Assembly (NCBI GenBank): GCA_051645425.1
Contig: JBOFBH010000012.1
Coordinates: 35,472-99,471 of the forward strand
Direction: 5' to 3'
Source of the DNA: Actinomycetota bacterium
Lineage (GTDB): Bacteria > Actinomycetota > Actinomycetes > Actinomycetales > Angustibacteraceae
Length of the DNA: 64,000 nucleotides
Shown: one piece after another, positions 1 through 64,000 of the stretch
How the letters are laid out: every line of letters begins with the position of its first letter
How positions within the stretch are numbered: position 1 is the stretch's first letter
Notes under the pieces: generated by a model
Databases searched by the model: none
The model's input: only the letters and a program-made list of their open reading frames with translations
What the model was told of the DNA's origin: nothing
Position numbers and translations under genes: made by a program

Positions 1-1087
1 AACCCATTAAGGCGACGAACTCATCGCCGCCCAAACGCGCAACCAACGCGGACTCATTAATCGCACCCGCTAACCGTTGCGCGATCGTCTCTAAAAGACG
101 GTCCCCCACAAGATGCCCTAACGAGTCATTGATCACTTTGAAGCTATCGAGATCAAGAAAACACAAGGTGACCGCCCGGTGAGGCGGGTCAGCTAAGGCT
201 TGGGTCAGCCGTTCTAAAAACACGGTACGGTTTGGCAACCCAGTTAGCGGATCATGCGTGGCTTCGTAGGCCAGCTTCTGCTGCAAAGAACGGCGATGAG
301 TGATGTCTTTCACCATGACCATGAGATGCCAGGGGGTGTCGAAGTCACCTTGAATCCGCGAGACGCTGATTTCAGCCCAAAGCGTGGAGCCATCGTGACG
401 AAGTAATCGATGCTCCGCTTGAAAAGATTGGCGCACCCCGCTGACGACCTCGTCGTAACACGAGCGATCGTCTTTGATGTCACCCGGATGAACCAAATCA
501 AGCAAACGCACCCCCCGAAACTGCCGCAACGTTCGCCCGAGCATGGCCGCCAAAGCGGGGTTGACGTCCAGAACATAACCGTCCAAATCACCTACCCCAA
601 TCCCGATCAGGGACTCGGCGAAAACAGTTCTGAAGCGAGACTCGCTTGCGCGCTGTGCTACTTCAGCCTGCTGACGCGCGATCAGCGCAGCTCGCTGCAT
701 TCGATCCTGTTGAACTAACGCCGAATTCAACAATTCATCCGCGTAGCCGCTCGCGAGAGTGCCGTGAAAAGCGGCTAACCGCGAGCATCTCCCCGAATCA
801 CCCGATTTGATCGACCACCCCCACCGAGCGAAAAAGCGGACCGTGCCAGAAATTGCCTTAGCTGTATCAAACTGGTGATGCACCATCGCGCGACCAAGGC
901 GATCACCTACCGCTGAGGCGCGCTGCTCGCCCTGAGGTGAACCGTCATCAAGACACGCCGATACCGCCGCAACCCACTCGCCGGCGAATACCTGTACCGC
1001 AGAAGAGTGACGTGGCCTGCGGCCCTGAGCCGAGAGCACGGCAACCCAGTCGTCTACCACCTCAGCGAACTGACCACCGAAGGGCAT
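1..1087 (-). CDS. PAS-GGDEF diguanylate cyclase; 3' end cut by window edge
   Basis: My translation of the minus strand from ATG at 1087 (GGAG about 7 nt upstream) stays open to base 1. It shows a PAS-like LLRHDGSTLWAEISVSRIQ, then THDPLTGLPNR, LDLDSFKVINDSLGH and RLGGDEF (codons at 17-37). It is absent from the ORF track because it has no stop inside the window. Confidence 0.85.
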   Translation of the reverse strand, partial: MPFGGQFAEVVDDWVAVLSAQGRRPRHSSAVQVFAGEWVAAVSACLDDGSPQGEQRASAVGDRLGRAMVHHQFDTAKAISGTVRFFARWGWSIKSGDSGRCSRLAAFHGTLASGYADELLNSALVQQDRMQRAALIARQQAEVAQRASESRFRTVFAESLIGIGVGDLDGYVLDVNPALAAMLGRTLRQFRGVRLLDLVHPGDIKDDRSCYDEVVSGVRQSFQAEHRLLRHDGSTLWAEISVSRIQGDFDTPWHLMVMVKDITHRRSLQQKLAYEATHDPLTGLPNRTVFLERLTQALADPPHRAVTLCFLDLDSFKVINDSLGHLVGDRLLETIAQRLAGAINESALVARLGGDEFVALMG

Positions 1088-1126
1088 CGGTGACTCCTTC
1101 CACAGCGGATGACCCAACAGTGGGCC

Positions 1127-1927
1127 TCATGGCAGAAGGGCCACCCCAGCAAAACCGGGGAAACTATCCGGGGAAATTTCACCGGTGAGCTCTTCGGGAT
1201 CGGGACGCCAAAAACGAACGACTCCTGGGTCAAGTAAATCCCAACCATTAAAGAAACTCACGATTTCCTCGTGCGTGCGCAAATACAAAGGCGACGGCGT
1301 GTTCTTGTACATCTGAGCAAGCTGAGCAATCTTCCCGGTTGAATTTTCTGCCGCGTGACTAATCGCCAGGCCACTCCCTGACACCACGAAATCCCGGTAC
1401 CGGGCAACAATCCCGGACGCATCGTCCTCGTCAGAGACGAAGTGCAGCACGGCCACCATGAGAACTCCCACTGGCTGAGTGAAATCCAGCAGCTGAGTCA
1501 CAGCTGGATCTGACAAAACAGCGTTCGGGTCGCGAAGATCAGCCTGAACCATGGCGGTATGAGGGTTGTCCTTCAAAATGAACCGGCTGTGCTCAGCGGC
1601 AACAGCGTCGTGATCGACGTACACCACCTTGGCGTCTGGGTGAATTTCGTGGGCCACCTCGTGCACATTCGCCACTGTCGGAATACCTGAACCAAGATCC
1701 AAGAATTGTTTGATCCCGGACGCTGCGAACTCGCGTACCGCACGCCTAAGGAAGGCCCGGTTAACTTGGGCTAGTTGCGGGATCTCCGGCCACATCTCAA
1801 CAACCTGACGCGCCATTTGCCGGTCAGCTTCAAAGTTGTGAAAACCACCGAGGTAGTAGTCGTAGAGCCGAGCCGCGCTCGGCTTTTCCATGTCAATGCC
1901 CGCAGGGGCCCAGTTCGGTCTCTCCAT
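1127..1927 (-). CDS. SAM-dependent methyltransferase (Methyltransf_19 / PF04672-like)
   Basis: ORF 1127..1999. Motifs ARLYDYYLGGFHNFEADR, NRAFLRRAV, FLDLGSGIPT and VVYVDHDAV are typical of this actinobacterial family. I prefer the start at MERPNW (1927). Confidence 0.75.
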   Translation of the reverse strand: MERPNWAPAGIDMEKPSAARLYDYYLGGFHNFEADRQMARQVVEMWPEIPQLAQVNRAFLRRAVREFAASGIKQFLDLGSGIPTVANVHEVAHEIHPDAKVVYVDHDAVAAEHSRFILKDNPHTAMVQADLRDPNAVLSDPAVTQLLDFTQPVGVLMVAVLHFVSDEDDASGIVARYRDFVVSGSGLAISHAAENSTGKIAQLAQMYKNTPSPLYLRTHEEIVSFFNGWDLLDPGVVRFWRPDPEELTGEISPDSFPGFAGVALLP

Positions 1928-2027
1928 GATCGGACCATACCGATGTTGTGGACGGACCGGAAGGGCTAAAACCGTCCGAAACGCCCACACAATCGACAAC
2001 CGGTGTCTTGTCTATTACTTAATGGTG

Positions 2028-4307
2028 TCACTCATCGCGTAGCCCAATTCGGCGATACACCCAAGCGAGGGGAGCCGGTGCCCACCAATTCCATTGGTCC
2101 ATCAGTCGCATGAGGGCGGGAACTAACAGCGCCCGCACCACAAACGCGTCCACCACAATCGCGAACGCCACACCCAGACCGAGCATTTTGATCGTGGTGA
2201 CACCGCTGGTGACGAAAGCAGCGAAAACCACCGCTAATAAAACCGCAGCCGCCGTAATAACTCGCCCGGATCGCTGCAAGCCAATTGCGACCGCGTCTTG
2301 AGTCGCTATGCCGCGGCGATGTTCTTCAGCGATACGCGATACGAGGAACACTTCGTAATCCATTGAAAGGGCAAAAACAATCACCGCGATGAGTACTGCC
2401 ATCGAAGTATCCACGTGTCCGGTGACAGTGAAATCCCCGACCAGCCACCGCCCATTGCCGTCCTGGAAAACCCAGACCAATACCCCCAAGGTGGAGATTA
2501 GGCTCGCCGCGTTCAAGAGCACCGCCTTGATCGGTAGCACGACAGACCCGGTGAATAGGAACAACACGATTAACGTTGCCAGCACAACCCAGACCAGAGC
2601 CCATTGACCGCGGTCATTGATCGCCGCCTGAGAATCAACAAAATCCGCGCCGACTCCGCCGATCAACCTGGCATCGGTTGGCGCCGGCACCGCACGCACC
2701 GCAGCGATGAGATCTTCGCCAGCAGATGTACGGGAACCAACATCAGCCACCGCCCTCAGCCGGACGTCAGCTCCGGCAACGAAACCTTCAGGGCGAGGGT
2801 TAGGCGTGACTACTGCACCGGCCACAAGCACTGCCGATGCAGTGGTGACGGAGGTGATCCCGGGGACTTGGGAAACTCGGGCAGCATACTCCTGAACCTG
2901 AGCTGAGCGGTCACCTTGACCAGGAAGCACCACGTCGATGGGACTGCCCTGCTGGCCGGTAAACCGGTCCGCGAGAACGGTGGCGGCCACTTTTGAGGGT
3001 GCCCCATCTGGCAAATCACGTTGATCGGACTGCGAGAATCGCGCACCCAAGACGGGAACCGCTAAGGCAGCCAATGCGATGACGGTGACTAGCGCCACCG
3101 CAACGGGTCGACGCATGACAGCATGAGCGATCCGAGACCACGCTCCCTCGTCACGGGGACGCAAGTCCCGACGGAGCACGCGTAACCGGTCGATGCGGTA
3201 GCCGGCAAGAGAGAGCGCAGCAGGGAGCGCGGTCAGCGCGGCACCCATAGCCAGCAAGGTGGCCGCAACACCGGCGTAACCGAAGGACCGCAGGAAGTAC
3301 TGCGGAAAAAACAACATCGCGGCGAGGACGACGACTACGGTGACTCCGGAGAACAGCACCGTCCGACCAGCAGTCGCGACGGTGCGGACTACAGCATCTT
3401 GAGGCGCACGAGGCGCGGCGCCATTCACTCCATGAAGTTCCTCGCGAAAACGAGTGACGATGAGGAGGGCGTAATCAATCCCTAAACCAAGCCCTAAGGC
3501 AGTAATGAGATTGAGTGAGAAAATTGATACATCCGTAGTAAGTGACACCAACCACACCACGAAGAAACTGCCCACAATGGAGCCGGCAGCCACCAGAAAT
3601 GGCAAACCGGCAGCGACCAGGGTGCCGAACACGATGAGCAAGAGGACGAACTGGACCGGGATCGCGATGAGCTCAGCGGTTTTGAGGTCACTGGTGATAG
3701 ACGAACTGAAGTCAGCGTTGACAGCTGGTGCCCCGCCCATGAAGGCGCGCAAGTCTGGATTTGCCTCATCAAAAGCAGTGATCTGAGTCATGATGACTTC
3801 TGCGAGCGCTTCTATCTCGCCGGCCTTGAGGTTTGAATCGACGATCAGTTGCCCGGTCCGTTCGTCGTTGCCGCGCAATGCGTCTGGACGTCCGGACGTC
3901 CAATAGGACTGCACCCGGGACACACCGGAAACACTTTCAAGGCTCGCTACTAACTCTTGGGCTGAGGCGTCAGCGGCAGCGGAGTCAATCCCCATTGTCA
4001 TTTCGACGGCGACCACCGCGACCGGGGTACGGACATCGAATTTTTCTGCCAAGGCGGTTGCCGCGCGGCCTGACTCGCTGCCTGGATCATCAAAACCGCC
4101 ACCTGCCAGCCGCGGAAAAAGCCCCGCGCCAAGCACACCCATGACGGTGAGCGCCAAAGCAAAGAAACCCAAGATAAGTCGTGGCCGGTGGGCGACGAAT
4201 GCTCCATAGCGCGTGAGCGAAGTCGAGGGAGATACGGGAATCAAGGATTCAGGAGGTGAGGATGTCTGGGTGTCGGGCAGCGAAGTCATGGCAAAACCCT
4301 CACGCAT
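2028..4307 (-). CDS. MMPL/RND-superfamily membrane transporter
   Basis: 759-aa ORF with two homologous polytopic halves, each carrying the MMPL signature (GIDYALLIVTRFREEL and SMDYEVFLVSRIAEE). The start could be MTSLPD at 4289. Confidence 0.9.
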   Translation of the reverse strand: MREGFAMTSLPDTQTSSPPESLIPVSPSTSLTRYGAFVAHRPRLILGFFALALTVMGVLGAGLFPRLAGGGFDDPGSESGRAATALAEKFDVRTPVAVVAVEMTMGIDSAAADASAQELVASLESVSGVSRVQSYWTSGRPDALRGNDERTGQLIVDSNLKAGEIEALAEVIMTQITAFDEANPDLRAFMGGAPAVNADFSSSITSDLKTAELIAIPVQFVLLLIVFGTLVAAGLPFLVAAGSIVGSFFVVWLVSLTTDVSIFSLNLITALGLGLGIDYALLIVTRFREELHGVNGAAPRAPQDAVVRTVATAGRTVLFSGVTVVVVLAAMLFFPQYFLRSFGYAGVAATLLAMGAALTALPAALSLAGYRIDRLRVLRRDLRPRDEGAWSRIAHAVMRRPVAVALVTVIALAALAVPVLGARFSQSDQRDLPDGAPSKVAATVLADRFTGQQGSPIDVVLPGQGDRSAQVQEYAARVSQVPGITSVTTASAVLVAGAVVTPNPRPEGFVAGADVRLRAVADVGSRTSAGEDLIAAVRAVPAPTDARLIGGVGADFVDSQAAINDRGQWALVWVVLATLIVLFLFTGSVVLPIKAVLLNAASLISTLGVLVWVFQDGNGRWLVGDFTVTGHVDTSMAVLIAVIVFALSMDYEVFLVSRIAEEHRRGIATQDAVAIGLQRSGRVITAAAVLLAVVFAAFVTSGVTTIKMLGLGVAFAIVVDAFVVRALLVPALMRLMDQWNWWAPAPLAWVYRRIGLRDE

Positions 4308-4337
4308 AATCTAAACGTTGTCAAGATTCTGAGCGAC

Positions 4338-4352
4338 GTTAAGATTCTTAAC
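4338..4352. promoter_or_regulatory. Candidate TetR operator in the divergent MMPL/TetR intergenic region
   Basis: GTTAAGA-T-TCTTAAC is a perfect 7-1-7 palindrome. A related half-site, ACGTTGTCAAGATTCT, lies about 20 nt upstream (4315-4330). Confidence 0.4.
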
Positions 4353-4383
4353 ATCGTTTACTTTCGTCGAGTAGGATTTCGCT

Positions 4384-5028
4384 ATGTCATCCGCAGCACG
4401 CACCGCAAGCACTCAAATAGGGCGAAGTAAAGCCGTATATCACCATGGCGATCTCGCTGCCGCTCTTGTTGCCGAGGCTTACAAGCGCGTCCAAGTTGGC
4501 GGAGCAGAAACCGTTTCACTCCGTGGAGTAGCCCAAGCAGTAGGCGTCACCGCCAGTGCCGCCTACCATCACTTTGCGGATAAAAACGCACTGCTCTACC
4601 GCGTTTGCGTGCTTAGCAATGACGAGTTGGACCAGCGCGTCCTAACTGCGATGCGAAAAATTCGCGGCCACGACTGGAAGGCGGCAAGCCGCCGGCTACG
4701 AGCCATCGGGATGGCATACATCGATTTCGCGCATGACGAGCCACAGCTATTCCGGCATACTTTTGGCCCATACGCTTGCCCGCCAGAGAACAGCCAAAAC
4801 CTTTCTGTCAGACCAAAGACCAGTAAAGCATTTGAAGCTTTATGCCAAGTTCTCGACGATCTGGACAACCTCAGCGCACTTCACCACCGAGCCGGGTTGG
4901 ACTTATTGGCCTGGGCAGCCGTTCACGGCTTCGCCACCCTGATGATCGACCAGCTCATTACTGACGAGAGCGCCCGCACCGCATTGCTCGATTCCCTCCA
5001 TGCCATCGCAGTCCGACCACCTGAGTAA
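4384..5028 (+). CDS. TetR family transcriptional regulator
   Basis: N-terminal HTH LRGVAQAVGVTASAAYHHFADKNALL. It is divergent from the MMPL gene. Confidence 0.9.
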   Translation: MSSAARTASTQIGRSKAVYHHGDLAAALVAEAYKRVQVGGAETVSLRGVAQAVGVTASAAYHHFADKNALLYRVCVLSNDELDQRVLTAMRKIRGHDWKAASRRLRAIGMAYIDFAHDEPQLFRHTFGPYACPPENSQNLSVRPKTSKAFEALCQVLDDLDNLSALHHRAGLDLLAWAAVHGFATLMIDQLITDESARTALLDSLHAIAVRPPE

Positions 5029-5033
5029 AAGCT

Positions 5034-6023
5034 GTGGATCTCCTGGGGCCGCCCACCGATCTGGCAGGATGGTGGTCGTGGTTACCAGGAGAAACTGTCC
5101 TCGGTCGGTGGGTAAAAACTTTCTTTCATTGGCGGGCCTTAGTGAACACCTGGCTAGATAACCCTGGGCTGCAGAGCTGGGCCACTATTTTCGTGGCGAT
5201 CTGCATTCAAGCTCTCCCTTTCCTCGTCCTTGGTGTGGGTCTTTCAGCTCTCATCAGCGCGTACGTGCCCGCCTCGTTTTTTCAACGGATCCTCCCGCGT
5301 AACTCCGCCGCAGCCGTGCCGGTCGCCGGTCTTTCCGGTGCGGTTCTGCCTGGGTGCGAGTGCGGTGCCGTTCCCATCGCGGCCAGTTTGGTCCGCAGCG
5401 GGGTCGCCCCTGCCGCGGCAATGACGTTTCTTCTCGCTGCGCCTGCAATCAACCCCATTGTGTTGATATCCACCGCAGTGGCCTTTCCCGGGCAACCAGG
5501 TATGGTAGTCGCCCGCTTCGCTGCATCCCTCCTCGTCGCCGTCACAATGGGGTGGTTATGGCTTCGCTTCGGGCGAGGTGAGTGGTTGCGCCTTCCCCGC
5601 CGTGACCACTCACCAGAGGACTCCCGGTTCTCCATTTTCATCGATGCGGCGCGCCATGACTTCCTGCACGCTGGTGGCTTCCTAGTAGTGGGAGGCATGA
5701 TCGCGGCAACAGTGAACATTGTCGTTCCGGATCAAGTGTTCGATGCGGTCGCTGATCGACCCTGGCTTGCGGTGATCACACTCGCGTTTCTCGCCGTCAT
5801 CGTCGCAATCTGCTCTGAGGCCGACGCTTTCGTCGCGGCGAGCTTCGCTGGGATGTCACCGGTCGCACAGCTCGCGTTTATGGTGGTGGGACCGGCCGTT
5901 GACGTTAAATTGATCAGCCTGCAAGCAGGAACGTTCTCCTGGCGGTTTGCCGCCAGATTCGCTCCGAGCACCTTTGTGATAGCAATTGCGGCAACCGTCC
6001 TCGTCTCATTTTTAGTGTGGTGA
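5034..6023 (+). CDS. Polytopic permease (DUF318/ArsP_1-like) with a CxC motif
   Basis: 329-aa hydrophobic ORF with LPGCECGAVPIA. It is followed 4 nt later by its usual TIGR03943-type partner. Confidence 0.7.
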   Translation: MDLLGPPTDLAGWWSWLPGETVLGRWVKTFFHWRALVNTWLDNPGLQSWATIFVAICIQALPFLVLGVGLSALISAYVPASFFQRILPRNSAAAVPVAGLSGAVLPGCECGAVPIAASLVRSGVAPAAAMTFLLAAPAINPIVLISTAVAFPGQPGMVVARFAASLLVAVTMGWLWLRFGRGEWLRLPRRDHSPEDSRFSIFIDAARHDFLHAGGFLVVGGMIAATVNIVVPDQVFDAVADRPWLAVITLAFLAVIVAICSEADAFVAASFAGMSPVAQLAFMVVGPAVDVKLISLQAGTFSWRFAARFAPSTFVIAIAATVLVSFLVW

Positions 6024-6027
6024 CACC

Positions 6028-6831
6028 ATGATGCGTTACGCGCAAGGTCTTGTACTCACGCTCTTTGGGATCGTCGCGACCCGGGTGGCGATCAGCGACC
6101 AGCACCTTAATTACGTAAAGCCGTCTATCCAGCCTTACTTGATCATTTCTGGCCTTTTGGTGACTGGGCTTGGTGCGGTCGTGATGTGGCGCTCCGTCAT
6201 ACCTCAACAAAAGAGCCATAAGTCTCACTCACGTGCCGAGCGCGGACCCGGAGGTAGCCCTGAAATGCCCGCGGCTGAGGTAAGCACTGGCCGGCACCGA
6301 GACGACGACGGCGGGCACAACCACCACTCCGGCCCGCACGCCGGTTGGCTTTTGCTTCTTCCAGTCCTCACGCTGTTCACCGTCGCTCCAACAGCGCTAG
6401 GTGCTGACGCCGCAAGCCGTGACTCTGGGGTGATTAATCAGAGCACCGGGCGGCAAGCCCGGGCGCTGCCGTCAGCCCCCACCGACGGGAGTGCCCTTAC
6501 CTTGTCCGTTCTTGACCTTTCCATTCGGACTGCTGAGCCAGGCGTAGGCGGGTTAGAAGGGAAAACCGTCCGAATCGATGGCTTCGCCTCACCGGGAGGA
6601 TCGGACACGTGGTACGTCACCAGAATGATGCTCGCCTGCTGTGCCGCCGATGGTATTGCCGTCAAAGTAGAAGCACGGGCAGTGGCCGCACCACCCCCAG
6701 ACACCTGGATCGAAGTGGTGGGCGTGGTGGAGCGCCCGGCCTCCCCTGACGGCGAGACTCCACCAGCTATTCGAATTACTGAAATCCGGCCTATCTCCAA
6801 ACCACGAAACCCTTACATTAGCTTTTCTTAG
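6028..6831 (+). CDS. TIGR03943-like two-TM protein with a His-rich loop
   Basis: Two N-terminal TM segments, a His-rich linker (HKSHS...HRDDDGGHNHHSGPH), and a C-terminal domain with the MMLACCAADG motif typical of TIGR03943 partners of the preceding permease. Confidence 0.7.
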   Translation: MMRYAQGLVLTLFGIVATRVAISDQHLNYVKPSIQPYLIISGLLVTGLGAVVMWRSVIPQQKSHKSHSRAERGPGGSPEMPAAEVSTGRHRDDDGGHNHHSGPHAGWLLLLPVLTLFTVAPTALGADAASRDSGVINQSTGRQARALPSAPTDGSALTLSVLDLSIRTAEPGVGGLEGKTVRIDGFASPGGSDTWYVTRMMLACCAADGIAVKVEARAVAAPPPDTWIEVVGVVERPASPDGETPPAIRITEIRPISKPRNPYISFS

Positions 6832-6891
6832 CCAACGCCCGCACCACCTTCAGGGCCTTGGCTAGAGGCGCTTCAACAGCAGCGCGGTAGC

Positions 6892-8016
6892 TCACGCAGC
6901 TATGTTGCGTTGGCCGAGCCAAGGATCGAAACCATCGTCTTGAGTGCACCAGTAGCGACGTCCACGAAGAAGCTCTCGTTCGGTGAGCAATGCGCGCTGA
7001 AAAGCAGCATCAAGGGCCGCCGCGTCAACAGACTTGCTTCCAGTAACTACCAGCCGAGTGGCCGGTGAGCCACGCCAGTCGGCGTGCGCACCAATGCTGA
7101 GCTGGTTACCGGCGCCGTCCCACTCGACTACCGTGTCTGGACGGCCTGGCAGCCATATCGCCCCACGGATCCGCACCCCAGGCGGACACAACTCCGGGAT
7201 TTCAGCGCGGATTCGTTCTGGATGCATCGGCATCGCCGAGCGAAGATCAAGAGTCCAGACGGCAGTGGTATCAACAGCATCATTTGGGCGACGAGTCCGA
7301 GGATCAAGCCACCGATCAATAACGTGAAGATCACATGAGGCCGAGAAAATCTCGGCCCAATCCGCTAGGTGTGGCCCGGGAACCCGAGTAGCGTAAGGCC
7401 CGGCGAGGTGGTCAAGGAGACCAGCCGCGAGCTCATCCACCGGATCGGCGATCAATAATGTGGCTGACTCAACTTGATGGCACCAGGCTTCTCCAACACT
7501 TCGATGGTCATTGTCAGTCAAGTGCAGCTCGCGTTCAGCTAGCAAGTCATCGCCAAGCAAGTCGGCTTCAATTGACTCGCCTGCCACCACTGAAACCACA
7601 CCAGCTAATCGAACACCACCCCGGTCGTGGGAGGGTTCCGCATCTCGAGCGATAGCACGAGCCACTGGAAGGGGGCTTGCCGATACTGGGAGCGCTATCG
7701 CGACCGCGTCCCACCGCCCAGAGCTCACCAATCGGGTCATGGTGGGCATGACATCCTCCCGAAGTGCGCACCCCATGCAGGCGTGGCTCATAGGCGTCAC
7801 CACATGTTCGAGCAAACCTGTTGCATCAAAAACGCGGCGCCGAACGCTTCCTTGAGCAGGCAACAAATCATGTTGCATGACCACTGCAGCAGGATGATCT
7901 ACCACAATGCCGGCTACTGCTGACGTGCGTCGCACTGGATCGAGTGATGACAACACGGCAATTGGAGTCGAGTTATGCGCGTGCGAAGACAATTCAGACG
8001 ATGGAAAGTTGGCCAT
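6892..8016 (-). CDS. COG0523/CobW-like protein with degenerate P-loop
   Basis: ORF 6892..8064. The CobW-type C-terminal region reads IRGAIWLPGRPDTVVEWDGAGNQLSIG, and a CMGCALRED stands where COG0523 has GCxCC. The Walker A position reads SSLDPVRRTS rather than GxxGxGKT. I prefer the start at MANFPSS (8016). Confidence 0.65.
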   Translation of the reverse strand: MANFPSSELSSHAHNSTPIAVLSSLDPVRRTSAVAGIVVDHPAAVVMQHDLLPAQGSVRRRVFDATGLLEHVVTPMSHACMGCALREDVMPTMTRLVSSGRWDAVAIALPVSASPLPVARAIARDAEPSHDRGGVRLAGVVSVVAGESIEADLLGDDLLAERELHLTDNDHRSVGEAWCHQVESATLLIADPVDELAAGLLDHLAGPYATRVPGPHLADWAEIFSASCDLHVIDRWLDPRTRRPNDAVDTTAVWTLDLRSAMPMHPERIRAEIPELCPPGVRIRGAIWLPGRPDTVVEWDGAGNQLSIGAHADWRGSPATRLVVTGSKSVDAAALDAAFQRALLTERELLRGRRYWCTQDDGFDPWLGQRNIAA

Positions 8017-8022
8017 AAATAT

Positions 8023-8039
8023 ATGATAACGGTTCTCAT
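8023..8039 (-). promoter_or_regulatory. Fur/Zur-type palindrome overlapping a -10-like hexamer
   Basis: The minus strand reads ATGAGAAC-C-GTTATCAT, an 8-1-8 palindrome with one mismatched pair that fits TGAnAAnnnTTnTCA. TATCAT ends 7 nt before the A of ATG 8016, which is leaderless-type geometry. Confidence 0.45.
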
Positions 8040-8382
8040 TTAATTCCCCCCGCGATGGGGACAAACTGATACGAACAGTTTGGTTCGAGCTACAACACTA
8101 AATCGGGCATTCGAGCTCTAGACCCGACGACGCTTGCCACAATTTGGGAACTTCCTCATGGGAATCGAATTGCCCCCTCTGATCCAATCTTCCGTAACGG
8201 ATTAACCTACGGCGAGGTCACAGAAGAAATGAGTGTGATTCTCGACGGAAAACTGGTGTCGATGCCGTGGCAAATATTCCTGGCACTTTTCTCGACGTCA
8301 ACGCGTACGGCGCAATCATGCTCCGTGGCGAGCAGATTGTCTTCGTTCCCGCAACTGGCTAACTCAAGGGCTTGAGCAGGAT

Positions 8383-8850
8383 TTACCGGGACGGGCGCCA
8401 GAGGACGACGGCGGTCTGCTGGCCGAACGCGGACCGGGCGGGACGGCGCCCGGTCGTTACGCTTAGCACGTCGCCACTGGGTCCAGCGGCGAAAACCCGA
8501 CGAACCTGGCCACCAGCAAGACGAGCCTGCTCCAACTCGATGAGCGCCTGATCGAGCCGCGCCTCCAACTCAGCCACCCGGGCCCGCAGCGTGAGAATGC
8601 GCTTGATCCCAGCTAAGGAGACACCTTCGTCTTGGGAAAGGCGCTGAATTTCCCTGAGCACGCTGACATCCTGGGCGGAGTATCGCCGGCCACGACCACT
8701 ACTTCGCCCAGGCGAAACCAAACCCAGCCGGTCGTACTGCCGCAATGTTTGCGGATGCATCCCTGCGAGTTGCGCGGCGACCGAAATCACGAAAATTGGG
8801 GTGCTGTCAGTCACGTCAAACTCTGACCCAGACCTAGAACGAGGGATCAT
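8383..8850 (-). CDS. hspR: HspR, MerR-family heat-shock repressor
   Basis: FVISVAAQLAGMHPQTLRQYDRLGLVSPGRSSGRGRRYS is a MerR HTH, and this is the last gene of the dnaK operon. The likely start MIPRS at 8850 overlaps the dnaJ stop. Confidence 0.85.
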   Translation of the reverse strand: MIPRSRSGSEFDVTDSTPIFVISVAAQLAGMHPQTLRQYDRLGLVSPGRSSGRGRRYSAQDVSVLREIQRLSQDEGVSLAGIKRILTLRARVAELEARLDQALIELEQARLAGGQVRRVFAAGPSGDVLSVTTGRRPARSAFGQQTAVVLWRPSR

Positions 8851-9907
8851 CACGCTTCCCCGCTGATCCGGACGCACCGTTCCACAGCCAATCTTTCGAG
8901 GCCCGTGACGCAGCCTCCATGAGCTCAGCTCGTGGATTAGCGGTCGCGGTCGCTGCGGCGTATGCCTCAACGGCATCTCGGGCCGCGCCGACCAAACGTT
9001 GCGGGACCACCACCTGAACCACAACGCGAAGGTCACCCGTGGTTTTCCCGTGTTTGACCCCTCGACCACGGACTCTCAGCGTGCGCCCCGACGGCGTCCC
9101 CGCGGGGACTTTCACTCGGACCGTACTTGGGCCGCCCTGCGGTGCGAGCAGTGGGACATCGATGGTCGCACCCAACGCGACCTCAGCAAAACTCACCGGC
9201 ACCGTGACGACAAGATCATCGCCCTGACGACTGAAGACTGGGTCGGGTTCGACAGTGACCGTCACCAGAAGATCGCCTGCTGCAGCACCTGGGTCACCGG
9301 GATTTCCCTTGCCGCGCAACCGAATTCGCTGCCCGTCACGAACCCCGGATGGAATCCGGACCGTCACTGGCCGCCCATTGGGCAGTTGAAGGGTAACCGT
9401 CGCACCTTGGACCGCGTCACGGAAAACCAGCGATGTTGTCGCGGCCACATCGGATCCACGTTGCGGCCCGGCGGGGCCTCCGTGACCGGGAAAACCACCT
9501 CCGAAACCACCGCCCCCCATGCCGCGGAGAAGCTCTTCCATGTCGATATTGCCCGTACGAAATTGAGCTCGCCGAGCCCGCGCCCCACCACTGGCACCAC
9601 CGCTAAAAAGGCCACCAAGGAGATCCTCAAAGCCAGCACTGGCACCACTTCCACCGGGAGCGAACCGGGGCCCGCCATGCGTCATCGTCCGAATGGTGTC
9701 GTACTGCTGGCGCTGTTCGGCATCGGAAAGTACCGAATATGCCTCGCCAATCTCCTTGAAACGAGCTTCATTGCCGCCCGTGGCATCGGGGTGATGCGCC
9801 CGAGCGAGCCGACGATATGCCTTCTTAATGGCCGCCTGATCAGCATCAACGGGCACCTCAAGGGCGGCGTAGAAATCCTTCTCAAACCAGTCTTGACCGG
9901 CCATCAA
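8834..9907 (-). CDS. dnaJ: J-domain co-chaperone (DnaJ/CbpA type, no zinc finger)
   Basis: J domain DFYAALEV...AYRRLARAHHPD, a G/F-rich linker and the C-terminal substrate-binding domains are present. The translation contains no cysteine at all. Confidence 0.85.
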   Translation of the reverse strand: MMAGQDWFEKDFYAALEVPVDADQAAIKKAYRRLARAHHPDATGGNEARFKEIGEAYSVLSDAEQRQQYDTIRTMTHGGPRFAPGGSGASAGFEDLLGGLFSGGASGGARARRAQFRTGNIDMEELLRGMGGGGFGGGFPGHGGPAGPQRGSDVAATTSLVFRDAVQGATVTLQLPNGRPVTVRIPSGVRDGQRIRLRGKGNPGDPGAAAGDLLVTVTVEPDPVFSRQGDDLVVTVPVSFAEVALGATIDVPLLAPQGGPSTVRVKVPAGTPSGRTLRVRGRGVKHGKTTGDLRVVVQVVVPQRLVGAARDAVEAYAAATATANPRAELMEAASRASKDWLWNGASGSAGKRDDPSF

Positions 9908-9969
9908 CGCCGCCCTTCTTAAACCTCGATACCAACAAATCGACTACCTTCACCTGCGAGGTACCCCAA

Positions 9970-10599
9970 TCAGGGATCAGCGACCGCGACGCGAGCTGCC
10001 CGCAGGATTCGCTCCCCGGCGCGATACCCCGGTTGGAGCACTTGAACCACTGTGGGGACGTCTGTTCCTTCAGGCAGGTCGGCCTCGGTATGCATCAACG
10101 CTTCGTGAACTGCGGGGTCAAACGGCTCACCTGGTTCGCCAAACCGGGTGAGCCCAAAACGCTCCAACGCGGCTTCAAGCTTGTCGGTGATAGCGGCGAA
10201 CGGGCCACCATTGAGATCACCGTGCTGACGAGCTAGCTGCACATCGTCCATCACTGGAAGTAACGACTCTAAAACTGATGCCACCGCGAAGTCGCGGGCA
10301 ACGTCACGATCCCGTTCTACTCGCTTGCGATAGTTGACGTACTCAGCTTGCAACCGTTGTAAATCAGCTAACCGCTCAGCCGCAAGTACGGCGTCACGTG
10401 AGCTCGCCTGATCTTCCTCTGGAACAGAAGTCCCGGAACCGTTGCTATCCGGGCTTTCTGAAGCCACCTGATCCCGCTGCCCGTCAATATCAGCAGGATC
10501 TCGGACGGCGCCGGTTTTTGGATCAATCCGCCGCCGATCTCGGACGACGGGGCCCTCATCTTCTTCTGAGTGCCCCGCCCCGCTGAGGGTGTCCGTCAT
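9970..10599 (-). CDS. grpE: Nucleotide exchange factor GrpE
   Basis: Sits between dnaK and dnaJ. Shows [24 protein letters not shown] and [16 protein letters not shown]. Confidence 0.95.
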
Positions 10600-12503
10600 G
10601 CCTGGGCCTTTCCTGCACCCGGGTTATCGGCGTCATCAGATGAGGCACTTACCGGCTCGTCATCCACCACCTCGGCTTCAACGACATCGTCATCCGCCTG
10701 AGTTCCCGCCGCATCTGAAGCAGGTGGCCCAGCCTCACCAGCCGCAGCCTCGGCGGCGTACATCGCCTGACCAATGGCTTGACTGGCAGTGGCCAGCGCC
10801 TCCGTTTTCGCTTTTACCTCCGCGACTGGCACCTCCGCGGAAAGCGCCTGCCGCAACTCGGCGATGGCCTTCTCTACGTCGGCTTTCGGCTCAGCCGGGA
10901 CCTTCTCTTCGTTGTCCTTCAGAAATTTCTCCGTTGACCACACTAACTGCTCAGCTTGGTTGCGGGTTTCAGCTTCTTCCCGGCGCTGCTTGTCTTCGGC
11001 AGCGTGCTGTTCAGCGTCTTTGACCATGCGATCAATTTCTTCTTTTGGCAGCGCGCTGCCGCCGGTGATGGTCATGGCCTGCTCTTTACCAGTGCCTCGA
11101 TCTTTCGCGGAGACGTTGACAATGCCGTTGGCGTCGATGTCGAACGTCACCTCAATCTGCGGCATACCCCGGGGCGCGGGAGCGATTCCAGTGAGGTCAA
11201 ACGTGCCAAGGGGTTTGTTGTCGCGCGTCATTTCTCGCTCACCTTGGAACACCTGGATGGTCACACTGGGCTGGCTGTCAGCAGCCGTGGTGAACACTTC
11301 ACTGCGCTTGGTCGGGATCGCCGTGTTGCGTTCGATGAGCCGAGTCATCAGCCCGCCTTGGGTTTCAATTCCCAGCGAAAGCGGCGTGACGTCAATCAGC
11401 AGCACGTCCTTACGCTCGCCTTTAAGCACACCTGCCTGTAATGCCGCACCAACAGCCACGACCTCATCAGGGTTGACGCCTTTATTGGGTTCCTTGCCAC
11501 CGGCAAGATTTTTGACCAACTCGGCAACTGCGGGCATCCGAGTGGAACCGCCCACGAGGACGATGTGGTCGATGTCAGCGACAGCGACAGCGGCGTCTTT
11601 GATCACGTTGGCGAATGGCTCTTTGGTGCGGTCCAGCAAATCAGCCGTCATTTGCTCGAACTGGGCCCGAGTGAGCGTCTCATCCAAGTGGATGGGGCCA
11701 TTCTCAGTCATTGACAAGTACTGCAGCGAAATATTCGTGCTCATCGAGCTCGACAGCTCTTTTTTCGCTTGCTCAGCGGACTCCCGCAAACGTTGCATAG
11801 CGATTTTGTCTTTCGCCAGATCGATGCCGTACCCCGTGTTGACGGTGCGCAGCAGATGATCGACGATGCGCTGATCCCAGTCGTCACCACCGAGGTCGTT
11901 GTGCCCACTGGTGGCACGAACTTGAATGGTGGAGAAGTCATCTTCGTCTTTGCCTACTTCGAGCAATGAGACGTCAAACGTGCCACCGCCTAAGTCGAAG
12001 ACCAAAATGAGTTCATCTTCTTTGCCTTTTTCTAACCCGTAGGCGAGCGCCGCGGCGGTGGGTTCGTTGATGATGCGCAAGACATTCAGGCCAGCGATTT
12101 CACCGGCCTCTTTAGTGGCTTGACGTTCGGCGTCATTGAAGTACGCCGGGACGGTAATCACCGCATCGGTGACATTTTCGCCGAGATAGGACTCCGCGTC
12201 ACGCTTGAGTTTGCCGAGAATACGAGCGCTGATCTCTTGCGGGGTGTAACTCTTGTCGTCGATGTCGACGGTCCATGCCTTACCAACATGCCGCTTTACG
12301 GACCGAATGGTGCGATCTACGTTGGTGACGGCTTGGCGTTTGGCGATCTCACCCACGAGCACCTCACCGTTTTTGGCGAACGCCACCACTGAAGGGGTCG
12401 TCCGACCACCTTCAGCGTTGGCGATCACTGTCGGCTCGCCACCCTCCAAAACGGACACCACCGAGTTGGTCGTCCCCAGATCGATACCGACCGCGCGTGC
12501 CAT
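10596..12503 (-). CDS. dnaK: Molecular chaperone DnaK (Hsp70)
   Basis: [22 protein letters not shown] and the rest of the Hsp70 sequence. ATG at 12503 is preceded by AGAGGAGAA. Confidence 0.98.
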
Positions 12504-12582
12504 GGTTTCTCCTCTAAGTCCGGCCACCGAAGTGGTGGCACGTGAGTGTTGCACTTACAAGCAATAGACCCGCAGCCTCAAA

Positions 12583-12603
12583 CATGAGCGGGGTGTACTC
12601 AAG
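12583..12603 (-). promoter_or_regulatory. HAIR-like HspR operator 1
   Basis: CATGAGC-N7-ACTCAAG compared with the HAIR consensus CTTGAGT-N7-ACTCAAG. It lies about 80 nt upstream of dnaK. Confidence 0.6.
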
Positions 12604-12644
12604 TTTGGAAGAGATGGTGCGCGCTGTCAATTCGTGACCCGAAG

Positions 12645-12665
12645 GTTGAGCGGAGGAGACTCATA
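12645..12665 (-). promoter_or_regulatory. HAIR-like HspR operator 2
   Basis: GTTGAGC-N7-ACTCATA is a second copy of the inverted repeat, about 140 nt upstream of dnaK. Confidence 0.55.
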
Positions 12666-12843
12666 GCTCGAAAAATTGGGACGCAAAGTAACCCTTTAAC
12701 CACAGAGCGACCACCTCGTTGCCTCTCAACGAGTCATCATTGAGCTGCACCTAGACAGGCGCCAGGAATTCCCTTTACCGTCTTCGCGGGGGAGCCCGCT
12801 CGGGGCATGACCGATGTTCGCTTACATCAACGGAAGCTGACCC

Positions 12844-13341
12844 ATGAGGCATAACCCCCGGACCCGTGACCGTGCCTTAACCACCTTGACGACCCTCACG
12901 GGCGGCATCACCATAGCCGCCGTTGCCGCTTCTGGTTGGGCGAGTGCGGTCGCTGCTCAAACCACTGAAGAAGATCAAGCAGCTCAACCTGCGGCCCCCA
13001 GTGCATCTGTTAGCACTGCTTCGGCAACGACTCAACCCACCATCACCACGACCGCATCGGCGACGCGTACTCGGGCGACTAAGACATCACGATCAGCCGT
13101 CAGTACGGAAACGACCCGTCGAGTATCCGACCCCGAATCCACCTTGGTCAGCTCGACGTCAGAGCCAGCCGGCAACACGCCACGTCCTGCACAGTCATCA
13201 ACCACCACATCATCAGCAACCAAGGAGCCAACGGCTCGGACAACATCGAGCACTCGCCCACCGGAGACCACTGCCCCCGCACCTGTTGCGTCATCAAGTA
13301 CCGCATCCCCCATGCCCACCGTCACCTCCAGCGGATCTTGA
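12844..13341 (+). CDS. Membrane-anchored Ser/Thr/Ala-rich low-complexity protein
   Basis: One N-terminal TM (LTGGITIAAVAASGWASAV) followed by about 120 aa of S/T/A/P-rich sequence. Its stop overlaps the apbE start. I recognised no globular domain. Confidence 0.5.
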   Translation: MRHNPRTRDRALTTLTTLTGGITIAAVAASGWASAVAAQTTEEDQAAQPAAPSASVSTASATTQPTITTTASATRTRATKTSRSAVSTETTRRVSDPESTLVSSTSEPAGNTPRPAQSSTTTSSATKEPTARTTSSTRPPETTAPAPVASSSTASPMPTVTSSGS

Positions 13342-14309
13342 GTACCAGCATCGTCCCAGCGCCCACAGCTCTCCCCGCAGCAACGTGGAACACCCTGGGT
13401 AGCTACGCGCAATTGGCGACTGAACCAATCACCGCACTACCCGACGCATTCGCATACGCCCGCGACATCCTCGACGAAGTGGACCGAACATGCAGTCGAT
13501 TTCGTCCCGACTCTGAACTAGTCCGAGTCAACCATCACGCCGGACGCCAAACTCGGGTGAGTTCGTTGCTCGCTCATGCCATTGCCGTAGCGGTGGATGC
13601 GGCGCGCCAAACCAGAGGGTTGATCGATCCCACCATCGGCTTTTCTCTTCAGGCTCTTGGTTACGACCGGGATTTCGCCCTCCTTGCGGATGCCTCTCAT
13701 GAACCCTGCGCTATCCCGCGGCCGGTCCACGCTGGGGCCTGGCAGAACATTAAGGTGGACGCCGACGAAGGACTCTTGACCATCCCAGCGGGGTGTGTGC
13801 TTGACCTCGGTGCCACCGGAAAAGCCTGGGCAAGTGATCTTGTCGCTGCCAGCATCGCCGAGCGATTCGGAGTCGATGTCATCGTCAGCTTAGGTGGGGA
13901 TGTCTCCATCGTCGGGGAGACAAAGTGGCCGGTTCGGTTCCAAGAAATCACACCAACAGAAAAGGCATCCACTAGCGCTGCGCTCGCAGACCCCGAAGAT
14001 CTTCAATGCAGCGCTGGTGGCGCAGCGACCTCCACGGTGTTAGCTCGACGCTGGTCACGCCAAGGAAGTACCCACCACCACCTGCTTGACCCGAGGACTG
14101 GTGAGTCCGCTGCCGGGCCCTGGCGCACTGTCAGTGCACTAGGACGCTCCGCGGTCGCCGCTAATATCGCTAGTACTTCCGCGATCCTTCTCGGCGAGAA
14201 CGCTTGGGTTTGGCTAGCCGAAAGATCCGTGCCAGCGCGATTAATTGGCACCAGCGGCACGGTGCGACATACCTCCCATTGGCCTGTGCCCGTCGGAGAA
14301 ACAGCATGA
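13338..14309 (+). CDS. apbE: FAD:protein FMN transferase (ApbE family)
   Basis: EVDRTCSRFRPDSELVRVN, DPTIG, LDLGATGKAWASD and LVSLGGD match the ApbE pattern. Confidence 0.85.
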   Translation: MSTSIVPAPTALPAATWNTLGSYAQLATEPITALPDAFAYARDILDEVDRTCSRFRPDSELVRVNHHAGRQTRVSSLLAHAIAVAVDAARQTRGLIDPTIGFSLQALGYDRDFALLADASHEPCAIPRPVHAGAWQNIKVDADEGLLTIPAGCVLDLGATGKAWASDLVAASIAERFGVDVIVSLGGDVSIVGETKWPVRFQEITPTEKASTSAALADPEDLQCSAGGAATSTVLARRWSRQGSTHHHLLDPRTGESAAGPWRTVSALGRSAVAANIASTSAILLGENAWVWLAERSVPARLIGTSGTVRHTSHWPVPVGETA

Positions 14310-14968
14310 GGCAAAACCTCACCGCAGAAGACCTCGCGACGGCCTTCGGCGAAGCTCCGCTGTGGTACATCAACCGTGGCACTGGCGTCGTCCTTTTAGT
14401 GCTTTACACCCTCAGCCTGACTTTGGGCATGGTCGCGACTACCCGCTTCCAAAACCGCTGGTGGCCACGTTTTGTCACTCAAGGACTCCATCGCAATATC
14501 GCATTTCTTGCCCTCGCCCTCCTGGTGGTGCACGCCGGCTCGTCCATTGTCGATGAATATGTAGACATTCGCTGGTGGCACGCGTTCATCCCAGTGGGGG
14601 CTACCTATGAGCCGGTGTGGCTCGGCTTGGGCACAGTAGCCAGCAACCTCATGGTGGCGACGATCCTCACCAGCGTGGTGCGCCACCGCATCGGCCACCG
14701 CTGGTGGCTCAGCGTCCATCTGACGACTTACCCTGGCTTCATGATTGGTGTGATTCACGGCCTCGGTATGGGGACGGACGCCGGTGAGTCGTGGAGTGTG
14801 ATCACCACCATCGGCTGTATCGCACTAGTAGTGGTAGCTATGGTGATTCGGCTGATCGTATTAACTCGTCCCGAGCCCTCGCCCGTACCGTTGCCTCACC
14901 CTCGGGCCGCCCTCACGCGCCGCCAAGCCAAAGCGGCACGCTCACACCGAACCAGGAGGACCCAATGA
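14306..14968 (+). CDS. Ferric-reductase-like transmembrane domain protein (heme b type, MsrQ/FRD-like)
   Basis: ATG 14306 overlaps the apbE stop (ATGA). It has 5-6 TM segments with conserved His residues (HRNIAFLALALLVVH, VHLTTYPGFMIGVIH). Confidence 0.75.
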   Translation: MRQNLTAEDLATAFGEAPLWYINRGTGVVLLVLYTLSLTLGMVATTRFQNRWWPRFVTQGLHRNIAFLALALLVVHAGSSIVDEYVDIRWWHAFIPVGATYEPVWLGLGTVASNLMVATILTSVVRHRIGHRWWLSVHLTTYPGFMIGVIHGLGMGTDAGESWSVITTIGCIALVVVAMVIRLIVLTRPEPSPVPLPHPRAALTRRQAKAARSHRTRRTQ

Positions 14969-16473
14969 AGGGGGCACCTACCACCGTCGCAGCGGCCGTG
15001 CACCCCGGGCCCATGGTGCTGGAGCACATCGCTGAAGATTCTTCTTACCGGGCACATCGGGAGCGGGTCGGACGCCTGGAACGCCGACACGCCAGCAAGC
15101 TCATCGAACTCACCGCTCATGTTGATCTTCGCGGGTGTGGGGGTGCGGATTTTCCCTTCGCCGCCAAGGTGGACGCTTGTCAAAGCCAGCGGTCCGTGGT
15201 GGTGGTAAACGTCGCAGAAAGCGAACCGACGAGCGTCAAAGATGCCACCCTTGCTATCGGCACCCCCCACCTCGTCCTCGATGGTGCTCAAATCACCGCA
15301 GAAGCATTGCACGCCAAAGACATTCACTTAGTCGCTCCCCAAGGGCGACCAGGGGTCGCCGTGGCCCTGCGAAAAGCAATCCAAGAGCGAGAAGTCGACC
15401 ACTCACCAGTGACTTGGCACCTGCACCAAACTCAAGACCGTTTCGTCGCAGGGGAAGCCAGTGCCGTACTGGAACTCCTCGCGGGACGGGAAAACCTTCC
15501 CGTCACCAGAACGGCACCAGCAACCGAGCGAGGCGTACGGGGCCGGCCCACGGTGCTATCGAACGCCGAAACCTTCGCACGTGTTGCCGTCCTCTCACGG
15601 ATCGGCCCGGGCGCTTACATCGCGCAAGGTCGGCCGGGATCCTCCGGGACCGTCCTGGTCACAATCAATAGCAACGGTTTACAACCAAATGTGCATGAAC
15701 TTCCCTCCGGGACCACCCTTGGTGAGGCGCTTGGCCCGGCCTGGCAACCGTCGCAGCCTGTACTTCTCGGTGGGTACCACGGCACCTGGCTCCACCCTGA
15801 GGATGCCGCGACTGTTCGGCTGGACCGCTCCGCCGACGCCGGCAACCCACCCCTGGGAGCTGGAGCCATCCTGGCTTTAAGCGAGGGGCAATGCCCAGTC
15901 ATGCGGACCGCCCGAATCGCGAGGTTCCTCGCGGCGCAATCCGCGAATCGCTGCGGCCCCTGCAAGATGGGCCTGCCGGCGTTAGCCGTCGCAATTGACC
16001 ACCTAGCCCGTGGCATTGATACTGTCGGGCGCATTCAGGAACTCGCCTTATTGGTCATTGAACGTGGGGCTTGCGGGCACCCTGATGCCACGGCCCGCCT
16101 CGTCGCCTCCCTCTTGGTCGCCTTCCCGGATGAAGTGACGCATCACCAAAACGGACGGTGCGGCCTTGGCGCCCCAGTAGCCACCGCCGCGACCACGCCA
16201 GCCATCACTCATGGCGCGCCGGTCAGCACAGACACCTCAATGAGGTTGAGCCCGGTACTCACTCCGCTTCCTGATCCGGCAACGATTTCCGCTCCAGTGA
16301 ACGGCACGCCCATCGTGTTACCTGATCGGAATCTCATTCCGTCCGCAAGCACTTCGATTCCTCAGCCGCGTCCTGACGTTTCCGGTGAATTACCGGTGTG
16401 GCAGCCCGGTGGGATTTTACGCGGCCTCCCTCCCCTGCCAACCAGCAAGGAAACAGAAGGTGGTCATTCGTGA
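14965..16473 (+). CDS. NuoF-like NADH-binding/FMN/4Fe-4S protein with Pro-rich tail
   Basis: ATG 14965 overlaps the upstream stop (ATGA) and follows AGGAGGA. It shows GCGGADFPFAAK, an SLBB-like region and a CGPCKMG...CGHPD cysteine cluster as in NuoF/HoxF. Confidence 0.8.
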   Translation: MKGAPTTVAAAVHPGPMVLEHIAEDSSYRAHRERVGRLERRHASKLIELTAHVDLRGCGGADFPFAAKVDACQSQRSVVVVNVAESEPTSVKDATLAIGTPHLVLDGAQITAEALHAKDIHLVAPQGRPGVAVALRKAIQEREVDHSPVTWHLHQTQDRFVAGEASAVLELLAGRENLPVTRTAPATERGVRGRPTVLSNAETFARVAVLSRIGPGAYIAQGRPGSSGTVLVTINSNGLQPNVHELPSGTTLGEALGPAWQPSQPVLLGGYHGTWLHPEDAATVRLDRSADAGNPPLGAGAILALSEGQCPVMRTARIARFLAAQSANRCGPCKMGLPALAVAIDHLARGIDTVGRIQELALLVIERGACGHPDATARLVASLLVAFPDEVTHHQNGRCGLGAPVATAATTPAITHGAPVSTDTSMRLSPVLTPLPDPATISAPVNGTPIVLPDRNLIPSASTSIPQPRPDVSGELPVWQPGGILRGLPPLPTSKETEGGHS

Positions 16474-16787
16474 CTGCCGAGCTACGCGTTGATTGGCAGC
16501 GATGCACCGGGCATGGCCTATGCCATGAGCTCGTTCCTGAGATCGTCGATCTCGACGAGTGGGGTTACCCGATTATCCTGGAATCAATCACTGATCGACG
16601 GCTGCATGATCTTGCCAAACGGGCCGTGTCCGCCTGTCCAGCGCTCGCTTTGCGGCTCGACAGCGACGGCCCTGCGGAGGGGACGACAGGTTCGGTCCCT
16701 TTTGCTGCACCACCAATCCCGCACCCTGACAATACTTTTGACCGACCTTTGGGCGAGCGAAGCCGCCGCCGACGCGGACCCGCCTAA
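16470..16787 (+). CDS. Small single-cluster ferredoxin
   Basis: GTG 16470 overlaps the upstream stop (GTGA). The CTGHGLC...ACP pattern (CxxHxxC...CP) matches actinobacterial 3Fe-4S/4Fe-4S ferredoxins. Confidence 0.7.
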   Translation: MTAELRVDWQRCTGHGLCHELVPEIVDLDEWGYPIILESITDRRLHDLAKRAVSACPALALRLDSDGPAEGTTGSVPFAAPPIPHPDNTFDRPLGERSRRRRGPA

Positions 16788-16803
16788 TCCCAGCTGAAGT
16801 TGA

Positions 16804-17553
16804 TCAGACAAGTAATTCAGCGGCAATCGGTGTCACAACAAAAACAACAGCGATAACTGCCAAAGTTGTGTCAGCACCGGTCCATCGTGGGGGTGGGCAC
16901 GCCCACGTGCGGTCCAGACCAGGCCATCCGCGCGCTGGGACACCCCTGGCTTCCATTGAGACGGCCATGCGGTTCGACTCGCGCAAGGCGGCCACCAACA
17001 AACTAAACGTCACCGCCGCTGCTTCCTGCCCCCGGCGCAACGGCGACCACCGCGCACCCACCCCACGGACCCGCCGAGCGCGACGGATCTGTTGCCACTG
17101 ATCCGCAGCCCACTCCAGTCGGGTCAGCGACGCCACCACCACAACCACCACGCGCGACGACAACCTCAGCCGACCAGCAACCGAATCACCCACGACCACC
17201 GGATCCACCCACAGCGCGACTACGGCACCCGGAAGCACCATCGTGAGTACTCGCAGGCCAGATGTGACCCCCTCGCTCACCACCCCCTGCCCCAACCACC
17301 ACGAAGAGACCCCCACGCTGAACGCCGCAATCATCACCGGGAAGATACGCACCATCGTCAATCGGGAATGAGAGACCACAGTCGCACCGAGCGCCACCTG
17401 CACCCCTAAAGTGATCGCTCCGGCCCGCCAATCAGTGATCCACCAGGAGCCAAGAATCGGTGCGAAAGCCGCCAGCGCGAGTGAGCTTGGCCCGCACCGA
17501 GCAACGAGCGAGGAGCGCCGACGACTCACTCGCTTCCCCCAGCAGGGGGGCAA
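16804..17553 (-). CDS. ykoC: ECF transporter T component (CbiQ/EcfT; YkoC-like)
   Basis: Hydrophobic 249-aa ORF with the MAVSMEARG signature. It is last in the operon after the double ATPase. Confidence 0.8.
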   Translation of the reverse strand: MPPCWGKRVSRRRSSLVARCGPSSLALAAFAPILGSWWITDWRAGAITLGVQVALGATVVSHSRLTMVRIFPVMIAAFSVGVSSWWLGQGVVSEGVTSGLRVLTMVLPGAVVALWVDPVVVGDSVAGRLRLSSRVVVVVVASLTRLEWAADQWQQIRRARRVRGVGARWSPLRRGQEAAAVTFSLLVAALRESNRMAVSMEARGVPARGWPGLDRTWACPPPRWTGADTTLAVIAVVFVVTPIAAELLV

Positions 17554-19022
17554 ATCGCGACGCGATGATCGGCGAGATCGCCCAAAAAAGGATCATGCGT
17601 GGCGACTCCGACTGCGACCCCGACGTCAGCCATCGCTTGGAGAACACTCACCATGGCAGCCCAAGTAAGCCTGTCTTGCCCAGTCGTCGGCTCATCAGCA
17701 AGCACGATGGCTGGACAGTGCACGACCCCAGCGGCCAACGCCAGACGGCGCTGTTGGCCACCCGAAAGCCGGTACGGGTCTAGCTCCCACACGTGATCCA
17801 AACCGAGCACCTCAGCGAGCATTTCTGCTTTCGGTAATGCCACCGCCAATGGAATTTTAATCGCCCGTGAAGTAGCGAGGAGTTCGTCACGGACGGTACG
17901 AGTCACAAAAGTTTGCTCGGGAAATTGTGGAACCCACGCAACACGACGCGCCAAAGGGACCGACCGCCACCGCCATGGGCGCCTCTCGGCCCGGGCGGCT
18001 AACACCGGATGCGCAATCACACTGCCGGCTTGGGGCCGAGCGAGACCAGCCCACAGGGCAACCATGGTGGATTTTCCGGCCCCACTCGTACCGGTGACAA
18101 CTGTCAACTGACCACCGGTCAAAGTGGCGTGGTGACCACTCAAGGCGGGCGTTTCGCTGCTCCGCGCGCCATGCCGCGCGGAGCTCCACGGAGAACGGGG
18201 GTATCGGAAGACCACATTGTGGGCCACCATTGCATCGGACCCAGCTGGCACCAATGGAACAGTGCGATAAGTGGACTCTGAGATGCAAAATTCCTTGCCC
18301 GGCAATGGTTTTCGGGCTGGCCTTCCTTGGCCCGGCACCCACACCCCGGCCGCCAACAAGCCAGCTGTGGAGCCGACGAGAACTCGCGCCGGGCAGTCAT
18401 TCGCAGACACGTTCCCCGCCGCGTCTAACACCACCAGACGATCCGCGTGGTCTACCCACCCGTCCAAACGGTGCTCCACCACGACCACCGCGGCGCTGAT
18501 GTGTCGGGCAACTCGTTGAATCACTGCCCGCACCCGCGACGCCGCGCCGTCATCGAGCATGGAGGTCGGCTCGTCCAGGAGGAGCAGTGAGGGTCGCAGC
18601 GATAACACCCCCGCGAGCGCGAGAAGCTGGCGTTGCCCGCCTGACAATGCGGTGGTGGGGTGATCGATGGGGTACGACAGACCGACCAGTTCCAGCGCCT
18701 CATGCACTCGACGCCAGATTTCTGCTCGCGGTAGGCCAATGTTTTCTGGCCCGAAGGCGATATCTCGCCCGATGGTAGGGGCCACGGCACCAGATGTTGG
18801 ATCCTGGGGGAGGTACCCTACCCGTCCGGTCACTTCCACGACTCCGGTGAGATCACCCACTTGGGCGGTCGTCAGCACACCAGCAAGAGCCCGCAGCACA
18901 GTGGACTTCCCGGACCCACTTGGGCCAGTGAGTAGGATCTGCTCCCCCGGTGCGACATCAAAGTCCAGTCCGTTTAAGACGGCGCGGCGTCGCCCAGCAG
19001 GTCGCCAGGTGACGCCGCGCAA
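17526..19022 (-). CDS. ykoD: Fused double ABC ATPase of an ECF transporter (YkoD-like)
   Basis: Two Walker A sites (GPSGSGKST, GTSGAGKST), two LSGGQ signatures and two Walker B sites. The start is uncertain: there is no ATG, and in-frame TTG 19022, CTG 19034 and ATT 19040 lie near the ykoE stop. Confidence 0.8.
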   Translation of the reverse strand: MRGVTWRPAGRRRAVLNGLDFDVAPGEQILLTGPSGSGKSTVLRALAGVLTTAQVGDLTGVVEVTGRVGYLPQDPTSGAVAPTIGRDIAFGPENIGLPRAEIWRRVHEALELVGLSYPIDHPTTALSGGQRQLLALAGVLSLRPSLLLLDEPTSMLDDGAASRVRAVIQRVARHISAAVVVVEHRLDGWVDHADRLVVLDAAGNVSANDCPARVLVGSTAGLLAAGVWVPGQGRPARKPLPGKEFCISESTYRTVPLVPAGSDAMVAHNVVFRYPRSPWSSARHGARSSETPALSGHHATLTGGQLTVVTGTSGAGKSTMVALWAGLARPQAGSVIAHPVLAARAERRPWRWRSVPLARRVAWVPQFPEQTFVTRTVRDELLATSRAIKIPLAVALPKAEMLAEVLGLDHVWELDPYRLSGGQQRRLALAAGVVHCPAIVLADEPTTGQDRLTWAAMVSVLQAMADVGVAVGVATHDPFLGDLADHRVAICPPAGGSE

Positions 19023-19030
19023 TCGAGCAG

Positions 19031-19663
19031 TCAGTGCAATCGCCGTTCCTGCTCCATACGCCCGATTGGGAAAGCATCCAACGCGCCAGCTCGGGCTAAC
19101 GCCCGCACCAGAATCCACCCGCCCCAGCCAGCCGCCACAATCCCAGAAACCACGAACAAACCCCAATACGCGAACTTGTATCCCCACTGCCAGGCGTCCC
19201 AATATGCGAACCACTCGTACACCGACTCCACTGTCGCCGCGAGCGCCCCACCCAACGCAGCGACGACCGGACCAAAACGACGCCACCCCACAAGCAGAAA
19301 AGCAACTTCGACACCGATCCCTTGCAGCGCACCGGAAATCAGCGTCGCCACCCCCCACTGGTTACCAATGAGAAAGGACACATTCGCGGCGAGTAACTCC
19401 GCTCCCAATGCGGCGCCTGGCCGACGAACGACCAACGCCCCGACCACACCAGCGATCAACCATGGCCCAGCGAGTAACCCACTAGCCGGCGGAAACGCCT
19501 TCAACGCGGGATCGATAGCGGCGTAAACGAAATTCCACCCCCAGTACGCCACCCCAAAAACCACACCCAGCATGGCGGTGACCACAACATCGATGGTCCG
19601 CCACCCTGGACGATCACTCGTGGCCCAAATTGCTCTTTCTGCTGCACTAGGACGAAATGCCAT
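19031..19663 (-). CDS. ykoE: ECF S component / HMP-thiamine permease (YkoE-like)
   Basis: 210-aa, 5-6 TM protein. It is the first gene after a TPP riboswitch and is followed by the double ATPase and the T component. Confidence 0.8.
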   Translation of the reverse strand: MAFRPSAAERAIWATSDRPGWRTIDVVVTAMLGVVFGVAYWGWNFVYAAIDPALKAFPPASGLLAGPWLIAGVVGALVVRRPGAALGAELLAANVSFLIGNQWGVATLISGALQGIGVEVAFLLVGWRRFGPVVAALGGALAATVESVYEWFAYWDAWQWGYKFAYWGLFVVSGIVAAGWGGWILVRALARAGALDAFPIGRMEQERRLH

Positions 19664-19689
19664 TGCTTCCTCCTGGGTAGGAGGGGAAG

Positions 19690-19812
19690 CCGCTCGCCAC
19701 AGCGGACGGCTTGAGGCCCGACTCCCTTCGCCGGTGCTAACCGGATCAGGTTCGAGGGTCTGCGGGTTTCCGCACTCTCAGCGCCCATGGCGCTCCCCTG
19801 TCGTCTAACCAA
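19690..19812 (-). promoter_or_regulatory. TPP (THI-box) riboswitch
   Basis: The minus strand reads GGGGAGCGCC..GCUGAGAGUGCGGAAACCCGCAGACCCUCGAACCUGAUCCGGUUAGCACCGGCGAAGGGAG, which contains the CUGAGA, ACCUGAUCCGG and CCGGCGAAGGGA cores. A CU-rich stretch complementary to the AGGAGG SD follows before ATG 19663. Confidence 0.9.
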
Positions 19813-19878
19813 CTCACCGTACACCGGACCCCGAGCAGAGCCGCACGTGATTGCTGACCACCACAACCTGACCGGTCC

Positions 19879-22260
19879 TTAGGGGTTGCTCGAAGGAGGC
19901 TCAACGATGCCGTACGGGAAGGATGTTTTGAGGACCCGTAGGAGTGGCGCGGCTTTCACGATGGTCTCCTCGTATTCCGCTCCAGGATCAGACAGTGCCA
20001 CCACCGCACCACCAACCCCATAATGCAAACCACTCGGAGTGGTGACGGCGGTGCGAATAGCAACCGCGAAGTCGGCACTCCCATCGAGGGAGAAATACCC
20101 GATCACCCCCGAGTACACCCCCCGTGGCCCCTGCTCCAAGAAATGCAAGATCCGCATGGTGCGCTCTTTGGGTGCACCGGTCATTGATCCAGGGGGAAAC
20201 GCCGCCCGGAAGGCATCGATAACGGTGCGTCCCGGACGCAGCTGAGCTTGAACCGTACTGAGCATCTGATGTGCGGCTGGATAGCTACGCACCTCAAAAA
20301 GGTGCGGCACCTGCACTGACCCCACTTCAGCGTGCTTGCTCAAATCGTGGCGAACCAAGTCAACCACCATGAGGTTTTCTGCTCGGTCTTTCTCGTGGCC
20401 CATCAGCTCAGCAGCCAGTTGACGGTCGCGGGTTTGATCCTCACTACGAGGCCGAGTTCCCTTTACTGGTCGAGCTTCTAAGGCTCCGGTGGGATCAGCG
20501 CAGAGGAAACGCTCAAAGGACGTGCTCAGCACGTGAACGTCACCAAAATGAAGGTAGGATCCGAGCGGAGATGGGCTGATTCGACGCAGCTGTTGGTACG
20601 TCTCCCATGGGTCGGCGAGAGCGGGGCCGGTTAAGTCGTTCGTCAAACATAGTTCGTAACTTTCCCCAGCTCGGATCTGACGCAGACATTCCGCAATCAA
20701 CGCGAGATAGCGGTCACGCCCATGACGGCTGCGCAGCGACGAACGCTCAGGTGGGAATCCTGCGGCAGCCAAAGCCACCGCATCCGCTACCACCGCGTTG
20801 GACCCAACAGCATGAGCTGGCGGACCTTCACTGTTGAGTGCTTGACCCGCGCCACCCGCATCGGGCTGACGCTGCACGATGCCGTCTATTCGAGCCCGTT
20901 CATCGCTGAACCAAGCCCTCGCATCGGCGATCGATCCCGATTCAGGATCGGGACGAGCTGGGTCAGCGAGGGCCAGCAGAGTCACCCGATTCGAACCATG
21001 GTCGAAGACGAGCGCGCGATCAGTGAAAACCAGTACCGCGTCTGGGGCACCTGAAGCGTTCGGCGAGGCAGTCGCGAACCCCTTCGGGTTAACGTCTAAT
21101 CCCTCGGGGTTTGCCACGTCACATTCGGCATACATCTCGTACCCGAGGTAGCCCACCCAGCCAAGCGAAAAACCTGGCCGGTCCGCGGCTGGTGCTACTG
21201 AAAACGCGGTAAGGTCAGCCGCCACATATTCCAACGCTGAACCAACCTGCGTGTGGGTTCTTTGGGTATCTCGGACCGAGAAAGTCCCGGCGGTGCAATT
21301 GACGGTAAGGATTCGGGCGAGTGGCCCGGCGGCGGACCCCATGATCGACCGGAGGCCGGTGTCATTGTCCGGCGCCGAAGCGTCCAACCAGTAAGCGTGG
21401 TCCCGGGGCCGCCAGCAGTGATCGAACAGGACTTCTGGGTTCACCACGACTGGGAACTGTTCGGTAAGAACAATCCAATCCGCGCCGTCTCCTCGGACTG
21501 AATCGTCTTCTCGTGCCGTGCGAGAAACGGTTTTCTGCTCGGCGCGTCGTCCATCACGAGAGCGGATGACACAAGACCATCCACCAGCACCACCGGCAGA
21601 ATCGGCCGCACGACGGGCTTGCCTGTCAAGGCTTCGCCACCAAGCATCAGCTAACGCGAGGAATCCGGCAACGACCGCGTCCCCCCGGGTGGTGCGGATT
21701 GACTCAGGGTGAAACTGCACGCCGTACACCGGGTGTAAATGATGGCGCAAAGCCATTAACACGCCGTCCTCTGACCATGCAAGAGGTCGTAAAGTCGACG
21801 GTAAATCATGGACTGCCAACGAGTGGTATCGCACCGCAGTGAACGGCGAGGGAAGAGCGGCAAAAAGTGGGTGACCATCGTGCCGAATCGTCGATTCTCG
21901 ACCATGGCGAGGTTCAGGAGCAAGCCCAACGGTGGCCCCCGCAAGATGACCGATCACCTGATGCCCCAGGCACACTCCCAATAACGGCACTCGACCATTG
22001 AACGCGGCCTCGACGATTGGCGCGCACCACCCGATGTCGGCTGACCGCAACGGCGTTCCTGGCCCCGGTGACAACACCACCGCATCGGCCTCGTTGAGTA
22101 ACGCATCAACGTTCACGCCTGGCTCATCGTTGCGGATGACGAGCGGGTCGTGGCCAATCAGGCGAGCTATTTGGTGAAAGACGTTGCCCGTGAATGAATC
22201 GTGATTATCAACTAGCAGAACACGCGTGATGGCACTATAAGGAGCGACGCCATTGATCAT
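19879..22260 (-). CDS. Fused glutamine amidotransferase / chorismate-binding enzyme (PabA-PabB type aminodeoxychorismate synthase; anthranilate synthase not excluded)
   Basis: N-terminal GATase (LLVDNHDSFTGNVFHQI, GVCLGHQ, FHPES) and C-terminal chorismate-binding domain (PGSMTGAPK, GVYSGVIGYF). Confidence 0.85.
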   Translation of the reverse strand: MINGVAPYSAITRVLLVDNHDSFTGNVFHQIARLIGHDPLVIRNDEPGVNVDALLNEADAVVLSPGPGTPLRSADIGWCAPIVEAAFNGRVPLLGVCLGHQVIGHLAGATVGLAPEPRHGRESTIRHDGHPLFAALPSPFTAVRYHSLAVHDLPSTLRPLAWSEDGVLMALRHHLHPVYGVQFHPESIRTTRGDAVVAGFLALADAWWRSLDRQARRAADSAGGAGGWSCVIRSRDGRRAEQKTVSRTAREDDSVRGDGADWIVLTEQFPVVVNPEVLFDHCWRPRDHAYWLDASAPDNDTGLRSIMGSAAGPLARILTVNCTAGTFSVRDTQRTHTQVGSALEYVAADLTAFSVAPAADRPGFSLGWVGYLGYEMYAECDVANPEGLDVNPKGFATASPNASGAPDAVLVFTDRALVFDHGSNRVTLLALADPARPDPESGSIADARAWFSDERARIDGIVQRQPDAGGAGQALNSEGPPAHAVGSNAVVADAVALAAAGFPPERSSLRSRHGRDRYLALIAECLRQIRAGESYELCLTNDLTGPALADPWETYQQLRRISPSPLGSYLHFGDVHVLSTSFERFLCADPTGALEARPVKGTRPRSEDQTRDRQLAAELMGHEKDRAENLMVVDLVRHDLSKHAEVGSVQVPHLFEVRSYPAAHQMLSTVQAQLRPGRTVIDAFRAAFPPGSMTGAPKERTMRILHFLEQGPRGVYSGVIGYFSLDGSADFAVAIRTAVTTPSGLHYGVGGAVVALSDPGAEYEETIVKAAPLLRVLKTSFPYGIVEPPSSNP

Positions 22261-22311
22261 GTCGCATCTCCAGTCGTTGCATAAGCAATCATGGTGGCGA
22301 CGCGCCCCGCG

Positions 22312-23421
22312 TCACGGCCGAGACCCGAGATACCGATCAACTTCGAAGCCAACTGCGTCACTGATGACACCAGCCGTGACTTCAGCGACAGCAACTGCGG
22401 TGTCTTCCTGCCAGGTACGTACCCGGTCTCGATAAAGTTTGAACTCGCGCGAAGCTTCCTCCGATTCCAATAATGCTTGATCATCTGGGAGCCATCGCAC
22501 CGTATAGGAGATGAGCGGTTCGGTGCGGGAATGACCAGAAGCACTTCGGTCAACCCGCGCTTGGACCCAGTCCGGGGGGGTTCGCTGTGCCGTCACCTCA
22601 ACGGTCAAATCATGTTCGGCGCACAGGGAGTACCCGTCCGCACCACCAGTCGCAGCCGCCGCTGCTTCGTGTTGCTCCGCGACATAGGCAATCAAAGCTC
22701 GGTCCTCGTCACTGAGGACATCAGCAAAGTTGACTTCATCGGGGTTAGTCAGGTCACTCGCCCACGGTGGTTGATCATCGGGGCGGCTGGTCAGCGGGTT
22801 TTCATGCGGCACCGCGACCGGCACGTACGCCCCGGGAAGGATCGGCGATAACAACTCAAACAGTTGATGCGGGTTTAACCAATAGTGCGACCACACGATC
22901 AGGTCGTAAAGGCGGAATGGATCTGGCCGCATCAGCGCCCCGCTACTCGCCACCCTGATCGAGCCGCCCGTCCGCCGCGCGACTTCCATGGCTAGATCAA
23001 CCACCCGAGCTTCTTCGCGTAACGGCATCCCCTCGGGGAAAGCGCGCATCCACCATGCCCGGGCGGTGGGGTCCATGATCTCGGCGAAACCAGATGGGTC
23101 ATGGTCTGGTTCAACATGAAGGGCATAGAAGGTCCGCCATGGTTCTGGGACACCCACGATGTCGCGTGCTTCATCACCGGTAATCAGATGCGGGCCACTG
23201 ATCGCGGAGTTGCGCCCCAGTTGGGTCCACCCTTCGGTGGTGAGGCGCGTGTCCGCGTAGCGGTAAGAAATTAAACCGTCAACCCGTTGCGGGAGAACAC
23301 TATCCGGCACTACCAGCACGTGGGTGGAACGGAAATCTTCGTAATGACGACGCTCATCCTCGCTGAGCGCCTTAGGCTCCGTGGACCCTTCGTCGTCGCT
23401 TCCCCGGCGAAATAGTGGCAT
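22312..23421 (-). CDS. Hypothetical protein (no motif recognised)
   Basis: 369-aa ORF co-directional with dcd and pabAB, acidic, with no TM or signal peptide. Confidence 0.6.
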   Translation of the reverse strand: MPLFRRGSDDEGSTEPKALSEDERRHYEDFRSTHVLVVPDSVLPQRVDGLISYRYADTRLTTEGWTQLGRNSAISGPHLITGDEARDIVGVPEPWRTFYALHVEPDHDPSGFAEIMDPTARAWWMRAFPEGMPLREEARVVDLAMEVARRTGGSIRVASSGALMRPDPFRLYDLIVWSHYWLNPHQLFELLSPILPGAYVPVAVPHENPLTSRPDDQPPWASDLTNPDEVNFADVLSDEDRALIAYVAEQHEAAAAATGGADGYSLCAEHDLTVEVTAQRTPPDWVQARVDRSASGHSRTEPLISYTVRWLPDDQALLESEEASREFKLYRDRVRTWQEDTAVAVAEVTAGVISDAVGFEVDRYLGSRP

Positions 23422-23429
23422 CAGAACAC

Positions 23430-24008
23430 CTACGAGACGACAGTCCGGTGGAAGCGACTGGAAGACCTACTCTCGGTCGGACCACGCTGCCCTTGATACC
23501 GCGATCCGTACCGCTCACTGCCATAAGGGTGTTCTGCCGGGGAAGATAACCGGAAGAAGCACAGCTGCCCGATTTTCATCCCCGGTAACAACGCGATCGG
23601 TAACGTAGCGACGTTGCTCAGTTCGAGTGTGACATGCCCGGTGAAACCCGGGTCGATGAAACCGGCAGTGGCGTGGGTGAGAAGGCCAAGACGGCCCAAA
23701 CTCGACTTACCTTCGACCCGGGCGGCGATGTCGTCCGGGAGGCTGACTTGTTCATACACCGAACCAAGCACGAACTCCCCAGGGTGCAAAATGAACTCTT
23801 CGTCCGGGGCGACCTCCACTAACCGGGTGAGATCAGGTTGCTCGATCGACGGATTGATGACGGGGTATTTATGGTTATCAAAGAGCCGAAAGGACCGGTC
23901 CAGTCGCACGTCGATACTTGACGGCTGCATCATCTCCGCGTCCCACGGATCAACGACAATCCGGCTAGCGTCCACTTCGGCTTTGATGTCCCGGTCACTG
24001 AGTAACAC
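23430..24008 (-). CDS. dcd: dCTP deaminase
   Basis: [20 protein letters not shown] and GFIDPGF are present. GTG 24008 gives the canonical MLLSDRDI-type N-terminus. Confidence 0.93.
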
Positions 24009-24103
24009 GGGCCGAGCGTATCGGAGTAAACCGCCGGGCAACGACTACGGCACAACGCATCCGTTATGCTCGTCCAGCAGTCACCAGCAAACCCCGGTGA
24101 CAC

Positions 24104-24177
24104 GCGGGTGTAGTTCAATGGCAGAACATCAGCTTCCCAAGCTGACAGTGCGAGTTCGATTCTCGTCACCCGCTCCA
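24104..24177 (+). tRNA. tRNA-Gly (anticodon CCC)
   Basis: Hand-folded cloverleaf. Acceptor GCGGGTG/CACCCGC, D arm GTTC..GAAC, anticodon stem TCAGC/GCTGA with loop TTCCCAA, T arm GCGAG-TTCGATT-CTCGT, and an encoded CCA. Confidence 0.93.
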
Positions 24178-24511
24178 CCCCTGAAAGCCCACTCAACGCA
24201 ATACTGCCGTCGGGTTTGCTTGCCGGCGCGGCGGCGACTCGTTGCAAGCGGCAAATGACCTCGGCAGCGAAGAGGGTTATCAGGTCTACGCCGACCCTGC
24301 GGGGCATCCCCTTCTGCATTGGCTGGGGCCAGCCGACGCGGGATCAACTCACCACCTACATAGCCGAGAAGTTAGGTCCGCAACCCGTCTAGTGAGACGA
24401 CTGGTTCTCGCGCGCAGCCACAGCCTTCGCCGCATTACGGGTTGGCGGGTTGGCACGTGATGTTTTGGCCGCTACGGTGAGCCGAGCAGCGGCGTGAGAG
24501 GAGGTAACTCA

Positions 24512-24967
24512 GTGAACATGGCACCCCGGGGGTGGTACCCACAGTCAGACGGCAATGAACGTTACTGGTCCGGGCAGGAATGGACTGACTATCACCGCGA
24601 AAGTGCGCCAAATTTGGGTTTAGTACATCCGACCCAGCCGATCCCGACCGTGTTCCCACTGGCACCTTATGGGGGCCAGACTGTGCCTGGATATTATCCG
24701 AACGGCATGATGGCTCCTCCTTATGTGGTGGCACCAAAAAATGCGGGAGTCGCATTGCTCGCATCGTTCTTCATCCCTGGGCTTGGCCAATTCATTAACG
24801 GGGACGCCGGAAAAGGCGCCGCAATGCTGGTGGTGTGGTTTCTGAGCTTTTTCTTCATGATCATTTTTATTGGTTTCGCGACGCTCCTAGCCGTCTGGCT
24901 TTGGGCCATGATCGACGCGTACACCAGCGCACAAAGATGGAACCTTGAACGGGGAATTGTGAGCTGA
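24512..24967 (+). CDS. DUF2510-like N-terminus plus two-TM (TM2-like) membrane protein
   Basis: GWYPQSDGNERYWSGQEWTDYH is followed by a Pro-rich linker, then FFIPGLGQFINGDAGKGAAML and a second TM. GTG 24512 lies 7 nt after GAGAGGAGG. Confidence 0.65.
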   Translation: MNMAPRGWYPQSDGNERYWSGQEWTDYHRESAPNLGLVHPTQPIPTVFPLAPYGGQTVPGYYPNGMMAPPYVVAPKNAGVALLASFFIPGLGQFINGDAGKGAAMLVVWFLSFFFMIIFIGFATLLAVWLWAMIDAYTSAQRWNLERGIVS

Positions 24968-24995
24968 GAGCTCGCCCAGTCACGACCGTAGCGAG

Positions 24996-27095
24996 ATGGG
25001 GGTGAGAGTAAGTCGACTACCTCGGATTCCCCCACTCGGGCGACGAAGCAGGAAAACTAACGGAGTGAGTTGGATAGATCCCACCCTGCCCCGCGCCGTT
25101 CGTTCATCTCGACTGGCAACGATCGGGTTTGTGATCGTCCTAATCGGGCTCACCGTGTTCGCGCTCTGGACGTCCCACCAAATGAACACCGTAGGAGATC
25201 GCGCACTACAGGCCAGCCGATTGTCCGACCATTACTCGATGGCCGCCCAGCACGCTGCCGCCGAAGAATCCATCGAACGCGAATACCGGCTTACGCCCTC
25301 AGCTGAGACGCTCAGCGAATTTGCTGTCGTCGCCAATGAACTCGATGACTCTCTCAACCGAATTCAACGAGATGGGTTCCCCGCCGATGACGCCAGGGCA
25401 GAACAAATCCGCGCTGATCACCGGGAATTTCTTGCTGCCAGTGAGCGGCTCTTCGCGGCCCAACAAGCAGGAGATCTCGCACTCGCCGCGACGATAGACG
25501 ACACTGAAACCGATCCACTGTTCGAGCGAATCGCGGCGAACCTCAACAACGCAGCCCGCGGAAAACACGATGCCGCAGTCGGCGCACTAGAGGATCTCAA
25601 TCGCCTGCAACATTTTGTTGCTTCCGCAACACCGATCGTCTTCGTCAGCGGAATGGTACTCATCGTGGTGTTCGGGGTGATGCTGCGCCGCGTCCGCCGG
25701 CTCATTGACGACCAGCGGGAACATGCCACACACCATTCCTTACATGACGCGCTTACGGGCCTACCCAACCGAACCCTACTCGCCAAGCGATTCGAAAAAG
25801 CACTCCACGCCAGTCATGGCGCTGGGACTCACACTGGGCTTCTGCTCATTGACCTAGACCGCTTCAAAGAGATCAACGACACTCTGGGGCACCATTATGG
25901 CGACCGGGTGCTCACCGAAATCGGCCCCCGTCTCGCACCCGAACTACGCGACGTAGACACGGTGGCACGACTTGGCGGTGATGAATTCGCTGTCCTACTT
26001 CCCACAGTTGACAGCCTCACCGCAGCGGCCCGAGTCGCGGACCGACTCCGATCAGCACTCACCACACCCATCACCATTGATGGCATCGAACTGGGCATAG
26101 AAGCAAGTATCGGTGTGGTCATCTCTGGGATTCACGGCGATGATCCGAACACGTTGATGCGTTGTGCTGACGTCGCGATGTACATCGCGAAAGAACAGGG
26201 AACCGGAGTTTTTATCTACGACGCGGACGATGACCAGCATTCCCCACGCCGTTTACAACTTCTGGGCCAACTGCGCCGCGGCATGGAAAACCGGGAACTT
26301 GTGCTGCATTACCAACCCACAATCAACCTTGACACCGGTCGCATGTGCCGGGTTGAAGCGCTGGCCCGCTGGGCACATCCCGAGCTGGGGCTGTTGTCGC
26401 CATGCGAGTTCATCCCGCTCGCTGAGCACACCAGCCTGATTAGCGGATTAACCGAGTACGTGCTCGACGCGGCGCTCGCGCAAATGCGGGCTTGGTTGGA
26501 CATCGGCCACACCATTCCGCTGTCGGTCAATCTTTCCGCCCGGAATTTACACGACAAGAATCTGGTGAGTACCGTCCAGGAAAAACTCACTCATTACGAC
26601 ATCCCCGCCGCCATGGTCACGTGTGAGGTGACCGAGTCAGCGATCATGGTGGAGCCAGAACGCTCCCGGACTGTCATCACGAGTCTGCACGATTTGGGGG
26701 TTCGATTGTCCGTCGATGATTTCGGTGCTGGGTACACCAGCCTCGCCCAGTTAAAAACTCTACCCCTGGACGAGATCAAAGTGGATCGGTCTTTCGTCAC
26801 CGCCATGGGAAGCGACCCGAACGCGACCGTGATCGTCCGCAGCGTTATCGAGCTGGGCCACAACTTGGAGCTGAGTGTCGCCGCGGAAGGAGTCGAATCA
26901 CCCGAGGTGCTCACTACCCTTACCGACTACGGTTGCGACACCGCTCAGGGGTACTACTTCTCTCGCCCCGTCACCGCCAGGCAAATCTCCTCCTATCTCA
27001 ACGCGGGGCTAGCTGGCAGTGTCACCACACGCGGTCCGATAAAACTGGGAAATCGGCTCGATACCTTTGCAGCGCAACGAGATGTGACGTTGTAG
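24996..27095 (+). CDS. Membrane-anchored GGDEF-EAL (c-di-GMP) signalling protein
   Basis: Two TMs flank a helical sensor region. The GGDEF domain shows HDALTGLPNR and RLGGDEF; the EAL domain shows EALARW, DDFGAGYTSL and KVDRSFV. The last 23 full codons before the final four sense codons (VTL) and the stop lie in repeat copy 1. Confidence 0.9.
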   Translation: MGVRVSRLPRIPPLGRRSRKTNGVSWIDPTLPRAVRSSRLATIGFVIVLIGLTVFALWTSHQMNTVGDRALQASRLSDHYSMAAQHAAAEESIEREYRLTPSAETLSEFAVVANELDDSLNRIQRDGFPADDARAEQIRADHREFLAASERLFAAQQAGDLALAATIDDTETDPLFERIAANLNNAARGKHDAAVGALEDLNRLQHFVASATPIVFVSGMVLIVVFGVMLRRVRRLIDDQREHATHHSLHDALTGLPNRTLLAKRFEKALHASHGAGTHTGLLLIDLDRFKEINDTLGHHYGDRVLTEIGPRLAPELRDVDTVARLGGDEFAVLLPTVDSLTAAARVADRLRSALTTPITIDGIELGIEASIGVVISGIHGDDPNTLMRCADVAMYIAKEQGTGVFIYDADDDQHSPRRLQLLGQLRRGMENRELVLHYQPTINLDTGRMCRVEALARWAHPELGLLSPCEFIPLAEHTSLISGLTEYVLDAALAQMRAWLDIGHTIPLSVNLSARNLHDKNLVSTVQEKLTHYDIPAAMVTCEVTESAIMVEPERSRTVITSLHDLGVRLSVDDFGAGYTSLAQLKTLPLDEIKVDRSFVTAMGSDPNATVIVRSVIELGHNLELSVAAEGVESPEVLTTLTDYGCDTAQGYYFSRPVTARQISSYLNAGLAGSVTTRGPIKLGNRLDTFAAQRDVTL
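27015..27083. repeat. 69-bp direct repeat, copy 1
   Basis: GGCAGTGTCACCACACGCGGTCCGATAAAACTGGGAAATCGGCTCGATACCTTTGCAGCGCAACGAGAT is identical base for base to 29173-29241. Confidence 0.95.
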
Positions 27096-27171
27096 CGATT
27101 TCACACCTCTTTAGCCCCCTTCCGGCGTTGCGGTTCCCTACAGTGGCAGGTGCAGGGAGGCCAACTTAGAG

Positions 27172-27183
27172 CCCCCCCCCCCC
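27172..27183 (+). repeat. Homopolymeric C12 tract
   Basis: I counted 12 consecutive C. The tract ends 20 nt before the lectin ATG (27204) and 7 nt before its GAGGGAGAG SD-like sequence. Confidence 0.95.
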
Positions 27184-27203
27184 GCTTAGCGAGGGAGAGA
27201 TCC

Positions 27204-27629
27204 ATGGGAATCCGCACCATAACTATGGCGGCAGCAATCGCGGTGACTGGAGTCGTTGGCATTGCGCCCAGCGCCAATGCAGCAACAAACGACTATAAGA
27301 ACCGCGCTACTTCTTATTGCCTAGATAGCAACTCATCGCGAACGGTGTATACCAGAGGCTGTAATAGTGGTTCTTATCAGAAGTGGGTGGATTCATCGGC
27401 TGGGAGCGGGCGCCTTCTGAAGAATCTCGCAACCTCTTACTGCCTGGACAGCAATAGCAGCGGAAATGTTTACGCTAACGCGTGTTCATCTGGGAATCGC
27501 TACCAACAGTGGACTATTTCAAGTGGTGTCATAAAGAATGTAGCGACGGGGCGCTGCCTGGACAGCAATACTTCCCGCGAGGTCTACACCCGAACCTGCA
27601 ATAGCGGATCATTCCAAAAGTGGGACTGA
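27204..27629 (+). CDS. Secreted ricin-type beta-trefoil lectin, (QxW)3
   Basis: Signal peptide MGIRTITMAAAIAVTGVVGIAPSANA. Three internal repeats follow: YCLDSNSSRTVYTRGCNSGSYQKW, YCLDSNSSGNVYANACSSGNRYQQW and RCLDSNTSREVYTRTCNSGSFQKW. Confidence 0.85.
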   Translation: MGIRTITMAAAIAVTGVVGIAPSANAATNDYKNRATSYCLDSNSSRTVYTRGCNSGSYQKWVDSSAGSGRLLKNLATSYCLDSNSSGNVYANACSSGNRYQQWTISSGVIKNVATGRCLDSNTSREVYTRTCNSGSFQKWD

Positions 27630-27647
27630 GAGATTAAGGATCTCTTT

Positions 27648-27681
27648 GGTGAGCGGCGCCCCGCACTGGGCGCCGCTCACC
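27648..27681 (+). terminator. Hairpin after the lectin gene
   Basis: GGTGAGCGGCGCC-8 nt-GGCGCCGCTCACC is a perfect 13-bp GC-rich stem 19 nt after the stop. There is no clear U-tract. Confidence 0.55.
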
Positions 27682-27758
27682 AACGCCAGAAAGGAAGCTC
27701 CGCACTGTTTAAGCAGCGCTTTGAACTCTTCCAAAGTTTTAACAAATTACATCGAGAC

Positions 27759-29147
27759 TTGAGCGTGACTATCGCGATCTCTTTAGCTGCAATCATTCTT
27801 TACGCCTGGGTGGGGTTAGCACGGTATTCATCTGGCAGGAGCGGAAATTACGACTTAGGTATTTTCACGCAGGCAGCTCAAGGATGGGTAAACGGAAAGG
27901 GCCCCTACTCCGAAATTAAAGGAATTACTCTTTTCGGTGACCACTTCAGCCCCATCACCGTTCTGTTTGGCGCAGGGTATGCACTGTGGCCTGACCCACG
28001 CTCCTTGATCGTTCTGCAAGCGATCACTCTTGGCGTTGCTGTAGCCATTCTGAGCGGTTACGCCTGGAGTAGCTTGCGGCCACGTGAGGCGGCGTTTGTT
28101 TCTTTCGTTGCGGTTGCTTCTTCGCCTTTCATGGGCGCGGCTGCCTTTGATGTCCATGAAACGGGTTTAGGGGCACCTCTGGTGGCATGGCTCGCTCTCT
28201 CACTCATACACAGGAAATTTGCCCAAGCCATCGCTGCTTCTTGTGCTTGCTTATGCATTAAAGAAGATCTCGGCTTAATGGTAATCATGGCTGGGCTAGC
28301 GTGGTACACGATGCATCGTCATCACACTCAGCGGCCTGTTGCGCGACAGGCGCTCACCATCAGTGGGCTCGGATTTGCTGGTTTTACGATAGCCAATGCC
28401 GTCATTATTTTGCAGAACCCTAGCAATACCAGCCCGTACCTTCATCTTCTTTTTGGTGACACGAACACCACAACGTCAGGACCATTCATCACTCGTGTGG
28501 TTCCAATACTGCTTGTAGTTGGCTTAAGTGGATTAGCTATCAAACAGCCAATTCTCCTCCTCGCAATTCCGACGTTGGCATGGCGCGTTGCGTCGAGTAA
28601 CCCCGGCTACTGGTCATACAAATTTCATTACGACGCAATTCTGCTACCCCTATGCATCGTTGCCTTAACTCACGCCCTGAAAAGTCGGCCGCTAGCCGAG
28701 CCAGGGAGCATAAAGAACTCGCGTGTCGTTTTCTTTTCGGCGCATCAGGCGCAGCGGACCGTTGTTCTGACTGCGGCGGTTCTTGCGATGATTCCAGGTT
28801 TAGTGCGCTTCACGAATGCGGCACCATGGCGAACCGACATCACTACTGTTTCTGTGGACCAACGCACCGCATCTCGTTTCGTTGCCCACCTTCCCCGAGG
28901 CTCCCTTCTTCTTACCAGCGAGCGTTTGGGGCCTCACCTGATTCAGCAGCACCGCGTGAAACTCCTGGACTCTGGCCACCCCACGCCTGCTCGTTGGGCC
29001 CTAGTCGATCTCAAACCCTCCACGATGGAAATCCATGCGCACGCCCAAGAGCTTTACTGGCGAAGCCTGAGTGATCCCCACGCGAGTGTTCGACGCGAGG
29101 GAAACGTTGCCTTTATTGCCTTCCACCGTAACCGTCCGCTTCCGTGA
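27759..29147 (+). CDS. Polytopic membrane protein, DUF2079-like (GT-C-like glycosyltransferase fold suspected)
   Basis: 462-aa ORF with a TTG start and about 10 TM segments. The N-terminal RYSSGRSGNYDLGIFTQA...FGDHFSP pattern is what I recall for DUF2079. Confidence 0.65.
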   Translation: MSVTIAISLAAIILYAWVGLARYSSGRSGNYDLGIFTQAAQGWVNGKGPYSEIKGITLFGDHFSPITVLFGAGYALWPDPRSLIVLQAITLGVAVAILSGYAWSSLRPREAAFVSFVAVASSPFMGAAAFDVHETGLGAPLVAWLALSLIHRKFAQAIAASCACLCIKEDLGLMVIMAGLAWYTMHRHHTQRPVARQALTISGLGFAGFTIANAVIILQNPSNTSPYLHLLFGDTNTTTSGPFITRVVPILLVVGLSGLAIKQPILLLAIPTLAWRVASSNPGYWSYKFHYDAILLPLCIVALTHALKSRPLAEPGSIKNSRVVFFSAHQAQRTVVLTAAVLAMIPGLVRFTNAAPWRTDITTVSVDQRTASRFVAHLPRGSLLLTSERLGPHLIQQHRVKLLDSGHPTPARWALVDLKPSTMEIHAHAQELYWRSLSDPHASVRREGNVAFIAFHRNRPLP

Positions 29148-29172
29148 CCACATCACTTCGGATCGCGATGAC

Positions 29173-29241
29173 GGCAGTGTCACCACACGCGGTCCGATAA
29201 AACTGGGAAATCGGCTCGATACCTTTGCAGCGCAACGAGAT
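29173..29241. repeat. 69-bp direct repeat, copy 2
   Basis: Identical to 27015-27083. On the minus strand it encodes the C-terminal residues (DLVALQRYRADFPVLSDRVW, stop at 29180) of the CN-hydrolase. Confidence 0.95.
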
Positions 29242-30001
29242 CCAGCTCAGCGGTGAAGGTTTGAGCGTTAACGCCCGCATGGGCGATGACCTGACCGGTC
29301 GGTGACACTATCTGGCTTAGCCCGGCCATGCGGTGACCACTGTGCTCACCGGCAGTGTTACACCCCACGAAGTAGCTTTGGTTCTCAATCGCCCGGGCTT
29401 GCCCAAGGATCGTCCAATGCGCGGCACGGGCCTCCGGCCAGGCCGCGGGGACCACCAACACCTCTGCGCCCGCGTCCACCAACCGGCGAAAAAGCTCTGG
29501 GAAGCGCACGTCGTAACAAGTAGCCAACCCAAGGTGGACGTCCCCGCCACTGACCGGGAGCCGCACCCGTGGCGCTGCGATTGCATCCCCACCATTCAGC
29601 AGCACCTTCTCGCCACCGGCAAAACCAAACCGGTGGACTTTGCGATACGTCGCCAAGATCTCACCGTCCGGGCCAAGCAACACCGACGTGTTCCACCGGG
29701 TCGTTGTCGCCGGAACGCCCCCCTGTGCACCCGATTCCGTCACGGTTTCCACGATGGAACCCGCATGCAAAACTACCCCGACATTAAGCGCGGCCCGGCG
29801 CAACGCAGTCACCGTCGGGCCGTCGAGTGACTCGGCGCGGTCGCCCCAGTGCCGGTACGCGAACCCACCCGGCGCCCACAGCTCCGGTAAGACCACCAGG
29901 TCATGACCAACGCACTCACGGACCAGTCCCACTACCCGCCGGACTCGGTCCGGAACAGGCTCATCATCGCCGTATCCCACTTGAATGACCGCTACCTTCA
30001 T
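29180..30001 (-). CDS. Carbon-nitrogen hydrolase (nitrilase superfamily)
   Basis: LVVLPELW, RKVHRF and ATCYDVRFPELFR provide the Glu-Lys-Cys triad context. The start ATG shares one base with the upstream stop (TGATG). Confidence 0.88.
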   Translation of the reverse strand: MKVAVIQVGYGDDEPVPDRVRRVVGLVRECVGHDLVVLPELWAPGGFAYRHWGDRAESLDGPTVTALRRAALNVGVVLHAGSIVETVTESGAQGGVPATTTRWNTSVLLGPDGEILATYRKVHRFGFAGGEKVLLNGGDAIAAPRVRLPVSGGDVHLGLATCYDVRFPELFRRLVDAGAEVLVVPAAWPEARAAHWTILGQARAIENQSYFVGCNTAGEHSGHRMAGLSQIVSPTGQVIAHAGVNAQTFTAELDLVALQRYRADFPVLSDRVW

Positions 30002-32145
30002 CAGGCACCATCCTGCTTTTGGCCGTTCGGTAGCTGGCCACCTAACCCTCCACCGTGCGATTGCCTCCGGTCGAGGCCCGCTAATGCGGCTAACCGGTCG
30101 TTGTAGGCACGGAGCTCAGCTTCACCGTCCCGGTCTGCTTGTCGGTCTCGTCGCCGCGCTTCCAGCGAATCAGAACGCGCCCACGCCACCGCAATCCCCA
30201 ATGCCAGCGCCACCGCCGGGATCTCCCCTAAACCCCAAGCGATCGCTCCACCTTGTTGTTGATCGAGCAGCGGCGCCACGCCCCACGGTCGATCCAGTTC
30301 ATGGAGCACAGCACCAGCCAACACTTGGGTGCCACTCGCCAACGAGACCCCAAAAAAGGCGTGGAACGCCATCGTGGCGAACAACACAACCAGGCGCATC
30401 GGATATGCCGGGCGGGCCGGCCCAGGGTCAACACCCACTAGCACCGACGCGAAGAGATACCCCGATGCTAGGAAATGCGCGTGCATCAGGACGTGTCCGG
30501 TGTGGGTCTGAATCGACCACTCAAACAACGGCGAGTAGTAGAACACCACCAGACTGCCGGCGAAAATCACTGCCGCGACCGGGGCTCGACTCAGCAATGC
30601 TAAGAAACGAGAGTGCAGCACGGCCAGCAACCACTCCCGGGGCCCGTGACTGCCATCACGCCGGGCGGTGAGCCCGCGCATCGCTAATGTCATCGGCGCC
30701 CCTAAAACCAATAACGGCGGTACGACCATTGATACCACGAGGTGGCCCAGCATGTGCGAACTGAACAGCACCCTCCCGTACACCCCGGGCGATCCGCTAG
30801 TCGCCCAGATCAAGATGAGACACCCGGCCACAAACGACAACACGCGTAACACCGGCCAACTGTCACCACGGCGCCGTAGCCGACGCGCACCCCCCACGTA
30901 CAACCCGAGCGCGCCAACCGCCACCGCTAACCACAGCAAATCCACTCGCCACGCCGTGAACCATGCCGACGCAGTCAGTGGCTCCGGCATCGGATACCCC
31001 GTCAGAATGGTGGCAGCATCTGGGTCGCTCTGAGCATTACCCGTTGGTGGTGCGCTATTGGCCAATGCCACCGCCACCCCAATCGTGACCACCATCAGGA
31101 CCAGCTCCCCCGCAAACCAACGCCAAAACGCCGCCGCCTGCGAGACGCCCGAGGACACCAACGCGGGGATGGTTCTCCGGCGATGCCGGACCCCCAGTGC
31201 CCCCAGCGCAATCAATGCCATCCCCTTCATCACCATCAACACGCCATACTGACTCCCTAGATCAGCCCACCCCCCGAGCTGCGCCCACGCGTTGATCAGA
31301 CCGGACACCGCGACCGCGGCAAACGCCCACCCGGCCAGAACGGAGTACCGGCGGATCACCACCGGAACGGCATCGGCGAGGTTCGTACGGGCCCACGTGA
31401 TAGCGAGCGCGCCGCCCACCCACACCGCAGCCCCGATCACGTGCGCAGCCAACGAGGTCACTCCCAGCTCGTGATCAGTCTGGTTCGCGGAATGCCCGAC
31501 GTATGCCAGCGGAATCAGAGCCGCGAGCGACAACACCATCAGCCAACCCACGGTGAACAGTCGCAACGCCAACATTGCCCCACCGGCTACCACCGTCACC
31601 ACCACAGCGCTGATCACCCACGCGCGCAACGGCTCCAACACAAAAAGGTACTGCCCTAGTTGGGTAGCGAAACCAGAACTTGTGGGTTCCTGACCAGAGA
31701 TCCGCGCGTACGTCAGCACGGCGGTCATCGCGGCGGCACTGGCCCACACTGACGCCGATAACGCAGCCACCCGAGTCAACCGCAAGGCCACTGGCCGCAA
31801 AATGCCCTGGGATCGACCGTCCGTCCGGCCAGGCAAATGGACCGCGGAATTCGGCACTAGTGCGGCAGCAACCACCAGCAACCCGATAGTGAGACTGGCA
31901 GCCAAATCGACGACGACCGTCATCACCGGCAAACCCCAACGCACGAGAAAACCCGGATCAGCAATGACACTGGCCCCCGCGCCCCCGGTCAGCAGCAGTC
32001 CGGCGACCGCAGTCATTGTTGCGGCAAGAATCAGAGCAGCAAATATGACTGGCCGTCGCCCGCCATGGTGACCCTTCCGTGTCGCCGTAGACGACACCTT
32101 TGAGGCTCGGGAAGTATCAGGCACCCCACCAGAGTAGGCACCCAT
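30001..32145 (-). CDS. CopD-domain / caa3-type CtaG-domain fusion membrane protein
   Basis: 714 aa with more than 14 TMs. The C-terminal half carries SSHMLGHLVVSMVVPPLLVLGAP, typical of cytochrome oxidase assembly factor CtaG. The N-terminal half is CopD-like. Confidence 0.8.
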   Translation of the reverse strand: MGAYSGGVPDTSRASKVSSTATRKGHHGGRRPVIFAALILAATMTAVAGLLLTGGAGASVIADPGFLVRWGLPVMTVVVDLAASLTIGLLVVAAALVPNSAVHLPGRTDGRSQGILRPVALRLTRVAALSASVWASAAAMTAVLTYARISGQEPTSSGFATQLGQYLFVLEPLRAWVISAVVVTVVAGGAMLALRLFTVGWLMVLSLAALIPLAYVGHSANQTDHELGVTSLAAHVIGAAVWVGGALAITWARTNLADAVPVVIRRYSVLAGWAFAAVAVSGLINAWAQLGGWADLGSQYGVLMVMKGMALIALGALGVRHRRRTIPALVSSGVSQAAAFWRWFAGELVLMVVTIGVAVALANSAPPTGNAQSDPDAATILTGYPMPEPLTASAWFTAWRVDLLWLAVAVGALGLYVGGARRLRRRGDSWPVLRVLSFVAGCLILIWATSGSPGVYGRVLFSSHMLGHLVVSMVVPPLLVLGAPMTLAMRGLTARRDGSHGPREWLLAVLHSRFLALLSRAPVAAVIFAGSLVVFYYSPLFEWSIQTHTGHVLMHAHFLASGYLFASVLVGVDPGPARPAYPMRLVVLFATMAFHAFFGVSLASGTQVLAGAVLHELDRPWGVAPLLDQQQGGAIAWGLGEIPAVALALGIAVAWARSDSLEARRRDRQADRDGEAELRAYNDRLAALAGLDRRQSHGGGLGGQLPNGQKQDGA

Positions 32146-32175
32146 TCAGTGCCCCATTCACAACAAGGAGGTCGG

Positions 32176-33408
32176 CTAGCACCACACCAGAGCGCGAGCT
32201 GGCCGTTCCACAACAGCAGCAAGATCGGCGAGGAACCTGCTCGCTAAGTCCCCATCGACCAGTCGGTGATCAAAACTCAGCGCCAACGTCGTAACTTGAC
32301 GGGGGCGAACCTTTCCGCGATGCACCCACGGGCGTTCCCGAATAGCACCGAAGGCAAGGATTGCCGCTTCACCAGGGTTGAGAATTGGGGTACCGCTATC
32401 GACCCCGAAGACGCCGACGTTCGTGATGGAGATCGTGCCGCCGGTCTGCTCCACCGGGGTGGATTTGCCGGCCCGAGCAGTAGCGATCGCATTATCCAAA
32501 GCCGACGCTAATTCGTGTAATGACATCGCGTGCGCGTCCTTGACATTGGGCACCACTAACCCGCGTGAGGTGGCTACCGCGATCCCAAGATTGACGTAAT
32601 GCTTCACCACGATCTCTTGGGCGGGTTCATCCCACGCCGCGTTGATCCCCGGATTGCGCTGGGCAGCGATCAATAAGGCTTTACACACAATGAGCAAGGG
32701 GGTGACGCGGACGTCGGCGAACTCGCGTTCGCCCCGCAATTGAGCCACTAGTTTCATCGTGCGCGTGGCATCCAGGGTGACGAATTCGGTCACGTGCGGC
32801 GCGGTGAAAGCGCTCGCCGACACTGCTTGGGCGGTGACTTTACGCACCCCCCAGACCGGAACCCGAGTCTCCCGATCCGTCAACGCATCGCGTTGCCCTG
32901 CGTACGCCTGCACGTCTTCGCGGGTGACTGTGCCACCGGGGCCAGTCGCTGGAACCGCAGACATCTCGACACCCAAATCTTTGGCGATCTTACGAACTGG
33001 CGGTTTTGCGAGGACTCGCCGGTTCCGCCGAGAGGATCCCGTTAACTGCGGGCCGTACCCCACGAGGACAGCGGCTTCAGCGCGGTCAGTGGGTAACTGA
33101 ACATTCTGGGTGGCCGCGGGGAAATCCTCGGTGACCGTCGTTGCTGGGTCCTCTCCAACTCTCACCCCGACAATGGGCATCCCTACCGGGACAGTCTGCC
33201 CCTCCGAAACAAAAAGCGCGGATATTTCACCCGCGAACGGCACCGGCAAGTCAACCAAGGATTTTGCCGTTTCTATCTCCACCACGATGTCGTTGACCGC
33301 AACGACATCGCCCACCTGAACTTTCCACGACACAATCTCTGCCTCTGTCAGCCCTTCGCCGACATCCGGTAACCGAAACTGCTGCTCGCTCACGGCACTC
33401 CTCCTCAA
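32176..33408 (-). CDS. 2-oxoacid dehydrogenase E2 (dihydrolipoamide acyltransferase)
   Basis: Lipoyl domain (VEIETAKSLVDLP), E3-binding domain (LAKPPVRKIAKDLGV) and catalytic domain (LALSFDHRLVDG). Confidence 0.9.
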   Translation of the reverse strand: MRRSAVSEQQFRLPDVGEGLTEAEIVSWKVQVGDVVAVNDIVVEIETAKSLVDLPVPFAGEISALFVSEGQTVPVGMPIVGVRVGEDPATTVTEDFPAATQNVQLPTDRAEAAVLVGYGPQLTGSSRRNRRVLAKPPVRKIAKDLGVEMSAVPATGPGGTVTREDVQAYAGQRDALTDRETRVPVWGVRKVTAQAVSASAFTAPHVTEFVTLDATRTMKLVAQLRGEREFADVRVTPLLIVCKALLIAAQRNPGINAAWDEPAQEIVVKHYVNLGIAVATSRGLVVPNVKDAHAMSLHELASALDNAIATARAGKSTPVEQTGGTISITNVGVFGVDSGTPILNPGEAAILAFGAIRERPWVHRGKVRPRQVTTLALSFDHRLVDGDLASRFLADLAAVVERPARALVWC

Positions 33409-34379
33409 TGCGCCATAACTCGGTCAATCGCGTCCAACACGCGATTGACATCAGGGAGGAAATCCCCTTCAATCTTGCTCGGTGGGTACGGCACATTAAA
33501 CCCGCCCACCCGCAGGACAGGCGCTTCTAGCGAATAGAAACACCGTTCCGTCACAGCGGCTGCTACCTCAGCCCCCAGGCCAGCAAAAGTGGACGCCTCA
33601 TGCGCGACCACGGCACGTCCAGTGCGCTCAACGGACGCCACGACGGTGTCGATGTCCAATGGAGACAATGACCGGAGGTCCATGACCTCCACATCACGAC
33701 CTTCTTCGGCGGCTATCTGCGCAGCATCCAGACACGTGCGCACCATGGGCCCGTATGTCACCACGGTGACGTCATGACCAGCACGCACCACCCGAGCGTG
33801 ACCCATAGCAGCTCGATCGCCGAGTTGTTCAGACAACTCGGCCTTATCCCAATATCGCCGTTTAGGCTCGTAGAAAATGACCGGATCATCACAGGCAATG
33901 GCTTGCTGGATCATGACGAAAGCATCTACCGGATCCGCGCAGCACATCACCCTCAACCCGGCCGTATGAGCGAAATACGCCTCATTGGATTCACTGTGGT
34001 GTTCCACCGCACCGATCCCACCACCCATTGGGATACGGATTACTACCGGCAACATCAGCGCGCCGGAGGAACGGGCCCTCATCTTCGCCAACTGGGAGAC
34101 GATCTGGTTGAACGCCGGGTACACAAAACCATCAAATTGGATCTCACACACCGGCCGATAACCCCGCAACGCCAACCCAATCGCGGTGCCGACGATGCCA
34201 GATTCAGCTAATGGGGTGTCAATGACGCGGTCCTCCCCAAAATCTTTCTGCAAACCATCCGTTACCCGAAAAACTCCACCGAGACGCCCCACGTCTTCAC
34301 CCATGATGAGCACTTTCGGGTCGGCTTCTAACGCGGCTCGCAAACCGTGATTGAGCGCACCTACCAGCGTCATGATCAT
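33405..34379 (-). CDS. 2-oxoacid dehydrogenase E1 beta subunit
   Basis: MGEDVGRLGGVFRVT and DTPLAESGIVGTAIG match the transketolase-like C-terminal family. It overlaps E2 and E1alpha by 4 nt each. Confidence 0.93.
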   Translation of the reverse strand: MIMTLVGALNHGLRAALEADPKVLIMGEDVGRLGGVFRVTDGLQKDFGEDRVIDTPLAESGIVGTAIGLALRGYRPVCEIQFDGFVYPAFNQIVSQLAKMRARSSGALMLPVVIRIPMGGGIGAVEHHSESNEAYFAHTAGLRVMCCADPVDAFVMIQQAIACDDPVIFYEPKRRYWDKAELSEQLGDRAAMGHARVVRAGHDVTVVTYGPMVRTCLDAAQIAAEEGRDVEVMDLRSLSPLDIDTVVASVERTGRAVVAHEASTFAGLGAEVAAAVTERCFYSLEAPVLRVGGFNVPYPPSKIEGDFLPDVNRVLDAIDRVMAH

Positions 34380-35524
34380 GGAGCACTCACGTGGTCGCTG
34401 CCTTGACTTGAGTCAGCCAACGCTTGTTGCTCGACGTTAATCAGCGGGTGGTCATGGGCGTACACGTGCGCGAACATGTCCGCCGGTTGTGGATCCGGCA
34501 AGGATCGGCAACGCTGGCGGAGCTCCGCTGCGAACTGCTCCGCTTCTTCCTCCATCGCCTTAAGCATGTCCTGATCGAACAGCCCTGCCCCCAGCAGGTG
34601 CGTCCGAAACCGCACGATCGGGTCTCGACGACGCCACGCTTCCACCTCCTGTTCGTCCCGATACCGAGAAGGGTCATCCGACGTAGTGTGCGCGCCCATC
34701 CGATACGTGAACGCCTCGATAAGGGTGGGGCCACCACCATTGCGGGCCTGCTCTAATGCCGCTTTCGTGACGGCATAAACCCCCAATACGTCATTGCCAT
34801 CGACCTGGACCCCAGGGAAACCGAAACCCGATGCTCGCTGATACAACGGGATTCGGGTCTGACGTTCGGCCGGCTCACTGATCGCCCATTGGTTGTTCTG
34901 GCAAAAGAACACCACCGGAGCGTTCTGCACCGCAGCAAAAACGAACGCCTCGTTAACGTCCCCTTGGGAAGTCGCCCCATCCCCGAAACACGCGAGGACA
35001 GCAGCGTCCCGATGTGGATCGCCACTGGCAACAACGTGGTCCCGCTGCATCCCCATGGCATAGCCGGTGGCATGCAACACCTGGGTACCAAGTACCAGGG
35101 TGTAAAGGTGAAAGTGATGCCGCTTCGGATCCCACCCCCCGTGGTGGACACCACGAAAAAGCCCCAGCACGTTGAGTAAGTCCACCCCACGGCACCACGC
35201 CACCCCATGTTCCCGGTACGTCGGGAAAACGTAATCCTGCGCCGCTAAAGCCCGGCCAGCACCCACTTGAGCTGCTTCCTGACCAACCAGGCTTGGCCAT
35301 AAACCCAACTCGCCTTGGCGCTGCAAAGTAATGGCTTCGGTATCGAACCGGCGAACCATGATGAGGTCCCGATAAAAAGATCGGAGATGCTCCGGGGAAA
35401 GATCTCGAAGATAAGGCGAATAGTCCGGATGAAATAGAAGTTGCCCGTCCGGAGTGAGGAGCTGAATCTGGTCAGGATCCCCGTCCCCACGGGGACTGTT
35501 CATCACGACGCTCTCCTTCGTCAT
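34376..35524 (-). CDS. 2-oxoacid dehydrogenase E1 alpha subunit (TPP-dependent)
   Basis: YREHGVAW, the TPP motif GDGATSQGDVNEA...NNQWAIS, and YRMGAHTTSDD. Confidence 0.92.
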   Translation of the reverse strand: MTKESVVMNSPRGDGDPDQIQLLTPDGQLLFHPDYSPYLRDLSPEHLRSFYRDLIMVRRFDTEAITLQRQGELGLWPSLVGQEAAQVGAGRALAAQDYVFPTYREHGVAWCRGVDLLNVLGLFRGVHHGGWDPKRHHFHLYTLVLGTQVLHATGYAMGMQRDHVVASGDPHRDAAVLACFGDGATSQGDVNEAFVFAAVQNAPVVFFCQNNQWAISEPAERQTRIPLYQRASGFGFPGVQVDGNDVLGVYAVTKAALEQARNGGGPTLIEAFTYRMGAHTTSDDPSRYRDEQEVEAWRRRDPIVRFRTHLLGAGLFDQDMLKAMEEEAEQFAAELRQRCRSLPDPQPADMFAHVYAHDHPLINVEQQALADSSQGSDHVSAP

Positions 35525-35608
35525 TACGGCGAAAGCGGATGCGACGTACGGTACCGGCAGAAACTACCCTGGGGCGACTTGATTCTGGATATACGAGGAG
35601 CTTCGGAG

Positions 35609-36712
35609 TTAAGGTTTGAGGTGAGGCTGACCCGATCCATATGTCGGAAAAGATCCATATGCCGGAAAATAGGAAGACGCCCTAGTCGGCTCCGGCACGG
35701 TGAGAGGAACCGCAGATGGAGTGGGCGGCGGTGACGGCACTGGAGGGGCAGTCGGCTCATTCGGCTCAAGGAACTCGGTAACGGCATCGGTTACCGTTTC
35801 GACGGTGGTCTCCGAGACCTTGAAAGCTGTGTTAGGCAAAACCGCGCTGACTGCTTGTTGGACGGTCGGCGCTTTGCCATACCCCTCTACGTCACCGACC
35901 TCGTCGATGACCACGTCCATCACATTGGTTTCCAACGCAACAGTGAAGGTTTCAAAGTAGGTGGTCTGTGCGACCGCTCGCACCACTGGTTCTGGTGAGC
36001 CCTGCGCCGCGACGACCTTGCCGGCGTCATACGAGGCAACTGCGGCTTCATTTAATGAGTCATTGACTTCAACGGGAAGTTTCGCTTGAAGATTCTCGAC
36101 AATCTGCTCAGCTGGGGTGACAGTCTCCGTGAACCGGAGCGCCCGCTTGACCTGGTGAGTGACATTAGATGTCACCACATCCACGGCGAAAGCGCGCTGT
36201 TGTTCAGTGAAAGGCACGGCGAACACAGGGGGCGGCGTATTAGTCGGGCTTGACGTTGACGGGCGAGGAGTAGGGCGACCGGTCGTCGGCGGCGCGGACG
36301 GCGTGGGTCGCCCGGGAGCGGACGTCGGGGCGGAAGTCGGCGAGGTAGGACGGGGGGAGTCACCGTCCCGCGGCACCGTCACCCCACTCACCGTGGGGGA
36401 TGGTGTGGCGGACGGCTGCGGGGAATCAGGAACCACCGGGGAGGACGATCCGCGCGGGCTCGAAGGTTGCCCTGGCGCAGGAGGAGGCGATTCCACTGCT
36501 GGCCCATAAGCTCGTACGTCCCCTGGAATGTCAATAACTGAACCTCGTGCTTGACCGGCTACGATCCCACGAGACTGAAAACCGAAGACAGCCGCGATTA
36601 CCAAAGCCGCGGAAGATACCGTCGCCACGCACCCAGCTAAAACTCCAGCCCGGGTAGAGGGCACCGTCGCAGTACTGGCGCGCGGCGGCCCAGTGGGCTC
36701 CGGCTCAGTCAT
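35609..36712 (-). CDS. Membrane-anchored Pro/Ser/Thr-rich hypothetical protein
   Basis: N-terminal TM, a long P/S/T linker and a roughly 200-aa C-terminal domain I could not assign to a family. The C-terminus holds an 18-bp tandem duplication encoding FPAYGS/FPTYGS. Confidence 0.55.
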   Translation of the reverse strand: MTEPEPTGPPRASTATVPSTRAGVLAGCVATVSSAALVIAAVFGFQSRGIVAGQARGSVIDIPGDVRAYGPAVESPPPAPGQPSSPRGSSSPVVPDSPQPSATPSPTVSGVTVPRDGDSPRPTSPTSAPTSAPGRPTPSAPPTTGRPTPRPSTSSPTNTPPPVFAVPFTEQQRAFAVDVVTSNVTHQVKRALRFTETVTPAEQIVENLQAKLPVEVNDSLNEAAVASYDAGKVVAAQGSPEPVVRAVAQTTYFETFTVALETNVMDVVIDEVGDVEGYGKAPTVQQAVSAVLPNTAFKVSETTVETVTDAVTEFLEPNEPTAPPVPSPPPTPSAVPLTVPEPTRASSYFPAYGSFPTYGSGQPHLKP

Positions 36713-36913
36713 TTGGCGCGCCCCCCGAGGACGGTGACAGTAGGAATGATTGCAATAAGAACATTTGCGCTAAGAATGGTGGTCGAGCAGGAAGCAAGGC
36801 CCACTGATCACCGCATACCCAGGCTAAGGGCTGCGTCACGGTGGCACCATGCCCCGATCGGACTAGTCCATAGCTGGTCATGATGCAGACGTCGGCAGCT
36901 TCATGAAAGATCT

Positions 36914-38065
36914 TTAGCCTTTGTCCAGGCTAACTCGATTGGCCCTCGGGATAGCAGCACGGAATTCGCGGGCAAGGTGAAGGAAACGGTCATTCACTGT
37001 TCTGTCTCCCACGCTGACTCGCATTCCTTCCCCAGCAAATGGGCGCACAATGACATGGTTTTGTTGGCATAGCGAAGCGAAATCTTCCGTGGCTTCCGCC
37101 AAACTAAACCAGAAAAAATTCCCCTCGCTGCTAGGAATCTCCCACCCCTGCTCTTGAAGAACCTGGCTCATCCGCTGTCGTTCGGTAACGATGAGCTCCA
37201 CTCTCTCGTGTAGTTCATCGCGGTATTGAAGAGATGCCACGGCTGCCACCTGAGCGAGGCTGCTCACCGCAAACGGGACAGCTGTTTTCCGTAACGCGGC
37301 CGCGACGAGAGGCGCTGCTATGGCATACCCCACTCGGAGGCCAGCTAACCCGTAAGCCTTCGAGAAAGTCCGAAGGACCACCACATTGGGGTGCCGTCGC
37401 CACACCGCCAACGCTTGAGGTGCCTGGGTATCACGCACGAATTCGATGTACGCCTCGTCTAAGACAACAACGACATCATTCGGGATTTTGGTAAGAAAGG
37501 AATCCAATTCATCGGCGTGGACCACTGGACCGGTGGGATTGTTTGGGGAGCAGACCACCACAACGCCGGTGCGGGCGGTCACCACAGCCGCCATAGCCGG
37601 AAGATCGTGGCGTCCGTCTGGCTGTAAGGGCACTGGCACCGGCGTCGCAGCGGCGACCTGCGTCACGATGGGATACGCCTCAAAAGATCGCCAACTGAAC
37701 ACCGCCTCCGCACCCGGTTCACACGCCGCCGTCACGATTTGACTCAGCACACCGACACTGCCTGGGCCCGTCACCACACACTCTTCTGGGACTTCAAGGT
37801 GTTCAGCCAGGGCTGAGGTGAGCTCTGAAGCGGCCATGTCTGGGTACCGGTTGATGGTGCCTATCCGCTTGGCAATGGCTTCTCGAACTGATGGCAATGG
37901 CGGGTAAGGGTTTTCGTTGGAGGCTAGAGACATCGCTATAGCCGCGACGTTCCGACCACCCGGCACATAGGTGGGCACACCATCCAACGCCGAGCGAAGG
38001 CGTACCGGACCCACTACAGAAGCGTCAGCATGTGGGTCGGGCGGCAATGGCACGCCATTCACCAT
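36914..38065 (-). CDS. Histidinol-phosphate/aromatic aminotransferase family (HisC-like)
   Basis: NENPYPP, NPNNPTG and TFSKAYGLAGLRVGY (PLP lysine). Confidence 0.88.
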   Translation of the reverse strand: MVNGVPLPPDPHADASVVGPVRLRSALDGVPTYVPGGRNVAAIAMSLASNENPYPPLPSVREAIAKRIGTINRYPDMAASELTSALAEHLEVPEECVVTGPGSVGVLSQIVTAACEPGAEAVFSWRSFEAYPIVTQVAAATPVPVPLQPDGRHDLPAMAAVVTARTGVVVVCSPNNPTGPVVHADELDSFLTKIPNDVVVVLDEAYIEFVRDTQAPQALAVWRRHPNVVVLRTFSKAYGLAGLRVGYAIAAPLVAAALRKTAVPFAVSSLAQVAAVASLQYRDELHERVELIVTERQRMSQVLQEQGWEIPSSEGNFFWFSLAEATEDFASLCQQNHVIVRPFAGEGMRVSVGDRTVNDRFLHLAREFRAAIPRANRVSLDKG

Positions 38066-38186
38066 AGTGACTTCTGAGCAACCGGGGGTGAGTTGCCCGT
38101 CTCACGGCGCCTTCAGAACAGCACCTGAGTTCTTAAACAGCGACGATGTTCGCGTTGTGAGGACTCGACTGCCAGAATGTGCGGTC

Positions 38187-38600
38187 ATGAGATCTCTCAT
38201 CCTCAAAGTCGGCATTAATGCGGTAGCCATTTGGATCGCCACGATGGTCGTTGATCCGCTTCGCGTGTCTCGCGGTGATGGCAGCACTATCGGTGTGATC
38301 GCTGTGTTCCTGCTGCTGGGGTTGATCTTCGGAGTCGTGAACACCATCGTGAAACCGGTGGTGAAGTTCTTCACCTTGCCGTTCTACTTCCTCAGTCTGG
38401 GCCTGGTTGCGTTTGTGGTGAACGCACTCATGCTGTCGATTACCGCGGGGCTGGCCGGCTCGTACTTCGACATCGGCTCTTTCTGGTCTGGGGCGTTACC
38501 GGCAGCAGTCATTGTGACTTTCGTCAGCCTCATTTTGCACATAGTGCTCCCCGACCCCAAAGATCACGACCGGAAACGGGACACCAATCGTGACCGCTGA
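38187..38600 (+). CDS. Four-TM membrane protein, phage-holin-4_2 (PF04020)-like
   Basis: MRSLILKVGINAVAIWIA...NTIVKPVVKFFTLPFYFLSLGLVAFVVNALML matches the family pattern. The longer track ORF overlaps the hisC-like gene. Confidence 0.7.
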   Translation: MRSLILKVGINAVAIWIATMVVDPLRVSRGDGSTIGVIAVFLLLGLIFGVVNTIVKPVVKFFTLPFYFLSLGLVAFVVNALMLSITAGLAGSYFDIGSFWSGALPAAVIVTFVSLILHIVLPDPKDHDRKRDTNRDR

Positions 38601-38640
38601 GTCGCATCTGCCTCACGAAAGTGCCCGTCCCGACCCACCT

Positions 38641-39138
38641 ATGACAGGCGTCCCGGCACGTAGCGTCTGCTTTGTCTGCACGGGAAATATTTGCCGGTCC
38701 CCAATGGCTGACGTGATCACCCGAGCACTTCTCACTCAAGCCGGGCGAGCGGCAGACGTCATAGTGAGCAGCGCCGGTACTGGCAACTGGCATGAAGGGG
38801 ACGGCGCTGATCCGCGTACTGTCACCGCTCTTGCCGACGCAGGATATGACGGCAGCGATCATGTAGCACGTCAATTCGATCCAGAGCAGTTCGCTGATCT
38901 CGATCTGATTGTGGCGTTGGATCGCAGTCACCTCATCGCTTTGCGGCGCTTAGACACCAGCGGCGACCATCATGATCGAATCGTCCTCCTGGACGGTCTC
39001 ACCGCTGACGACGCGGCGGATGTTCCTGACCCGTACTGGGGAGACGCGCATGACTTCCAACGTTGCCTCACTCAGATTGAAAACGCCTGCCGGAAGCTCC
39101 TCGACCATCCGGCGCTTAACGCTCCCCACTCCGCTTAA
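38641..39138 (+). CDS. Low-molecular-weight protein-tyrosine phosphatase
   Basis: Catalytic loop VCFVCTGNICRSPMAD and the downstream DPYWG. Confidence 0.9.
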   Translation: MTGVPARSVCFVCTGNICRSPMADVITRALLTQAGRAADVIVSSAGTGNWHEGDGADPRTVTALADAGYDGSDHVARQFDPEQFADLDLIVALDRSHLIALRRLDTSGDHHDRIVLLDGLTADDAADVPDPYWGDAHDFQRCLTQIENACRKLLDHPALNAPHSA

Positions 39139-39227
39139 CTGAAACCCCAGCAAAGCGAGTCAGCACCACTTTGGCGAAACGAGCTCCCAGGCAAGCTGAA
39201 GTCGGGGTGAACGCCTATCCTTAAAGG

Positions 39228-40499
39228 GTGACTCTTCCTTCTCGCCGCCGGCCTCGCGTGGTGGTGATCGGCGGCGGTTTCGCCGGCCTATCGGCGGTCC
39301 GACAACTCAGCGTCGCTGACGTAGACATTCTGCTTATTGACCGTAATGGGTACAACACGTTTCAACCCCTGCTCTACCAAGTGGCCACTGGTGGCCTTAA
39401 CCCCGGTGATGTGACATACGCATTACGGGCCTTCACGAGTCGCTTTCCTAATGCTGATTTTTTGCGCGCAAGTGTCACCGGGATTGACCCAGAACGTCGG
39501 CACGTCAGCCTCGATACCGGCGATCCGGTGGAATACGACTACCTCATCATCAGTACCGGGATCGCCGCCAACTATTTTGGGATCCCAGGAGCCGCTAAGC
39601 ACGCGCACACGATGTACACGCGAGCTGGCGCGATTGAGACCCGTGACCACGTCATGACGGCTTTGGAAGATGCCGCCCGCAATTTGCCAGGGGCACCTAC
39701 TCCCACCGTGGTCGTCGTCGGCGGAGGCGCTACGGGCGTGGAGATGGCGGGTAGCCTGGCTGAGCTGCGCAACACCGCCATTCCGGTTGCTTACCGGACC
39801 CTTGACCCGACGCAAGTGCACATCATCTTGGTGGAGATGCAAGACCACCTTTTGGCGCCTTTCCACCCCAAGTTACGGACGTACACCGCTAAGGAACTCC
39901 GTAAACGGGGGGTGGATTTACGCCTCGGAGCATCCGTCCAAGAAGTCCGCGACGATGCGGTGGTGATTAAGCGGGCTGATGGTGAGCTGGAGACGATCCC
40001 GGCGGCGGTGACCGTGTGGGCATCTGGAATTTCTGCGACCCCCGTCGTCGGGGGGTGGGGTTTACCAACCGGACGCGGCGGGCGGATTCGAGTGGGCCCA
40101 GATTTGCGTGTCGAAGGCTATCCGGAGATTTTCGCGGTCGGCGACGTAGCCGCCCAAGAAGCAACACCCCTGCCGCAAGTAGCGCAACCGGCAATTCAAG
40201 GTGGCCGGCACGCCGGCGTCCAAATCCGCCGAATCCTTGCCGGGGCCGCGACGGAACCTTTCCATTACAAGGACAAAGGCATGATGGCGACCATCGGCCG
40301 CAGCGATGCTGTGGTGCAGCTGCCATTTGGTGCACGGTTCAGCGGGTTCCTCGCATGGGTGGCGTGGGTGGGTCTGCACGTGGTGACGTTAGTCAGTAAC
40401 CGCAACCGCTTCGCCACACTCATCAACTTGTCGGTGCGTTATTTGAGCTGGCCGGGAAGTCTTAACGTCGTCGTGGGAGACCGCGCCGATAACGCGTAG
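39228..40499 (+). CDS. ndh: Type II NADH dehydrogenase (NDH-2)
   Basis: VVVIGGGFAGLSA, a second Rossmann motif VVVVGGGATGVEMAG, and GDVAA. Confidence 0.92.
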   Translation: MTLPSRRRPRVVVIGGGFAGLSAVRQLSVADVDILLIDRNGYNTFQPLLYQVATGGLNPGDVTYALRAFTSRFPNADFLRASVTGIDPERRHVSLDTGDPVEYDYLIISTGIAANYFGIPGAAKHAHTMYTRAGAIETRDHVMTALEDAARNLPGAPTPTVVVVGGGATGVEMAGSLAELRNTAIPVAYRTLDPTQVHIILVEMQDHLLAPFHPKLRTYTAKELRKRGVDLRLGASVQEVRDDAVVIKRADGELETIPAAVTVWASGISATPVVGGWGLPTGRGGRIRVGPDLRVEGYPEIFAVGDVAAQEATPLPQVAQPAIQGGRHAGVQIRRILAGAATEPFHYKDKGMMATIGRSDAVVQLPFGARFSGFLAWVAWVGLHVVTLVSNRNRFATLINLSVRYLSWPGSLNVVVGDRADNA

Positions 40500-40569
40500 C
40501 TGTACCGAGAATTGAGAAGTTTGGTCTCATTCTTCTCCCTATTGTCAGTGCCCTATGCCAAGGTGAAAC

Positions 40570-41373
40570 ATGACTACCCACACCAGCCCATGGGCTGCCG
40601 GCACACCCTGTTGGGTCGATTTATCAGCAACGAATCCGGCGGATATTCGCGACTTCTACACCGGTCTATTCGGGTGGAAGTACGAGTTAACAGCTGAAGA
40701 ATTTGGGGGCTACGGGATTGCGACGTTTAACGGCCACCACGTTGCTGGAATCGGCAACAAGCAAGACCCTTCACAACCCAGCTCATGGATCACCTATCTC
40801 GCTACTCACAACGCTGACACGTCCGCTGCTCAGATCATCGGAGCTGGCGGCAATGTCATCGTGCCGGCGATGGACGTAGGTTCAATGGGCCGAATGTTGA
40901 TCGCAACGGATACGGTTGGTGCCGCGTTTGGCATGTGGCAAGCCCGTGACATGATCGGCGCCCAGCTCGTCAACGAAGCTGGCGGGTTTGTCTGGAATGA
41001 GCAGCTCAGCCGAGACGTACCTGCTTCTGTCACGTTCTACTCTGCCCTTGGTTTAACAGCAGAGCCTCTTCCAGATGACTCCCTTATCTATTTCACGATG
41101 AACGCCAGCGACGACTACATGGTCGCCGGGGTGGGGGAGATTCCAGACGAGTTACCTCAAGAAACCCCAGCGCAGTGGCTCACCTACTTTGCCACCGTGG
41201 ACACTGACGCGACCACCGCACGTGTTGTTGAGCTGGGTGGGCAGGTTGTCGATGCACCACAAGACACCCCTTATGGGCGTCTTGTGGTTTTCGCCGGCCT
41301 TGAAGGTGAGTGGTTTGCGGCCATGTCGGTCGCTTCAGGCGGTGAAACGTACCGCGAGTCTGATCTCGCCTGA
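40570..41373 (+). CDS. Two-domain VOC (glyoxalase/bleomycin-resistance fold) protein
   Basis: PCWVDLSATNPADIRDFYTGLFGW and a duplicated beta-alpha-beta-beta-beta-like half. Confidence 0.72.
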   Translation: MTTHTSPWAAGTPCWVDLSATNPADIRDFYTGLFGWKYELTAEEFGGYGIATFNGHHVAGIGNKQDPSQPSSWITYLATHNADTSAAQIIGAGGNVIVPAMDVGSMGRMLIATDTVGAAFGMWQARDMIGAQLVNEAGGFVWNEQLSRDVPASVTFYSALGLTAEPLPDDSLIYFTMNASDDYMVAGVGEIPDELPQETPAQWLTYFATVDTDATTARVVELGGQVVDAPQDTPYGRLVVFAGLEGEWFAAMSVASGGETYRESDLA

Positions 41374-41426
41374 TCACTCTTCGGACGGCGCCTCGGGGGG
41401 CACAGTGTTTCTGCGAGCATGTTCCG

Positions 41427-42875
41427 GTGACATCATCAGATTCTTCGTCCGATCCCTCCGCTGTGACTTCCTCAAGCATGACTCCTCTGGCCGCGTCAGG
41501 GGTTGCCTTAGGTGCCCTGGACGGGCGGTACCGCAGTTCAGTTGCTCCGCTGGTGGAGCACCTTTCTGAGGCAGCGTTGAATCGAGAACGAATTCGCGTT
41601 GAAATCGAATGGGTGATTCACCTCGCCAGCACGCGTGCGGTGCCGGGGGTGCGTGAGCTGTCAGCCGAGGAGATCACCGCGCTTCGAGCCATCCCACAAC
41701 AGTTCGGCCCACAAGACGTCGCGGACTTAGCTGTCATTGAACGCGAAACCGTCCATGACGTGAAAGCGGTTGAGTACTATCTGAAACGACGGATGTCTAC
41801 TGGGAGCCTGGCAGACCTGACTGAACTAGTGCATTTTTGCTGTACTAGTGAAGACATCAACAATCTTGCGTACGCGTTGATGGTACGGGAAGCAGTCCAG
41901 CATGTATGGGCTCCACTCGCACGACAACTCGTCAACGATCTTTGCGCGCTGGCGGTGCAGTTACGCGACGTGCCAATGTTGGCTCGCACTCATGGGCAGC
42001 CAGCCACGCCCACCACCATGGGAAAAGAACTGGCTGTTCTGGCGAATCGGTTGCGCCGTCAACTGCGGCGAATCGACACCGCGGAATATCTGGGAAAAAT
42101 CAACGGCGCCACCGGGACATACGCGGCGCATATAGCTGCCGTACCCAGCACCGACTGGGCCGAAGTGTCGCGTTCCTTTGTGACCCACTTGGGCTTGACT
42201 TGGAACCCGCTGACCACTCAAATCGAGTCCCACGATTGGCAAGCCGAACTTTACGACGACGTTGCCCGGTTCAACCGGATCGCACACAACCTTTGCACTG
42301 ACATGTGGTCCTACATTTCGATGGGGTACTTCGCGCAAGTCCGCGGGCAGGGAACTGTTGGGTCGTCCACGATGCCGCACAAAGTGAATCCCATTCGGTT
42401 CGAGAATGCCGAGGCAAATTTGGAGGTTTCAAACGCATTGTTCAATGTGTTGGCAGCCACGTTAGTGACATCCCGCCTGCAACGGGACCTCACCGACTCG
42501 TCCATGCAACGCAACATCGGCACCGCGTTTGGTCATTCACTTCTTGCCCTTGAAAACATCCGCCGAGGCCTGGCCGGGGTCGATGCGGATCCCAACGCCA
42601 TGGCTACTGACTTAGACGCTAACTGGGAGGTGCTCGGCGAAGCAGTCCAATCCGCAATGCGCGCGGCGGGCCTCGCCGGGGTACCAGGCATGGCAGACCC
42701 GTATGAGCGACTTAAAGATCTGACCCGTGGCCGACGCGTTGACGCCCCCGCTCTTCGCGCTTTCATTGCAAATCTAGGCTTGCCGGCCCACACCCAGGAG
42801 CGGTTGTCCGCCCTTACCCCGGCGACCTATACCGGGCAGGCGACAGCTCTTGTTGAGTACCTTGCTTGTGAATAA
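41427..42875 (+). CDS. purB: Adenylosuccinate lyase
   Basis: LGALDGRYRS, HFCCTSEDINN, TLARTHGQPATPTT and SSTMPHKVNP (fumarate-lyase signature). The start may be M at 41478. Confidence 0.93.
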   Translation: MTSSDSSSDPSAVTSSSMTPLAASGVALGALDGRYRSSVAPLVEHLSEAALNRERIRVEIEWVIHLASTRAVPGVRELSAEEITALRAIPQQFGPQDVADLAVIERETVHDVKAVEYYLKRRMSTGSLADLTELVHFCCTSEDINNLAYALMVREAVQHVWAPLARQLVNDLCALAVQLRDVPMLARTHGQPATPTTMGKELAVLANRLRRQLRRIDTAEYLGKINGATGTYAAHIAAVPSTDWAEVSRSFVTHLGLTWNPLTTQIESHDWQAELYDDVARFNRIAHNLCTDMWSYISMGYFAQVRGQGTVGSSTMPHKVNPIRFENAEANLEVSNALFNVLAATLVTSRLQRDLTDSSMQRNIGTAFGHSLLALENIRRGLAGVDADPNAMATDLDANWEVLGEAVQSAMRAAGLAGVPGMADPYERLKDLTRGRRVDAPALRAFIANLGLPAHTQERLSALTPATYTGQATALVEYLACE

Positions 42876-42900
42876 TCCAGGAGCACCGTCGGTAGTGTGG

Positions 42901-43719
42901 TTAACGCCTCTTCACCATCGCGTTGATCACGTCTTTAGATCTTTGCGCTCCCGTAGCCAGATCCATGCCATTTCGACTGATGATGGCTGTGCTTCCAAAT
43001 GAGCGATCACCCACCCAAATGCAAGCCACTGCTTGGGGGGATATCAAGGCGCACTCCATCGTGCTAATGACCCCACCGCCAGCTTGGGTAACAAAGATCG
43101 GGGAACCGCCAGGACTCATCGACTGGGTAGCACCGCCTTTGACGCTGCTGATCACTTGCTCGATGGGGAAATCTTCATCGGTGACAGCAGCCGAGGCGAC
43201 CACTTGGACCGACGAGTCAGGCGTTGCATAGATCTCAGTGGCCGCTTCTTTCACATAGGCAAGTTGGCGGAAAGCATCGCTGACAGGTTCGATTTGTTGG
43301 CGAATCTGGGAATCGTTACTGCGCTGAAGATCACCGACCGTGTCCGGGGCATCTATGCGTTGGAGCAGGAAAGGCAACACCACTGCCGCCACAAGTATCA
43401 GCACAAAAAGCCCCACGATTATCCCCACTCCGATAATCACAAGGGTCATTGAGCTTTTCTTCTTCGGCGGGGTCGTGGCCGGCCAGTGAGAAGCAAACTG
43501 AGAATGCTGCGCTGAAAGTGGCGACGCACCAGAGTGGGGTTGAGTCGTGGCCATCAGTGACGCACCGAATTGCGGGTTCGGAACGGGGGGTGCGACGGGT
43601 AATGACGGAGCACCGAAGCGGGGGTCTGATGCTTGGGCTGGCGGAGTACCGAACCTGGGGTCTGGGGTCAATGGCTGTGGGCCAGGGCCTTGCGAGGACC
43701 AACCCGAATCCTGAGACAT
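42901..43719 (-). CDS. Single-pass membrane protein with Pro-rich repeats (hypothetical)
   Basis: Repeated DPRFG(T/A)P units, one TM (MTLVIIGVGIIVGLFVLILVAAVVL) and an extracytoplasmic domain of about 150 aa. Confidence 0.55.
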   Translation of the reverse strand: MSQDSGWSSQGPGPQPLTPDPRFGTPPAQASDPRFGAPSLPVAPPVPNPQFGASLMATTQPHSGASPLSAQHSQFASHWPATTPPKKKSSMTLVIIGVGIIVGLFVLILVAAVVLPFLLQRIDAPDTVGDLQRSNDSQIRQQIEPVSDAFRQLAYVKEAATEIYATPDSSVQVVASAAVTDEDFPIEQVISSVKGGATQSMSPGGSPIFVTQAGGGVISTMECALISPQAVACIWVGDRSFGSTAIISRNGMDLATGAQRSKDVINAMVKRR

Positions 43720-43784
43720 CCTTTAACCCCCTACGCCGATAGTGCTGTGGCTATCGACTCGCGGGGCTTATTCCTTAAGTGGCA

Positions 43785-44444
43785 CTAAATGGTGACGCTT
43801 TGCCCTGAGTTCGATGCGAAAGTGCAAGACAGTAAACCTGGGTTGCCGTGGGGGGCCACAAAATCGATGGCGACGTCCGCGGGGTGGTCGTGATCTGGGA
43901 GTCCTAACCAGTCCAAAACCCGGCTCTTGTCACCAGCGATCTGCAGGTGAGTCAACCGAGCGGTTGGCACCGAACCCACTGGCTGCGAACCAACCGCCGA
44001 TGGATGCAAATCCGCTGGAACTTCCCACTGCACCAAAAAAGGAAGCTGCGGATCAGCAATTAGGCCCTTCACACCGATCTGCCGCCATCTCAGCTCAACT
44101 CCGTCCGGGCGATGTCGATTTCCGGGGACTGATAGTCGCCCGAGACGTTGCTCCGCCGGGGCCAAATCATCCACCGCCACCACCCACCCGAGCCAACCGC
44201 CACCGTTTTGAGCACGCATCCGGACGGCTTGACCAAACGGCGCCTTGTCGGACGCTGGGTGATCTAACACCTCAACAACTTCGATATACCGGCCCTCAGC
44301 TAACGGAAGGATGACGTTGCGGGTGCCGAACCGAGGGTGCACCCCGCCATCGACGGGCGTTACCCCCAGCGCTTTGCCTAATTGCTCGGCGGCGTGGGTC
44401 AAACCTCCGTTTTCGGCAACATATGAGACGTGGTCCACGCGCAT
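43785..44444 (-). CDS. Glyoxalase-like (VOC) domain protein
   Basis: MRVDHVSYVAE...GVHPRFGTRNVILPL...YIEVVEV, as in PF13468-type proteins. Confidence 0.7.
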   Translation of the reverse strand: MRVDHVSYVAENGGLTHAAEQLGKALGVTPVDGGVHPRFGTRNVILPLAEGRYIEVVEVLDHPASDKAPFGQAVRMRAQNGGGWLGWVVAVDDLAPAEQRLGRLSVPGNRHRPDGVELRWRQIGVKGLIADPQLPFLVQWEVPADLHPSAVGSQPVGSVPTARLTHLQIAGDKSRVLDWLGLPDHDHPADVAIDFVAPHGNPGLLSCTFASNSGQSVTI

Positions 44445-44531
44445 GGCCGAGATCGTGTCACACCCCAAGAGAGCGCTTCGCGGCAGGTCCGTTCGGCTTA
44501 TAAAACATTTGCCGATTCGTTGCGTTACTAG

Positions 44532-45746
44532 TTAATAGCGACGAGTACTTAAGAACGCAGCGAGCCGATCAATTGCCTCATGAAGCACATCGACTGACGG
44601 CAAAGTGACAATCCGAATGTGATCAGGATCAGGCCAATTGAAACCAGTCCCCTGCACCACCAGCACACGTTGTTCGCGAAGGAAGTCAAGCACGAACTGC
44701 CGGTCATCGGCGATGGAATATATCTGTGGGTCAAATCTCGGAAAAAGATAAAGGGCACCTTGCGGGCGAGTGCAGGTCACACCGGGTATCTGTTCCAACA
44801 TCTTCAGCGCCACGTCTCGTTGTTCGCGAAGCCTGCCGGTGGGTAGTAATAACTCTTCCACGTCGGAGTCCCCATTCAAAGCGGCAGAGACGGCCAGTTG
44901 CGCGGGGACATTGCTGCATAACCGCATATTGGCTAAGACAGTGAGACCTTCGATATAGCTACTCGCGGTGCCGGTTGGGCCCGAGAGCACCATCCACCCA
45001 GCACGGAAACCAGCCAATCGGTATGCCTTCGACAGTCCGTTGAATGTCGCACACACCACATCCGGCGCTAACGCCGCCGTTGAGGTGTGTGCGACTTCGT
45101 CATACAGGATCTGGTCGTATATCTCATCGCTAAACAGCATGAGGTGGTTCTCCCGGGCCACCTCAATCATGGCTTCCAGGACTGGCTCACTGTAAACCGC
45201 ACCGGTCGGGTTGTTCGGGTTAATCACCACCAGCGCACGAGTCCGCGAGCTGACCTTGGCGCGGAGATCATCGATGTCAGGTTGCCAGCCGGCAGTTTCA
45301 TCACAGCGGTAGTGCACCGCGCGGCCACCGGCAAGTGACACGGCGGCTGTCCACAGTGGGTAGTCCGGCGCAGGCACCAGAACTTCATCCCCGTTGTTCA
45401 GTAATGCTTGCATGGCCATGACGATGAGCTCGCTCACTCCGTTCCCCAGGTAAGTGTGAGTGACTCCGATGCTGGTCAGGCCCTTCCCTTGGTGGTAGTC
45501 CACGACCGCACGCCGCGCACTGAGCAGCCCCTGAGAATCGCAATACCCTTGTGCGGCAGGCAGATTCTCAGCAACGTAAGCCAAGACTTTTGGGGGAGCA
45601 TTGAAGCCAAACGGCGCGGGGTTGCCAATATTAAGTTTCAGGATGTGGTGGCCTTCGTCTTCCAAACGGCGCGCTTCCGCGAGGACCGGGCCGCGAATGT
45701 CGTAACAGACGTCGGCAAGTTTGCGGGACTGGGAAATGACCACCAT
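44532..45746 (-). CDS. Class I PLP-dependent aminotransferase (AlaA/AspC-like)
   Basis: LNIGNPAPFGF, INPNNPTGAVY and NGLSKAYRLAGFRAGW. Confidence 0.92.
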   Translation of the reverse strand: MVVISQSRKLADVCYDIRGPVLAEARRLEDEGHHILKLNIGNPAPFGFNAPPKVLAYVAENLPAAQGYCDSQGLLSARRAVVDYHQGKGLTSIGVTHTYLGNGVSELIVMAMQALLNNGDEVLVPAPDYPLWTAAVSLAGGRAVHYRCDETAGWQPDIDDLRAKVSSRTRALVVINPNNPTGAVYSEPVLEAMIEVARENHLMLFSDEIYDQILYDEVAHTSTAALAPDVVCATFNGLSKAYRLAGFRAGWMVLSGPTGTASSYIEGLTVLANMRLCSNVPAQLAVSAALNGDSDVEELLLPTGRLREQRDVALKMLEQIPGVTCTRPQGALYLFPRFDPQIYSIADDRQFVLDFLREQRVLVVQGTGFNWPDPDHIRIVTLPSVDVLHEAIDRLAAFLSTRRY

Positions 45747-45859
45747 TGTCTTAGTGTTTCAGGTCAGCTCAGGGCATGGGGAGGTAATCGGATCAGGGCA
45801 ATTCCTGCCAGATCCCACATCCAGCGCTACGGTAGATCCGGGCCAGGGGTCGGTCCTCA

Positions 45860-46303
45860 TTGTCCGCGCTGAGACGAAAGGCTCAGATGAGCGTGCGCCA
45901 ATTACCGATCACCGAGCTCCCGATCGGGCGAATTATCGGCGAGTGGGCTTTACGCGCCGATAGTCAGGCTCCCCGTTCAGCTCGCCATTGCATTCACGAC
46001 GCACTTGGTGAGGTCCCGGAGCAACTACTGCGCCGGATTGTTCTTGTCACTAGTGAGCTGGTGACTAACAGTGTGCGATACGCCCCCGGCGGTCTCACGG
46101 TCACGTTGAGCGAAAGCCCTACCAATTGGGTGGTGTCCGTTGCCGATAGCAGCCACATCGTGCCTCGATTTGAACAACAACACGCACTCGCCGAACAAGG
46201 GCGCGGCATGGTGATCGTGCAGCGGATCAGCGAGGAAGTGGGCTGGTCGAAAACCCCCACCGGTAAGGTGGTTTGGGCTCGTTTCGCCCGAGACATCCTC
46301 TGA
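45860..46303 (+). CDS. HATPase_c_2 (RsbW-like) ATP-binding protein / putative anti-sigma kinase
   Basis: LVTSELVTNSVRYAPGG...VSVADS...EQGRGMVIVQRISEEVGW...GKVVWARF. Confidence 0.65.
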   Translation: MSALRRKAQMSVRQLPITELPIGRIIGEWALRADSQAPRSARHCIHDALGEVPEQLLRRIVLVTSELVTNSVRYAPGGLTVTLSESPTNWVVSVADSSHIVPRFEQQHALAEQGRGMVIVQRISEEVGWSKTPTGKVVWARFARDIL

Positions 46304-46350
46304 TCGTTTCGCCTGATGCAGCAACGAAGTCGAAGACCTGCTGCCCGTGG

Positions 46351-47040
46351 CTATTGCGTCGTTCCGACTCCAACAGCAGTCCGCCAACGCGCGTGAACCG
46401 TGTGGGCAACAACGCCGAACGATGGCTGTTGAAATGGCTGCGAGTAGTGCAGCTCCTCTGAATGAAACGTGAGTAAACGATCGCCCAGACTCACGGGGCC
46501 CGTAGGTAGCCTCGTGCAGGCTTCTTCGCGGAGAATGAACACCAAACTCGGGGTCGCAGATAACCCTCTTCCAGCATCTACTTCAATGTCTTTGATGTCA
46601 CACCACGGAACCCACACATAGTGGCCTCGGTGCCTAATCCGAATATCGTCTTTGCGAACAATCAATACGGGTTCAGCCCCAAACCATGTATCGCGTTGCC
46701 AGCGCCAGGCCATGATTGCCACGACTATGCCCAGCACACCGGAAAGAAAAGGCGACCATAAGGCCAGACCTGTCGCTCCCATAACAAGGGGATAGCTGGC
46801 CATCCCCAGAAGGATCAACAGCCCACAGACGTTTACGAAGTCCCGACGGCGAAGCGCCTTCATGTCGGGTTGGGTGACGAGGTCAGCAGATGCCAGTTCG
46901 TCCACCGGCCGTGGAGAATGCGCGATGAGGCTGGACGCATCTGACACTGACTGATCATCTCGGATCCATTGGTCGGAGCGCATGGAGTTCCTTATCGATC
47001 GTGGCCCGGTCATCGTTTCTGGTTGCCGGATAGACGGCAA
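46351..47040 (-). CDS. Hypothetical two-TM membrane protein
   Basis: 229-aa ORF with two adjacent TM segments followed by a soluble domain. No motif recognised. Confidence 0.5.
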   Translation of the reverse strand: MPSIRQPETMTGPRSIRNSMRSDQWIRDDQSVSDASSLIAHSPRPVDELASADLVTQPDMKALRRRDFVNVCGLLILLGMASYPLVMGATGLALWSPFLSGVLGIVVAIMAWRWQRDTWFGAEPVLIVRKDDIRIRHRGHYVWVPWCDIKDIEVDAGRGLSATPSLVFILREEACTRLPTGPVSLGDRLLTFHSEELHYSQPFQQPSFGVVAHTVHARWRTAVGVGTTQ

Positions 47041-47225
47041 CTTTTACGCCATGGTGGCAGCGAATTCGCTGCCAGTGAGTCCCACAAAAGCGCTGACTTT
47101 TTACGAGCACGGACATCCCGTCATAAGAGCGACAAATGGCCCCGCACGAGTCTTGCCAGATGGGCCAGCGATGAAGAAGTCCGACGGCCATCCTCCGTAC
47201 ACGACCCAGCCAACTTGCCGCATAG

Positions 47226-47266
47226 GAACGGCCCGCCGCAGTTGGGAGATCCGCGGCGGGCCGTTC
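47226..47266 (-). terminator. Perfect 14-bp GC hairpin downstream of the LOX-like gene
   Basis: GAACGGCCCGCCGC-13 nt-GCGGCGGGCCGTTC. Two further hairpins lie at about 47270-47303 and 47306-47319. Confidence 0.5.
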
Positions 47267-47382
47267 ATTGAGCGCTCCAAGCTGAGCAGCTTGGTGGACG
47301 CTCAGTCTCCCCCGAGACTTACACCACTATTGATGTGGTGAAGATGCGCAAAGGTTGCATCTCCGCTCACTCTTCCTCGTCG

Positions 47383-49014
47383 CTAAGCGGCGGCAAGTAT
47401 GCGGGCTCTGGCCAAATGTGCTCGCTTGCTAGAGCCCGCCGTTTGGTGCGTGTGGTGCTTAGGAAATGTCGAGTTCCTCATGTGGGGGACTTTGATGGTG
47501 CGAGCACCGGGTTCGCCACCAAGGATCACTTTGCGACGTGACTCGTTGTTCGCAGTGTTGATTTCGATCAGGTTCTTCACTGGGTTGGCGAGCACCTGAA
47601 CGTAGTACGTGCCGTTTGGTAAATCGGTGACATCAAACGATTGACCAGGCAAATACTGGCTGTAGGTGTCACCCCAACCGGACGGCAACACTTCCCGTAG
47701 ACCCATCGAGTTGGGGCTGCCGCAGGCACTGGACAACCCAGTTGAGTCGGTTTGCCATTCGGCACCGGGGACGCTGAGGTCAACGGAGTCGGTTGGCACC
47801 AGGCAGAAGGATTCCTTCTCGCTGCGCACTACCTTTTTACCGTCCGAACCCAACAACTGGTACGTCGCGAAGTCTGTGAAATACCAGTGAGTGTGCCCTG
47901 GGCGTGGGTCATAAGCCAGTGTTCCCCGGTCTACTGAACTGACCTTCTTTCCTTGCTGATCGAAGAAGACCTGGTGGGCGGACATCTCCGAGGCACCGGG
48001 ATCACGGAAACCGTCCACGACTAACGGCCCCGGGCCGGCATTCCATACTGTGGCACCGAACGCGAGGTACTGATGGCCGTCTTCACCACCGTTTTGCTCA
48101 GAACTAGTGAGCTCAAAACCGAAGGCTGGCAACGACCGTAGATCAGGTTGCACATTCTTTGGCACGGACGGCTTCGGCGCTGGCGAAGCGGAGAGACTCT
48201 GAGTGCGTTGTTCCTGCGAGCCCTCTTCATCACGAGCGTGCTCTTCCCCTGGGCCGTGGCTGTGATTCTCCTCGGTGACAGTCGAGGCGCCACCTAAATC
48301 GGTTAAGTTAAGGCGTCCGGGGTGACGCCTGGAGCAGACCGCACACCACCAGCCGCGAATGGCCCTTCCTTAGTTGGAGCGAAACCATCAACGTGCCCAG
48401 CTTCACGAGCCCGAGCAAGTGAATCCGGCAGTTCAAGCCCCGATTTACTGGCCTTCCCTGGGGTGCTGATTCGGCTTAACGCTTCGCCTTCTGGGACTGG
48501 CGCATCTTGGTCTGTGGCTCGGATGACCTTCAGCGGAAACTTGGCGGTCACATCTTTGGTGGACAATTTCAGGGCGGATCGCCACGCTGGCGTAATTTCC
48601 ACCTGAACGTTATAGGTGCCAACCGCGAGGTTCGGCAGTTCCACGTATTCCCCGATTGGCATCGCCCATCCACGTTGAAGGCCCATCACCGTGCCAAGGG
48701 GTGACCTGCCGCCGGGAACCACTGGTGGCAACAACTTCCGCCTTAACTGGATCTTTGTAACTGGCGCGCTTCGCCCGAATTTCCAACGGGCTGGACATTC
48801 CGACGCTGAGATATGCGCCCAAGTCCCCGTAAAGCCCGTCGTTGCTGTACTTCTCGATCACCGCTGGATTGGTTGCGACTACCACCTTGAGCGAAAGCCC
48901 CGGTAGGGCACCGTCCGCCACTTGGGCGCCCGCGGTGGCACTCCCTGCCACTAGAAAAGGAGTGATTGAAGCGGCCACCCAAGGCCGTCGCGACTTCCAC
49001 TGCTGAGATTTCAC
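47383..49014 (-). pseudogene. Secreted lysyl-oxidase-like protein, reading frame broken twice
   Basis: Three consecutive same-strand ORFs in different frames. ORF 48610..49014 has the signal peptide MKSQQWKSRRPWVAASITPFLVAGSATAGA. ORF 48303..48734 is the middle piece. ORF 47383..48165 is the LOX catalytic-domain homologue (GHTHWYF.., KESFCL, GWGDTYSQYLPGQSFDVTDLPNGTYYVQVLANP...NN). Confidence 0.55.
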
Positions 49015-49104
49015 TGTCTCTCCTCTCCCGGTACAGCCACTTGAGAAACTTGCAACTCATACCCCCACTGATGCGGCGAAAACCACCAAAGGTTGCATGA
49101 GGGA

Positions 49105-49148
49105 AATCATGATGTGAGCTTCACTGTTTGTGAGCCCACATCATGATT
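49105..49148. repeat. Perfect 12-bp inverted repeat with nested imperfect hairpin
   Basis: AATCATGATGTG-20 nt-CACATCATGATT. It lies between the anti-sigma-like stop (49158) and the LOX-like start (49014). Confidence 0.8.
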
Positions 49149-49157
49149 GGTTATCGC

Positions 49158-50387
49158 TCAGGATTCGACTGTTAATCCCAGCCCTGATTTAAGAGCCGAG
49201 TCAGGCAATTCGCTGATTCCTTTCTTGATCTTTTCCTTCTGCTCTTCCGTGAGTTCCCTTCCTTCCAAAAGCATTACGAAACCAGTAGGCGTCACTGGAA
49301 GCTCCAATTCCTTAAGAAGTGCGGTCAGCGTCGGGCTCGTTTTAATCTCTTGAGTACTCGGGATCAAGTCGCTCTGCAAGGCCCCGCCCTCTGCACTCAA
49401 GGGGGCTGTGACGTCAGGCACGTTTCCAAATTTTGTCACGTCCATCACTAGCTGGATTTGACCAGCTGTAACCGCTTCACGACCCGAAAAGGACGTATCA
49501 CCTTCACGAGAGGGGGACTCTCCAGAGATTGCGTCGTTCATGATGACGACCCGACGAATCAGATTCGCGTCATCAACCCAAATTTCCGTCGTCGGTTTCA
49601 CGCCCAAATTTTCTAGCCCTACGTAGAAACCCCCGGCGTCTGTTGCGAGGTAGCCGCCCACGAGATAGAGAATTGCATCTGTCACTTCAATGTCAATGGA
49701 ATAGCGCTCAGCTGTGGAGCCGTCAGGAAGCTTGGCGGAGCTAAGAAATTGAGTTCCTACCCCTTTTAATGATTCAAAAAAATCTGCGGCGATGAGTTCA
49801 TTTTCAGGAACTTCGTCCGGTCCGTGCCATTTTTTCTCGGACGGGTCGTAGAGATAAAATTCTTTATTTCCGATGGCGATGGCTTGGACGGCTTCCGGTT
49901 TAGCTTCCGCTTCCGAGTTATTGGTGACAGCCATGTCTTTGCCGTCCCAACGCACAGTGTCTGTTGACAGAACTTTTCCCTTATTCATGACCGTGCTGGT
50001 CCAAGCAAAGCCGTCGCTGGCCGCGGCTACGGTGGTCGTGACCGCGTCTTGGAAGGCAGCCGGGCCAGTGGCTGGTGGGCCTTCGGATAGCCACATGGTC
50101 GCGCCGATCCCTACTGCGCCAACACAGGCGGCAGCGGCTAGGGGGGTCCAGAATGTGCGGCGGCGGCTCTTCGGGGCCCGAACAGGTGTCATTGACGTGA
50201 CCTCACCGAGGTCAGTGGTGGAATCGGGGGTTTGGGTAGTAACCATGGTGATCTCCTCCATTAAGACGGGCGGAAAACCGCGCGGGTGGGGCAGGGGTAA
50301 AGACTTCGGGTCAATGGGGTTCGCGGCACGGAGGATGGCGTCAACGTTGATCGCCTCATTTCGTGGCCCCTTGGCTTGATGCTTCAT
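49158..50387 (-). CDS. Single-pass membrane protein in anti-sigma position
   Basis: ATG 50387 overlaps the sigma stop (ATGA). It has about 100 cytoplasmic aa, the TM WTPLAAAACVGAVGIGATMWL, and a roughly 300-aa extracytoplasmic domain I could not assign to a family. Confidence 0.6.
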   Translation of the reverse strand: MKHQAKGPRNEAINVDAILRAANPIDPKSLPLPHPRGFPPVLMEEITMVTTQTPDSTTDLGEVTSMTPVRAPKSRRRTFWTPLAAAACVGAVGIGATMWLSEGPPATGPAAFQDAVTTTVAAASDGFAWTSTVMNKGKVLSTDTVRWDGKDMAVTNNSEAEAKPEAVQAIAIGNKEFYLYDPSEKKWHGPDEVPENELIAADFFESLKGVGTQFLSSAKLPDGSTAERYSIDIEVTDAILYLVGGYLATDAGGFYVGLENLGVKPTTEIWVDDANLIRRVVIMNDAISGESPSREGDTSFSGREAVTAGQIQLVMDVTKFGNVPDVTAPLSAEGGALQSDLIPSTQEIKTSPTLTALLKELELPVTPTGFVMLLEGRELTEEQKEKIKKGISELPDSALKSGLGLTVES

Positions 50388-51051
50388 GACGACCTCCTCA
50401 TGGACGTAGCGGATGGTGCTGTGTGGAGCGCGCGAGCAAAGCGTTGCCGGGCGCGGCTCGCCCGGATCGCGACCGCGTTCACCGAGCAGTCCAACACGAC
50501 CGCCGCTTCGGCGTGGCTGAGTTCCTCCCAGGTAAGTAACCGAAGGATTTCCTGATCGTCCGGGCGCAACGTCGCCAAAACTTGCCGCACTAGATCTGAG
50601 TCGCACTGGGCACTCTCGCTACCCAGCACGGTGTGGTCACTGACCATGCTCAACGGGACAGTGCGGTCCCAGGCGACTCGCTCGGTGACTTGCCGGCGCC
50701 GCTGCTCGCTGCGGTGTTCACAGCGGAAACCCGGTGTCGGGCCACCCCGTACAACCACGCGAGTTCGTTGACGTCGGAGGGGATCTCCGTCCGGCGGCGC
50801 CACGCGATGGTGAACACTTCACCCACGAGCTCCTCGGCGTCCTCTCGGGTGAGCCGGCGCAATGCGAACGCCAACACCTGCCGGGAATGGGCGACGAACA
50901 ACTCCTGAATCCACCGCTCATCCCGGATTGGACCGCTATGCACCACCACCCGACCCTCCGACGCAACAGAAGGTTGCGCTGGATCGGCGGTGATGTCACC
51001 AGACCTGCTGGAGAACACCCAGCCTCCTTGTTTCTGAAGTAGCACGTTCAC
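50384..51051 (-). pseudogene. ECF (sigma-70 group 4) sigma factor split by a frameshift
   Basis: Region 2 (ELFVAHSRQVLAFALRRL...AEELVGEVFTIAWRR...LYGVARHRV) is in ORF 50650..51051. Region 4 (LRPDDQEILRLLTWEELSHAEAAVVLDCSVNAVAIRASRAR) is in ORF 50384..50803, another frame. The switch is near 50700-50745. Confidence 0.65.
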
Positions 51052-51125
51052 ATCTGAAGAGTCACCGGAATAGGGCCAGACCTTTCAGTCCCGGAAGAAA
51101 AAGATCAAAAACTTCATTTTCAGAC

Positions 51126-51165
51126 AAAAAGCGGTGGGCCGGCATTGTGCCAACCCACCACTTTT
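51126..51165. terminator. Bidirectional intrinsic terminator-like hairpin
   Basis: AAAAA-GC-GGTGGGCCGGCA..TGCCAACCCACC-A-CTTTT. On the minus strand the stem is followed by TTTTT, directly after the TauE-like stop. Confidence 0.6.
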
Positions 51166-51178
51166 CCTGATCAACCCA

Positions 51179-52084
51179 TTACCTCACTGCGGGAACCGCC
51201 GCCTGCTTTTCGGCCACTGCACGTTCGGCCCGGTAAGCCCGGAATGAGTACGCCACCGCAGCAACCCAGACGGTAGCTATCGACGCATAAATGAGATACC
51301 GAACCGACGTTGCGGCATCAACAACATCACTGTTCAGTAAGGTCCGCGAATTCGTCAGAATGATCAGCCCACCGACCAGTGACCCAAGAATGCGCGGCGG
51401 GATGTGCCGCACCAGCCACGCAGCAATAGGCGCCGCCACCAAACCACCCACCAACAGCACGATCACCCACGTCGCGATCACGCCTTCACCGCTAATCCCA
51501 ATCAGAAAACCCAAACTAGCTGCGAGCGCAACCAAAAATTCACTCGTGTCAATAGACCCGATGACTCGCCGTGGTTCCATCCGGCCGCTGGCTAACAAGG
51601 CAGGTGTGCCCACTGGGCCCCACCCGCCACCGCCGGTCGCATCAACAAACCCGGCGAATAAACCCAAGGGTGCTAAGAACCTGCGTCGCAACGGTTTCCC
51701 AATATTTTTACGGTCTAATCCACGGAGCGTGAAGCGCGCCAGAAGGTACACCCCAAGACTGATCAAAATGATCGCCATCAACGGGGCTGCGGTCTCGGTG
51801 GACAAATTGGACAGCACCGTCGCACCCAGGAAAGCGCCGATCGCACCGGGGACGCCGACCCGCAACACTACTCGCCAATCCACATTGCCGAACCGCCAAT
51901 GCGCGGCGCCCGACGCGAGGGTGGTGCCAATCTCCGCCAAGTGAACGGTGGCGGACGCGGCTGCCGGGTTAACCGCGATCGCCAGCAGCAACGTAGTGGA
52001 AGTGACGCCATATGCCATGCCGAGCGCTCCGTCCACTAATTGAGCACCAAAACCAACCAGCGCGAGCAGGACGAGACGTCGCAT
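51179..52084 (-). CDS. TauE/SafE family anion exporter
   Basis: 301 aa, 8 TMs, internal duplication and Gly-rich helices (DGALGMAYG, DATGGGGWGP). Confidence 0.85.
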   Translation of the reverse strand: MRRLVLLALVGFGAQLVDGALGMAYGVTSTTLLLAIAVNPAAASATVHLAEIGTTLASGAAHWRFGNVDWRVVLRVGVPGAIGAFLGATVLSNLSTETAAPLMAIILISLGVYLLARFTLRGLDRKNIGKPLRRRFLAPLGLFAGFVDATGGGGWGPVGTPALLASGRMEPRRVIGSIDTSEFLVALAASLGFLIGISGEGVIATWVIVLLVGGLVAAPIAAWLVRHIPPRILGSLVGGLIILTNSRTLLNSDVVDAATSVRYLIYASIATVWVAAVAYSFRAYRAERAVAEKQAAVPAVR

Positions 52085-52300
52085 GGGAACTCCAGAGGTT
52101 TCCGAACAGGGCCGAAATCACTATACCTACTATTCCTACTGATGTTGAGGGTTTTATCGGGATTGACCTCTCTCTCCTAAAACCATGCTGGAAACTTCAC
52201 CCAGATCTAACGAAAATCGAACGAGAACCCTGAAATCAACCCGGGATGAGCTGCAGAGATCACACTGAAGGTGACCCGCTCGTTCTTTCAGGAGGATTCG

Positions 52301-52882
52301 ATGCTTCGCCCGTCTCGCACCGCACGTCTCATCACCGCTAGTGCTATCGCCGCTTTCACAGTCACCGGCTGCTCAGCTGACTCTGACAGCACCAGCCAGT
52401 CGTCAACGAGCGTGCCCTCAGCAACCTCATCTAGTACTGCCACACCTGACTCCTCAGCGCAAACCCCAGCCGGGACCGGACCATTGGCGTTCACCGCCAC
52501 CACCCTCACTGGGCAAACCGTTGACGTCTCGACGCTATCCGCCGGCAAACCCACTGTGCTGTGGTTCTGGGCGCCTTGGTGCACGATTTGCCGCGGTGAA
52601 GCCCCGACCGTCGCTGCCGCAGCAAAAGACCTCACTGGCAAAGTCACCTTCATTGGCGTTCCTGGTATGGGTGAAAAACCCGCAATGGAGGACTTCGTGA
52701 AAACCACCTCCACCAACGGGTTCAGTCACCTTGTTGACGAAGACGGCGCGCTCTGGCGACGGTTCGAGGTCACCTCACAACCGTCGTTCGTCTTCATCAG
52801 CGCGGACGGAAAAATCGAGAAAGTAGTCGGCGCGTTAGGCGACGACGCGCTCCGTTCCCGCGCCGCGCAACTCGTCAACTAA
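52301..52882 (+). CDS. Thioredoxin-fold lipoprotein (TlpA/ResA-like thiol-disulfide oxidoreductase)
   Basis: Lipobox FTVTGCS and the CxxC site WFWAPWCTICRGEAP. ATG 52301 follows CAGGAGGA. Confidence 0.88.
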   Translation: MLRPSRTARLITASAIAAFTVTGCSADSDSTSQSSTSVPSATSSSTATPDSSAQTPAGTGPLAFTATTLTGQTVDVSTLSAGKPTVLWFWAPWCTICRGEAPTVAAAAKDLTGKVTFIGVPGMGEKPAMEDFVKTTSTNGFSHLVDEDGALWRRFEVTSQPSFVFISADGKIEKVVGALGDDALRSRAAQLVN

Positions 52883-52894
52883 GCACCAAGAGTC

Positions 52895-53788
52895 ATGGAT
52901 ACCGCCACTTTGCTCCTGGCTGTCGCTGCAGGTGCGGGCGCCGCATTTAACCCATGCGGCTTCGCCCTGCTGCCGGCATACCTCACCATGCTCGTCGCGG
53001 GCCCTGGGACTGCTTCTCACCCATTCCCTAAGGAAGGGGTATCAGGAACGAGCCAGATCCATCGAGCCCTCCGGTTCACCTCCGGCATGACCGCCGGTTT
53101 CATACTCGTATTCGGCGGCTTTGCGATTCTGATAGCACCTGTCGCTGGTTCAGTGCAACGGTGGCTCCCTGTCGTGACCCTCATCTTGGGGGTTGGGCTC
53201 ATCGGGTTGGGAATTGCCATGCTGGCCGGGCGCAAACTCCCCGTTCCGCAGTTTCGTCGAGGCCGCGCACCAAGCACTTCGTGGACCTCGCAAGTGGGGT
53301 ACGGCGTGACATTCGCCCTGGCGTCCCTGTCCTGCACGATCGGGCCTTTCCTTGCCGTCACGGCCGGGGCGATCCGGGAACGTGACCCGTTGGGGGTGGT
53401 GTGGTCATTTTTAGCTTACGCACTCGGCATGGGCGCGGTAGTCGGCGTGCTAGCGATCGCGGTGGCCGGCGCCCGCGGCACGGTAATCCGGCATATGCGC
53501 AACGCAGTTGGGTGGCTCAACCGCGTTGGTGGCGCACTCGTTCTCGTCGCCGGCGCGTACATCACCTGGTATGGCTGGTTTGAGCTCCGCGTCTTCGCCG
53601 GCACCGCCACCTCAGACCCGATCGTGGACACTGCCCTCCGTGCCCAAACCTGGCTGAGCCGCACCGTGGACGGCTTCGGCACCACCTGGGTCTTCATCGC
53701 CATACCCGTTCTCGTGATCACCGCCATCTCAATGTGGGCCTACCGCCGTCAGGCGACACACCGCAACACGGGACCTCCACTAGCCTGA
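52895..53788 (+). CDS. ccdA: Cytochrome c biogenesis / thiol-reductant transfer protein CcdA (DsbD family)
   Basis: Six TMs with AFNPCGFALLPAYL and SLSCTIGPFL cysteines. Confidence 0.88.
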   Translation: MDTATLLLAVAAGAGAAFNPCGFALLPAYLTMLVAGPGTASHPFPKEGVSGTSQIHRALRFTSGMTAGFILVFGGFAILIAPVAGSVQRWLPVVTLILGVGLIGLGIAMLAGRKLPVPQFRRGRAPSTSWTSQVGYGVTFALASLSCTIGPFLAVTAGAIRERDPLGVVWSFLAYALGMGAVVGVLAIAVAGARGTVIRHMRNAVGWLNRVGGALVLVAGAYITWYGWFELRVFAGTATSDPIVDTALRAQTWLSRTVDGFGTTWVFIAIPVLVITAISMWAYRRQATHRNTGPPLA

Positions 53789-53820
53789 CCCTGTCTTCGC
53801 CACAGTGCGCCTGAAAAGTG

Positions 53821-53994
53821 ATGGTGACCCACGTGTTGGAACAACCCTTACCGGGAGCTCTCACTCCTGGTTTGATCGGGTTTTTGGTCTTCGGCTCGTT
53901 TATGCGCGCTTTTCCTATCGCACGACGCAAAGACGGCTCATATGGAATACTCGCGGCGGCTGGCATCGTTCTCACCGATTTTGATGACCAGTGA
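53821..53994 (+). CDS. Possible 57-aa two-TM peptide (below the track threshold)
   Basis: My translation reads MVTHVLEQPLPGALTPGLIGFLVFGSFMRAFPIARRKDGSYGILAAAGIVLTDFDDQ. It is hydrophobic, has no convincing SD, and sits just after ccdA. Confidence 0.3.
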   Translation: MVTHVLEQPLPGALTPGLIGFLVFGSFMRAFPIARRKDGSYGILAAAGIVLTDFDDQ

Positions 53995-54023
53995 CTCTGC
54001 CGCTAAACCTGTCACTGCCGTCG

Positions 54024-54290
54024 TCAGGATCCTGTGCTCAGGCGATGGCACTGTCGGGCCCGCCGTCCCCCCGCTGAGCGGAACCAAATAACCGGACATC
54101 GGTCATGTCCATATTCAGCGGCCAAAGCAACCAACTGATCTCGATGCATAACGACCAAAGTGTGAGGTAGCGGACGCGCCGCCTTCCTCAGACGCTTCAC
54201 CATAACCATGGAAGGATTATTTCGACCTGACTCATAGGCTGCGATGTTCGGCTGCGCGACACCAGATCGTGTGATGTGGATGGTTGCCTC
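54024..54290 (-). pseudogene. Remnant of an XRE-HTH / nucleotidyltransferase (MNT-like) gene
   Basis: The minus strand reads ..SGVAQPNIAAYESGRNNPSMVMVKRL.., the 3' half of an XRE HTH. A +1 frame then gives DVRLFGSAQRGDGGPDSAIA*, a GS..RG..DSD-type NTase motif that is truncated. No start codon lies upstream. Confidence 0.35.
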
Positions 54291-54349
54291 CCCCTTGGGG
54301 TGGTTGTTGTGATGAGTACGACTAGCTCGACTCGGCCAGCGCTGAGTGA

Positions 54350-55732
54350 TCAGCTTGGAGCCATATCGACGAAGCGTGAATAGTGACCTTGGAAAGCCAC
54401 CGTGATGGTGTCGGTGGGGCCGTTACGGTGCTTGGCCACGATGAAATCAGCTTCCCCGGCGCGGGGGGATTCCCGGTCATAGGCGTCTTCGCGGTGCATC
54501 AAAATGACCATGTCCGCGTCTTGTTCGATTGACCCTGATTCGCGGAGGTCAGCCAACATGGGTTTTTTGTCGGTGCGCTGCTCCGGGCCACGGTTCAATT
54601 GGCTGATCGCAATGACCGGGACTTCCAACTCTTTAGCGAGGAGTTTGAGTGCCCGCGAAAATTCGGACACTTCTTGCTGGCGAGACTCCACCCGCCGGCC
54701 GCTGGTCATTAGTTGCAAGTAATCGATGACGACTAGCTTTAAGTCGTGCCGTTGTTTTAAACGCCGGCATTTCGCTCGAATCTCCATCAACGACATGTTG
54801 GGCGAATCATCAATGAACAGCGGGGCGTCGGCTAAGTCACCCATCGTGCGGGCCATTTTGGTCCAGTCGGCGTCTTCCATCCGGCCTTGCCGTAGGCGCT
54901 GCAACGGGATTCGTGCTTCAGCAGACAACATCCGCATCGTGATCTCCGTTCGGCTCATTTCTAAGGAGAAGATCACCGACGCCAAACCGTGCTTGATGGA
55001 TGCGGAACGACAAATATCTAACCCCAGCGTAGATTTACCAATCGCTGGCCGTGCCGCGAGCACAATCATTTGCCCCGCATGTAAACCGTGAGTCAGCCGA
55101 TCCAAATCAGCGAAACCGGTAGGCACACCAATCATGCCCTCGCCACGATGCCCCGCTGCCTCAATCTCATCCACCGTAGGTTCAATGATCTGACCAATGG
55201 GCAGGTAATCCTCACTGGTCCGCCGTTCAGTAACGGCATACACCTCGGCCTGGGCCTCGTTCACCAGATCATCGACGTCACCTCCAGACGTCGCGTATCC
55301 CAGTTGGACGATCTTTGTGCCCGCCTCCACCAACCTTCGCAGGACGGCCCGTTCCCGGACGATCCGCGCGTAATACCCAGCATTCGCCGCTGTTGGCACC
55401 GATGAAATCAACGTATGCAAATACGGGGCGCCGCCGACGCGCCCTAAGTCCCCACGCTTAGTCAGCTCATCAGAAACAGTGACCGCATCAGCCGGCTCCC
55501 CCCGGCCATAAAGATCAAGGATGGCATCGAACACAATCTCATGTGCTGGACGATAAAAATCGTTACCTCGCAATACTTCTATTACGTCTGCGATGGCGTC
55601 TTTGCTGAGCATCATTCCGCCAAGCACTGACTGTTCAGCGGCGACATCCTGCGGTGGCGTCCGGTCGAAAGAATCGCCAGGACTATGAGGGGGTCTGTCG
55701 TATTGCGCGACATCAACCTCAGTGATCGACAC
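54350..55732 (-). CDS. dnaB: Replicative DNA helicase DnaB
   Basis: PPQDVAAEQSVLGGML, Walker A ARPAIGKST, VIDYLQLM and ISQLNRGPEQR. No intein insertion is apparent. Confidence 0.97.
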   Translation of the reverse strand: MSITEVDVAQYDRPPHSPGDSFDRTPPQDVAAEQSVLGGMMLSKDAIADVIEVLRGNDFYRPAHEIVFDAILDLYGRGEPADAVTVSDELTKRGDLGRVGGAPYLHTLISSVPTAANAGYYARIVRERAVLRRLVEAGTKIVQLGYATSGGDVDDLVNEAQAEVYAVTERRTSEDYLPIGQIIEPTVDEIEAAGHRGEGMIGVPTGFADLDRLTHGLHAGQMIVLAARPAIGKSTLGLDICRSASIKHGLASVIFSLEMSRTEITMRMLSAEARIPLQRLRQGRMEDADWTKMARTMGDLADAPLFIDDSPNMSLMEIRAKCRRLKQRHDLKLVVIDYLQLMTSGRRVESRQQEVSEFSRALKLLAKELEVPVIAISQLNRGPEQRTDKKPMLADLRESGSIEQDADMVILMHREDAYDRESPRAGEADFIVAKHRNGPTDTITVAFQGHYSRFVDMAPS

Positions 55733-56021
55733 GGATCACCCTCCACCCACATAGAGCCACAAATCGAGGCAGGGATACCACGATCACACTTCAGCAGAAG
55801 CCACTGACAATGAACTCTCGATCACTATGAACCGTGCCCGGCGAGTCCCGTTGGGAAGACTACGAAAGGAACAAGATCAGTTCAATTGGGCTTGTGGAGC
55901 ACCTTTGGGACAACTTGTGGGCAACGTGTGAATTCATGACTCACAGGCTGTGAATAAAGATGTGGAAAAAAGAAAAGTTTTACAAAAAACCCGCCTGTGA
56001 CCAGCGCGAACGAAACCCACA

Positions 56022-57386
56022 GTGGGTAGGACAAAAAAAGTTTTTGGGAGCACTCCGATTACAAAACCAATTTTAAGTGACAGATCAGTGACTAGTCGTC
56101 AAGTATTGACTTTAGCTTTACCTGCTTTTTTCACCTTGACCGCAGAGCCGCTTTTTCTCATGTGCGACGCCGCCATCATTGGTCACCTTGGAGTGACATC
56201 ATTGGCCGGGTTCGGGCTCGCTTCAACCGTTCTTACTGGGCTGGTCGGTCTCTTTGTTTTCCTTGCCTATGGAACAACCGCCACCGTCGCACGTCACACC
56301 GGAGCGGGACTCATCAGCCAAGCGTCACAGCGTGGAATTGACGGTGGATGGTTATCGCTTTTTCTTGGCCTCCTCGTCGGAGTCACCCTGGCCGCAGGGG
56401 CAGTTCCGATCACCGCTGTTTTTGGCGCACCCAACGAAGTAACCGAAGGGGCAGTAACTTACCTGCGTTTTTCAGCGCTCGGGCTCCCCGGCATGTTCGT
56501 TGCATTAGCAGCCAGCGGTGTGCTGCGTGGCTTCCGTGACACATGGACACCACTGGTTGTAGCAATGGTGGGATTCGCCGTAAACGCTGTCGCGAATGCG
56601 CTGCTGGTCTACGGGACAGACCTCGGCATCGTAGGGTCAGCACTAGGAACTGCGGCTGCCCACACTGGCATGGGAAGCGCGCTCGCCATCGTCGTTATTC
56701 GAAAGCACCGACGACTTGGTGGCACTCTTTGCCCGCGCTTGGGGGCGATCTGGAACGCCGCTCACAGCAGTGTTCCCTTATTGGTCCGTACTGTGGGAGT
56801 CCGAGGTGCTGTCATTCTCACGGCATGGGTTGCCGTTTCCGGCGGGGAGATCACACTCGCCGCATATCACGTGTCAGCGACCGTCTGGACTTTCTTCGCG
56901 TTTGCGCTGGACGGGTTAGCAATCGCCGCACAAGCACTGATTGGGCACGCACTCGGCGCAGGTGACCGCGAACGGGCCCGCGCGGTCACGAAACTTCTCA
57001 CCACCTGGGGCATCGGATCAGGGGTCGCATTCGGTGGTCTGTTGATTGCAAGCCACCGTGTGTTACCCGATCTTTTTACTGGTGACCCCGCACTCCACGA
57101 TGCCATCGCAGGAGCATTGCTCATCGTCGGGATTCACCAACCGTTATGCGGACTCGTGTTCGCACTGGATGGCATTCTCATTGGTGCTGGCGATCATCGT
57201 TTTCTTGGCATAGCAATGATCGGGTCAGTGCTTCTCTACCTACCCATAGCACTGGTGGTTCGCTCCCAACCAGCGACGCCCACCTCAGTGTGGTGGGCAT
57301 TTATTATCTTCATGACGGCACGGGCCCTCATGATGCAATTACGAGCTGGGAGTTCCCGGTGGATGCGGTTGGGGGTGTCTGTCTAG
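56022..57386 (+). CDS. MATE family efflux transporter (DinF-like)
   Basis: 12 TMs and RQVLTLALPAFFTLTAEPLF. The true start may be GTG 56088, since the first 22 codons are AT-rich and atypical. Confidence 0.85.
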   Translation: MGRTKKVFGSTPITKPILSDRSVTSRQVLTLALPAFFTLTAEPLFLMCDAAIIGHLGVTSLAGFGLASTVLTGLVGLFVFLAYGTTATVARHTGAGLISQASQRGIDGGWLSLFLGLLVGVTLAAGAVPITAVFGAPNEVTEGAVTYLRFSALGLPGMFVALAASGVLRGFRDTWTPLVVAMVGFAVNAVANALLVYGTDLGIVGSALGTAAAHTGMGSALAIVVIRKHRRLGGTLCPRLGAIWNAAHSSVPLLVRTVGVRGAVILTAWVAVSGGEITLAAYHVSATVWTFFAFALDGLAIAAQALIGHALGAGDRERARAVTKLLTTWGIGSGVAFGGLLIASHRVLPDLFTGDPALHDAIAGALLIVGIHQPLCGLVFALDGILIGAGDHRFLGIAMIGSVLLYLPIALVVRSQPATPTSVWWAFIIFMTARALMMQLRAGSSRWMRLGVSV

Positions 57387-57436
57387 TACCCACCGGGAAC
57401 CGGAGATAAGCGCATTAAGCCACTTACTTCACTTTG

Positions 57437-57883
57437 TCAGTTGGGCACGACATCAAGCGTGACGGTCGCAGAGACCTCCGGATGCAACCGGACGCTAACC
57501 ACGTGCTCACCTACCACCTTGATGGGGTGACCCAACTCAATTTTGCGTCGATCCAGTTCAGGACCGCCACCTGCTGTTACCGCCGCCGCGACATCAGCGG
57601 TGGTCACGGCACCGAACAACCTGCCGTTGGCACCTGCCTGTGCTGGTAGCGCCACCGCCCCAGACTCCAGGCGAGCCTTCACAGATTGAGCCTGCTCTAG
57701 AGTGGCGATTTCGCGGCTGGCGCGAGCCTGACGGATGGCGTCTACTTGCTTTTGACCACCTTTAGTCCAAGGAGTAGCAAGGGATCGAGGCAACAAGAAG
57801 TTGCGGCCATACCCGTCTTTGACGTCAACGATGTCACCTGGCGCACCAAGGCCAGTGACTTCTGACGTGAGGATGAGTTTCAT
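57437..57883 (-). CDS. rplI: 50S ribosomal protein L9
   Basis: [33 protein letters not shown]. Confidence 0.97.
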
Positions 57884-57899
57884 CGGAAGAACCCCCTTC

Positions 57900-58136
57900 T
57901 CAGCGGCTGGAGCTGGAGTAGGGCAACAACGCCATCTCGCGCGCGTTTTTCACCGCGGCGGCGATTTGCTGTTGCTGTTGGACTGACACACCAGTGACTC
58001 GGCGGGCGCGAATCTTGCCCCGATCGGAAATGAACTTCCGTAACAGGGCGGTGTCCTTGTAGTCGATGTACCCGACCTTTGCACTGGTCAGTGGGTTCGA
58101 CTTTTTCTTAGGTTTGCGAACGACTGGCTTGGCCAT
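57900..58136 (-). CDS. rpsR: 30S ribosomal protein S18
   Basis: [26 protein letters not shown]. Confidence 0.97.
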
Positions 58137-58201
58137 CGTGGTGCTCCCCTTTCGTGGAGCCCGAGTCTCCTATGACTCGGGATGGTCGGAATAGGAATGA
58201 A

Positions 58202-58696
58202 CTAAAAAGGTGGTTCGTCGGTAAAACCGCCGGCAGCACCAGCGCTCTCTGCCGAACCGGACGGACCAGTAGCCCACGGATCCGCTTGAGCATTACCAGC
58301 ACCGCCGCCCCAGCCACCACCAGCACCACCGCGTTGAACTTTGCTGATCTTCGCGGTTGCCCGACGGAGGGAGGGGCCGATTTCATCAACCTGCATTTCA
58401 GTGACGGTGCGTTTTTCACCCTCGCGGGTCTCGTACGACCGCGACTGCAATCGGCCTTGAGCGATGACTGCCGTGCCACGAGTCAAAGATTCAGCGACGT
58501 TCTCCGCTGCTTCGCGCCAAATCGAGCACCGCATAAATAACGTTTCGCCGTCCTTCCATTCGTTTGCCTGGCGGTCAAACGAGCGTGGCGTGGACGCAAT
58601 CGTGAAGTTTGCCACTGCCGCGCCGGACGGGGTGAACCGAAGCTCCGGGTCGGCGGTGAGGTTACCGACGATGGTGATGACGGTGTCGCCTGCCAA
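58202..58696 (-). CDS. ssb: Single-stranded DNA-binding protein
   Basis: [29 protein letters not shown], a Gly-rich tail and the terminal DEPPF. Confidence 0.97.
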
Positions 58697-58724
58697 TGAC
58701 TTGCCCTTCGTCGTACTGGATGGG

Positions 58725-59015
58725 TCAGCGCACCTCAGGCCGGATCAGCTTGGTGCGCATCACGGATTCGTTGAGCCCAAGCTGGCGATCTAACTCTTGG
58801 GCAACTTCAGGAGTGGCTTGCATATCGATGACGGCGTAAATGCCTTCAGACTTTTTGTTGATCTCATAAGCAAGGCGACGGCGACCCCAAATGTCAACGT
58901 TGTCAACCGTCCCACCGCCTTGTCGAACGACATTAAGAAATGTGTCAAGGCTCGGAGCGACAGTGCGCTCCTCAAGATCAGGGTCAAGGATCACCATAAG
59001 TTCGTAGTGACGCAT
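58725..59015 (-). CDS. rpsF: 30S ribosomal protein S6
   Basis: [17 protein letters not shown], from ATG 59015 preceded by GAGGAGG. Confidence 0.95.
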
Positions 59016-59192
59016 GCGCAGACCTGCCTCCTCTGGACTCAAGCGGCCCCGGGCTTTCCGGGGCAGGAGGTCTGATAAACGCCGGTCAAGGTGACCGACT
59101 TGAAAAGACTACCGGGTGCACGCGACGGATTCGAATCGTCGTCCACAGCAGAAGACCTTACGAACACTAGGTCGCCGGGGTCTCGTCAGGAC

Positions 59193-59435
59193 TTAGCCCA
59201 AAGGATGCAGCGAAGACGCGGCGGCCCGAGCGGCAGGAATCACCAGTGCCGGACCAGTGCGGTCGTCAATGCGAGCGTTCGCCGCAAGCCGCTGCACCGC
59301 GTAAATTGCCGCCAGGACGGCGTCTTTACTGGGGTAGCCCTGGCTTGCGGCAATCACTTTCCCTTCACCGTTGTTGAGGCTCCACCGATATTCGCCCCGA
59401 ATGTTTTCGTGTACCTCGAACGTAGCTGGCATCAT
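59193..59435 (-). CDS. YegP/UPF0339 (DUF1508) family small protein
   Basis: FEVHENIRGEYRWSLNNGEGKVIAASQGYPSKDAVLAAI. ATG 59435 follows GGGGAGGAG. Confidence 0.75.
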   Translation of the reverse strand: MMPATFEVHENIRGEYRWSLNNGEGKVIAASQGYPSKDAVLAAIYAVQRLAANARIDDRTGPALVIPAARAAASSLHPLG

Positions 59436-59586
59436 GCTCTCCTCCCCCTGCTGGACTTGACCTCTCAAGGCTAAGTGATCCTGGGCCCCACCAGCGGTTT
59501 TGTTGGCCCTTGACTTCTGGGCCAGAACCTGAGGTAACGGCTACAGACCGACTGGCTCGGCATATGATCGTATTGCCTGCCTTGAG

Positions 59587-60213
59587 TCAGGGTGAGTTGA
59601 AAGAACGAGCAAGAAATAAGGCATCCCGGACAGTGCGTTCGGCGATGTTGGTGTTTATCGAACGTCGTTCTATTAGCACCGCGAAGAACACTGGGGCGGC
59701 AATTGATCGCATCACTTCCATTGGGTCCGTCTCTGCTGGGAGCTGCCCGCAGGCGATGGCCTCCTGAATTCGTGGGGTAATCATGCGAAGTCGGTGGTTC
59801 CAGTAGTCGCGGGCAAGGCCAGTGATGTCATCGTGGGGCATCGCAGCCACTAAAGCGCGAGTCACCGCGCTCTCAAGTGGGGAAGACAGCAAGGTGACAA
59901 CTGATCGGGTCAACGTGATGAGGTCGGCTTCGATGTCACCGGAATCTGGCACGACGAGAGTGGCGGCTAGTCGCTCACGTAAAGCGTCACGAATCAGATC
60001 GACTCGGGCAGGCCATCGGCGGTAGATGGTGGTTTTGTGCACACCAGCTCGGGCGGACACCGCCTCAATACTCACCCCCGCGAGCCCCGATTCAGCCAGA
60101 AGTTCAAGCACAGCGGATAACACTGCGGCTTTAACTCTGGCCGCGCGCCCACCCGGACGAATTGATCCCACCTCAGAACCTTGGCGCAGCAAGGTTTTCG
60201 GCACTTCACCCAT
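59587..60213 (-). CDS. TetR family transcriptional regulator
   Basis: HTH SIEAVSARAGVHKTTIYRRWP. It is divergent from the SRPBCC gene. Confidence 0.88.
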   Translation of the reverse strand: MGEVPKTLLRQGSEVGSIRPGGRAARVKAAVLSAVLELLAESGLAGVSIEAVSARAGVHKTTIYRRWPARVDLIRDALRERLAATLVVPDSGDIEADLITLTRSVVTLLSSPLESAVTRALVAAMPHDDITGLARDYWNHRLRMITPRIQEAIACGQLPAETDPMEVMRSIAAPVFFAVLIERRSINTNIAERTVRDALFLARSFNSP

Positions 60214-60303
60214 GAAGTAACTATCGCATCTTTTGGTTGCGTTAAAAGAGACGGTCCCCTACGATCCTAATCGCAACTATTCAATGCTTTTAAGGGGCCG
60301 TCC

Positions 60304-60765
60304 ATGTCTCGCTCAATTGAATCCACTATCACCATCGCCGCCGCTCCAGCACACGTCTGGGCCATTCTCACTAATTTTGCGGCATATCCAACCTGGAACG
60401 AGTTCATCACGAACATCACCGGCCCCCTCCATTCAGGGGCGCGCCTGAACGTGCGGATTAAACCCCCGCAAAGCCGCGGAATGACCTTTACTCCCACCAT
60501 AAAAATTGTTGATGAGGCCCGGCATCTGAGTTGGCTGGGACGCTTCGTCGTTCCAGGACTTTTCGACGGAACTCACGAGTTTCTTCTCACCCCGAAGGGC
60601 CCTGATCAGACCCAATTCACTCAACGAGAAACATTTCGTGGCGTATTAGTCCCAGCATTAAGTCGCACCCTGAGACACACTTCCGAAGGATTCGCGTTGT
60701 TCAACCAAGCACTGAAGAAACGCGCCGAAAGTACGGCAAAGCCCTCAACGCTCAACCACGCGTGA
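60304..60765 (+). CDS. SRPBCC (START/Bet v1-like) family protein
   Basis: SIESTITIAAAPAHVWAILTNFAAYPTWNEF. Confidence 0.8.
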   Translation: MSRSIESTITIAAAPAHVWAILTNFAAYPTWNEFITNITGPLHSGARLNVRIKPPQSRGMTFTPTIKIVDEARHLSWLGRFVVPGLFDGTHEFLLTPKGPDQTQFTQRETFRGVLVPALSRTLRHTSEGFALFNQALKKRAESTAKPSTLNHA

Positions 60766-60927
60766 AGACTACTTCAGGGAATAGACTCGGCCGTTCATGA
60801 TGTTCCGATCCTGTGGAATCTTCGATAACTGAGAGACTTGCAGCGATCGACGCCGCACGCCAATCACGACCAAGAAGCCGTAAACCCCGCCACGAAATCG
60901 CCTTCAATGGCCAGTTTGGTGCCAACA

Positions 60928-62766
60928 TCACCACCTAAGCTCAGGGCGGTAAATGTCCAACCACACGCTCAGATCCAGAATTCGTTCCATTCCATTACGC
61001 ACCTCAATGGGCATGGCGGTTGAGTCTTGTCGCGTCGTGTCCTCAAGCCATTGGCGGTCAGCCAGTTCGAAAACTGGGTTATCGGCGGCAAGAAGATCCC
61101 GTGACTGTTGAACCAGTGCGGCGGCATACCTCGGGTCTGGTATGACCGGGTAGGGAACCTTCACCCGGTCTACCACTGACCGCGGGAGCAGATCCGCTGA
61201 CGCAGCCCGAAGAAGGCTCTTTTCCCTGCCGTCGAACGTTTTGAATGCCCACGGGGTGTTGTAGACATACTCGACGAGCCGGTGATCACAAAAGGGCACT
61301 CTCACTTCTAAACCGACCGCCATGCTGAGGCGGTCTTTACGCTCCAACAGCATCCGAACGAAACGGGTCACATGCAGATAGCACGCCACTCGCATGGTCT
61401 TCTCTTCAATACTTTCGTTCGCAAGAAAATCGACCTCAGCGACCGCACTGTTGTACTGATCACGGATGTACTCGGGCAGATCGAGGGCGGTGGTGAGCTC
61501 ACTAGTGAATCGGCCCGAGAGGCGCGCTCGCTCACCGCTGACAAAAACCCCCAACCACGGAAAGGTCCGCTCGGTGCGCACTTCCGGTTGGTGGAACCAC
61601 CGGTACCCACCAAAAACCTCATCAGCAGACTCACCCGAAAGCGCGACCGTGGAGCGCTCACGAACAGCTCGAAACAGTAAGTACAGGGACGCGTCCATGT
61701 CACCAAGACTGAGTGGGCTGTCCCGAGCAGTGATGACCGCGCGACGCACCGCCGGGTCAGCCAGCTCAGCATGATCAAGTATCACGGCTTCATGATCCGA
61801 ACCAACATGTGCGGCGACATCTAACGCAAACGGCGCGTCTGAGGTGGCCCGAAAATCATCAGGAACAAAGTCGCCTTCTCTCCCAACGAAATCCACTGCG
61901 AAACTGCGTACTGATTGCCCACCATGACCGCGCTTCGCCGCAGCCAATGCGGTGATAACACTGGAGTCCAACCCGCCCGAAAGCAAAGTGCACAACGGCA
62001 CGTCGGACACGAGTTGGCGGTCAACGATGTCCGCCAAAAGTGCCCGCACATGCGCAACGGTCACCGGTAGATCATCGGCGTGCGCGAGGGTTTGCAGCGT
62101 CCAGTAGCGGCGTTCCCGCAGGCCGGTGCGGTCAACGGAAACTACCCCACCTGAGGGCACCTCACGCATGCCACACCACAGCGAACTGCCCGGTTGCTGA
62201 GTGAGACTGAACAGCCCGCGGAGACCGTCGAGGTCAATCGCGCGCTCCGTCAAAGGGTTTGCATGAATCGCTTTCGGTTCGGAGCCGAACAACACGCCAT
62301 CATCGGTTGGGTAAAAGTACAGCGGCTTAACGCCTAAGCGGTCTCGAATCAATACCAACGTGTCGATTCTGTTGTCCCACAACGCGAACGCGTACATGCC
62401 ATTCAACCGTTCGGCGATTCCTTCGCCCCATTCCAAGTACCCGCGGAGCACCACCTCGGTGTCGCAACGGGTCTCGAAATGGTGGCCTCGCGTACCCAGC
62501 TCTCGTCGAAGTTCAGTGGAGTTGTACACCTCACCGCTGTACGTGAGCACCACAGACCCATCGTGAGTATCAACCGACATGGGTTGGGTGCCACCCTCAA
62601 TGTCGATCACTGCGAGACGGCGGTGCCCAAGCGCCGCGTGGTGCCCCAGCCAACGACCTTCGGCATCCGGACCCCGGCATGCCATCGTCGCGGTCATGGC
62701 GCCCACCTCAACCTGATGGCGGGTTAGGTCTCGGTGAAACGACACCCACCCAGTAATGCCGCACAT
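60928..62766 (-). CDS. asnB: Asparagine synthase (glutamine-hydrolysing)
   Basis: N-terminal nucleophile MCGITG, RGPD, and the PP-loop LLSGGLDSS. Confidence 0.95.
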   Translation of the reverse strand: MCGITGWVSFHRDLTRHQVEVGAMTATMACRGPDAEGRWLGHHAALGHRRLAVIDIEGGTQPMSVDTHDGSVVLTYSGEVYNSTELRRELGTRGHHFETRCDTEVVLRGYLEWGEGIAERLNGMYAFALWDNRIDTLVLIRDRLGVKPLYFYPTDDGVLFGSEPKAIHANPLTERAIDLDGLRGLFSLTQQPGSSLWCGMREVPSGGVVSVDRTGLRERRYWTLQTLAHADDLPVTVAHVRALLADIVDRQLVSDVPLCTLLSGGLDSSVITALAAAKRGHGGQSVRSFAVDFVGREGDFVPDDFRATSDAPFALDVAAHVGSDHEAVILDHAELADPAVRRAVITARDSPLSLGDMDASLYLLFRAVRERSTVALSGESADEVFGGYRWFHQPEVRTERTFPWLGVFVSGERARLSGRFTSELTTALDLPEYIRDQYNSAVAEVDFLANESIEEKTMRVACYLHVTRFVRMLLERKDRLSMAVGLEVRVPFCDHRLVEYVYNTPWAFKTFDGREKSLLRAASADLLPRSVVDRVKVPYPVIPDPRYAAALVQQSRDLLAADNPVFELADRQWLEDTTRQDSTAMPIEVRNGMERILDLSVWLDIYRPELRW

Positions 62767-62979
62767 CGTTATCGAACTCCGCGTCTAGTCTGATCAGAGC
62801 CAGTAAGTGAACGGCTCAGTGCTTCAGTTATGCGGTAGCGATGCAGAATTTGAAGGAATTCAGCTTGGTACTTCAGCTCCTCAATGATGGCGACGCTCCC
62901 CAACCTGTCAGCTTTGAACTTCCTGATCAGCATGACGGAGTAATGCTACGGCGGTATTCGTCTCATTCGCGGTCTCCAC

Positions 62980-62998
62980 GGCCGCGCTGATCGCGGCC
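62980..62998 (-). terminator. Hairpin immediately after the AbiEii-like stop
   Basis: GGCCGCG-5 nt-CGCGGCC. It marks the left limit of the very GC-rich segment. Confidence 0.45.
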
Positions 62999-63763
62999 TC
63001 AAGGTAGTTCAGCTCCATCATCGTTCCGTCCCCTGTCCTCGTCCGTACTCCAGCGGCCGGCACGCCGCCCCCGTGCGACTTGCGGGCTGCGAGGTGCGCG
63101 CACGACGTCGCGGGTGCGGCCCGGGAACGCGGCCCGCACCGCCGACAAGTCCTCGGACATTCCGGCCGGCGTCGTGGCCGGCCGCTCCTGGTCCCCCTCC
63201 GACGCTGCTCGCTCCCCCGCTCGCGCCGGGTCGATCTGGGCCGCCCACTGGCCGAACCGCTCGACGATCGCCTCGCGGGTGTCGGCCAGCGCGAGGACGT
63301 CCTCCCCGCTGAACCGGCCCGAGGTCACCACGGTGTCGATGTCGATGAAGTCGCGGACCTCGCCCCGAGAGAACAACGCGGTCATCTTGTTCGCCACGGC
63401 GTCGCGCTCGTTCAGGACGGGACCGATGTCCAGCCGCGCCGGCGGGAACTCACGGTAGTCCCACCCGAGTTGAAGCTCGCTGGACTCCCCCGTCGCCGCG
63501 TCATGCACGTCGAGGTTCACGAACAGGTCCGCGCGAGTGCGCACACTCACCGTCAGGCCGTCGCGCTCGTAGGCGGCCGTCAGCTCGTCGACGGCCTGCG
63601 TGAAGTTCTCCGGGGACATGTCCTTCGTGAACAGGTCGACGTCCATCGACGGGCGGTCGCCGAACCCGTTGGCCGACAGCGCGTAGCCCCCGGCCAGGGC
63701 GAACCCGTGCTGCTCGGTGACGGCAAGCCCTATGCGGGCGATCCGCTCGTGGATCTCCTTCAC
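62999..63763 (-). CDS. AbiEii/AbiGii-family nucleotidyltransferase (type IV toxin-like)
   Basis: GFALAGGYALSANGFGDRPSMDVDLFT is the NTase GG..(n)D.D motif, followed by RDFIDIDTV. The third codon positions are almost entirely G/C, unlike the neighbouring genes. Confidence 0.78.
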   Translation of the reverse strand: MKEIHERIARIGLAVTEQHGFALAGGYALSANGFGDRPSMDVDLFTKDMSPENFTQAVDELTAAYERDGLTVSVRTRADLFVNLDVHDAATGESSELQLGWDYREFPPARLDIGPVLNERDAVANKMTALFSRGEVRDFIDIDTVVTSGRFSGEDVLALADTREAIVERFGQWAAQIDPARAGERAASEGDQERPATTPAGMSEDLSAVRAAFPGRTRDVVRAPRSPQVARGRRAGRWSTDEDRGRNDDGAELP

Positions 63764-63769
63764 GAGCCG

Positions 63770-64000
63770 CTACACGGCCAGAGCACGCACGGGCAAGGCG
63801 CGCAGCTCGGCGAACTTCGCCGTCCAAGTCTCCCGGCACCGCTTGGGCAAGTTCAGGTCCGGCCACAACCGCACCAGCGTCGTCCGGTCCAACAACGCGG
63901 CCTGCTCGTCGGCGTACCCGTCACGAACGATCGCGCTGTACGCCGTCCACAACCCGCTCGGACTGTCCAAGTTGTACGTCGGCGTCGGAGCAGTATTAAT
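63770..64000 (-). CDS. Upstream partner ORF of the AbiEii-like gene (antitoxin position), 5' end outside the window
   Basis: The frame is open from the window edge to TAG at 63770, 6 nt before the AbiEii-like start. It is equally GC-rich. No motif recognised. Confidence 0.4.
   Translation of the reverse strand: MNTAPTPTYNLDSPSGLWTAYSAIVRDGYADEQAALLDRTTLVRLWPDLNLPKRCRETWTAKFAELRALPVRALAV

Follow-up and report, generated by a model that had tools for sequence, protein, structure and literature searches.

An actinobacterial ApbE–ferric-reductase-domain–NuoF-like–ferredoxin operon with a fold-less tail protein as putative flavin carrier

The window analysed here is a 64,000-nucleotide stretch from the genome of an Actinomycetota bacterium (assembly GCA_051645425.1, contig JBOFBH010000012.1). 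Five open reading frames on the + strand occupy positions 12844-16787 and encode, in this order, a tail protein (g1), ApbE (g2), a ferric-reductase-domain (FRD) membrane protein (g3), a NuoF-like protein (g4), and a ferredoxin (g5):

12844..13341, + strand: g1, tail protein; ORF with no Pfam or NCBIfam match
13324..13338, + strand: C-terminal motif T161-S-S-G-S165 of g1, proposed flavinylation tag, recognized from orthologue endings
13338..14309, + strand: g2, ApbE (PF02424)
14306..14968, + strand: g3, FRD (MsrQ-like) membrane protein (PF01794)
14771..14779, + strand: G156-T157-D158 loop of g3, recognized by comparison of FRD orthologues
14965..16473, + strand: g4, NuoF-like protein (Complex1_51K and NADH_4Fe-4S)
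16171-16470, + strand: Pro/Thr-rich linker tail of g4, residues ~403-502, aligning in the same-genus genome only
16470..16787, + strand: g5, ferredoxin (Fer4_15)

Adjacent genes overlap at their stop and start codons (TTGA at 13338, ATGA at 14306, ATGA at 14965, and GTGA at 16470), and the chain of five coupled genes described in an earlier sequence-only reading is borne out by both the ORF coordinates and the overlap sequences. The order ApbE-FRD-NuoF-Fdx is colinear in 16/16 loci of relatives and recurs in the majority of some 50 additional loci, including those from Thermoleophilia. Of 401 Actinomycetes genomes, 174 (80/164 genera) encode an orthologue of the NuoF-like protein. This arrangement is far beyond chance.

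The NuoF-like protein matches Complex1_51K (E 6.9e-29) and NADH_4Fe-4S (E 4.3e-13). Its core spans residues 1 to ~402, the motifs G-x-GGA-x-FP-xxx-K and N-xx-E-x-EP-xxx-KD are kept among orthologues, and Cys310, Cys330, Cys333, Cys370, and Cys399 are conserved in 56-57 of 57 orthologues. The sequence-only reading required the cluster to be conserved as a unit and this protein to carry NADH/FMN-binding signatures; both were found, the latter by profile search and orthologue alignment. The unusual Pro-rich tail that it pointed out is real and is conserved within the same genus only. The domains and the GGAxFP and ExEPxxxKD motifs are those of NuoF/Nqo1, the 51-kDa subunit of complex I. However, g4 scores 128 bits against the 558-bit cut-off of the NuoF equivalog, shares 27% identity with the true nuoF product encoded elsewhere in the source genome, and lies outside any nuo operon; its cluster motif is C-x2-C rather than the C-x2-C-x2-C of NuoF, with C310, C370, and C399 as further conserved cysteines. 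The ferredoxin is a single-cluster protein (Fer4_15, E 7.7e-12) with the pattern C12-x2-H-x2-C18 ... C56-P. Its three cysteines C12, C18, and C56, found in 54/54 orthologues, indicate a [3Fe-4S] type. Streptomyces-like clusters carry the ferredoxin and the NuoF-like protein as a single in-frame fusion.

The FRD protein (220 aa) has five predicted transmembrane helices and a basic C-terminal helix, and matches Ferric_reduct PF01794 with E 8.4e-7 (29.5 bits against a cut-off of 28 bits). The haem ligands H62, H76, H138, and H151, spaced by x13 and x12, are retained in 50-51 of 51 orthologues. The fold is predicted to be NOX/STEAP-like: the closest structural matches of the AlphaFold2 model (pLDDT 80.5) are STEAP2, the csNOX5 transmembrane domain, SpNOX, and STEAP1. 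Pairs of H-x13-H and H-x12-H on two helices are likewise found in the NOX/STEAP/MsrQ superfamily (Zhang et al., 2013, PLoS One 8:e58126; 5o0t, 8qq7, 7tai), and here too electrons would derive from cytoplasmic NAD(P)H. Unlike members of that superfamily, g3 has five rather than six predicted helices and carries no fused FAD/NADPH dehydrogenase domain, the donor being a separate NuoF-like protein plus ferredoxin.

Six residues past H151, a ligand of the outer haem, lies the loop G156-T157-D158. The corresponding residues are G[TS]D in 46/51 FRDs, GAD in 2/51, and AGR in the remaining three; the latter belong to Streptomyces-like clusters that contain neither ApbE nor the tail gene. Two genomes with ApbE-less FRD clusters have no ApbE anywhere. 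Both GAD clusters (L058 and L066) carry ApbE and a tail gene with a ...GGS ending. Judging from this comparison, the GTD loop is a candidate docking site for a flavinylated tail or an alternative flavinylation site.

The product of g2 is a member of the ApbE family of FAD:protein FMN transferases (PF02424, E 1.5e-38) with PDB matches 1vrm and 6nxi. It retains HHLLDPRTG, with the His257 equivalent, ATS, with the Ser241 equivalent, and the FAD-pocket motifs DLGATGKAWA and GGD. No signal peptide was found and the ORF is not extendable upstream; hence the enzyme is presumably cytoplasmic. In 41/44 orthologues of this clade, Asn stands at the position of Vibrio cholerae Asp285, a proposed catalytic-triad residue (PMC12052999), and therefore canonical activity of g2 cannot be assumed. 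Further ApbE paralogues in the same genomes retain Asp. The source genome (99.45% complete, 13 contigs) encodes this ApbE only. Six-frame searches for FMN_bind and NqrB/RnfD, as well as for DUF2271, gave no match, so that among the classes searched the genome contains no other known ApbE substrate. A genome-wide search for D-x-x-[ST]-G-A-[ST] yielded no credible site. Its sole match within a long ORF that plausibly codes for protein looks, by eye, like the motif of a P-type ATPase actuator domain.

In the g1 product (165 aa), the N-terminus is basic (RTRDRAL), a single hydrophobic helix lies at residues ~5-31/38, a disordered T/S/A/P-rich linker spans ~125 aa, and the C-terminus is TSSGS-stop. 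The N-terminal R-D-R-A-L-T-T lacks a twin arginine and, in this clade, does not clearly qualify as a Tat signal. No Pfam or NCBIfam profile matches g1, and in its AlphaFold2 model (mean pLDDT 53.7, pTM 0.17) helix 5-31 is the sole secondary-structure element; as modelled, the protein has no folded domain. Low-complexity proteins of this kind are easily over-interpreted.

Proteins of the same layout, i.e., basic N-terminus, helix, disordered linker, and [ST]-x-[GA]-S-stop, are encoded in 45/52 loci with ApbE before FRD (36/43 loci plus 9/9 loci of named genomes, scored by a tail ending in [GA]S-stop). At three more loci, a tail gene with a [GA]S-stop ending stands directly before FRD, not before ApbE. 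Exceptions include one genus (L025, L026), in which the tail ends in STPSAP or APSTPS, and three loci where no tail gene was seen. A long linker is present in every lineage, and the family alignment keeps only the basic N-terminal R-D motif (R-D-x-x-L), the helix, and the terminal G-S. The absence of an FMN_bind domain from g1, remarked on in the sequence-only reading, stands: no profile matches, and no such domain is fused to the tail architecture among the loci compared. The idea that the first gene is a truncated FMN-binding protein was rejected, since the same fold-less architecture recurs at 45 of the 52 loci.

Tail orthologues end in SSGS, STGS, SGGS, TGGS, THGS, TRGS, TSGS, GSGS, TGAS, or SNAS, giving the consensus [ST]-x-[GA]-S-COOH, represented in g1 by TSSGS. 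One orthologue ends in TGAS, which is canonical [ST]GA[ST], and another has TGAS followed by GAR. As a background, 8 of 1546 ORFs of the source genome (0.5%) end in GS. The third base of the Ser165 codon of g1 is also the first base of the ApbE start codon TTG. Among orthologues, the terminal Gly is encoded by GGA, GGG, GGC, or GGT and the terminal Ser by TCT, TCC, TCG, or TCA, and the motif is retained where FRD, not ApbE, comes next, which together indicate selection on the protein. The canonical D-x-x-[ST]-G-A-[ST] is absent from the cluster products; relative to it, g1 has Gly rather than Ala at -1, Ser at -2, and no Asp at -6. ApbE has been described to flavinylate a seven-residue tag best at a protein terminus, with the motif Asp dispensable and Ser accepted (PMC12052999), and flavinylation on an unstructured C-terminal extension was shown experimentally for FMN_red proteins (PMC11334425). 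On these sequence grounds, the C-terminal Ser165 looks like the FMN acceptor of a flavinylation tag, and g1 itself most likely encodes the flavin carrier that had seemed to be missing. The earlier statement of a lack of visible flavinylation targets in the cluster is probably mistaken, as the ...TVTSSGS ending quoted with it is a conserved feature of the family.

We propose, with a probability of about 0.6, that the operon encodes a one-way conduit from cytoplasmic NAD(P)H to the outer membrane face, in which the signal-less ApbE flavinylates the terminal Ser of the tail and the outer haem supplies the tail with electrons. The operon probably serves the transmembrane transfer of electrons from NAD(P)H, and the earlier suggestion of a path through NuoF-like protein, ferredoxin, and two-haem FRD fits the conserved cofactor motifs and the predicted FRD fold. 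Using a non-covalent FMN, the NuoF-like protein would oxidize NAD(P)H and pass electrons to its own Fe-S cluster; via the small [3Fe-4S] ferredoxin they would arrive at haem b on the inner side of the five-helix FRD, and from there they would reach the outer haem, with ligands H76 and H151. The extracytoplasmic acceptor would be the g1 product, bearing FMN phosphoester-linked to Ser165 by the operon's ApbE; the FMN-tipped tail may dock near the G-T-D loop beside the outer haem and hand electrons over to Fe(III), free flavins, quinones, or a wall-associated enzyme. We infer from the lack of a signal peptide in g2 that FMN is probably attached in the cytoplasm, where FAD is at hand, prior to translocation of the tail. 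To our knowledge, flavinylation ahead of export is unprecedented among ApbE systems. The topology is awkward: a signal-less ApbE should be cytoplasmic, and the positive-inside rule places the tail outside. The tail gene, ApbE, and the GTD loop are present or absent together, which supports the flavin-tail reading. Of the three options initially considered for the missing substrate, the one that survives is that the module works differently from characterized ApbE systems.

It is unlikely that the signal-less ApbE clade with Asn at Asp285, instead of transferring flavin to a protein, serves the NuoF-like/FRD complex as a redox subunit or as a factor that binds FAD/FMN or delivers FMN, with the tail C-terminus used for docking, processing, or cell-wall attachment. 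Such a role would agree with the Asn itself, with the tail motif being devoid of the canonical Ala, and with the case of Treponema Ftp, which indicates that ApbE-family proteins can have further flavin-handling activities (PMC4767422). However, the catalytic His and Ser equivalents and the FAD pocket are retained, and the tight stop-start coupling of tail and apbE, the TGAS variant, and the joint occurrence of the GTD loop with tail and ApbE all suggest an enzyme and its substrate. Quite unlikely is flavinylation of the FRD at Thr157, similar to NqrB and RnfD with their FMN on a membrane subunit, the tail being only an accessory or anchoring subunit. The proximity of the loop to H151 and the confinement of AGR to clusters without ApbE and tail gene speak for it, but L058 and L066 have Ala at this position despite possessing ApbE and a ...GGS tail, the context G-x-G-T-D is more remote from [ST]GA[ST] than the tail motif, the loop is outward-facing while ApbE is signal-less, and the invariant G-S of the tail is left without an account.

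A purely regulatory g1, i.e., a secretion-monitoring or translation-coupling leader ORF, or a split-off anchor of a once-exported ApbE, is very improbable. With its N-terminal signal-like segment, conserved extreme C-terminus, and stop overlapping the next start, g1 formally resembles monitors of the SecM/MifM type (PMC12992588), and fusion would provide the signal-less ApbE with an anchor. Yet an in-frame tail-ApbE fusion occurs in 0/52 loci, and the two genes are not offset by a constant frame; moreover, conservation is confined to 3-4 terminal residues with no Pro among them, unlike in known arrest motifs, the ending is kept ahead of FRD, and the linker is always long. Least probable of all is a conventional flavoprotein substrate encoded elsewhere in the genome, as also raised in the sequence-only reading, or in the missing ~0.5%. 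The assembly consists of 13 contigs and the search covered the classes named above, out of a set that also includes DUF3570, Flavodoxin_4, and FMN_red, but these classes and the canonical motif gave nothing credible, and the tail gene travels with ApbE over dozens of genera.

Compared with known ApbE targets, the last Ser of g1 looks like a new, fold-less kind; no fold-less C-terminal ApbE substrate was found in the literature searched. The Flavin-tag (Tong, Lee, Drenth & Fraaije 2021, via PMC12052999) is similarly a short unstructured peptide with the acceptor Ser/Thr last, working best at a terminus, but it is an engineered D-x-x-S-G-A-T, whereas the g1 motif is natural and reads [ST]-x-G-S. 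Lactococcus FMN_red (PMC11334425) shares with g1 a natural unstructured C-terminal extension, flavinylated in FMN_red; that tail folds back on its own flavin-binding domain, whereas g1 has no flavin-binding fold. Unlike in both, FMN would in g1 sit on the last residue, whose carboxylate is free. The ApbE of Klebsiella pneumoniae (PMC12052999) is also signal-less and acts in the cytoplasm on a soluble fumarate reductase, an FMN_bind enzyme, in contrast to the membrane-anchored or secreted disordered protein that is the putative substrate here.

A PF01794 two-haem protein together with apbE, as observed here, characterizes the MsrQ-like flavinylation clusters, mostly from Actinobacteria (PMC8238504; Huang et al., 2024, mSystems, PMC11334425); in this operon, by contrast, FMN_bind is absent, ApbE is signal-less, and a fold-less tail protein takes the substrate position. 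The 2021 survey dropped those ApbE and FMN_bind genes that encode no signal peptide (PMC8238504). The available portions of these two papers contain no mention of a ferredoxin in MsrQ-like/NuoF-like clusters. MsrQ-like clusters with NuoF were already catalogued in that survey, where the NuoF-like protein (PF10589) is the presumed entry point of NAD(P)H (31 MsrQ-like clusters; Meheust et al., 2021, eLife 10:e66878).

The five co-directional genes described here are best read as an NAD(P)H-driven electron exporter, whose extracytoplasmic acceptor would be the g1 product (the tail protein, 165 aa), flavinylated on its last serine. The ORFs and junction sequences confirm the chain of overlapping stops and starts that had been proposed from the DNA alone (TTGA, ATGA, ATGA, and GTGA, in gene order). 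Upstream, the operon is flanked by a divergent dnaK operon; downstream, ykoEDC-type ECF transporter genes preceded by a TPP riboswitch converge on it.

12844–13341, plus strand: g1, tail protein; no Pfam or NCBIfam match
13338–14309, plus strand: g2, ApbE; Pfam PF02424, E 1.5e-38
14306–14968, plus strand: g3, FRD (Ferric_reduct), a ferric-reductase-domain two-haem membrane protein; PF01794, E 8.4e-7, just over the cut-off
14965–16473, plus strand: g4, NuoF-like protein; Complex1_51K and NADH_4Fe-4S (Pfam)
16470–16787, plus strand: g5, ferredoxin; Fer4_15 (Pfam)
14771–14779: G156-T157-D158 loop of the FRD, directly after haem ligand H151
16804–19663, minus strand: ykoE/ykoD/ykoC-type ECF transporter, assigned by eye from ORF translations
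19706–19809, minus strand: TPP riboswitch (RF00059, 67.6 bits), preceding the ykoE/ykoD/ykoC-type genes

The sequence-only reading had suggested an electron path through these proteins, and the idea is supported by the conserved cofactor motifs of the FRD, the NuoF-like protein, and the ferredoxin, as well as by conservation of the operon. The four FRD histidines H62, H76, H138, and H151 are conserved in 50–51 of 51 orthologues, and their spacing (H-x13-H on one helix, H-x12-H on another) is typical of NOX-type two-haem proteins. The predicted model (pLDDT 80.5) contains five long helices (residues 18–44, 55–82, 103–124, 126–154, and 162–186) followed by a basic C-terminal helix, i.e., five predicted transmembrane segments rather than the six of the superfamily definition. 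The best Foldseek matches are STEAP2, the csNOX5 membrane domain, and SpNOX (7tai, 5o0t, 8qta), with TM-scores of 0.46–0.56. From the charge distribution, the C-terminus and the basic loops are predicted to face the cytoplasm, which leaves H76 and H151 on the outer side. The loop that follows H151 has the form G-[TS]-D in 46/51 FRDs and GAD in two, both from clusters with ApbE and the tail gene; it is replaced by AGR in exactly three, which come from Streptomyces-like clusters lacking both genes. This pattern ties the FRD's outer face to the flavin function.

The NuoF-like protein retains the GGAxFP...K and ExEPxxxKD motifs and five cysteines, with C330-G-P-C333 at 15952–15963 and further invariant Cys310, Cys370, and Cys399. 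It differs from NuoF of complex I in its score (128 bits against an equivalog cut-off of 558), in its location outside a nuo operon, and in having CGPC (C-x2-C) in place of the C-x2-C-x2-C...C motif of cluster N3, which suggests that the Fe-S cluster of this family is ligated differently from N3. Its Pro/Thr/Ser-rich tail (residues ~403–502, 16171–16470) aligns only within its own genus; since the corresponding position in other lineages is taken by a short spacer or a ferredoxin fusion joint, the tail is probably a variable linker. The g5 product matches Fer4_15 with 46 bits (cut-off 22.4); its cysteines C12, C18, and C56 are conserved in 54/54 proteins with no fourth conserved cysteine, and the pattern C-x2-x-x2-C ... 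C-P indicates a single-cluster ferredoxin of the [3Fe-4S] type.

In a search of 40 relatives, the NuoF-like orthologues share about 50% identity within the family and are clearly separate from true nuoF products (27–29% identity to the NuoF-like protein); the genome's own nuoF lies on a different contig. All 16 wider loci from relatives show the order ApbE-FRD-NuoF-Fdx, and several of these genomes contain two copies of the operon. Class-wide, at a threshold of E ≤ 1e-35, a NuoF-like orthologue was found in 174/401 genomes and 80/164 genera. The full colinear set is present in approximately 28 of 40 further loci, and also in nine loci from named genomes, among them a Nocardioides MAG, Solirubrobacterales MAGs, and the cultured Symbioplanes lichenis TISTR 2343 and Kibdelosporangium banguiense DSM 46670. 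Nocardioides strains are likewise among the cultured carriers. A profile scan of genome contigs returned at least 80 NuoF-like loci, mostly of lower identity and apparently canonical NuoF, of which about 25 were useful; megablast of the operon against a plasmid collection gave no match. Streptomyces-like loci (L044, L045, L048, and L049) carry a reduced form with neither ApbE nor the tail gene. In this form, the NuoF-like protein and the ferredoxin share one ORF of ~480–490 aa through an in-frame fusion, and the FRD is extended at both termini by long disordered segments. No ApbE was found anywhere in two genomes that carry ApbE-less clusters.

The g2 product is, by homology, an ApbE-family FAD:protein FMN transferase with putative activity. 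It scores 133 bits against PF02424 (cut-off 25.6), matches the solved ApbE structures 1vrm (E 2e-15) and 6nxi (E 5e-13), and retains the FAD-pocket motifs. In V. cholerae numbering, the equivalents of His257 (HHLLDPRTG vs. SHIIDPTTG) and Ser241 (AATS vs. IATS) are kept; catalytic roles of these residues, within a proposed Asp-Ser-His triad, have been described (PMC12052999). The equivalent of Asp285, in the TAD-x-L-[AS]-T motif, is Asn in g2 (AANIAST, residues ~265–271, 14130–14150). Among 44 ApbE orthologues, this position is occupied by Asn in 41, Glu in two, and Gly in one, and other ApbE paralogues in related genomes either keep Asp (ADAYATA) or are of the Glu type (AEVWSK). The two Glu-type orthologues belong to L074 and L077, loci whose tail protein extends past the motif serine; this pairing, based on two cases that also belong to a different ApbE subfamily, should be taken only as a lead. 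The g2 ORF begins ~15 residues ahead of the ApbE domain and, like those of its orthologues, allows no upstream extension; inspection by eye revealed no signal peptide or hydrophobic N-terminal segment in g2 or its orthologues; hence, the enzyme looks cytoplasmic. In other Actinomycetes genomes (L160 and L161), Asp-type ApbE paralogues with recovered N-termini seem, by eye, to start directly at the MGT motif, again with no signal peptide. If these starts hold, cytoplasmic ApbEs may be common in Actinomycetota.

The operon type is in part already known. Meheust et al. 2021 (PMC8238504) defined MsrQ-like flavinylation clusters, 31 of them with a NuoF-like gene. Shared with that system are the conserved pairing of a PF01794 gene directly downstream of a PF02424 gene and two haem sites, for which four conserved histidines serve as ligands; in contrast, the present operon has no gene for an FMN_bind (PF04205) substrate, and its ApbE carries neither a signal peptide nor a lipobox. 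According to the same paper, the analysis considered only those ApbE and FMN_bind genes that encode a signal peptide, DUF2271 and DUF3570 were added as substrates, and further substrates of orphan ApbEs remain. A substrate without a fold, modified at its C-terminus, was not found in the literature searched, including Meheust et al. 2021, the 2024 follow-up, and the 2025 review of ApbE.

A small ORF with the architecture of g1 precedes ApbE in nearly every locus: a basic N-terminus with a conserved R-D-x-x-L, one hydrophobic helix, a low-complexity linker of ~50–190 residues, and a C-terminus that coincides exactly with the ApbE start. Tail endings were compared in 52 loci, i.e., 43 with ApbE before the FRD and nine from named genomes. 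The protein ends in GS in 34 of the 43 (SSGS, STGS, SGGS, TGGS, THGS, TRGS, TSGS, or GSGS) and in AS in two, one of which reads ATTGAS and so has the canonical [ST]GA[ST] motif. Among the others, TGAS is followed by GAR in one, another ends in TRASR, two loci of a single genus end in STPS or STPSAP, and no tail ORF was seen in three. All nine named genomes have the GS ending, so that Gly or Ala precedes a terminal Ser in 45/52 loci. The same ending is found in three loci with a small gene directly before the FRD and ApbE encoded elsewhere in the genome, while as background only 8 of 1546 long ORFs in the window's genome end in GS. The Gly and Ser codons vary synonymously between loci, and the ending is kept whichever gene follows; hence, it is the protein sequence that is conserved, and the ending does not stem from a ribosome-binding site. 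When eight family members are aligned, conservation is confined to the R-D motif, the helix, and the G-S at the terminus. A word-indexed protein search with g1 yielded 2069 candidates, none significant, and missed g1 itself; low-complexity proteins of this kind are invisible to such searches and probably to routine annotation as well.

That g1 might be a truncated FMN-binding protein, as had been considered from the sequence, is not borne out: AlphaFold2 on the eight-member alignment gives one helix (residues 5–31) and no other structure (pLDDT 53.7, pTM 0.17), and together with the recurrence of this architecture across loci this rules out both a truncated and a hidden FMN-binding domain. No operon product matches FMN_bind (PF04205), and six-frame searches of the window's genome (99.45% complete), whose single ApbE is that of the operon, gave no match to FMN_bind, NqrB/RnfD, or DUF2271. 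Linked as the FRD loop is to ApbE and the tail gene, its threonine might itself be taken for an obligatory attachment site; the two GAD loops argue against this. The GSSGT of the NuoF-like protein (residues 225–229) was rejected as a flavinylation site, as its Gly-Thr is presumably that of the canonical GTK of NuoF. A genome-wide scan for D-x-x-[ST]-G-A-[ST] gave four matches, three of them judged to be short or off-frame ORFs, and the only one in a long ORF resembles by eye what we take to be a P-type ATPase motif. A programmed frameshift joining g1 to ApbE was likewise discarded, since the frame offset is not constant and a slippery site is absent.

The most likely target is instead the C-terminal ending of g1, and the earlier claim that the cluster has no visible flavinylation target is probably wrong; that reading had itself quoted this ending. 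The motif (T161-S162-S163-G164-S165) has an acceptor-type residue at its end (Ser165) and Ser162 at position −3, where nearly all orthologues have S or T. The canonical Gly at −2 and Ala at −1 are replaced by Ser and Gly, and position −6 is Thr, not the canonical Asp; many orthologues have G-G at −2/−1, and G-A occurs only in L073 and L074. Published results make flavinylation of the terminal serine chemically plausible: G-to-A and A-to-V changes in the motif reduce flavinylation to ~50% without abolishing it, the Asp is dispensable (Asp-to-Ala effects are minor), Ser is accepted with Thr preferred, and a seven-residue motif at a protein terminus, its optimal position, is sufficient (all PMC12052999), while in FMN_red proteins an unstructured C-terminal extension is flavinylated (PMC11334425).

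The main difficulty is topology: the tail appears to lie outside the cell, and the enzyme in the cytoplasm. In the simplest resolution, the tail protein would be modified in the cytoplasm and then exported; we know of no ApbE precedent for flavinylation before export. TatC is present in the window's genome, and many tail orthologues have RR beside the hydrophobic segment, within a conserved R-D-x-x-L-(R-R)-hydrophobic motif; the pair at this position is T-T in the window's clade, with no twin arginine, and Tat export is neither supported nor excluded.

A more far-reaching version of the terminal-serine reading, which we consider unlikely as a whole, is that the tail proteins are natural flavin-tags, a class of domain-less ApbE substrates that would be widespread in Actinomycetota. 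FMN would be added to the very last serine of the tail by a cytoplasmic ApbE variant that has Asn at the Asp285 position and whose translation is coupled to that of its substrate, and the free alpha-carboxylate of the substrate might replace the lost Asp285 in positioning the metal or the histidine. The clues to such a replacement are thin: all 41 Asn-type ApbEs were found in this cluster type, and both Glu-type enzymes are paired with a non-terminal motif. After export, this disordered polypeptide with FMN at its tip would serve as a tethered shuttle, a "flavin on a leash" with enough length to reach across the Gram-positive wall, and the G-T-D loop of the FRD would be the place where it is reloaded.

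Flavinylation by ApbE underlies NQR, RNF, nitrous-oxide reduction, and extracellular electron transfer in Gram-positive bacteria, and, to our knowledge, every substrate accepted so far carries its flavin within or beside a folded domain. If the proposed modification is real, a fold-less protein whose sole conserved functional element is an [ST]-x-G-S tag would explain some orphan ApbEs of Actinomycetota, and the engineered Flavin-tag would have a natural counterpart; for biotechnology, this would offer a shorter tag that needs neither Asp nor Ala, together with a matching enzyme. It also raises the questions of whether export can follow flavinylation of a protein in the cytoplasm, and whether a flavin on a flexible tether can carry electrons through a thick cell wall.

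The genomic surroundings of the operon vary. In many relatives (L021–L025, L043, L051, and L055), it is adjoined, as judged by eye, by genes for an OmpR-type response regulator and a histidine kinase; in the window's 2.1-Mb genome, the same flank is occupied by the dnaK operon instead.

Follow-up and report, generated by a model that had tools for sequence, protein, structure and literature searches.

The locus and its genes

The locus lies in a window of 64,000 nucleotides (64 kb), the whole stretch of DNA that was analysed. Within it a GGDEF-EAL gene and a convergent CN-hydrolase gene are separated by an insert that is bounded by two copies of a direct repeat. The features are, in order:

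24996-27095, plus strand: GGDEF-EAL protein (Pfam GGDEF at residues 249-403 and EAL at residues 425-658), convergent with the CN-hydrolase
27015-27083, no strand assigned: direct repeat copy 1 (R1), 69/69 with 29173-29241, read by translation
27084-29172, plus strand: insert (X) of 2,089 bp, made up of a 120-nt leader, the lectin gene, the hairpin, the DUF2079 gene and a 25-nt trailer
27172-27183, plus strand: C12 homopolymer, 20 nt upstream of the lectin start codon, read directly
27204-27629, plus strand: secreted ricin-type beta-trefoil lectin of 141 aa (Pfam Ricin_B_lectin, 6e-16), with a signal peptide
27646-27683, plus strand: hairpin with a perfect 16-bp stem between the two cassette genes, an inverted-repeat pair
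27765-29147, plus strand: DUF2079 polytopic membrane protein (Pfam DUF2079, 7e-34), 460 aa by the NCBI start
29173-29241, no strand assigned: direct repeat copy 2 (R2), 69/69 with R1, at the end of the CN-hydrolase gene
29180-30001, minus strand: CN-hydrolase (Pfam CN_hydrolase), a nitrilase-superfamily amidase and the target gene
30001-32145, minus strand: CopD/CtaG-type cytochrome oxidase assembly protein (Pfam), the upstream operon partner of the CN-hydrolase

The insert sits directly behind the CN-hydrolase gene, between R1 and R2. The CN-hydrolase matches the NCBIfam deaminated-glutathione-amidase-like model below the family cut-off, and closes a conserved operon that runs from CopD/CtaG to the CN-hydrolase and is found in the relatives L081, L169, L170 and L172.

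The 69-bp repeats

The two copies are identical at 69/69 positions, with 2,158 bp from start to start, and form the longest repeat in the window. A search of the window allowing up to 3 mismatches returned two matches in total, that is none besides the pair itself, and no 69-mer match arose in any of 100 dinucleotide shuffles. There was no likeness past either end of the repeat when the flanks of both copies were compared, nor any tRNA or Rfam match at the repeat. Among 2.24 Mb of fetched loci a single further repeat of at least 60 nt was comparable in being perfect, non-tandem and not due to paralogues.

Read on the minus strand, R2 takes in the final 59 coding nt of the CN-hydrolase, which are 19 codons and two bases of a 20th, its stop codon (29180-29182) and a further 7 nt; the protein ends ...LVALQRYRADFPVLSDRVW. 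Among 17 homologues this C-terminus, R..FPVL.DRR[LW], shows little or no variation. On the plus strand R1 encodes residues 674-696 (GSVTTRGPIKLGNRLDTFAAQRD) of the 699-aa GGDEF-EAL protein, after which the frame adds VTL and stops at 27093-27095, so that the last 26 codons of that gene are R1 plus three codons from the insert. The 7 nt past the CN-hydrolase stop run seamlessly into the GGDEF-EAL tail at R1. Alignments with 120 GGDEF-EAL homologues stop at a median of residue 667 and the tail is not conserved. By its coding content the 69-mer is native sequence, namely the true and conserved end of the CN-hydrolase gene on the 3' side plus 7 nt, and R1 is a displaced or extra copy of that end. 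R1 sits in a dispensable tail of the GGDEF-EAL protein, and the intact look of this tail is probably incidental.

A preceding sequence-only reading of the locus had described perfect 69-bp direct repeats and the reading frames of both copies, and identity and translation bear out both points. It had also stressed that both genes are left intact; the frames are indeed continuous, but this matters for the CN-hydrolase only, the GGDEF-EAL tail being non-conserved. When the repeats are collapsed in silico the GGDEF-EAL protein ends ...AAQRDPAQR, with its stop at 29254-29256, and the two genes overlap by 77 bp (29180-29256), in agreement with the figures given in that reading.

The insert

The insert contains 120, 129 and 25 nt of non-coding DNA, and as only 120 nt and 25 nt of this lie at its ends there are no decayed gene remnants there. 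Pfam annotation of about 45 genes identified no recombinase or transposase in the insert or in the window, and no integrase over the 27 kb on the left of the insert or the 35 kb on its right. An integrase beside an att site is absent from the insert, which has no room for one. Likewise the integrase, excisionase-like protein, TniA, its 336-aa neighbour and resolvase of L083 and L173 had no match in the window, and repeat analysis detected no terminal inverted repeats at the insert ends. The absence of recombinase, transposase and terminal inverted repeats claimed earlier was therefore confirmed.

Both genes of the insert are surface-related, as had been supposed, one encoding the secreted lectin and the other the DUF2079 membrane protein. 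The lectin has three internal repeats, a triplication found in the repeat analysis, and matches the Rv1419-family lectin model weakly. The DUF2079 protein, to which P0121 is 100% identical, has an AlphaFold model with a pLDDT of 87.7, and Foldseek searches with this model returned ArnT, PglB/OST, ALG12 and AftD at E values of 1e-5 to 1e-4. It thus models as a GT-C-fold glycosyltransferase, and the lectin and GT-C pair is likely to be a cell-envelope glycan module.

The insert has a GC content of 0.539 as compared with 0.591 for the window, and its two genes, the lectin and the DUF2079 gene, have the lowest GC of the 45 genes (z = -3.0 and -2.2). The description of the insert as visibly more AT-rich thus holds in direction, but the shift is moderate, and codon usage deviates modestly: z values were -1.6 and -2.0 for GC3 and -1.4 and -1.7 for codon-usage likelihood, the latter inside the range of the window.

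The combination of lectin, hairpin and DUF2079 recurs in unrelated contigs (L083 and L084), with lectins 70-74% identical to the one described here. In both, the hairpin is kept at the same position with a differing sequence, and each of the three modules has a folding energy between -35 and -42 kcal/mol. The module is AT-shifted relative to its neighbours in every context, with the lowest GC3 among neighbours in three hosts. The closest same-orientation copy on a longer contig is that in L083, with a tRNA-Arg, a tyrosine integrase and an HTH_17 excisionase-like gene at a distance of 7 kb; there the module appears to be carried by an integrated element. No repeats flank the module in L083, L084 or L085. 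As judged from these comparisons the pair is a module that moves between genomes.

Relatives and the ancestral arrangement

The source species is present once in the searched collections, where the nearest CN-hydrolase is 66% identical; with no close relative there, no empty site was found. A degenerate 69-mer pattern gave no match in metagenome contigs, and none of 82 CN-hydrolase loci, mostly from distant relatives, repeats the 3' end of the gene further downstream. The insertion site coincides with a synteny break relative to the four relatives named above, in which gene order on the CopD/CtaG side is the same, the CopD/CtaG gene marking the conserved side of the break. Their gene order suggests that about 4.5 kb (cbtB-cbtA-hyp-acyl-CoA dehydrogenase and a small ORF coupled to the CN-hydrolase) may once have separated the flanking genes. 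A single-copy ancestor, A-R-B (R being the repeat), is inferred, while one in which the convergent genes overlapped is hypothetical. The earlier proposal that the duplication un-overlaps the two genes is not supported: as the relatives suggest that the flanking genes were not adjacent originally it is conjecture, and since the GGDEF-EAL tail is not conserved the duplication is a by-product of the mechanism and no device for separating genes.

Origin of the arrangement

The most economical reading of the locus is an insertion with a 69-bp target duplication. A horizontally acquired lectin and GT-C module would have been inserted behind the CN-hydrolase gene with 69 bp of recipient sequence copied on both sides, and this is the leading explanation, although it is held tentatively and at somewhat short of even odds. 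Counted in its favour are the unique and perfect repeat, the conserved end encoded by R2, the dispensable tail at R1, the lack of mobility genes, the lowest-GC insert, the occurrence of the module in other contexts, the synteny break and the features of a published pattern discussed below. The repeat holds 7 nt that are particular to this locus, from which it would seem to have been templated from the lineage's own locus and not from an attP of a distant donor. The most likely route to the arrangement A-R-X-R-B would begin with two single-strand breaks, spaced 69 nt, that open the target; the overhangs on both sides would be filled in, and a linear foreign fragment would be joined between the ends by host repair, either by Ku/LigD-type end joining or by polymerase template switching. 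Selection would require a whole CN-hydrolase. Recombination by RecA between the two repeats could then remove the cassette as a 2,158-bp circle or amplify it. We know of no citable demonstration of the staggered-break step in any bacterium. It is also unlikely a priori that a random fragment would carry two complete genes, no more and no less, and just 145 nt besides, and the tightness of the insert looks more like that of a defined unit. The modest deviation in codon usage and the failure to find an empty site in the searched collections likewise count against this explanation. The sequence-only reading, which had likewise argued for an insertion, is supported on that point by the deviant GC, the travelling module and the native repeat, but does not stand as regards the un-overlapping of genes or the lack of a described mechanism.

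The foremost of the other explanations, though an unlikely one, is att-type site-specific integration, in which the insert would be an integrase-less mini integrative element or a CIME-like remnant with the 3' end of the CN-hydrolase gene in the attachment site, a tyrosine recombinase encoded elsewhere having joined 69-bp identity segments to give attL and attR. That one repeat keeps the 3' end and stop of the target, leaving the gene undisrupted, is a hallmark of such elements (PMC5704250, PMC2440964); the repeat extends no more than 7 nt after the stop, the insert is compact and well delimited, and the L083 module has a tRNA-Arg, a tyrosine integrase and an excisionase-like gene nearby. However, the integrase is missing from the insert and from 27 kb and 35 kb on its two sides, there are no pseudogene remnants, and, with R2 only 25 nt after the DUF2079 stop, there is no space for arm sites at that end. 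The count of 0/82 for a second 3' end, albeit mostly in distant relatives, and the lack of flanking repeats at the modules of L083, L084 and L085 also tell against it, the 69 bp exceed the 8-60 bp given for IME att repeats (PMC5704250), and the 7 locus-particular nt mean that a recombinase would need to recognise a newly formed site.

Rather less probable is the integration of a 2,158-bp circle (X plus one R) from a cassette-bearing conspecific, with RecA mediating one crossover in the 69 bp of homology. A single crossover of this type yields exactly A-R-X-R-B with perfect repeats, and the 7 nt that follow the stop imply that the donor belonged to the same lineage. Khasanov et al. in 1992 reportedly put the minimal homology for plasmid-chromosome recombination in B. 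subtilis at about 70 bp, and the 69-bp repeat is of the same order. Such a Campbell-type event merely shifts the problem, however, as the first arrangement of X beside R still needs an illegitimate event; in addition there is no sign of a circle, nor was conspecific sequence present in any searched collection. About as doubtful, if marginally more so, is the idea that the lectin and putative GT-C genes are a recombinase-less mobile mini-cassette that enters gene ends as a circle of about 2.16 kb, copying tens of target bases.

It is improbable that the cassette is old and native and that R1 is the debris of a local rearrangement, such as loss of the small ORF and the cbtBA-acyl-CoA-dehydrogenase block. 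Comparison with relatives makes it clear that the DNA between the GGDEF-EAL and CN-hydrolase genes has been remodelled, cassette codon usage is inside the range of the window, and DUF2079 homologues are common in Kineosporiales-like actinobacteria, but for a perfect repeat to abut a two-gene unit exactly at either end, two or more events would each have to be placed precisely, the GC of the cassette is the lowest of 45 genes, and the nearest DUF2079 homologues are 36-52% identical as against 66% for the CN-hydrolase. Least probable of all is an assembly artefact, an empty A-R-B chromosome with a separate R-X-R molecule (a circle or tandem array) threaded in as a loop by the assembler: the window does come from an NCBI MAG contig (408,567 bp) and a collapsed graph node would produce just such perfect identity in a repeat that typical reads exceed in length, but 150-nt reads span 69 bp, the region does not otherwise look chimeric (genes intact, frames continuous), and both junctions, R-X and X-R, must physically exist in the sample for any assembler, so that a real molecule of X and R sharing 69 bp with the chromosome would still be needed.

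Comparison with known systems

DDE transposons and insertion sequences also have a direct target duplication on either side, but they carry terminal inverted repeats and a transposase, and their duplications are below 10 bp, or up to 19-26 bp for IS1630 (PMC2853133); with neither inverted repeats nor transposase and a duplication of 69 bp, the locus is not of this kind. Nor is it an integron gene cassette, there being no integrase in the window and the flanks being perfect direct repeats of coding sequence and not imperfect palindromic attC sites. Campbell-type integration of a circle would similarly duplicate the shared homology on both sides with perfect identity, but most known cases involve plasmids, phages and laboratory constructs, and there is no indication of a circle or replicon here.

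It is standard for att-type repeats to take in the 3' end of a target gene (Guedon et al. 2017, PMC5704250). The locus resembles IMEs and CIMEs (PMC5704250) and the integrative and conjugative elements of actinomycetes (te Poele et al. 2008, PMC2440964) in having direct repeats and a target gene that stays functional, in its accessory cargo of deviant composition, and in the related L083 module, whose neighbours include a tRNA-Arg and a tyrosine integrase. It differs from them in lacking integrase, excisionase, transfer genes and decayed remnants, in the 25 nt that separate the last gene of the insert from the repeat, and in its target, which is not a tRNA but the end of a protein gene whose DNA is not conserved between genera; no other element using the CN-hydrolase-end site was found. 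The traces of a decaying larger element expected of a CIME, pseudogenes and long non-coding stretches, are absent.

Insertion with long target duplication was reportedly described by Nobusato, Uchiyama, Ohashi and Kobayashi in Gene in 2000. It is a rare but described pattern whose mechanism is not established (Furuta, Abe & Kobayashi, NAR 2010, PMC2853133), with repeats of 46-423 bp that duplicate unique target sequence and often overlap gene 3' ends, and inserts below 20 kb that lack mobility genes and deviate in GC from the genome; one actinobacterial case, from Clavibacter, is listed (PMC2853133). The locus shares direct repeats above 30 bp (69 bp here) that duplicate target sequence, a small insert (2,089 bp, below 20 kb) without a mobility gene and of deviant GC, and a repeat at a gene 3' end. 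As its structure matches this pattern and resembles att repeats no new mechanism need be invoked, and the earlier statement that no described mechanism fits cleanly was mistaken as far as patterns are concerned. There are differences, in that an empty-site genome served as proof in the published cases whereas a single-copy ancestor is inferred here, and in that the published cargo consists mostly of restriction-modification systems, although the inserts are elsewhere said to include "and other DNAs" (PMC3457768), while here it is a lectin and a putative GT-C glycosyltransferase. The nucleases of restriction-modification cargo have been proposed as makers of the breaks, and the absence of a nuclease from this insert counts against the favoured insertion with target duplication. 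On present evidence the locus is one more instance of the described pattern, and its cargo other than restriction-modification genes, in an uncultured actinobacterium, weakens the idea that cargo nucleases make the breaks and points to host repair enzymes; it also shows how a pair of lectin and GT-C glycosyltransferase genes spreads between actinobacteria.

The direct repeat and the flanking genes

The segments 27015-27083 (R1) and 29173-29241 (R2) are identical at 69 of 69 positions and lie 2,158 bp apart from start to start, as the sequence-only reading had described. A scan of the 64-kb window allowing up to three mismatches returned only R1 and R2, and none of 100 dinucleotide-preserving shuffles matched the 69-mer. 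It is the longest repeat in the window by a wide margin and similarity ends sharply at both edges. As a rough background, 2.24 Mb of comparison loci contained only one other perfect direct repeat of at least 60 nt, not counting tandem arrays or the methyltransferase paralogues that lie in tandem in three GGDEF-EAL comparison loci (L180-L182). The repeat structure is real and chance is excluded. Scans of the region against Rfam and for promoters and terminators gave nothing except a tRNA-Gly, the sole tRNA gene in the window, which is 2.8 kb off and unrelated to the repeat. The rare codon TTA, present within the repeat, was rejected as a sign of foreign origin, TTA accounting for 11.5% of Leu codons in the genome.

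Features of the locus in the window
24996-27095, plus strand, GGDEF-EAL protein (Pfam)
27172-27183, C12 homopolymer, 20 nt 5' of the lectin start codon, in a weakly conserved leader
27204-27629, plus strand, ricin-type beta-trefoil lectin with signal peptide (Pfam)
27765-29147, plus strand, DUF2079 membrane protein, 460 aa (NCBI's start)
29180-30001, minus strand, CN-hydrolase (Pfam)
30001-32145, minus strand, CopD/CtaG protein, overlapping the CN-hydrolase start

R2 takes in the final 59 coding bases of the CN-hydrolase, its stop codon and 7 nt past it. The C-terminus of this protein, R..FPVL.DRR[LW], is invariant or nearly so in an alignment of 17 homologues, so that R2 is the genuine gene end and R1 the extra copy. 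The GGDEF-EAL gene reads R1 as residues 674-696, its EAL domain having ended at residue 658; alignments with 120 homologues stop at a median residue of 667 and beyond that point the homologues carry unrelated tails (median ~33 residues), hence the part supplied by the repeat is dispensable. The earlier statement that both genes were left intact is therefore meaningful for the CN-hydrolase but not for the GGDEF-EAL gene, whose repeat-encoded tail is not conserved. The 69-bp duplication looks like a by-product of DNA entry and not an adaptation separating overlapping genes. In the protein collection nothing matches the GGDEF-EAL protein at 100%, while neighbours from the same NCBI record do have such matches, and this protein may be annotated in the deposited record as a pseudogene or with another start. 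Its best matches are metagenome proteins (57-58%), with Pseudomonas and betaproteobacterial proteins close behind (51-53%).

Relatives and the history of the locus

The window derives from a 408,567-bp contig of an NCBI metagenome-assembled genome (proteins MGL4174082.1 to MGL4174084.1). The nearest CN-hydrolase relatives are Angustibacter-like, at 62-66% identity, and a scan of genome contigs, which possibly missed this genome itself, gave 51% as the best among the matches listed. Exact-protein look-ups of the CN-hydrolase returned no record, a wobble-degenerate pattern of the repeat had no matches in metagenome contigs, and at 90% identity three window proteins each formed a cluster with one member, on one contig; no conspecific sequence was found in the protein collection or the metagenome contigs. 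A second CN-hydrolase gene end downstream was found in none of 82 loci, mostly from distant relatives, where only chance 14-18-mers occurred, nor was there any sign in these loci of other elements using the site. The idea that this 3' end is a recurrent attachment site found no support in that survey of mostly distant relatives.

The order E2 ... CopD/CtaG, CN-hydrolase is kept in four relatives, where a small, conserved membrane ORF comes next, starting flush with the CN-hydrolase stop or overlapping it. Three of them share the consensus M.FY..V.AVLLP.SYKRSGSMTHYV..TGAP.VW.

Small membrane ORF (92-121 aa) in relatives, starting at or 1 base after the CN-hydrolase stop
L170, 6816-7094
L172, 6820-7185
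L081, 8816-9148

The window is without this ORF, the operon of CopD/CtaG, CN-hydrolase and small ORF being cut off at 29173-29182, a few bases at most from the stop codon. In the relative L170 a convergent acyl-CoA dehydrogenase (ACAD), a hypothetical gene, cbtA and cbtB come next (7107-10459), and in L180 the orthologous cbtB-cbtA-hyp-ACAD block (8178-11733, 59-82% identity) follows a GGDEF-EAL gene 56% identical to that of the window, which itself has none of the block's genes. These arrangements suggest an ancestral order of GGDEF-EAL, cbtBA-hyp-ACAD, small ORF and CN-hydrolase, in which a block of ~4.5 kb may once have separated the two genes that now abut. Given that suggested order, direct abutment in this lineage would be derived and, because of the intervening genes, a state of overlapping convergent genes is hypothetical; the proposal that the duplication 'un-overlaps' the two genes is not supported. 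Judged from these gene orders, the site appears to be a rearrangement hot spot. Upstream of the GGDEF-EAL gene in L180 (2462-5976; L181 and L182 likewise) are four tandem Methyltransf_19 paralogues with perfect repeats of up to 116 nt, suggesting that they were recently amplified in tandem or underwent gene conversion; the window homologue is single (1127-1999).

Composition and cargo of the insert

The 2,089-bp insert (27084-29172) contains only 120, 129 and 25 nt of non-coding DNA. Its GC content is 0.539 vs 0.591 for the window, and the lectin and DUF2079 genes have the lowest GC among 45 genes (z = -3.0 and -2.2), with low GC3 (z = -1.6 and -2.0). The AT-richness reported earlier is confirmed, though it is of moderate degree. 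Codon usage lies at the low end of the range and is no outlier. Module genes also have the lowest GC3 among all neighbours in the window and in the DUF2079 comparison loci L083 and L085. The C12 run may act as a slipped-strand switch of the cassette or reflect an assembly error in homopolymer length.

No paper on DUF2079 turned up in the literature library searched. A PDB sequence search with its profile found no match, which made a fold search necessary; the AlphaFold model is confident (pLDDT 87.7) and matches the GT-C glycosyltransferases ArnT, PglB/OST, ALG12, AftD and AftA. In this model the protein is a GT-C-fold glycosyltransferase whose C-terminus forms an extracytoplasmic beta domain; close to the N-terminus, the invariant NYDLGIF motif offers a candidate for the catalytic-loop aspartate. 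Because of this resemblance the cargo is plausibly a cell-envelope glycan module, in line with its initial description as surface-related.

No integrase, transposase or resolvase was found by Pfam among the ~45 window genes and there are no inverted repeats at the insert ends, which bears out the first impression on both counts. The window genes have core functions (dnaK-grpE-dnaJ, dnaB, ssb, dcd, pabB, branched-chain keto-acid dehydrogenase, purB). An ORF at 47383-48165 has a lysyl-oxidase domain match (PF01186, 6e-11); this family is known best from animals.

The module in other genomes

The closest DUF2079 homologues, in L083 and L084, are just 52% and 45% identical and each is preceded by a lectin in the same orientation, which is much better conserved (74% and 70%). 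A strong hairpin, differing in sequence between the three modules, lies at the same position behind each lectin stop (window 27646-27683, L083 7877-7915, L084 ~560-600; -35 to -42 kcal/mol) and is likely a terminator or attenuator dividing a highly expressed lectin from the glycosyltransferase.

Features of locus L083
1-1634, tRNA-Arg(ACG) with a tyrosine integrase and an HTH_17 gene directly behind it, the classic layout of an integrated actinomycete element
7404-9316, lectin-DUF2079 pair, 7 kb inside the element, between unusually long non-coding stretches (~940 and ~515 bp)

In L083 the tRNA-Arg, 7 kb from the module, is followed by the integrase, the HTH_17 gene, which is excisionase-like, and a gene with an SLT domain; the contig contains no second att copy, and the module is apparently cargo of the integrated element. 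In L085-L089 the lectin is divergently oriented in another gene context, and in L173 the DUF2079 gene has no lectin beside it and adjoins a Mu-type transposase and a resolvase. The insert is accessory DNA, a module that travels between genomes. The L173 homologue (40% identical) lies by a Mu-transpos_C transposase, a 336-aa gene and a serine resolvase (2536-6271 and 7817-9226), neighbours that make up a transposition module of Tn5053/Tn402 type; the same protein was seen on 11 contigs, drawn from several sequencing runs.

No flanking repeats surround the module in L083, L084 or L085, and L084, a 2,144-bp contig, is not circular. Comparison of the module flanks of the window, L083 and L084 found no DNA homology outside the coding regions and the weakly similar leader, module-bearing loci held only chance 11-12-mers of the 69-mer, and plasmid and phage collections and IMG/VR gave only DUF2079 relatives of 25-31% identity.

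Origin of the repeat

The 7 nt past the CN-hydrolase stop lie outside that gene, and at R1 they continue without a break into the GGDEF-EAL tail; in relatives the bases at this position differ and belong to the start of the small ORF. The 69-mer therefore holds a junction particular to this lineage, so the repeat was templated from the lineage's own locus. It follows from the sequence that the 69-mer would have been either copied in situ on insertion or brought by a circle from a conspecific; an attP already present in a distant donor is an unlikely source. The inference of an inserted cassette in the sequence-only reading was reasonable, and the account tentatively preferred is that a foreign two-gene module was inserted and that 69 bp of the recipient's own sequence were duplicated in the process. 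Host enzymes may have done this through breaks staggered by 69 nt, followed by fill-in and end joining, or alternatively by template switching.

A less likely alternative is that a recombinase supplied in trans integrated the cassette at an att-type site. The window resembles att-type integrative elements in its repeats, and CIMEs are derivatives of such elements that have lost the integrase and keep att-type repeats (PMC5704250; PMC2440964), but the window has neither an integrase nor decay remnants. Campbell-type homologous integration of a conspecific circle, which would also deliver the lineage's own junction, is doubtful. More doubtful still is an old native arrangement with the repeat as rearrangement debris. 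An assembly artefact is the least probable, and would still require a real X+R molecule, that is, insert joined to repeat. The junction GGGGCTAGCT-[69-mer]-CCAGCTCAGCGG would be the signature of an empty-site allele, and GATCGCGATGAC-[69-mer]-GTGACGTTGTAG that of a circle or tandem amplification.

Comparison with known systems

Transposon, integron and tRNA-att readings were rejected, their defining features being absent. The view that no described mechanism fits is not supported, as both the att-type class and insertion with long target duplication fit the pattern (PMC2853133, PMC5704250). The latter class, found by genome comparison and consisting mainly of restriction-modification systems, comprises small inserts that lack mobility genes and deviate in GC, bordered by duplications (46-423 bp) of a unique target which often overlap a gene 3' end; its mechanism is not established (PMC2853133). 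The window agrees with it in every criterion compared: a small insert of deviant GC, no mobility gene in the insert or in the 64 kb around it, and a long direct repeat, unique in the window, that overlaps a gene 3' end. Its cargo differs in not being a restriction-modification system, although 'other DNAs' are mentioned besides such systems (PMC3457768). On this evidence the cassette is a further case of a described pattern.

What the first reader, a model, noticed from the sequence alone, without database searches (positions are those of the whole stretch)
47383..49014. Bacterial lysyl-oxidase-like secreted protein, split over three reading frames and carrying HxHxY in place of the HxHxH copper motif
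The 3' ORF aligns by eye with the animal LOX catalytic domain:
- QPDL...LAFGATVWNAGPGPL matches LPDL...RFPQRVKNQGTSDF.
- GHTHWYFTDFATYQLL matches CHQHYHSMDEFSHYDLL.
- EKESFCL matches HKASFCL (the LTQ lysine).
- GWGDTYSQYLPGQSFDVTDLPNGTYYVQVLANP...NN matches [33 protein letters not shown]...NN (the LTQ tyrosine).

LOX homologues are sporadic in prokaryotes. Here the third copper-ligand His is Tyr.

The gene is readable only by changing frame twice, near 48640-48780 and near 48300-48345. The signal peptide, middle region and catalytic domain each lie in a different frame. This is either a decaying pseudogene, a sequencing artefact, or, much less likely, recoding.
Basis: partly seen in the sequence, partly recalled or inferred. 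Interest (0 to 1): 0.6.

Follow-up and report, generated by a model that had tools for sequence, protein, structure and literature searches.

The report
Decayed bacterial lysyl-oxidase-family gene
This is a recently broken copy (pseudogene) of a secreted copper amine oxidase gene that is common in actinobacteria, so the find is ordinary, although the same small genome keeps two intact sister copies that have lost every catalytic residue.

Summary
On the minus strand, 49014-47383 carries a lysyl-oxidase-family gene (PF01186, E 6e-11; human LOXL2 structure 5ZE3, E 3e-5) that cannot be read in one frame. Its copper motif reads H-x-H-x-Y.

- The N-terminal and catalytic ORFs share one frame. Only the middle part is shifted.
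- The first junction is a 218-bp deletion at about 48698. It removes about 73 codons from the core of the N-terminal beta-sandwich domain, including 9 conserved residues.
- The second junction is a 1-nt loss in the linker (48315-48298).
- A third lesion went unnoticed: a 1-nt loss in a C5 run (47488-47484). It moves the ancestral tail and stop codon (47461-47459) out of frame.

The closest relatives are all single intact ORFs of 565-569 aa: a same-genus genome and two tandem paralogues in the same genome. The third histidine is present in 119 of 120 family members.

A survey of 97 conserved genes (100 kb, 272 homopolymer runs) found no other frame break.

Verdict: a genuine, recent pseudogene of a known family. 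The neighbouring ECF sigma factor is also frameshifted. Interest is low. The two intact paralogues with dead active sites are the more interesting by-product.

The parts
49018..49029 (-). Shine-Dalgarno-like GGGAGAGGAGAG. The AGGAG core lies 5 nt upstream of the GTG start.
   Evidence: Read directly from the sequence.
48697..49014 (-). Segment 1, in the frame of the start codon. GTG start, signal-peptide-like N-terminus (KSRRPWVAASITPFLVAGSATAGA) and the first strands of the N-terminal domain, ending ...SGSRRQVTP.
   Evidence: Aligns to residues 1-110 of the intact relatives. The signal peptide is judged by inspection only.
48695..48700 (-). Lesion 1: junction of a 218-bp deletion (3n+2) relative to all three intact relatives. 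It removes about 73 codons, equivalent to P0001 residues about 111-183.
   Evidence: DNA alignment and tblastn. Nine conserved positions are lost: L111, F125, G135, C146, R159, Y170, P171, C174, P178. In the model these are strands E122-132, E137-145 and E157-159.
48303..48698 (-). Segment 2, shifted by +1. It holds the rest of the N-terminal domain (GTVMGLQRGW...PAWRSALKL...) and the start of the linker. It ends at TAA 48305-48303.
   Evidence: 54-56% identical to the relatives in this frame only.
48298..48315 (-). Lesion 2: loss of 1 nt in the variable linker. It returns the reading to the start-codon frame, because 218+1 = 219 = 3x73.
   Evidence...SAPGVTPDA is in frame +1 and DLGGASTVTEENH is in frame 0, and both match relatives. 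Position known to about 15 nt.
48193..48249 (-). In-frame 57-nt insertion in the low-complexity linker (GEEHARDEEGSQEQRTQSL).
   Evidence: Absent from G001 and from both paralogues.
47489..48300 (-). Segment 3, in the start-codon frame: linker plus the LOX catalytic domain.
   Evidence: PF01186 E 6.3e-11. 5ZE3 E 3e-5. 76% identical to the G001 catalytic domain, dN/dS 0.07.
47881..47895 (-). Copper motif CAC ACT CAC TGG TAT = H-T-H-W-Y. The third ligand histidine is Tyr (47883-47881).
   Evidence: H at this column in 119 of 120 family members. Invariant in the 50-sequence alignment.
47815..47817 (-). LTQ lysine codon (AAG), retained.
47662..47664 (-). LTQ tyrosine codon (TAC), retained.
47484..47488 (-). 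Lesion 3: 1-nt loss in a C run (C5 here; CCCCCC or CCGCC in relatives).
47459..47488 (-). Ancestral C-terminal tail PPHEELDIS plus the ancestral TAA stop (47461-47459), now in the third frame.
   Evidence: Aligns with VPPHEGLNIP-stop of paralogue 6 and VPPYQGLDIP-stop of G001.
47383..47487 (-). Out-of-frame read-through tail of the 260-aa ORF (HMRNSTFPKHH...ILAAA-stop). Not ancestral coding sequence.
50384..51051 (-). Neighbouring ECF sigma factor, also frameshifted at about 50745-50735. Region 2 and region 4 lie in different frames. The anti-sigma-like gene 49158-50606 is intact.
   Evidence: Pfam PF04542 on 50650-51051 and PF08281 on 50384-50803. Frames read. NCBIfam gave only weak anti-sigma hits for 49158-50606.

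Best explanation
The locus is a genuine, recently inactivated pseudogene of an actinobacterial 'lysyl oxidase family protein'.

The intact form is a secreted protein of about 570 aa with three parts: a signal peptide, an N-terminal beta-sandwich domain of about 200 aa, a disordered linker, and a C-terminal Cu/LTQ amine-oxidase domain.

The window copy carries four kinds of damage:
- A 218-bp deletion that guts the N-terminal domain and shifts the frame.
- Two single-base losses.
- His to Tyr at the third copper ligand.

No full-length product can be made, and the locus should have no enzymatic function.

Shown: homology, the lesions, intactness of the relatives, near-invariance of the histidine, and rarity of frame breaks elsewhere in the assembly.

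Inferred: that the lesions exist in the organism's DNA, since reads were not available; that the gene is not expressed as a useful product; and that the loss belongs to genome reduction in this lineage (2.15 Mb against 3.2-4.8 Mb in relatives).
For: 1. Homology. PF01186 E 6.3e-11. LOXL2 5ZE3 E 3e-5 with the catalytic residues aligned. 196 homologues, most named lysyl oxidase family protein. The AlphaFold model of the intact same-genus homologue has LOXL2 as its top fold match (E 6e-9, prob 1.0).

2. All close relatives are single ORFs. G001 has 569 aa, and the own-genome paralogues have 569 and 565 aa.

3. The lesions are located by DNA and protein alignment.

4. The deletion removes 9 of 94 conserved columns and three core strands.

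5. H429Y falls at a column that is His in 119 of 120 homologues and 141 of 148 cluster representatives have the full HHH/K/Y set.

6. Errors are rare in this assembly. None of 97 conserved genes shows a frame break when compared with a same-family genome. These cover 100,470 aligned nt and 272 homopolymer runs of 5 nt or more. The same method does flag the LOX gene.

7. Inactivation is recent. The terminal branch is short (0.17). Only 3 substitutions fall at conserved columns. dN/dS against G001 is 0.07 in the catalytic domain.

8. The adjacent ECF sigma gene is broken too.
Against:
- No independent assembly of the same organism was found.
- One of the three indels lies in a C5 homopolymer, a classic site for sequencing errors.
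- 218+1 = 219, so the catalytic domain is back in the start-codon frame. This has a 1-in-3 chance of being coincidence but could hint at selection. However, the start-codon frame hits a stop at 48612-48610, so no read-through product exists.
Confidence: 0.88

Rival explanations
1. Assembly or sequencing artefact: the organism's gene is intact and the breaks were introduced by read errors or misassembly.
For: Reads could not be checked. Lesion 3 lies in a C5 run. The genome is a draft in 13 contigs.
Against: - A 218-bp deletion and a His-to-Tyr substitution are not error types typical of sequencing.
- None of 97 conserved genes (100 kb, 272 homopolymer runs of 5 nt or more) shows a frame break. 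Three 1-nt indels within 2.5 kb, counting the sigma gene, are therefore far above any background error rate.
- The paralogues are only about 60-65% identical, too divergent to be collapsed by an assembler.
Confidence: 0.06
2. A remnant is still used: the 260-aa catalytic-domain ORF (GTG 48165) or the N-terminal fragment is expressed as a stand-alone protein with a new, possibly non-catalytic role.
For: The catalytic ORF is open for 260 codons and keeps the LTQ Lys and Tyr and almost all structural residues. The same genome tolerates catalytically dead LOX-like proteins.
Against: - The product would lack the signal peptide and the N-terminal domain.
- It lacks one copper ligand.
- It ends in about 33 residues of out-of-frame sequence.
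- No recognisable ribosome-binding context was examined or found for GTG 48165.
- No relative has this short architecture as a close homologue.
Confidence: 0.04
3. Programmed recoding: ribosomal frameshifting at the junctions yields a full-length protein.
For: The frames overlap, so shifting is geometrically possible.
Against: - It would need three shifts of mixed sign in one gene, with no slippery heptamer or stop-codon-stimulated site at the junctions.
- Recoding cannot restore the 73 deleted codons.
- All relatives are in a single frame.
Confidence: 0.01

Closest known systems
Actinobacterial 'lysyl oxidase family protein' (Pfam PF01186), e.g. P0001 from an 'Angustibacter sp.' MAG and many Streptomyces, Actinoplanes and Kineosporia proteins
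   Same: Same architecture by descent: signal peptide, beta-sandwich N-domain, linker, LOX domain. 76% identity to P0001 in the catalytic domain. LTQ Lys and Tyr and the first two copper histidines are kept.
   Different: Broken by a 218-bp deletion and two 1-nt losses. The third copper His is Tyr. There is an extra 19-codon linker insertion.
Human LOXL2 catalytic domain (PDB 5ZE3) and animal LOX/LOXL
   Same: Homologous catalytic domain. The HxHxH, K and Y positions align. The intact relative's model matches 5ZE3.
   Different: About 20% identity. There are no SRCR domains; the accessory domain is a bacterial beta-sandwich instead. Bacterial LOX lack the first 'talon' histidine of the animal enzymes (PMC4448552). 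The window copy is non-functional.
Haloterrigena turkmenica LOX (PMC6452851), the characterised prokaryotic LOX
   Same: A prokaryotic PF01186 protein with a signal peptide. It shows that prokaryotic members can be active Cu-dependent amine oxidases whose native role is cryptic.
   Different: That enzyme is intact and active after refolding. The window gene is not intact.
The two tandem paralogues in the same genome (G000:C12, about 152989-154698 and about 154815-156512)
   Same: Sister clade of the window copy (100/99 support). Same length and architecture.
   Different: Intact ORFs with the active site dismantled: the HxH is deleted, the third His is Asn, the LTQ Lys is Gln, and in one copy the LTQ Tyr is His. 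They are nevertheless under purifying selection (dN/dS 0.13-0.17).

Membership tests
Lysyl oxidase family (PF01186), by homology | Significant match to the LOX catalytic-domain profile | tested here: met
   E 6.3e-11, 42.7 bits against a cut-off of 20.4. The genome-wide search finds the same place. 5ZE3 E 3e-5.
Lysyl oxidase family (PF01186), by homology | LOX fold | tested here: inconclusive
   Tested only on the intact same-genus homologue. Its model has pLDDT 80 and LOXL2 as top Foldseek hit, E 6e-9. The window product itself was not folded.
Functional LOX enzyme | Three copper-ligand histidines (HxHxH) | tested here: not met
   H-T-H-W-Y. The third His is Tyr at 47883-47881.
Functional LOX enzyme | LTQ precursor lysine and tyrosine | tested here: met
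   K at 47817-47815 and Y at 47664-47662, aligned to LOXL2 K and Y.
Functional LOX enzyme | Uninterrupted ORF from signal peptide through catalytic domain | tested here: not met
   Three frame changes and a 73-codon deletion.
Functional LOX enzyme | Cu-dependent, BAPN-sensitive amine oxidase activity | not testable with these tools
   Needs biochemistry.
Pseudogene | Frame-disrupting lesions relative to intact close homologues | tested here: met
Pseudogene | Lesions present in the organism's DNA, not only in the assembly | not testable with these tools
Indirect support: 0 of 97 conserved genes broken.
Programmed ribosomal frameshifting | Slippery site or stimulator at the junction, conserved in relatives | tested here: not met
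   No slippery motif at the junctions. Relatives are in a single frame.

The most novel reading that the evidence does not exclude
In this reduced-genome actinobacterium the LOX family has been converted to a non-catalytic role. After a duplication, one branch lost the copper histidines and the LTQ lysine, then duplicated again. It has since been kept as two intact secreted proteins under purifying selection. The last catalytically equipped copy, the window gene, has now been discarded. That would be a natural case of a bacterial LOX-fold pseudoenzyme replacing the enzyme.
Probability: 0.45. Interest if true: 0.4.

Novelty: new member of a known kind. Interest (0 to 1): 0.15.

Why it matters
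In itself it matters little. It is one more pseudogene of a well-populated, already annotated bacterial family, and the unusual HxHxY motif is best read as decay, not as a new copper site. Annotators should not treat the 260-aa ORF as a variant LOX enzyme.

The context has modest value. All three LOX-family copies in this small genome lack a complete active site. Two of them look like selected pseudoenzymes. That could help in asking what the non-catalytic parts of bacterial LOX proteins do, since the native function of bacterial LOX is still unknown (PMC4448552, PMC6452851).

Tried and rejected
- Independent assemblies: an exact-product look-up found nothing. The JGI metagenome scan found only distant relatives, at most 55% identity.
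- Synteny with the same-genus genome: its LOX gene sits at a contig end, and its neighbours map to other contigs of this genome. Orthology therefore rests on the tree, not on gene order.
- ECF sigma/anti-sigma plus LOX as a conserved module: not supported. LOX genes in Kineosporia and Streptomyces have unrelated neighbours.
- NCBIfam has no model for the family.
- The first pass of the frame-break survey gave 13 false candidates. These came from off-frame ORFs of the high-GC reference genome. After filtering by codon-position GC, the remaining candidates proved to be intact genes.
- 'Lower-GC block': the pseudogene's GC (58.2%) equals the genome mean (58.1%).
- Recoding and a stand-alone catalytic ORF were considered and rejected, as set out under the rival explanations.

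Full report
**What is in the sequence**

On the minus strand, the ORF listing gives three consecutive ORFs: 48610-49014 (134 aa), 48303-48734 (143 aa) and 47383-48165 (260 aa).

A three-frame translation shows that the first and third ORFs share a frame. Only the middle ORF is offset, by +1. The claim of 'three different frames' is therefore not correct.

A good Shine-Dalgarno sequence (AGGAG, 5 nt) precedes the GTG at 49014. The N-terminus (KSRRPWVAASITPFLVAGSATAGA) looks like a signal peptide by inspection.

**Identity**

- The 260-aa product matches Pfam PF01186 (Lysyl_oxidase) at E 6.3e-11, 42.7 bits against a cut-off of 20.4.
- It matches the only solved LOX-family structure, human LOXL2 5ZE3, at E 3e-5.
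- In that HMMER alignment H-t-H-w-Y lies over H-r-H-y-H, sEKeSFCL over gHKaSFCL, and GwgDtY over GcwDmY.
- The third copper-ligand histidine is Tyr (TAT, 47883-47881). The LTQ lysine and tyrosine are retained.

**Relatives**

The window lies in a 2.15-Mb, 13-contig genome that is 99.45% complete. The only other genome in the same genus, named 'Angustibacter sp.' MAG by NCBI for protein P0001, carries an intact 569-aa homologue with HTHWH.

The window's own genome holds two more copies in tandem, about 70 kb outside the window on the same contig. They are intact ORFs of 569 and 565 aa.

The wider family is large:
- 196 hits with the word-based search, mostly named 'lysyl oxidase family protein' in Streptomyces, Actinoplanes and Kineosporia.
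- 1642 clusters at 50% identity with E<=1e-3 in the exhaustive search.

Within the GTDB family of this organism it is patchy. Only this genus, 1 of 7, has it. Published surveys already describe LOX in Actinobacteria and other bacteria, with the three histidines, Lys and Tyr conserved (PMC4448552). One prokaryotic member has been shown to be an active Cu-dependent, BAPN-sensitive amine oxidase (PMC6452851).

**The lesions**

These were located by tblastn of the intact relatives against the locus, a four-way DNA alignment and coordinate checks.

1. At about 48698 the window copy lacks 218 bp that are present in all three relatives.
   - This removes about 73 codons and shifts the frame.
   - The missing stretch holds 9 of the family's 94 conserved columns, including both conserved cysteines.
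   - In an AlphaFold model of the intact homologue (pLDDT 80), it holds three core strands of the N-terminal beta-sandwich domain.
2. Within 48315-48298, in the variable linker, 1 nt is missing.
   - This returns the reading to the start-codon frame, because 218+1 = 219.
   - It does not rescue a product. The start-codon frame runs into a stop at 48612-48610, and the conserved middle part is readable only in the +1 frame.
3. In a C5 run at 47488-47484, 1 nt is missing.
   - The ancestral tail PPHEELDIS and its TAA (47461-47459) now lie in the third frame.
   - The 260-aa ORF reads on through about 33 unrelated codons.
4. An in-frame 57-nt insertion lies in the linker (about 48249-48193).

**The His-to-Tyr change**

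- Among 120 homologues the column is His in 119. The exceptions are the window copy (Tyr) and this genome's two paralogues (Asn).
- Among 148 cluster representatives, 141 have the full HHH/K/Y set.
- In a 50-sequence alignment H429 is invariant.
- Combined with the frame breaks, HxHxY is best read as a sign of relaxed constraint, or as one of the inactivating hits. It is not a new kind of copper site.

**Real or artefact?**

No independent assembly was found.

As a substitute I took 400 kb from a complete same-family genome. I extracted its ORFs and compared them with this genome by tblastn.

- A first pass was polluted by off-frame ORFs of the high-GC reference.
- After filtering on codon-position GC, 97 genes with good homologues remained. 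They cover 100,470 aligned nt and contain 272 homopolymer runs of 5 nt or more.
- None has a frame break.
- The same criteria flag the LOX gene.

The assembly is therefore not prone to frameshifts. Three 1-nt indels within 2.5 kb (two in LOX, one in the neighbouring sigma factor), plus a 218-bp deletion and a loss-of-function substitution, are not plausibly errors.

**Timing and history**

A maximum-likelihood tree places the copies as (G001, (window copy, (paralogue 5, paralogue 6))) with 100/99 and 100/100 support. The three copies of this genome therefore arose by duplication within the lineage.

The window copy looks recently inactivated:
- It has the shortest terminal branch (0.17).
- It has only three substitutions at conserved columns.
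- Its dN/dS against G001 is 0.07 in the catalytic domain.

**Context**

The next gene upstream on the same strand (49158-50606) is an intact anti-sigma-like membrane protein with only weak NCBIfam hits. Before it lies an ECF sigma factor with region 2 (50650-51051) and region 4 (50384-50803) in different frames.

LOX genes in Kineosporia and Streptomyces have unrelated neighbours. I therefore do not claim a conserved sigma-LOX module, only that two adjacent genes are decaying.

The genome is much smaller than its relatives (2.15 Mb against 3.2-4.8 Mb). It is also much lower in GC than the same-genus homologue's gene (58% against 72.5%). Both fit a lineage that is losing genes.

**By-product: the two tandem paralogues**

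- Both share a 2-codon deletion that removes the HxH, Asn at the third His, and Gln at the LTQ lysine. One has His at the LTQ tyrosine.
- These shared states indicate that the active site was lost before the two copies duplicated.
- Since then they have accumulated 559 differences over 1689 aligned nt with no stop codon and no out-of-frame indel. dN/dS is 0.17 overall and 0.13 in the former catalytic domain.
- Their changes at conserved columns concentrate on active-site residues, while structural residues are kept.
- This pattern fits a pseudoenzyme under selection.
- Degenerate active sites occur in about 5% of the family's cluster representatives, so this is not unique.

**Verdict**

The finding is an ordinary pseudogene of a known family and is of low interest.

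Noticed in passing
Own genome, outside the window: G000:C12 about 152989-154698 and about 154815-156512 (loci L005, L006, L008:6990-10513): Two tandem, intact LOX-family paralogues (569 and 565 aa) with the active site dismantled: the HxH is deleted, the third His is Asn, the LTQ Lys is Gln, and one copy has His at the LTQ Tyr. They are under purifying selection (dN/dS 0.13-0.17, dS about 1.6) and form the sister clade of the window pseudogene. Candidate LOX-fold pseudoenzymes.
   Followed up: partly
window 50384-51051 (-): An ECF sigma factor split by a frameshift near 50745-50735. Sigma70_r2 and Sigma70_r4_2 lie in different frames. The downstream anti-sigma-like gene (49158-50606) is intact.
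   Followed up: partly
L008:3995-6613 (G000:C12 about 149995-152613), just upstream of the dead paralogues: A GNAT acetyltransferase, a nicotianamine-synthase-family gene (PF03059, E 7.5e-54) and an amidohydrolase sit next to the LOX-like pair. This may be a metallophore-type cluster beside former copper proteins.
   Followed up: no
Whole genome G000: The genome is 2.15 Mb at 99.45% completeness and 58% GC. Same-family relatives are 3.2-4.8 Mb, and the same-genus LOX gene has 72.5% GC (GC3 0.92). This suggests strong genome reduction and a GC decline in this lineage.
   Followed up: no
Proteins P0223, P0261; P0142, P0147, P0155, P0268 (cluster representatives): About 5% of LOX-family cluster representatives have degenerate active sites. 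Two clusters have Tyr in place of the first copper histidine (GYNHWHF, GYDRWHF). Others lack the Lys or Tyr as well.
   Followed up: no
Model mc1fb156afc5b of P0001, residues 45-245: The conserved N-terminal domain of this actinobacterial LOX subfamily has no Pfam model. It is predicted with high confidence as a beta-sandwich, with only weak fold matches (CARDB or Ig-like).
   Followed up: no
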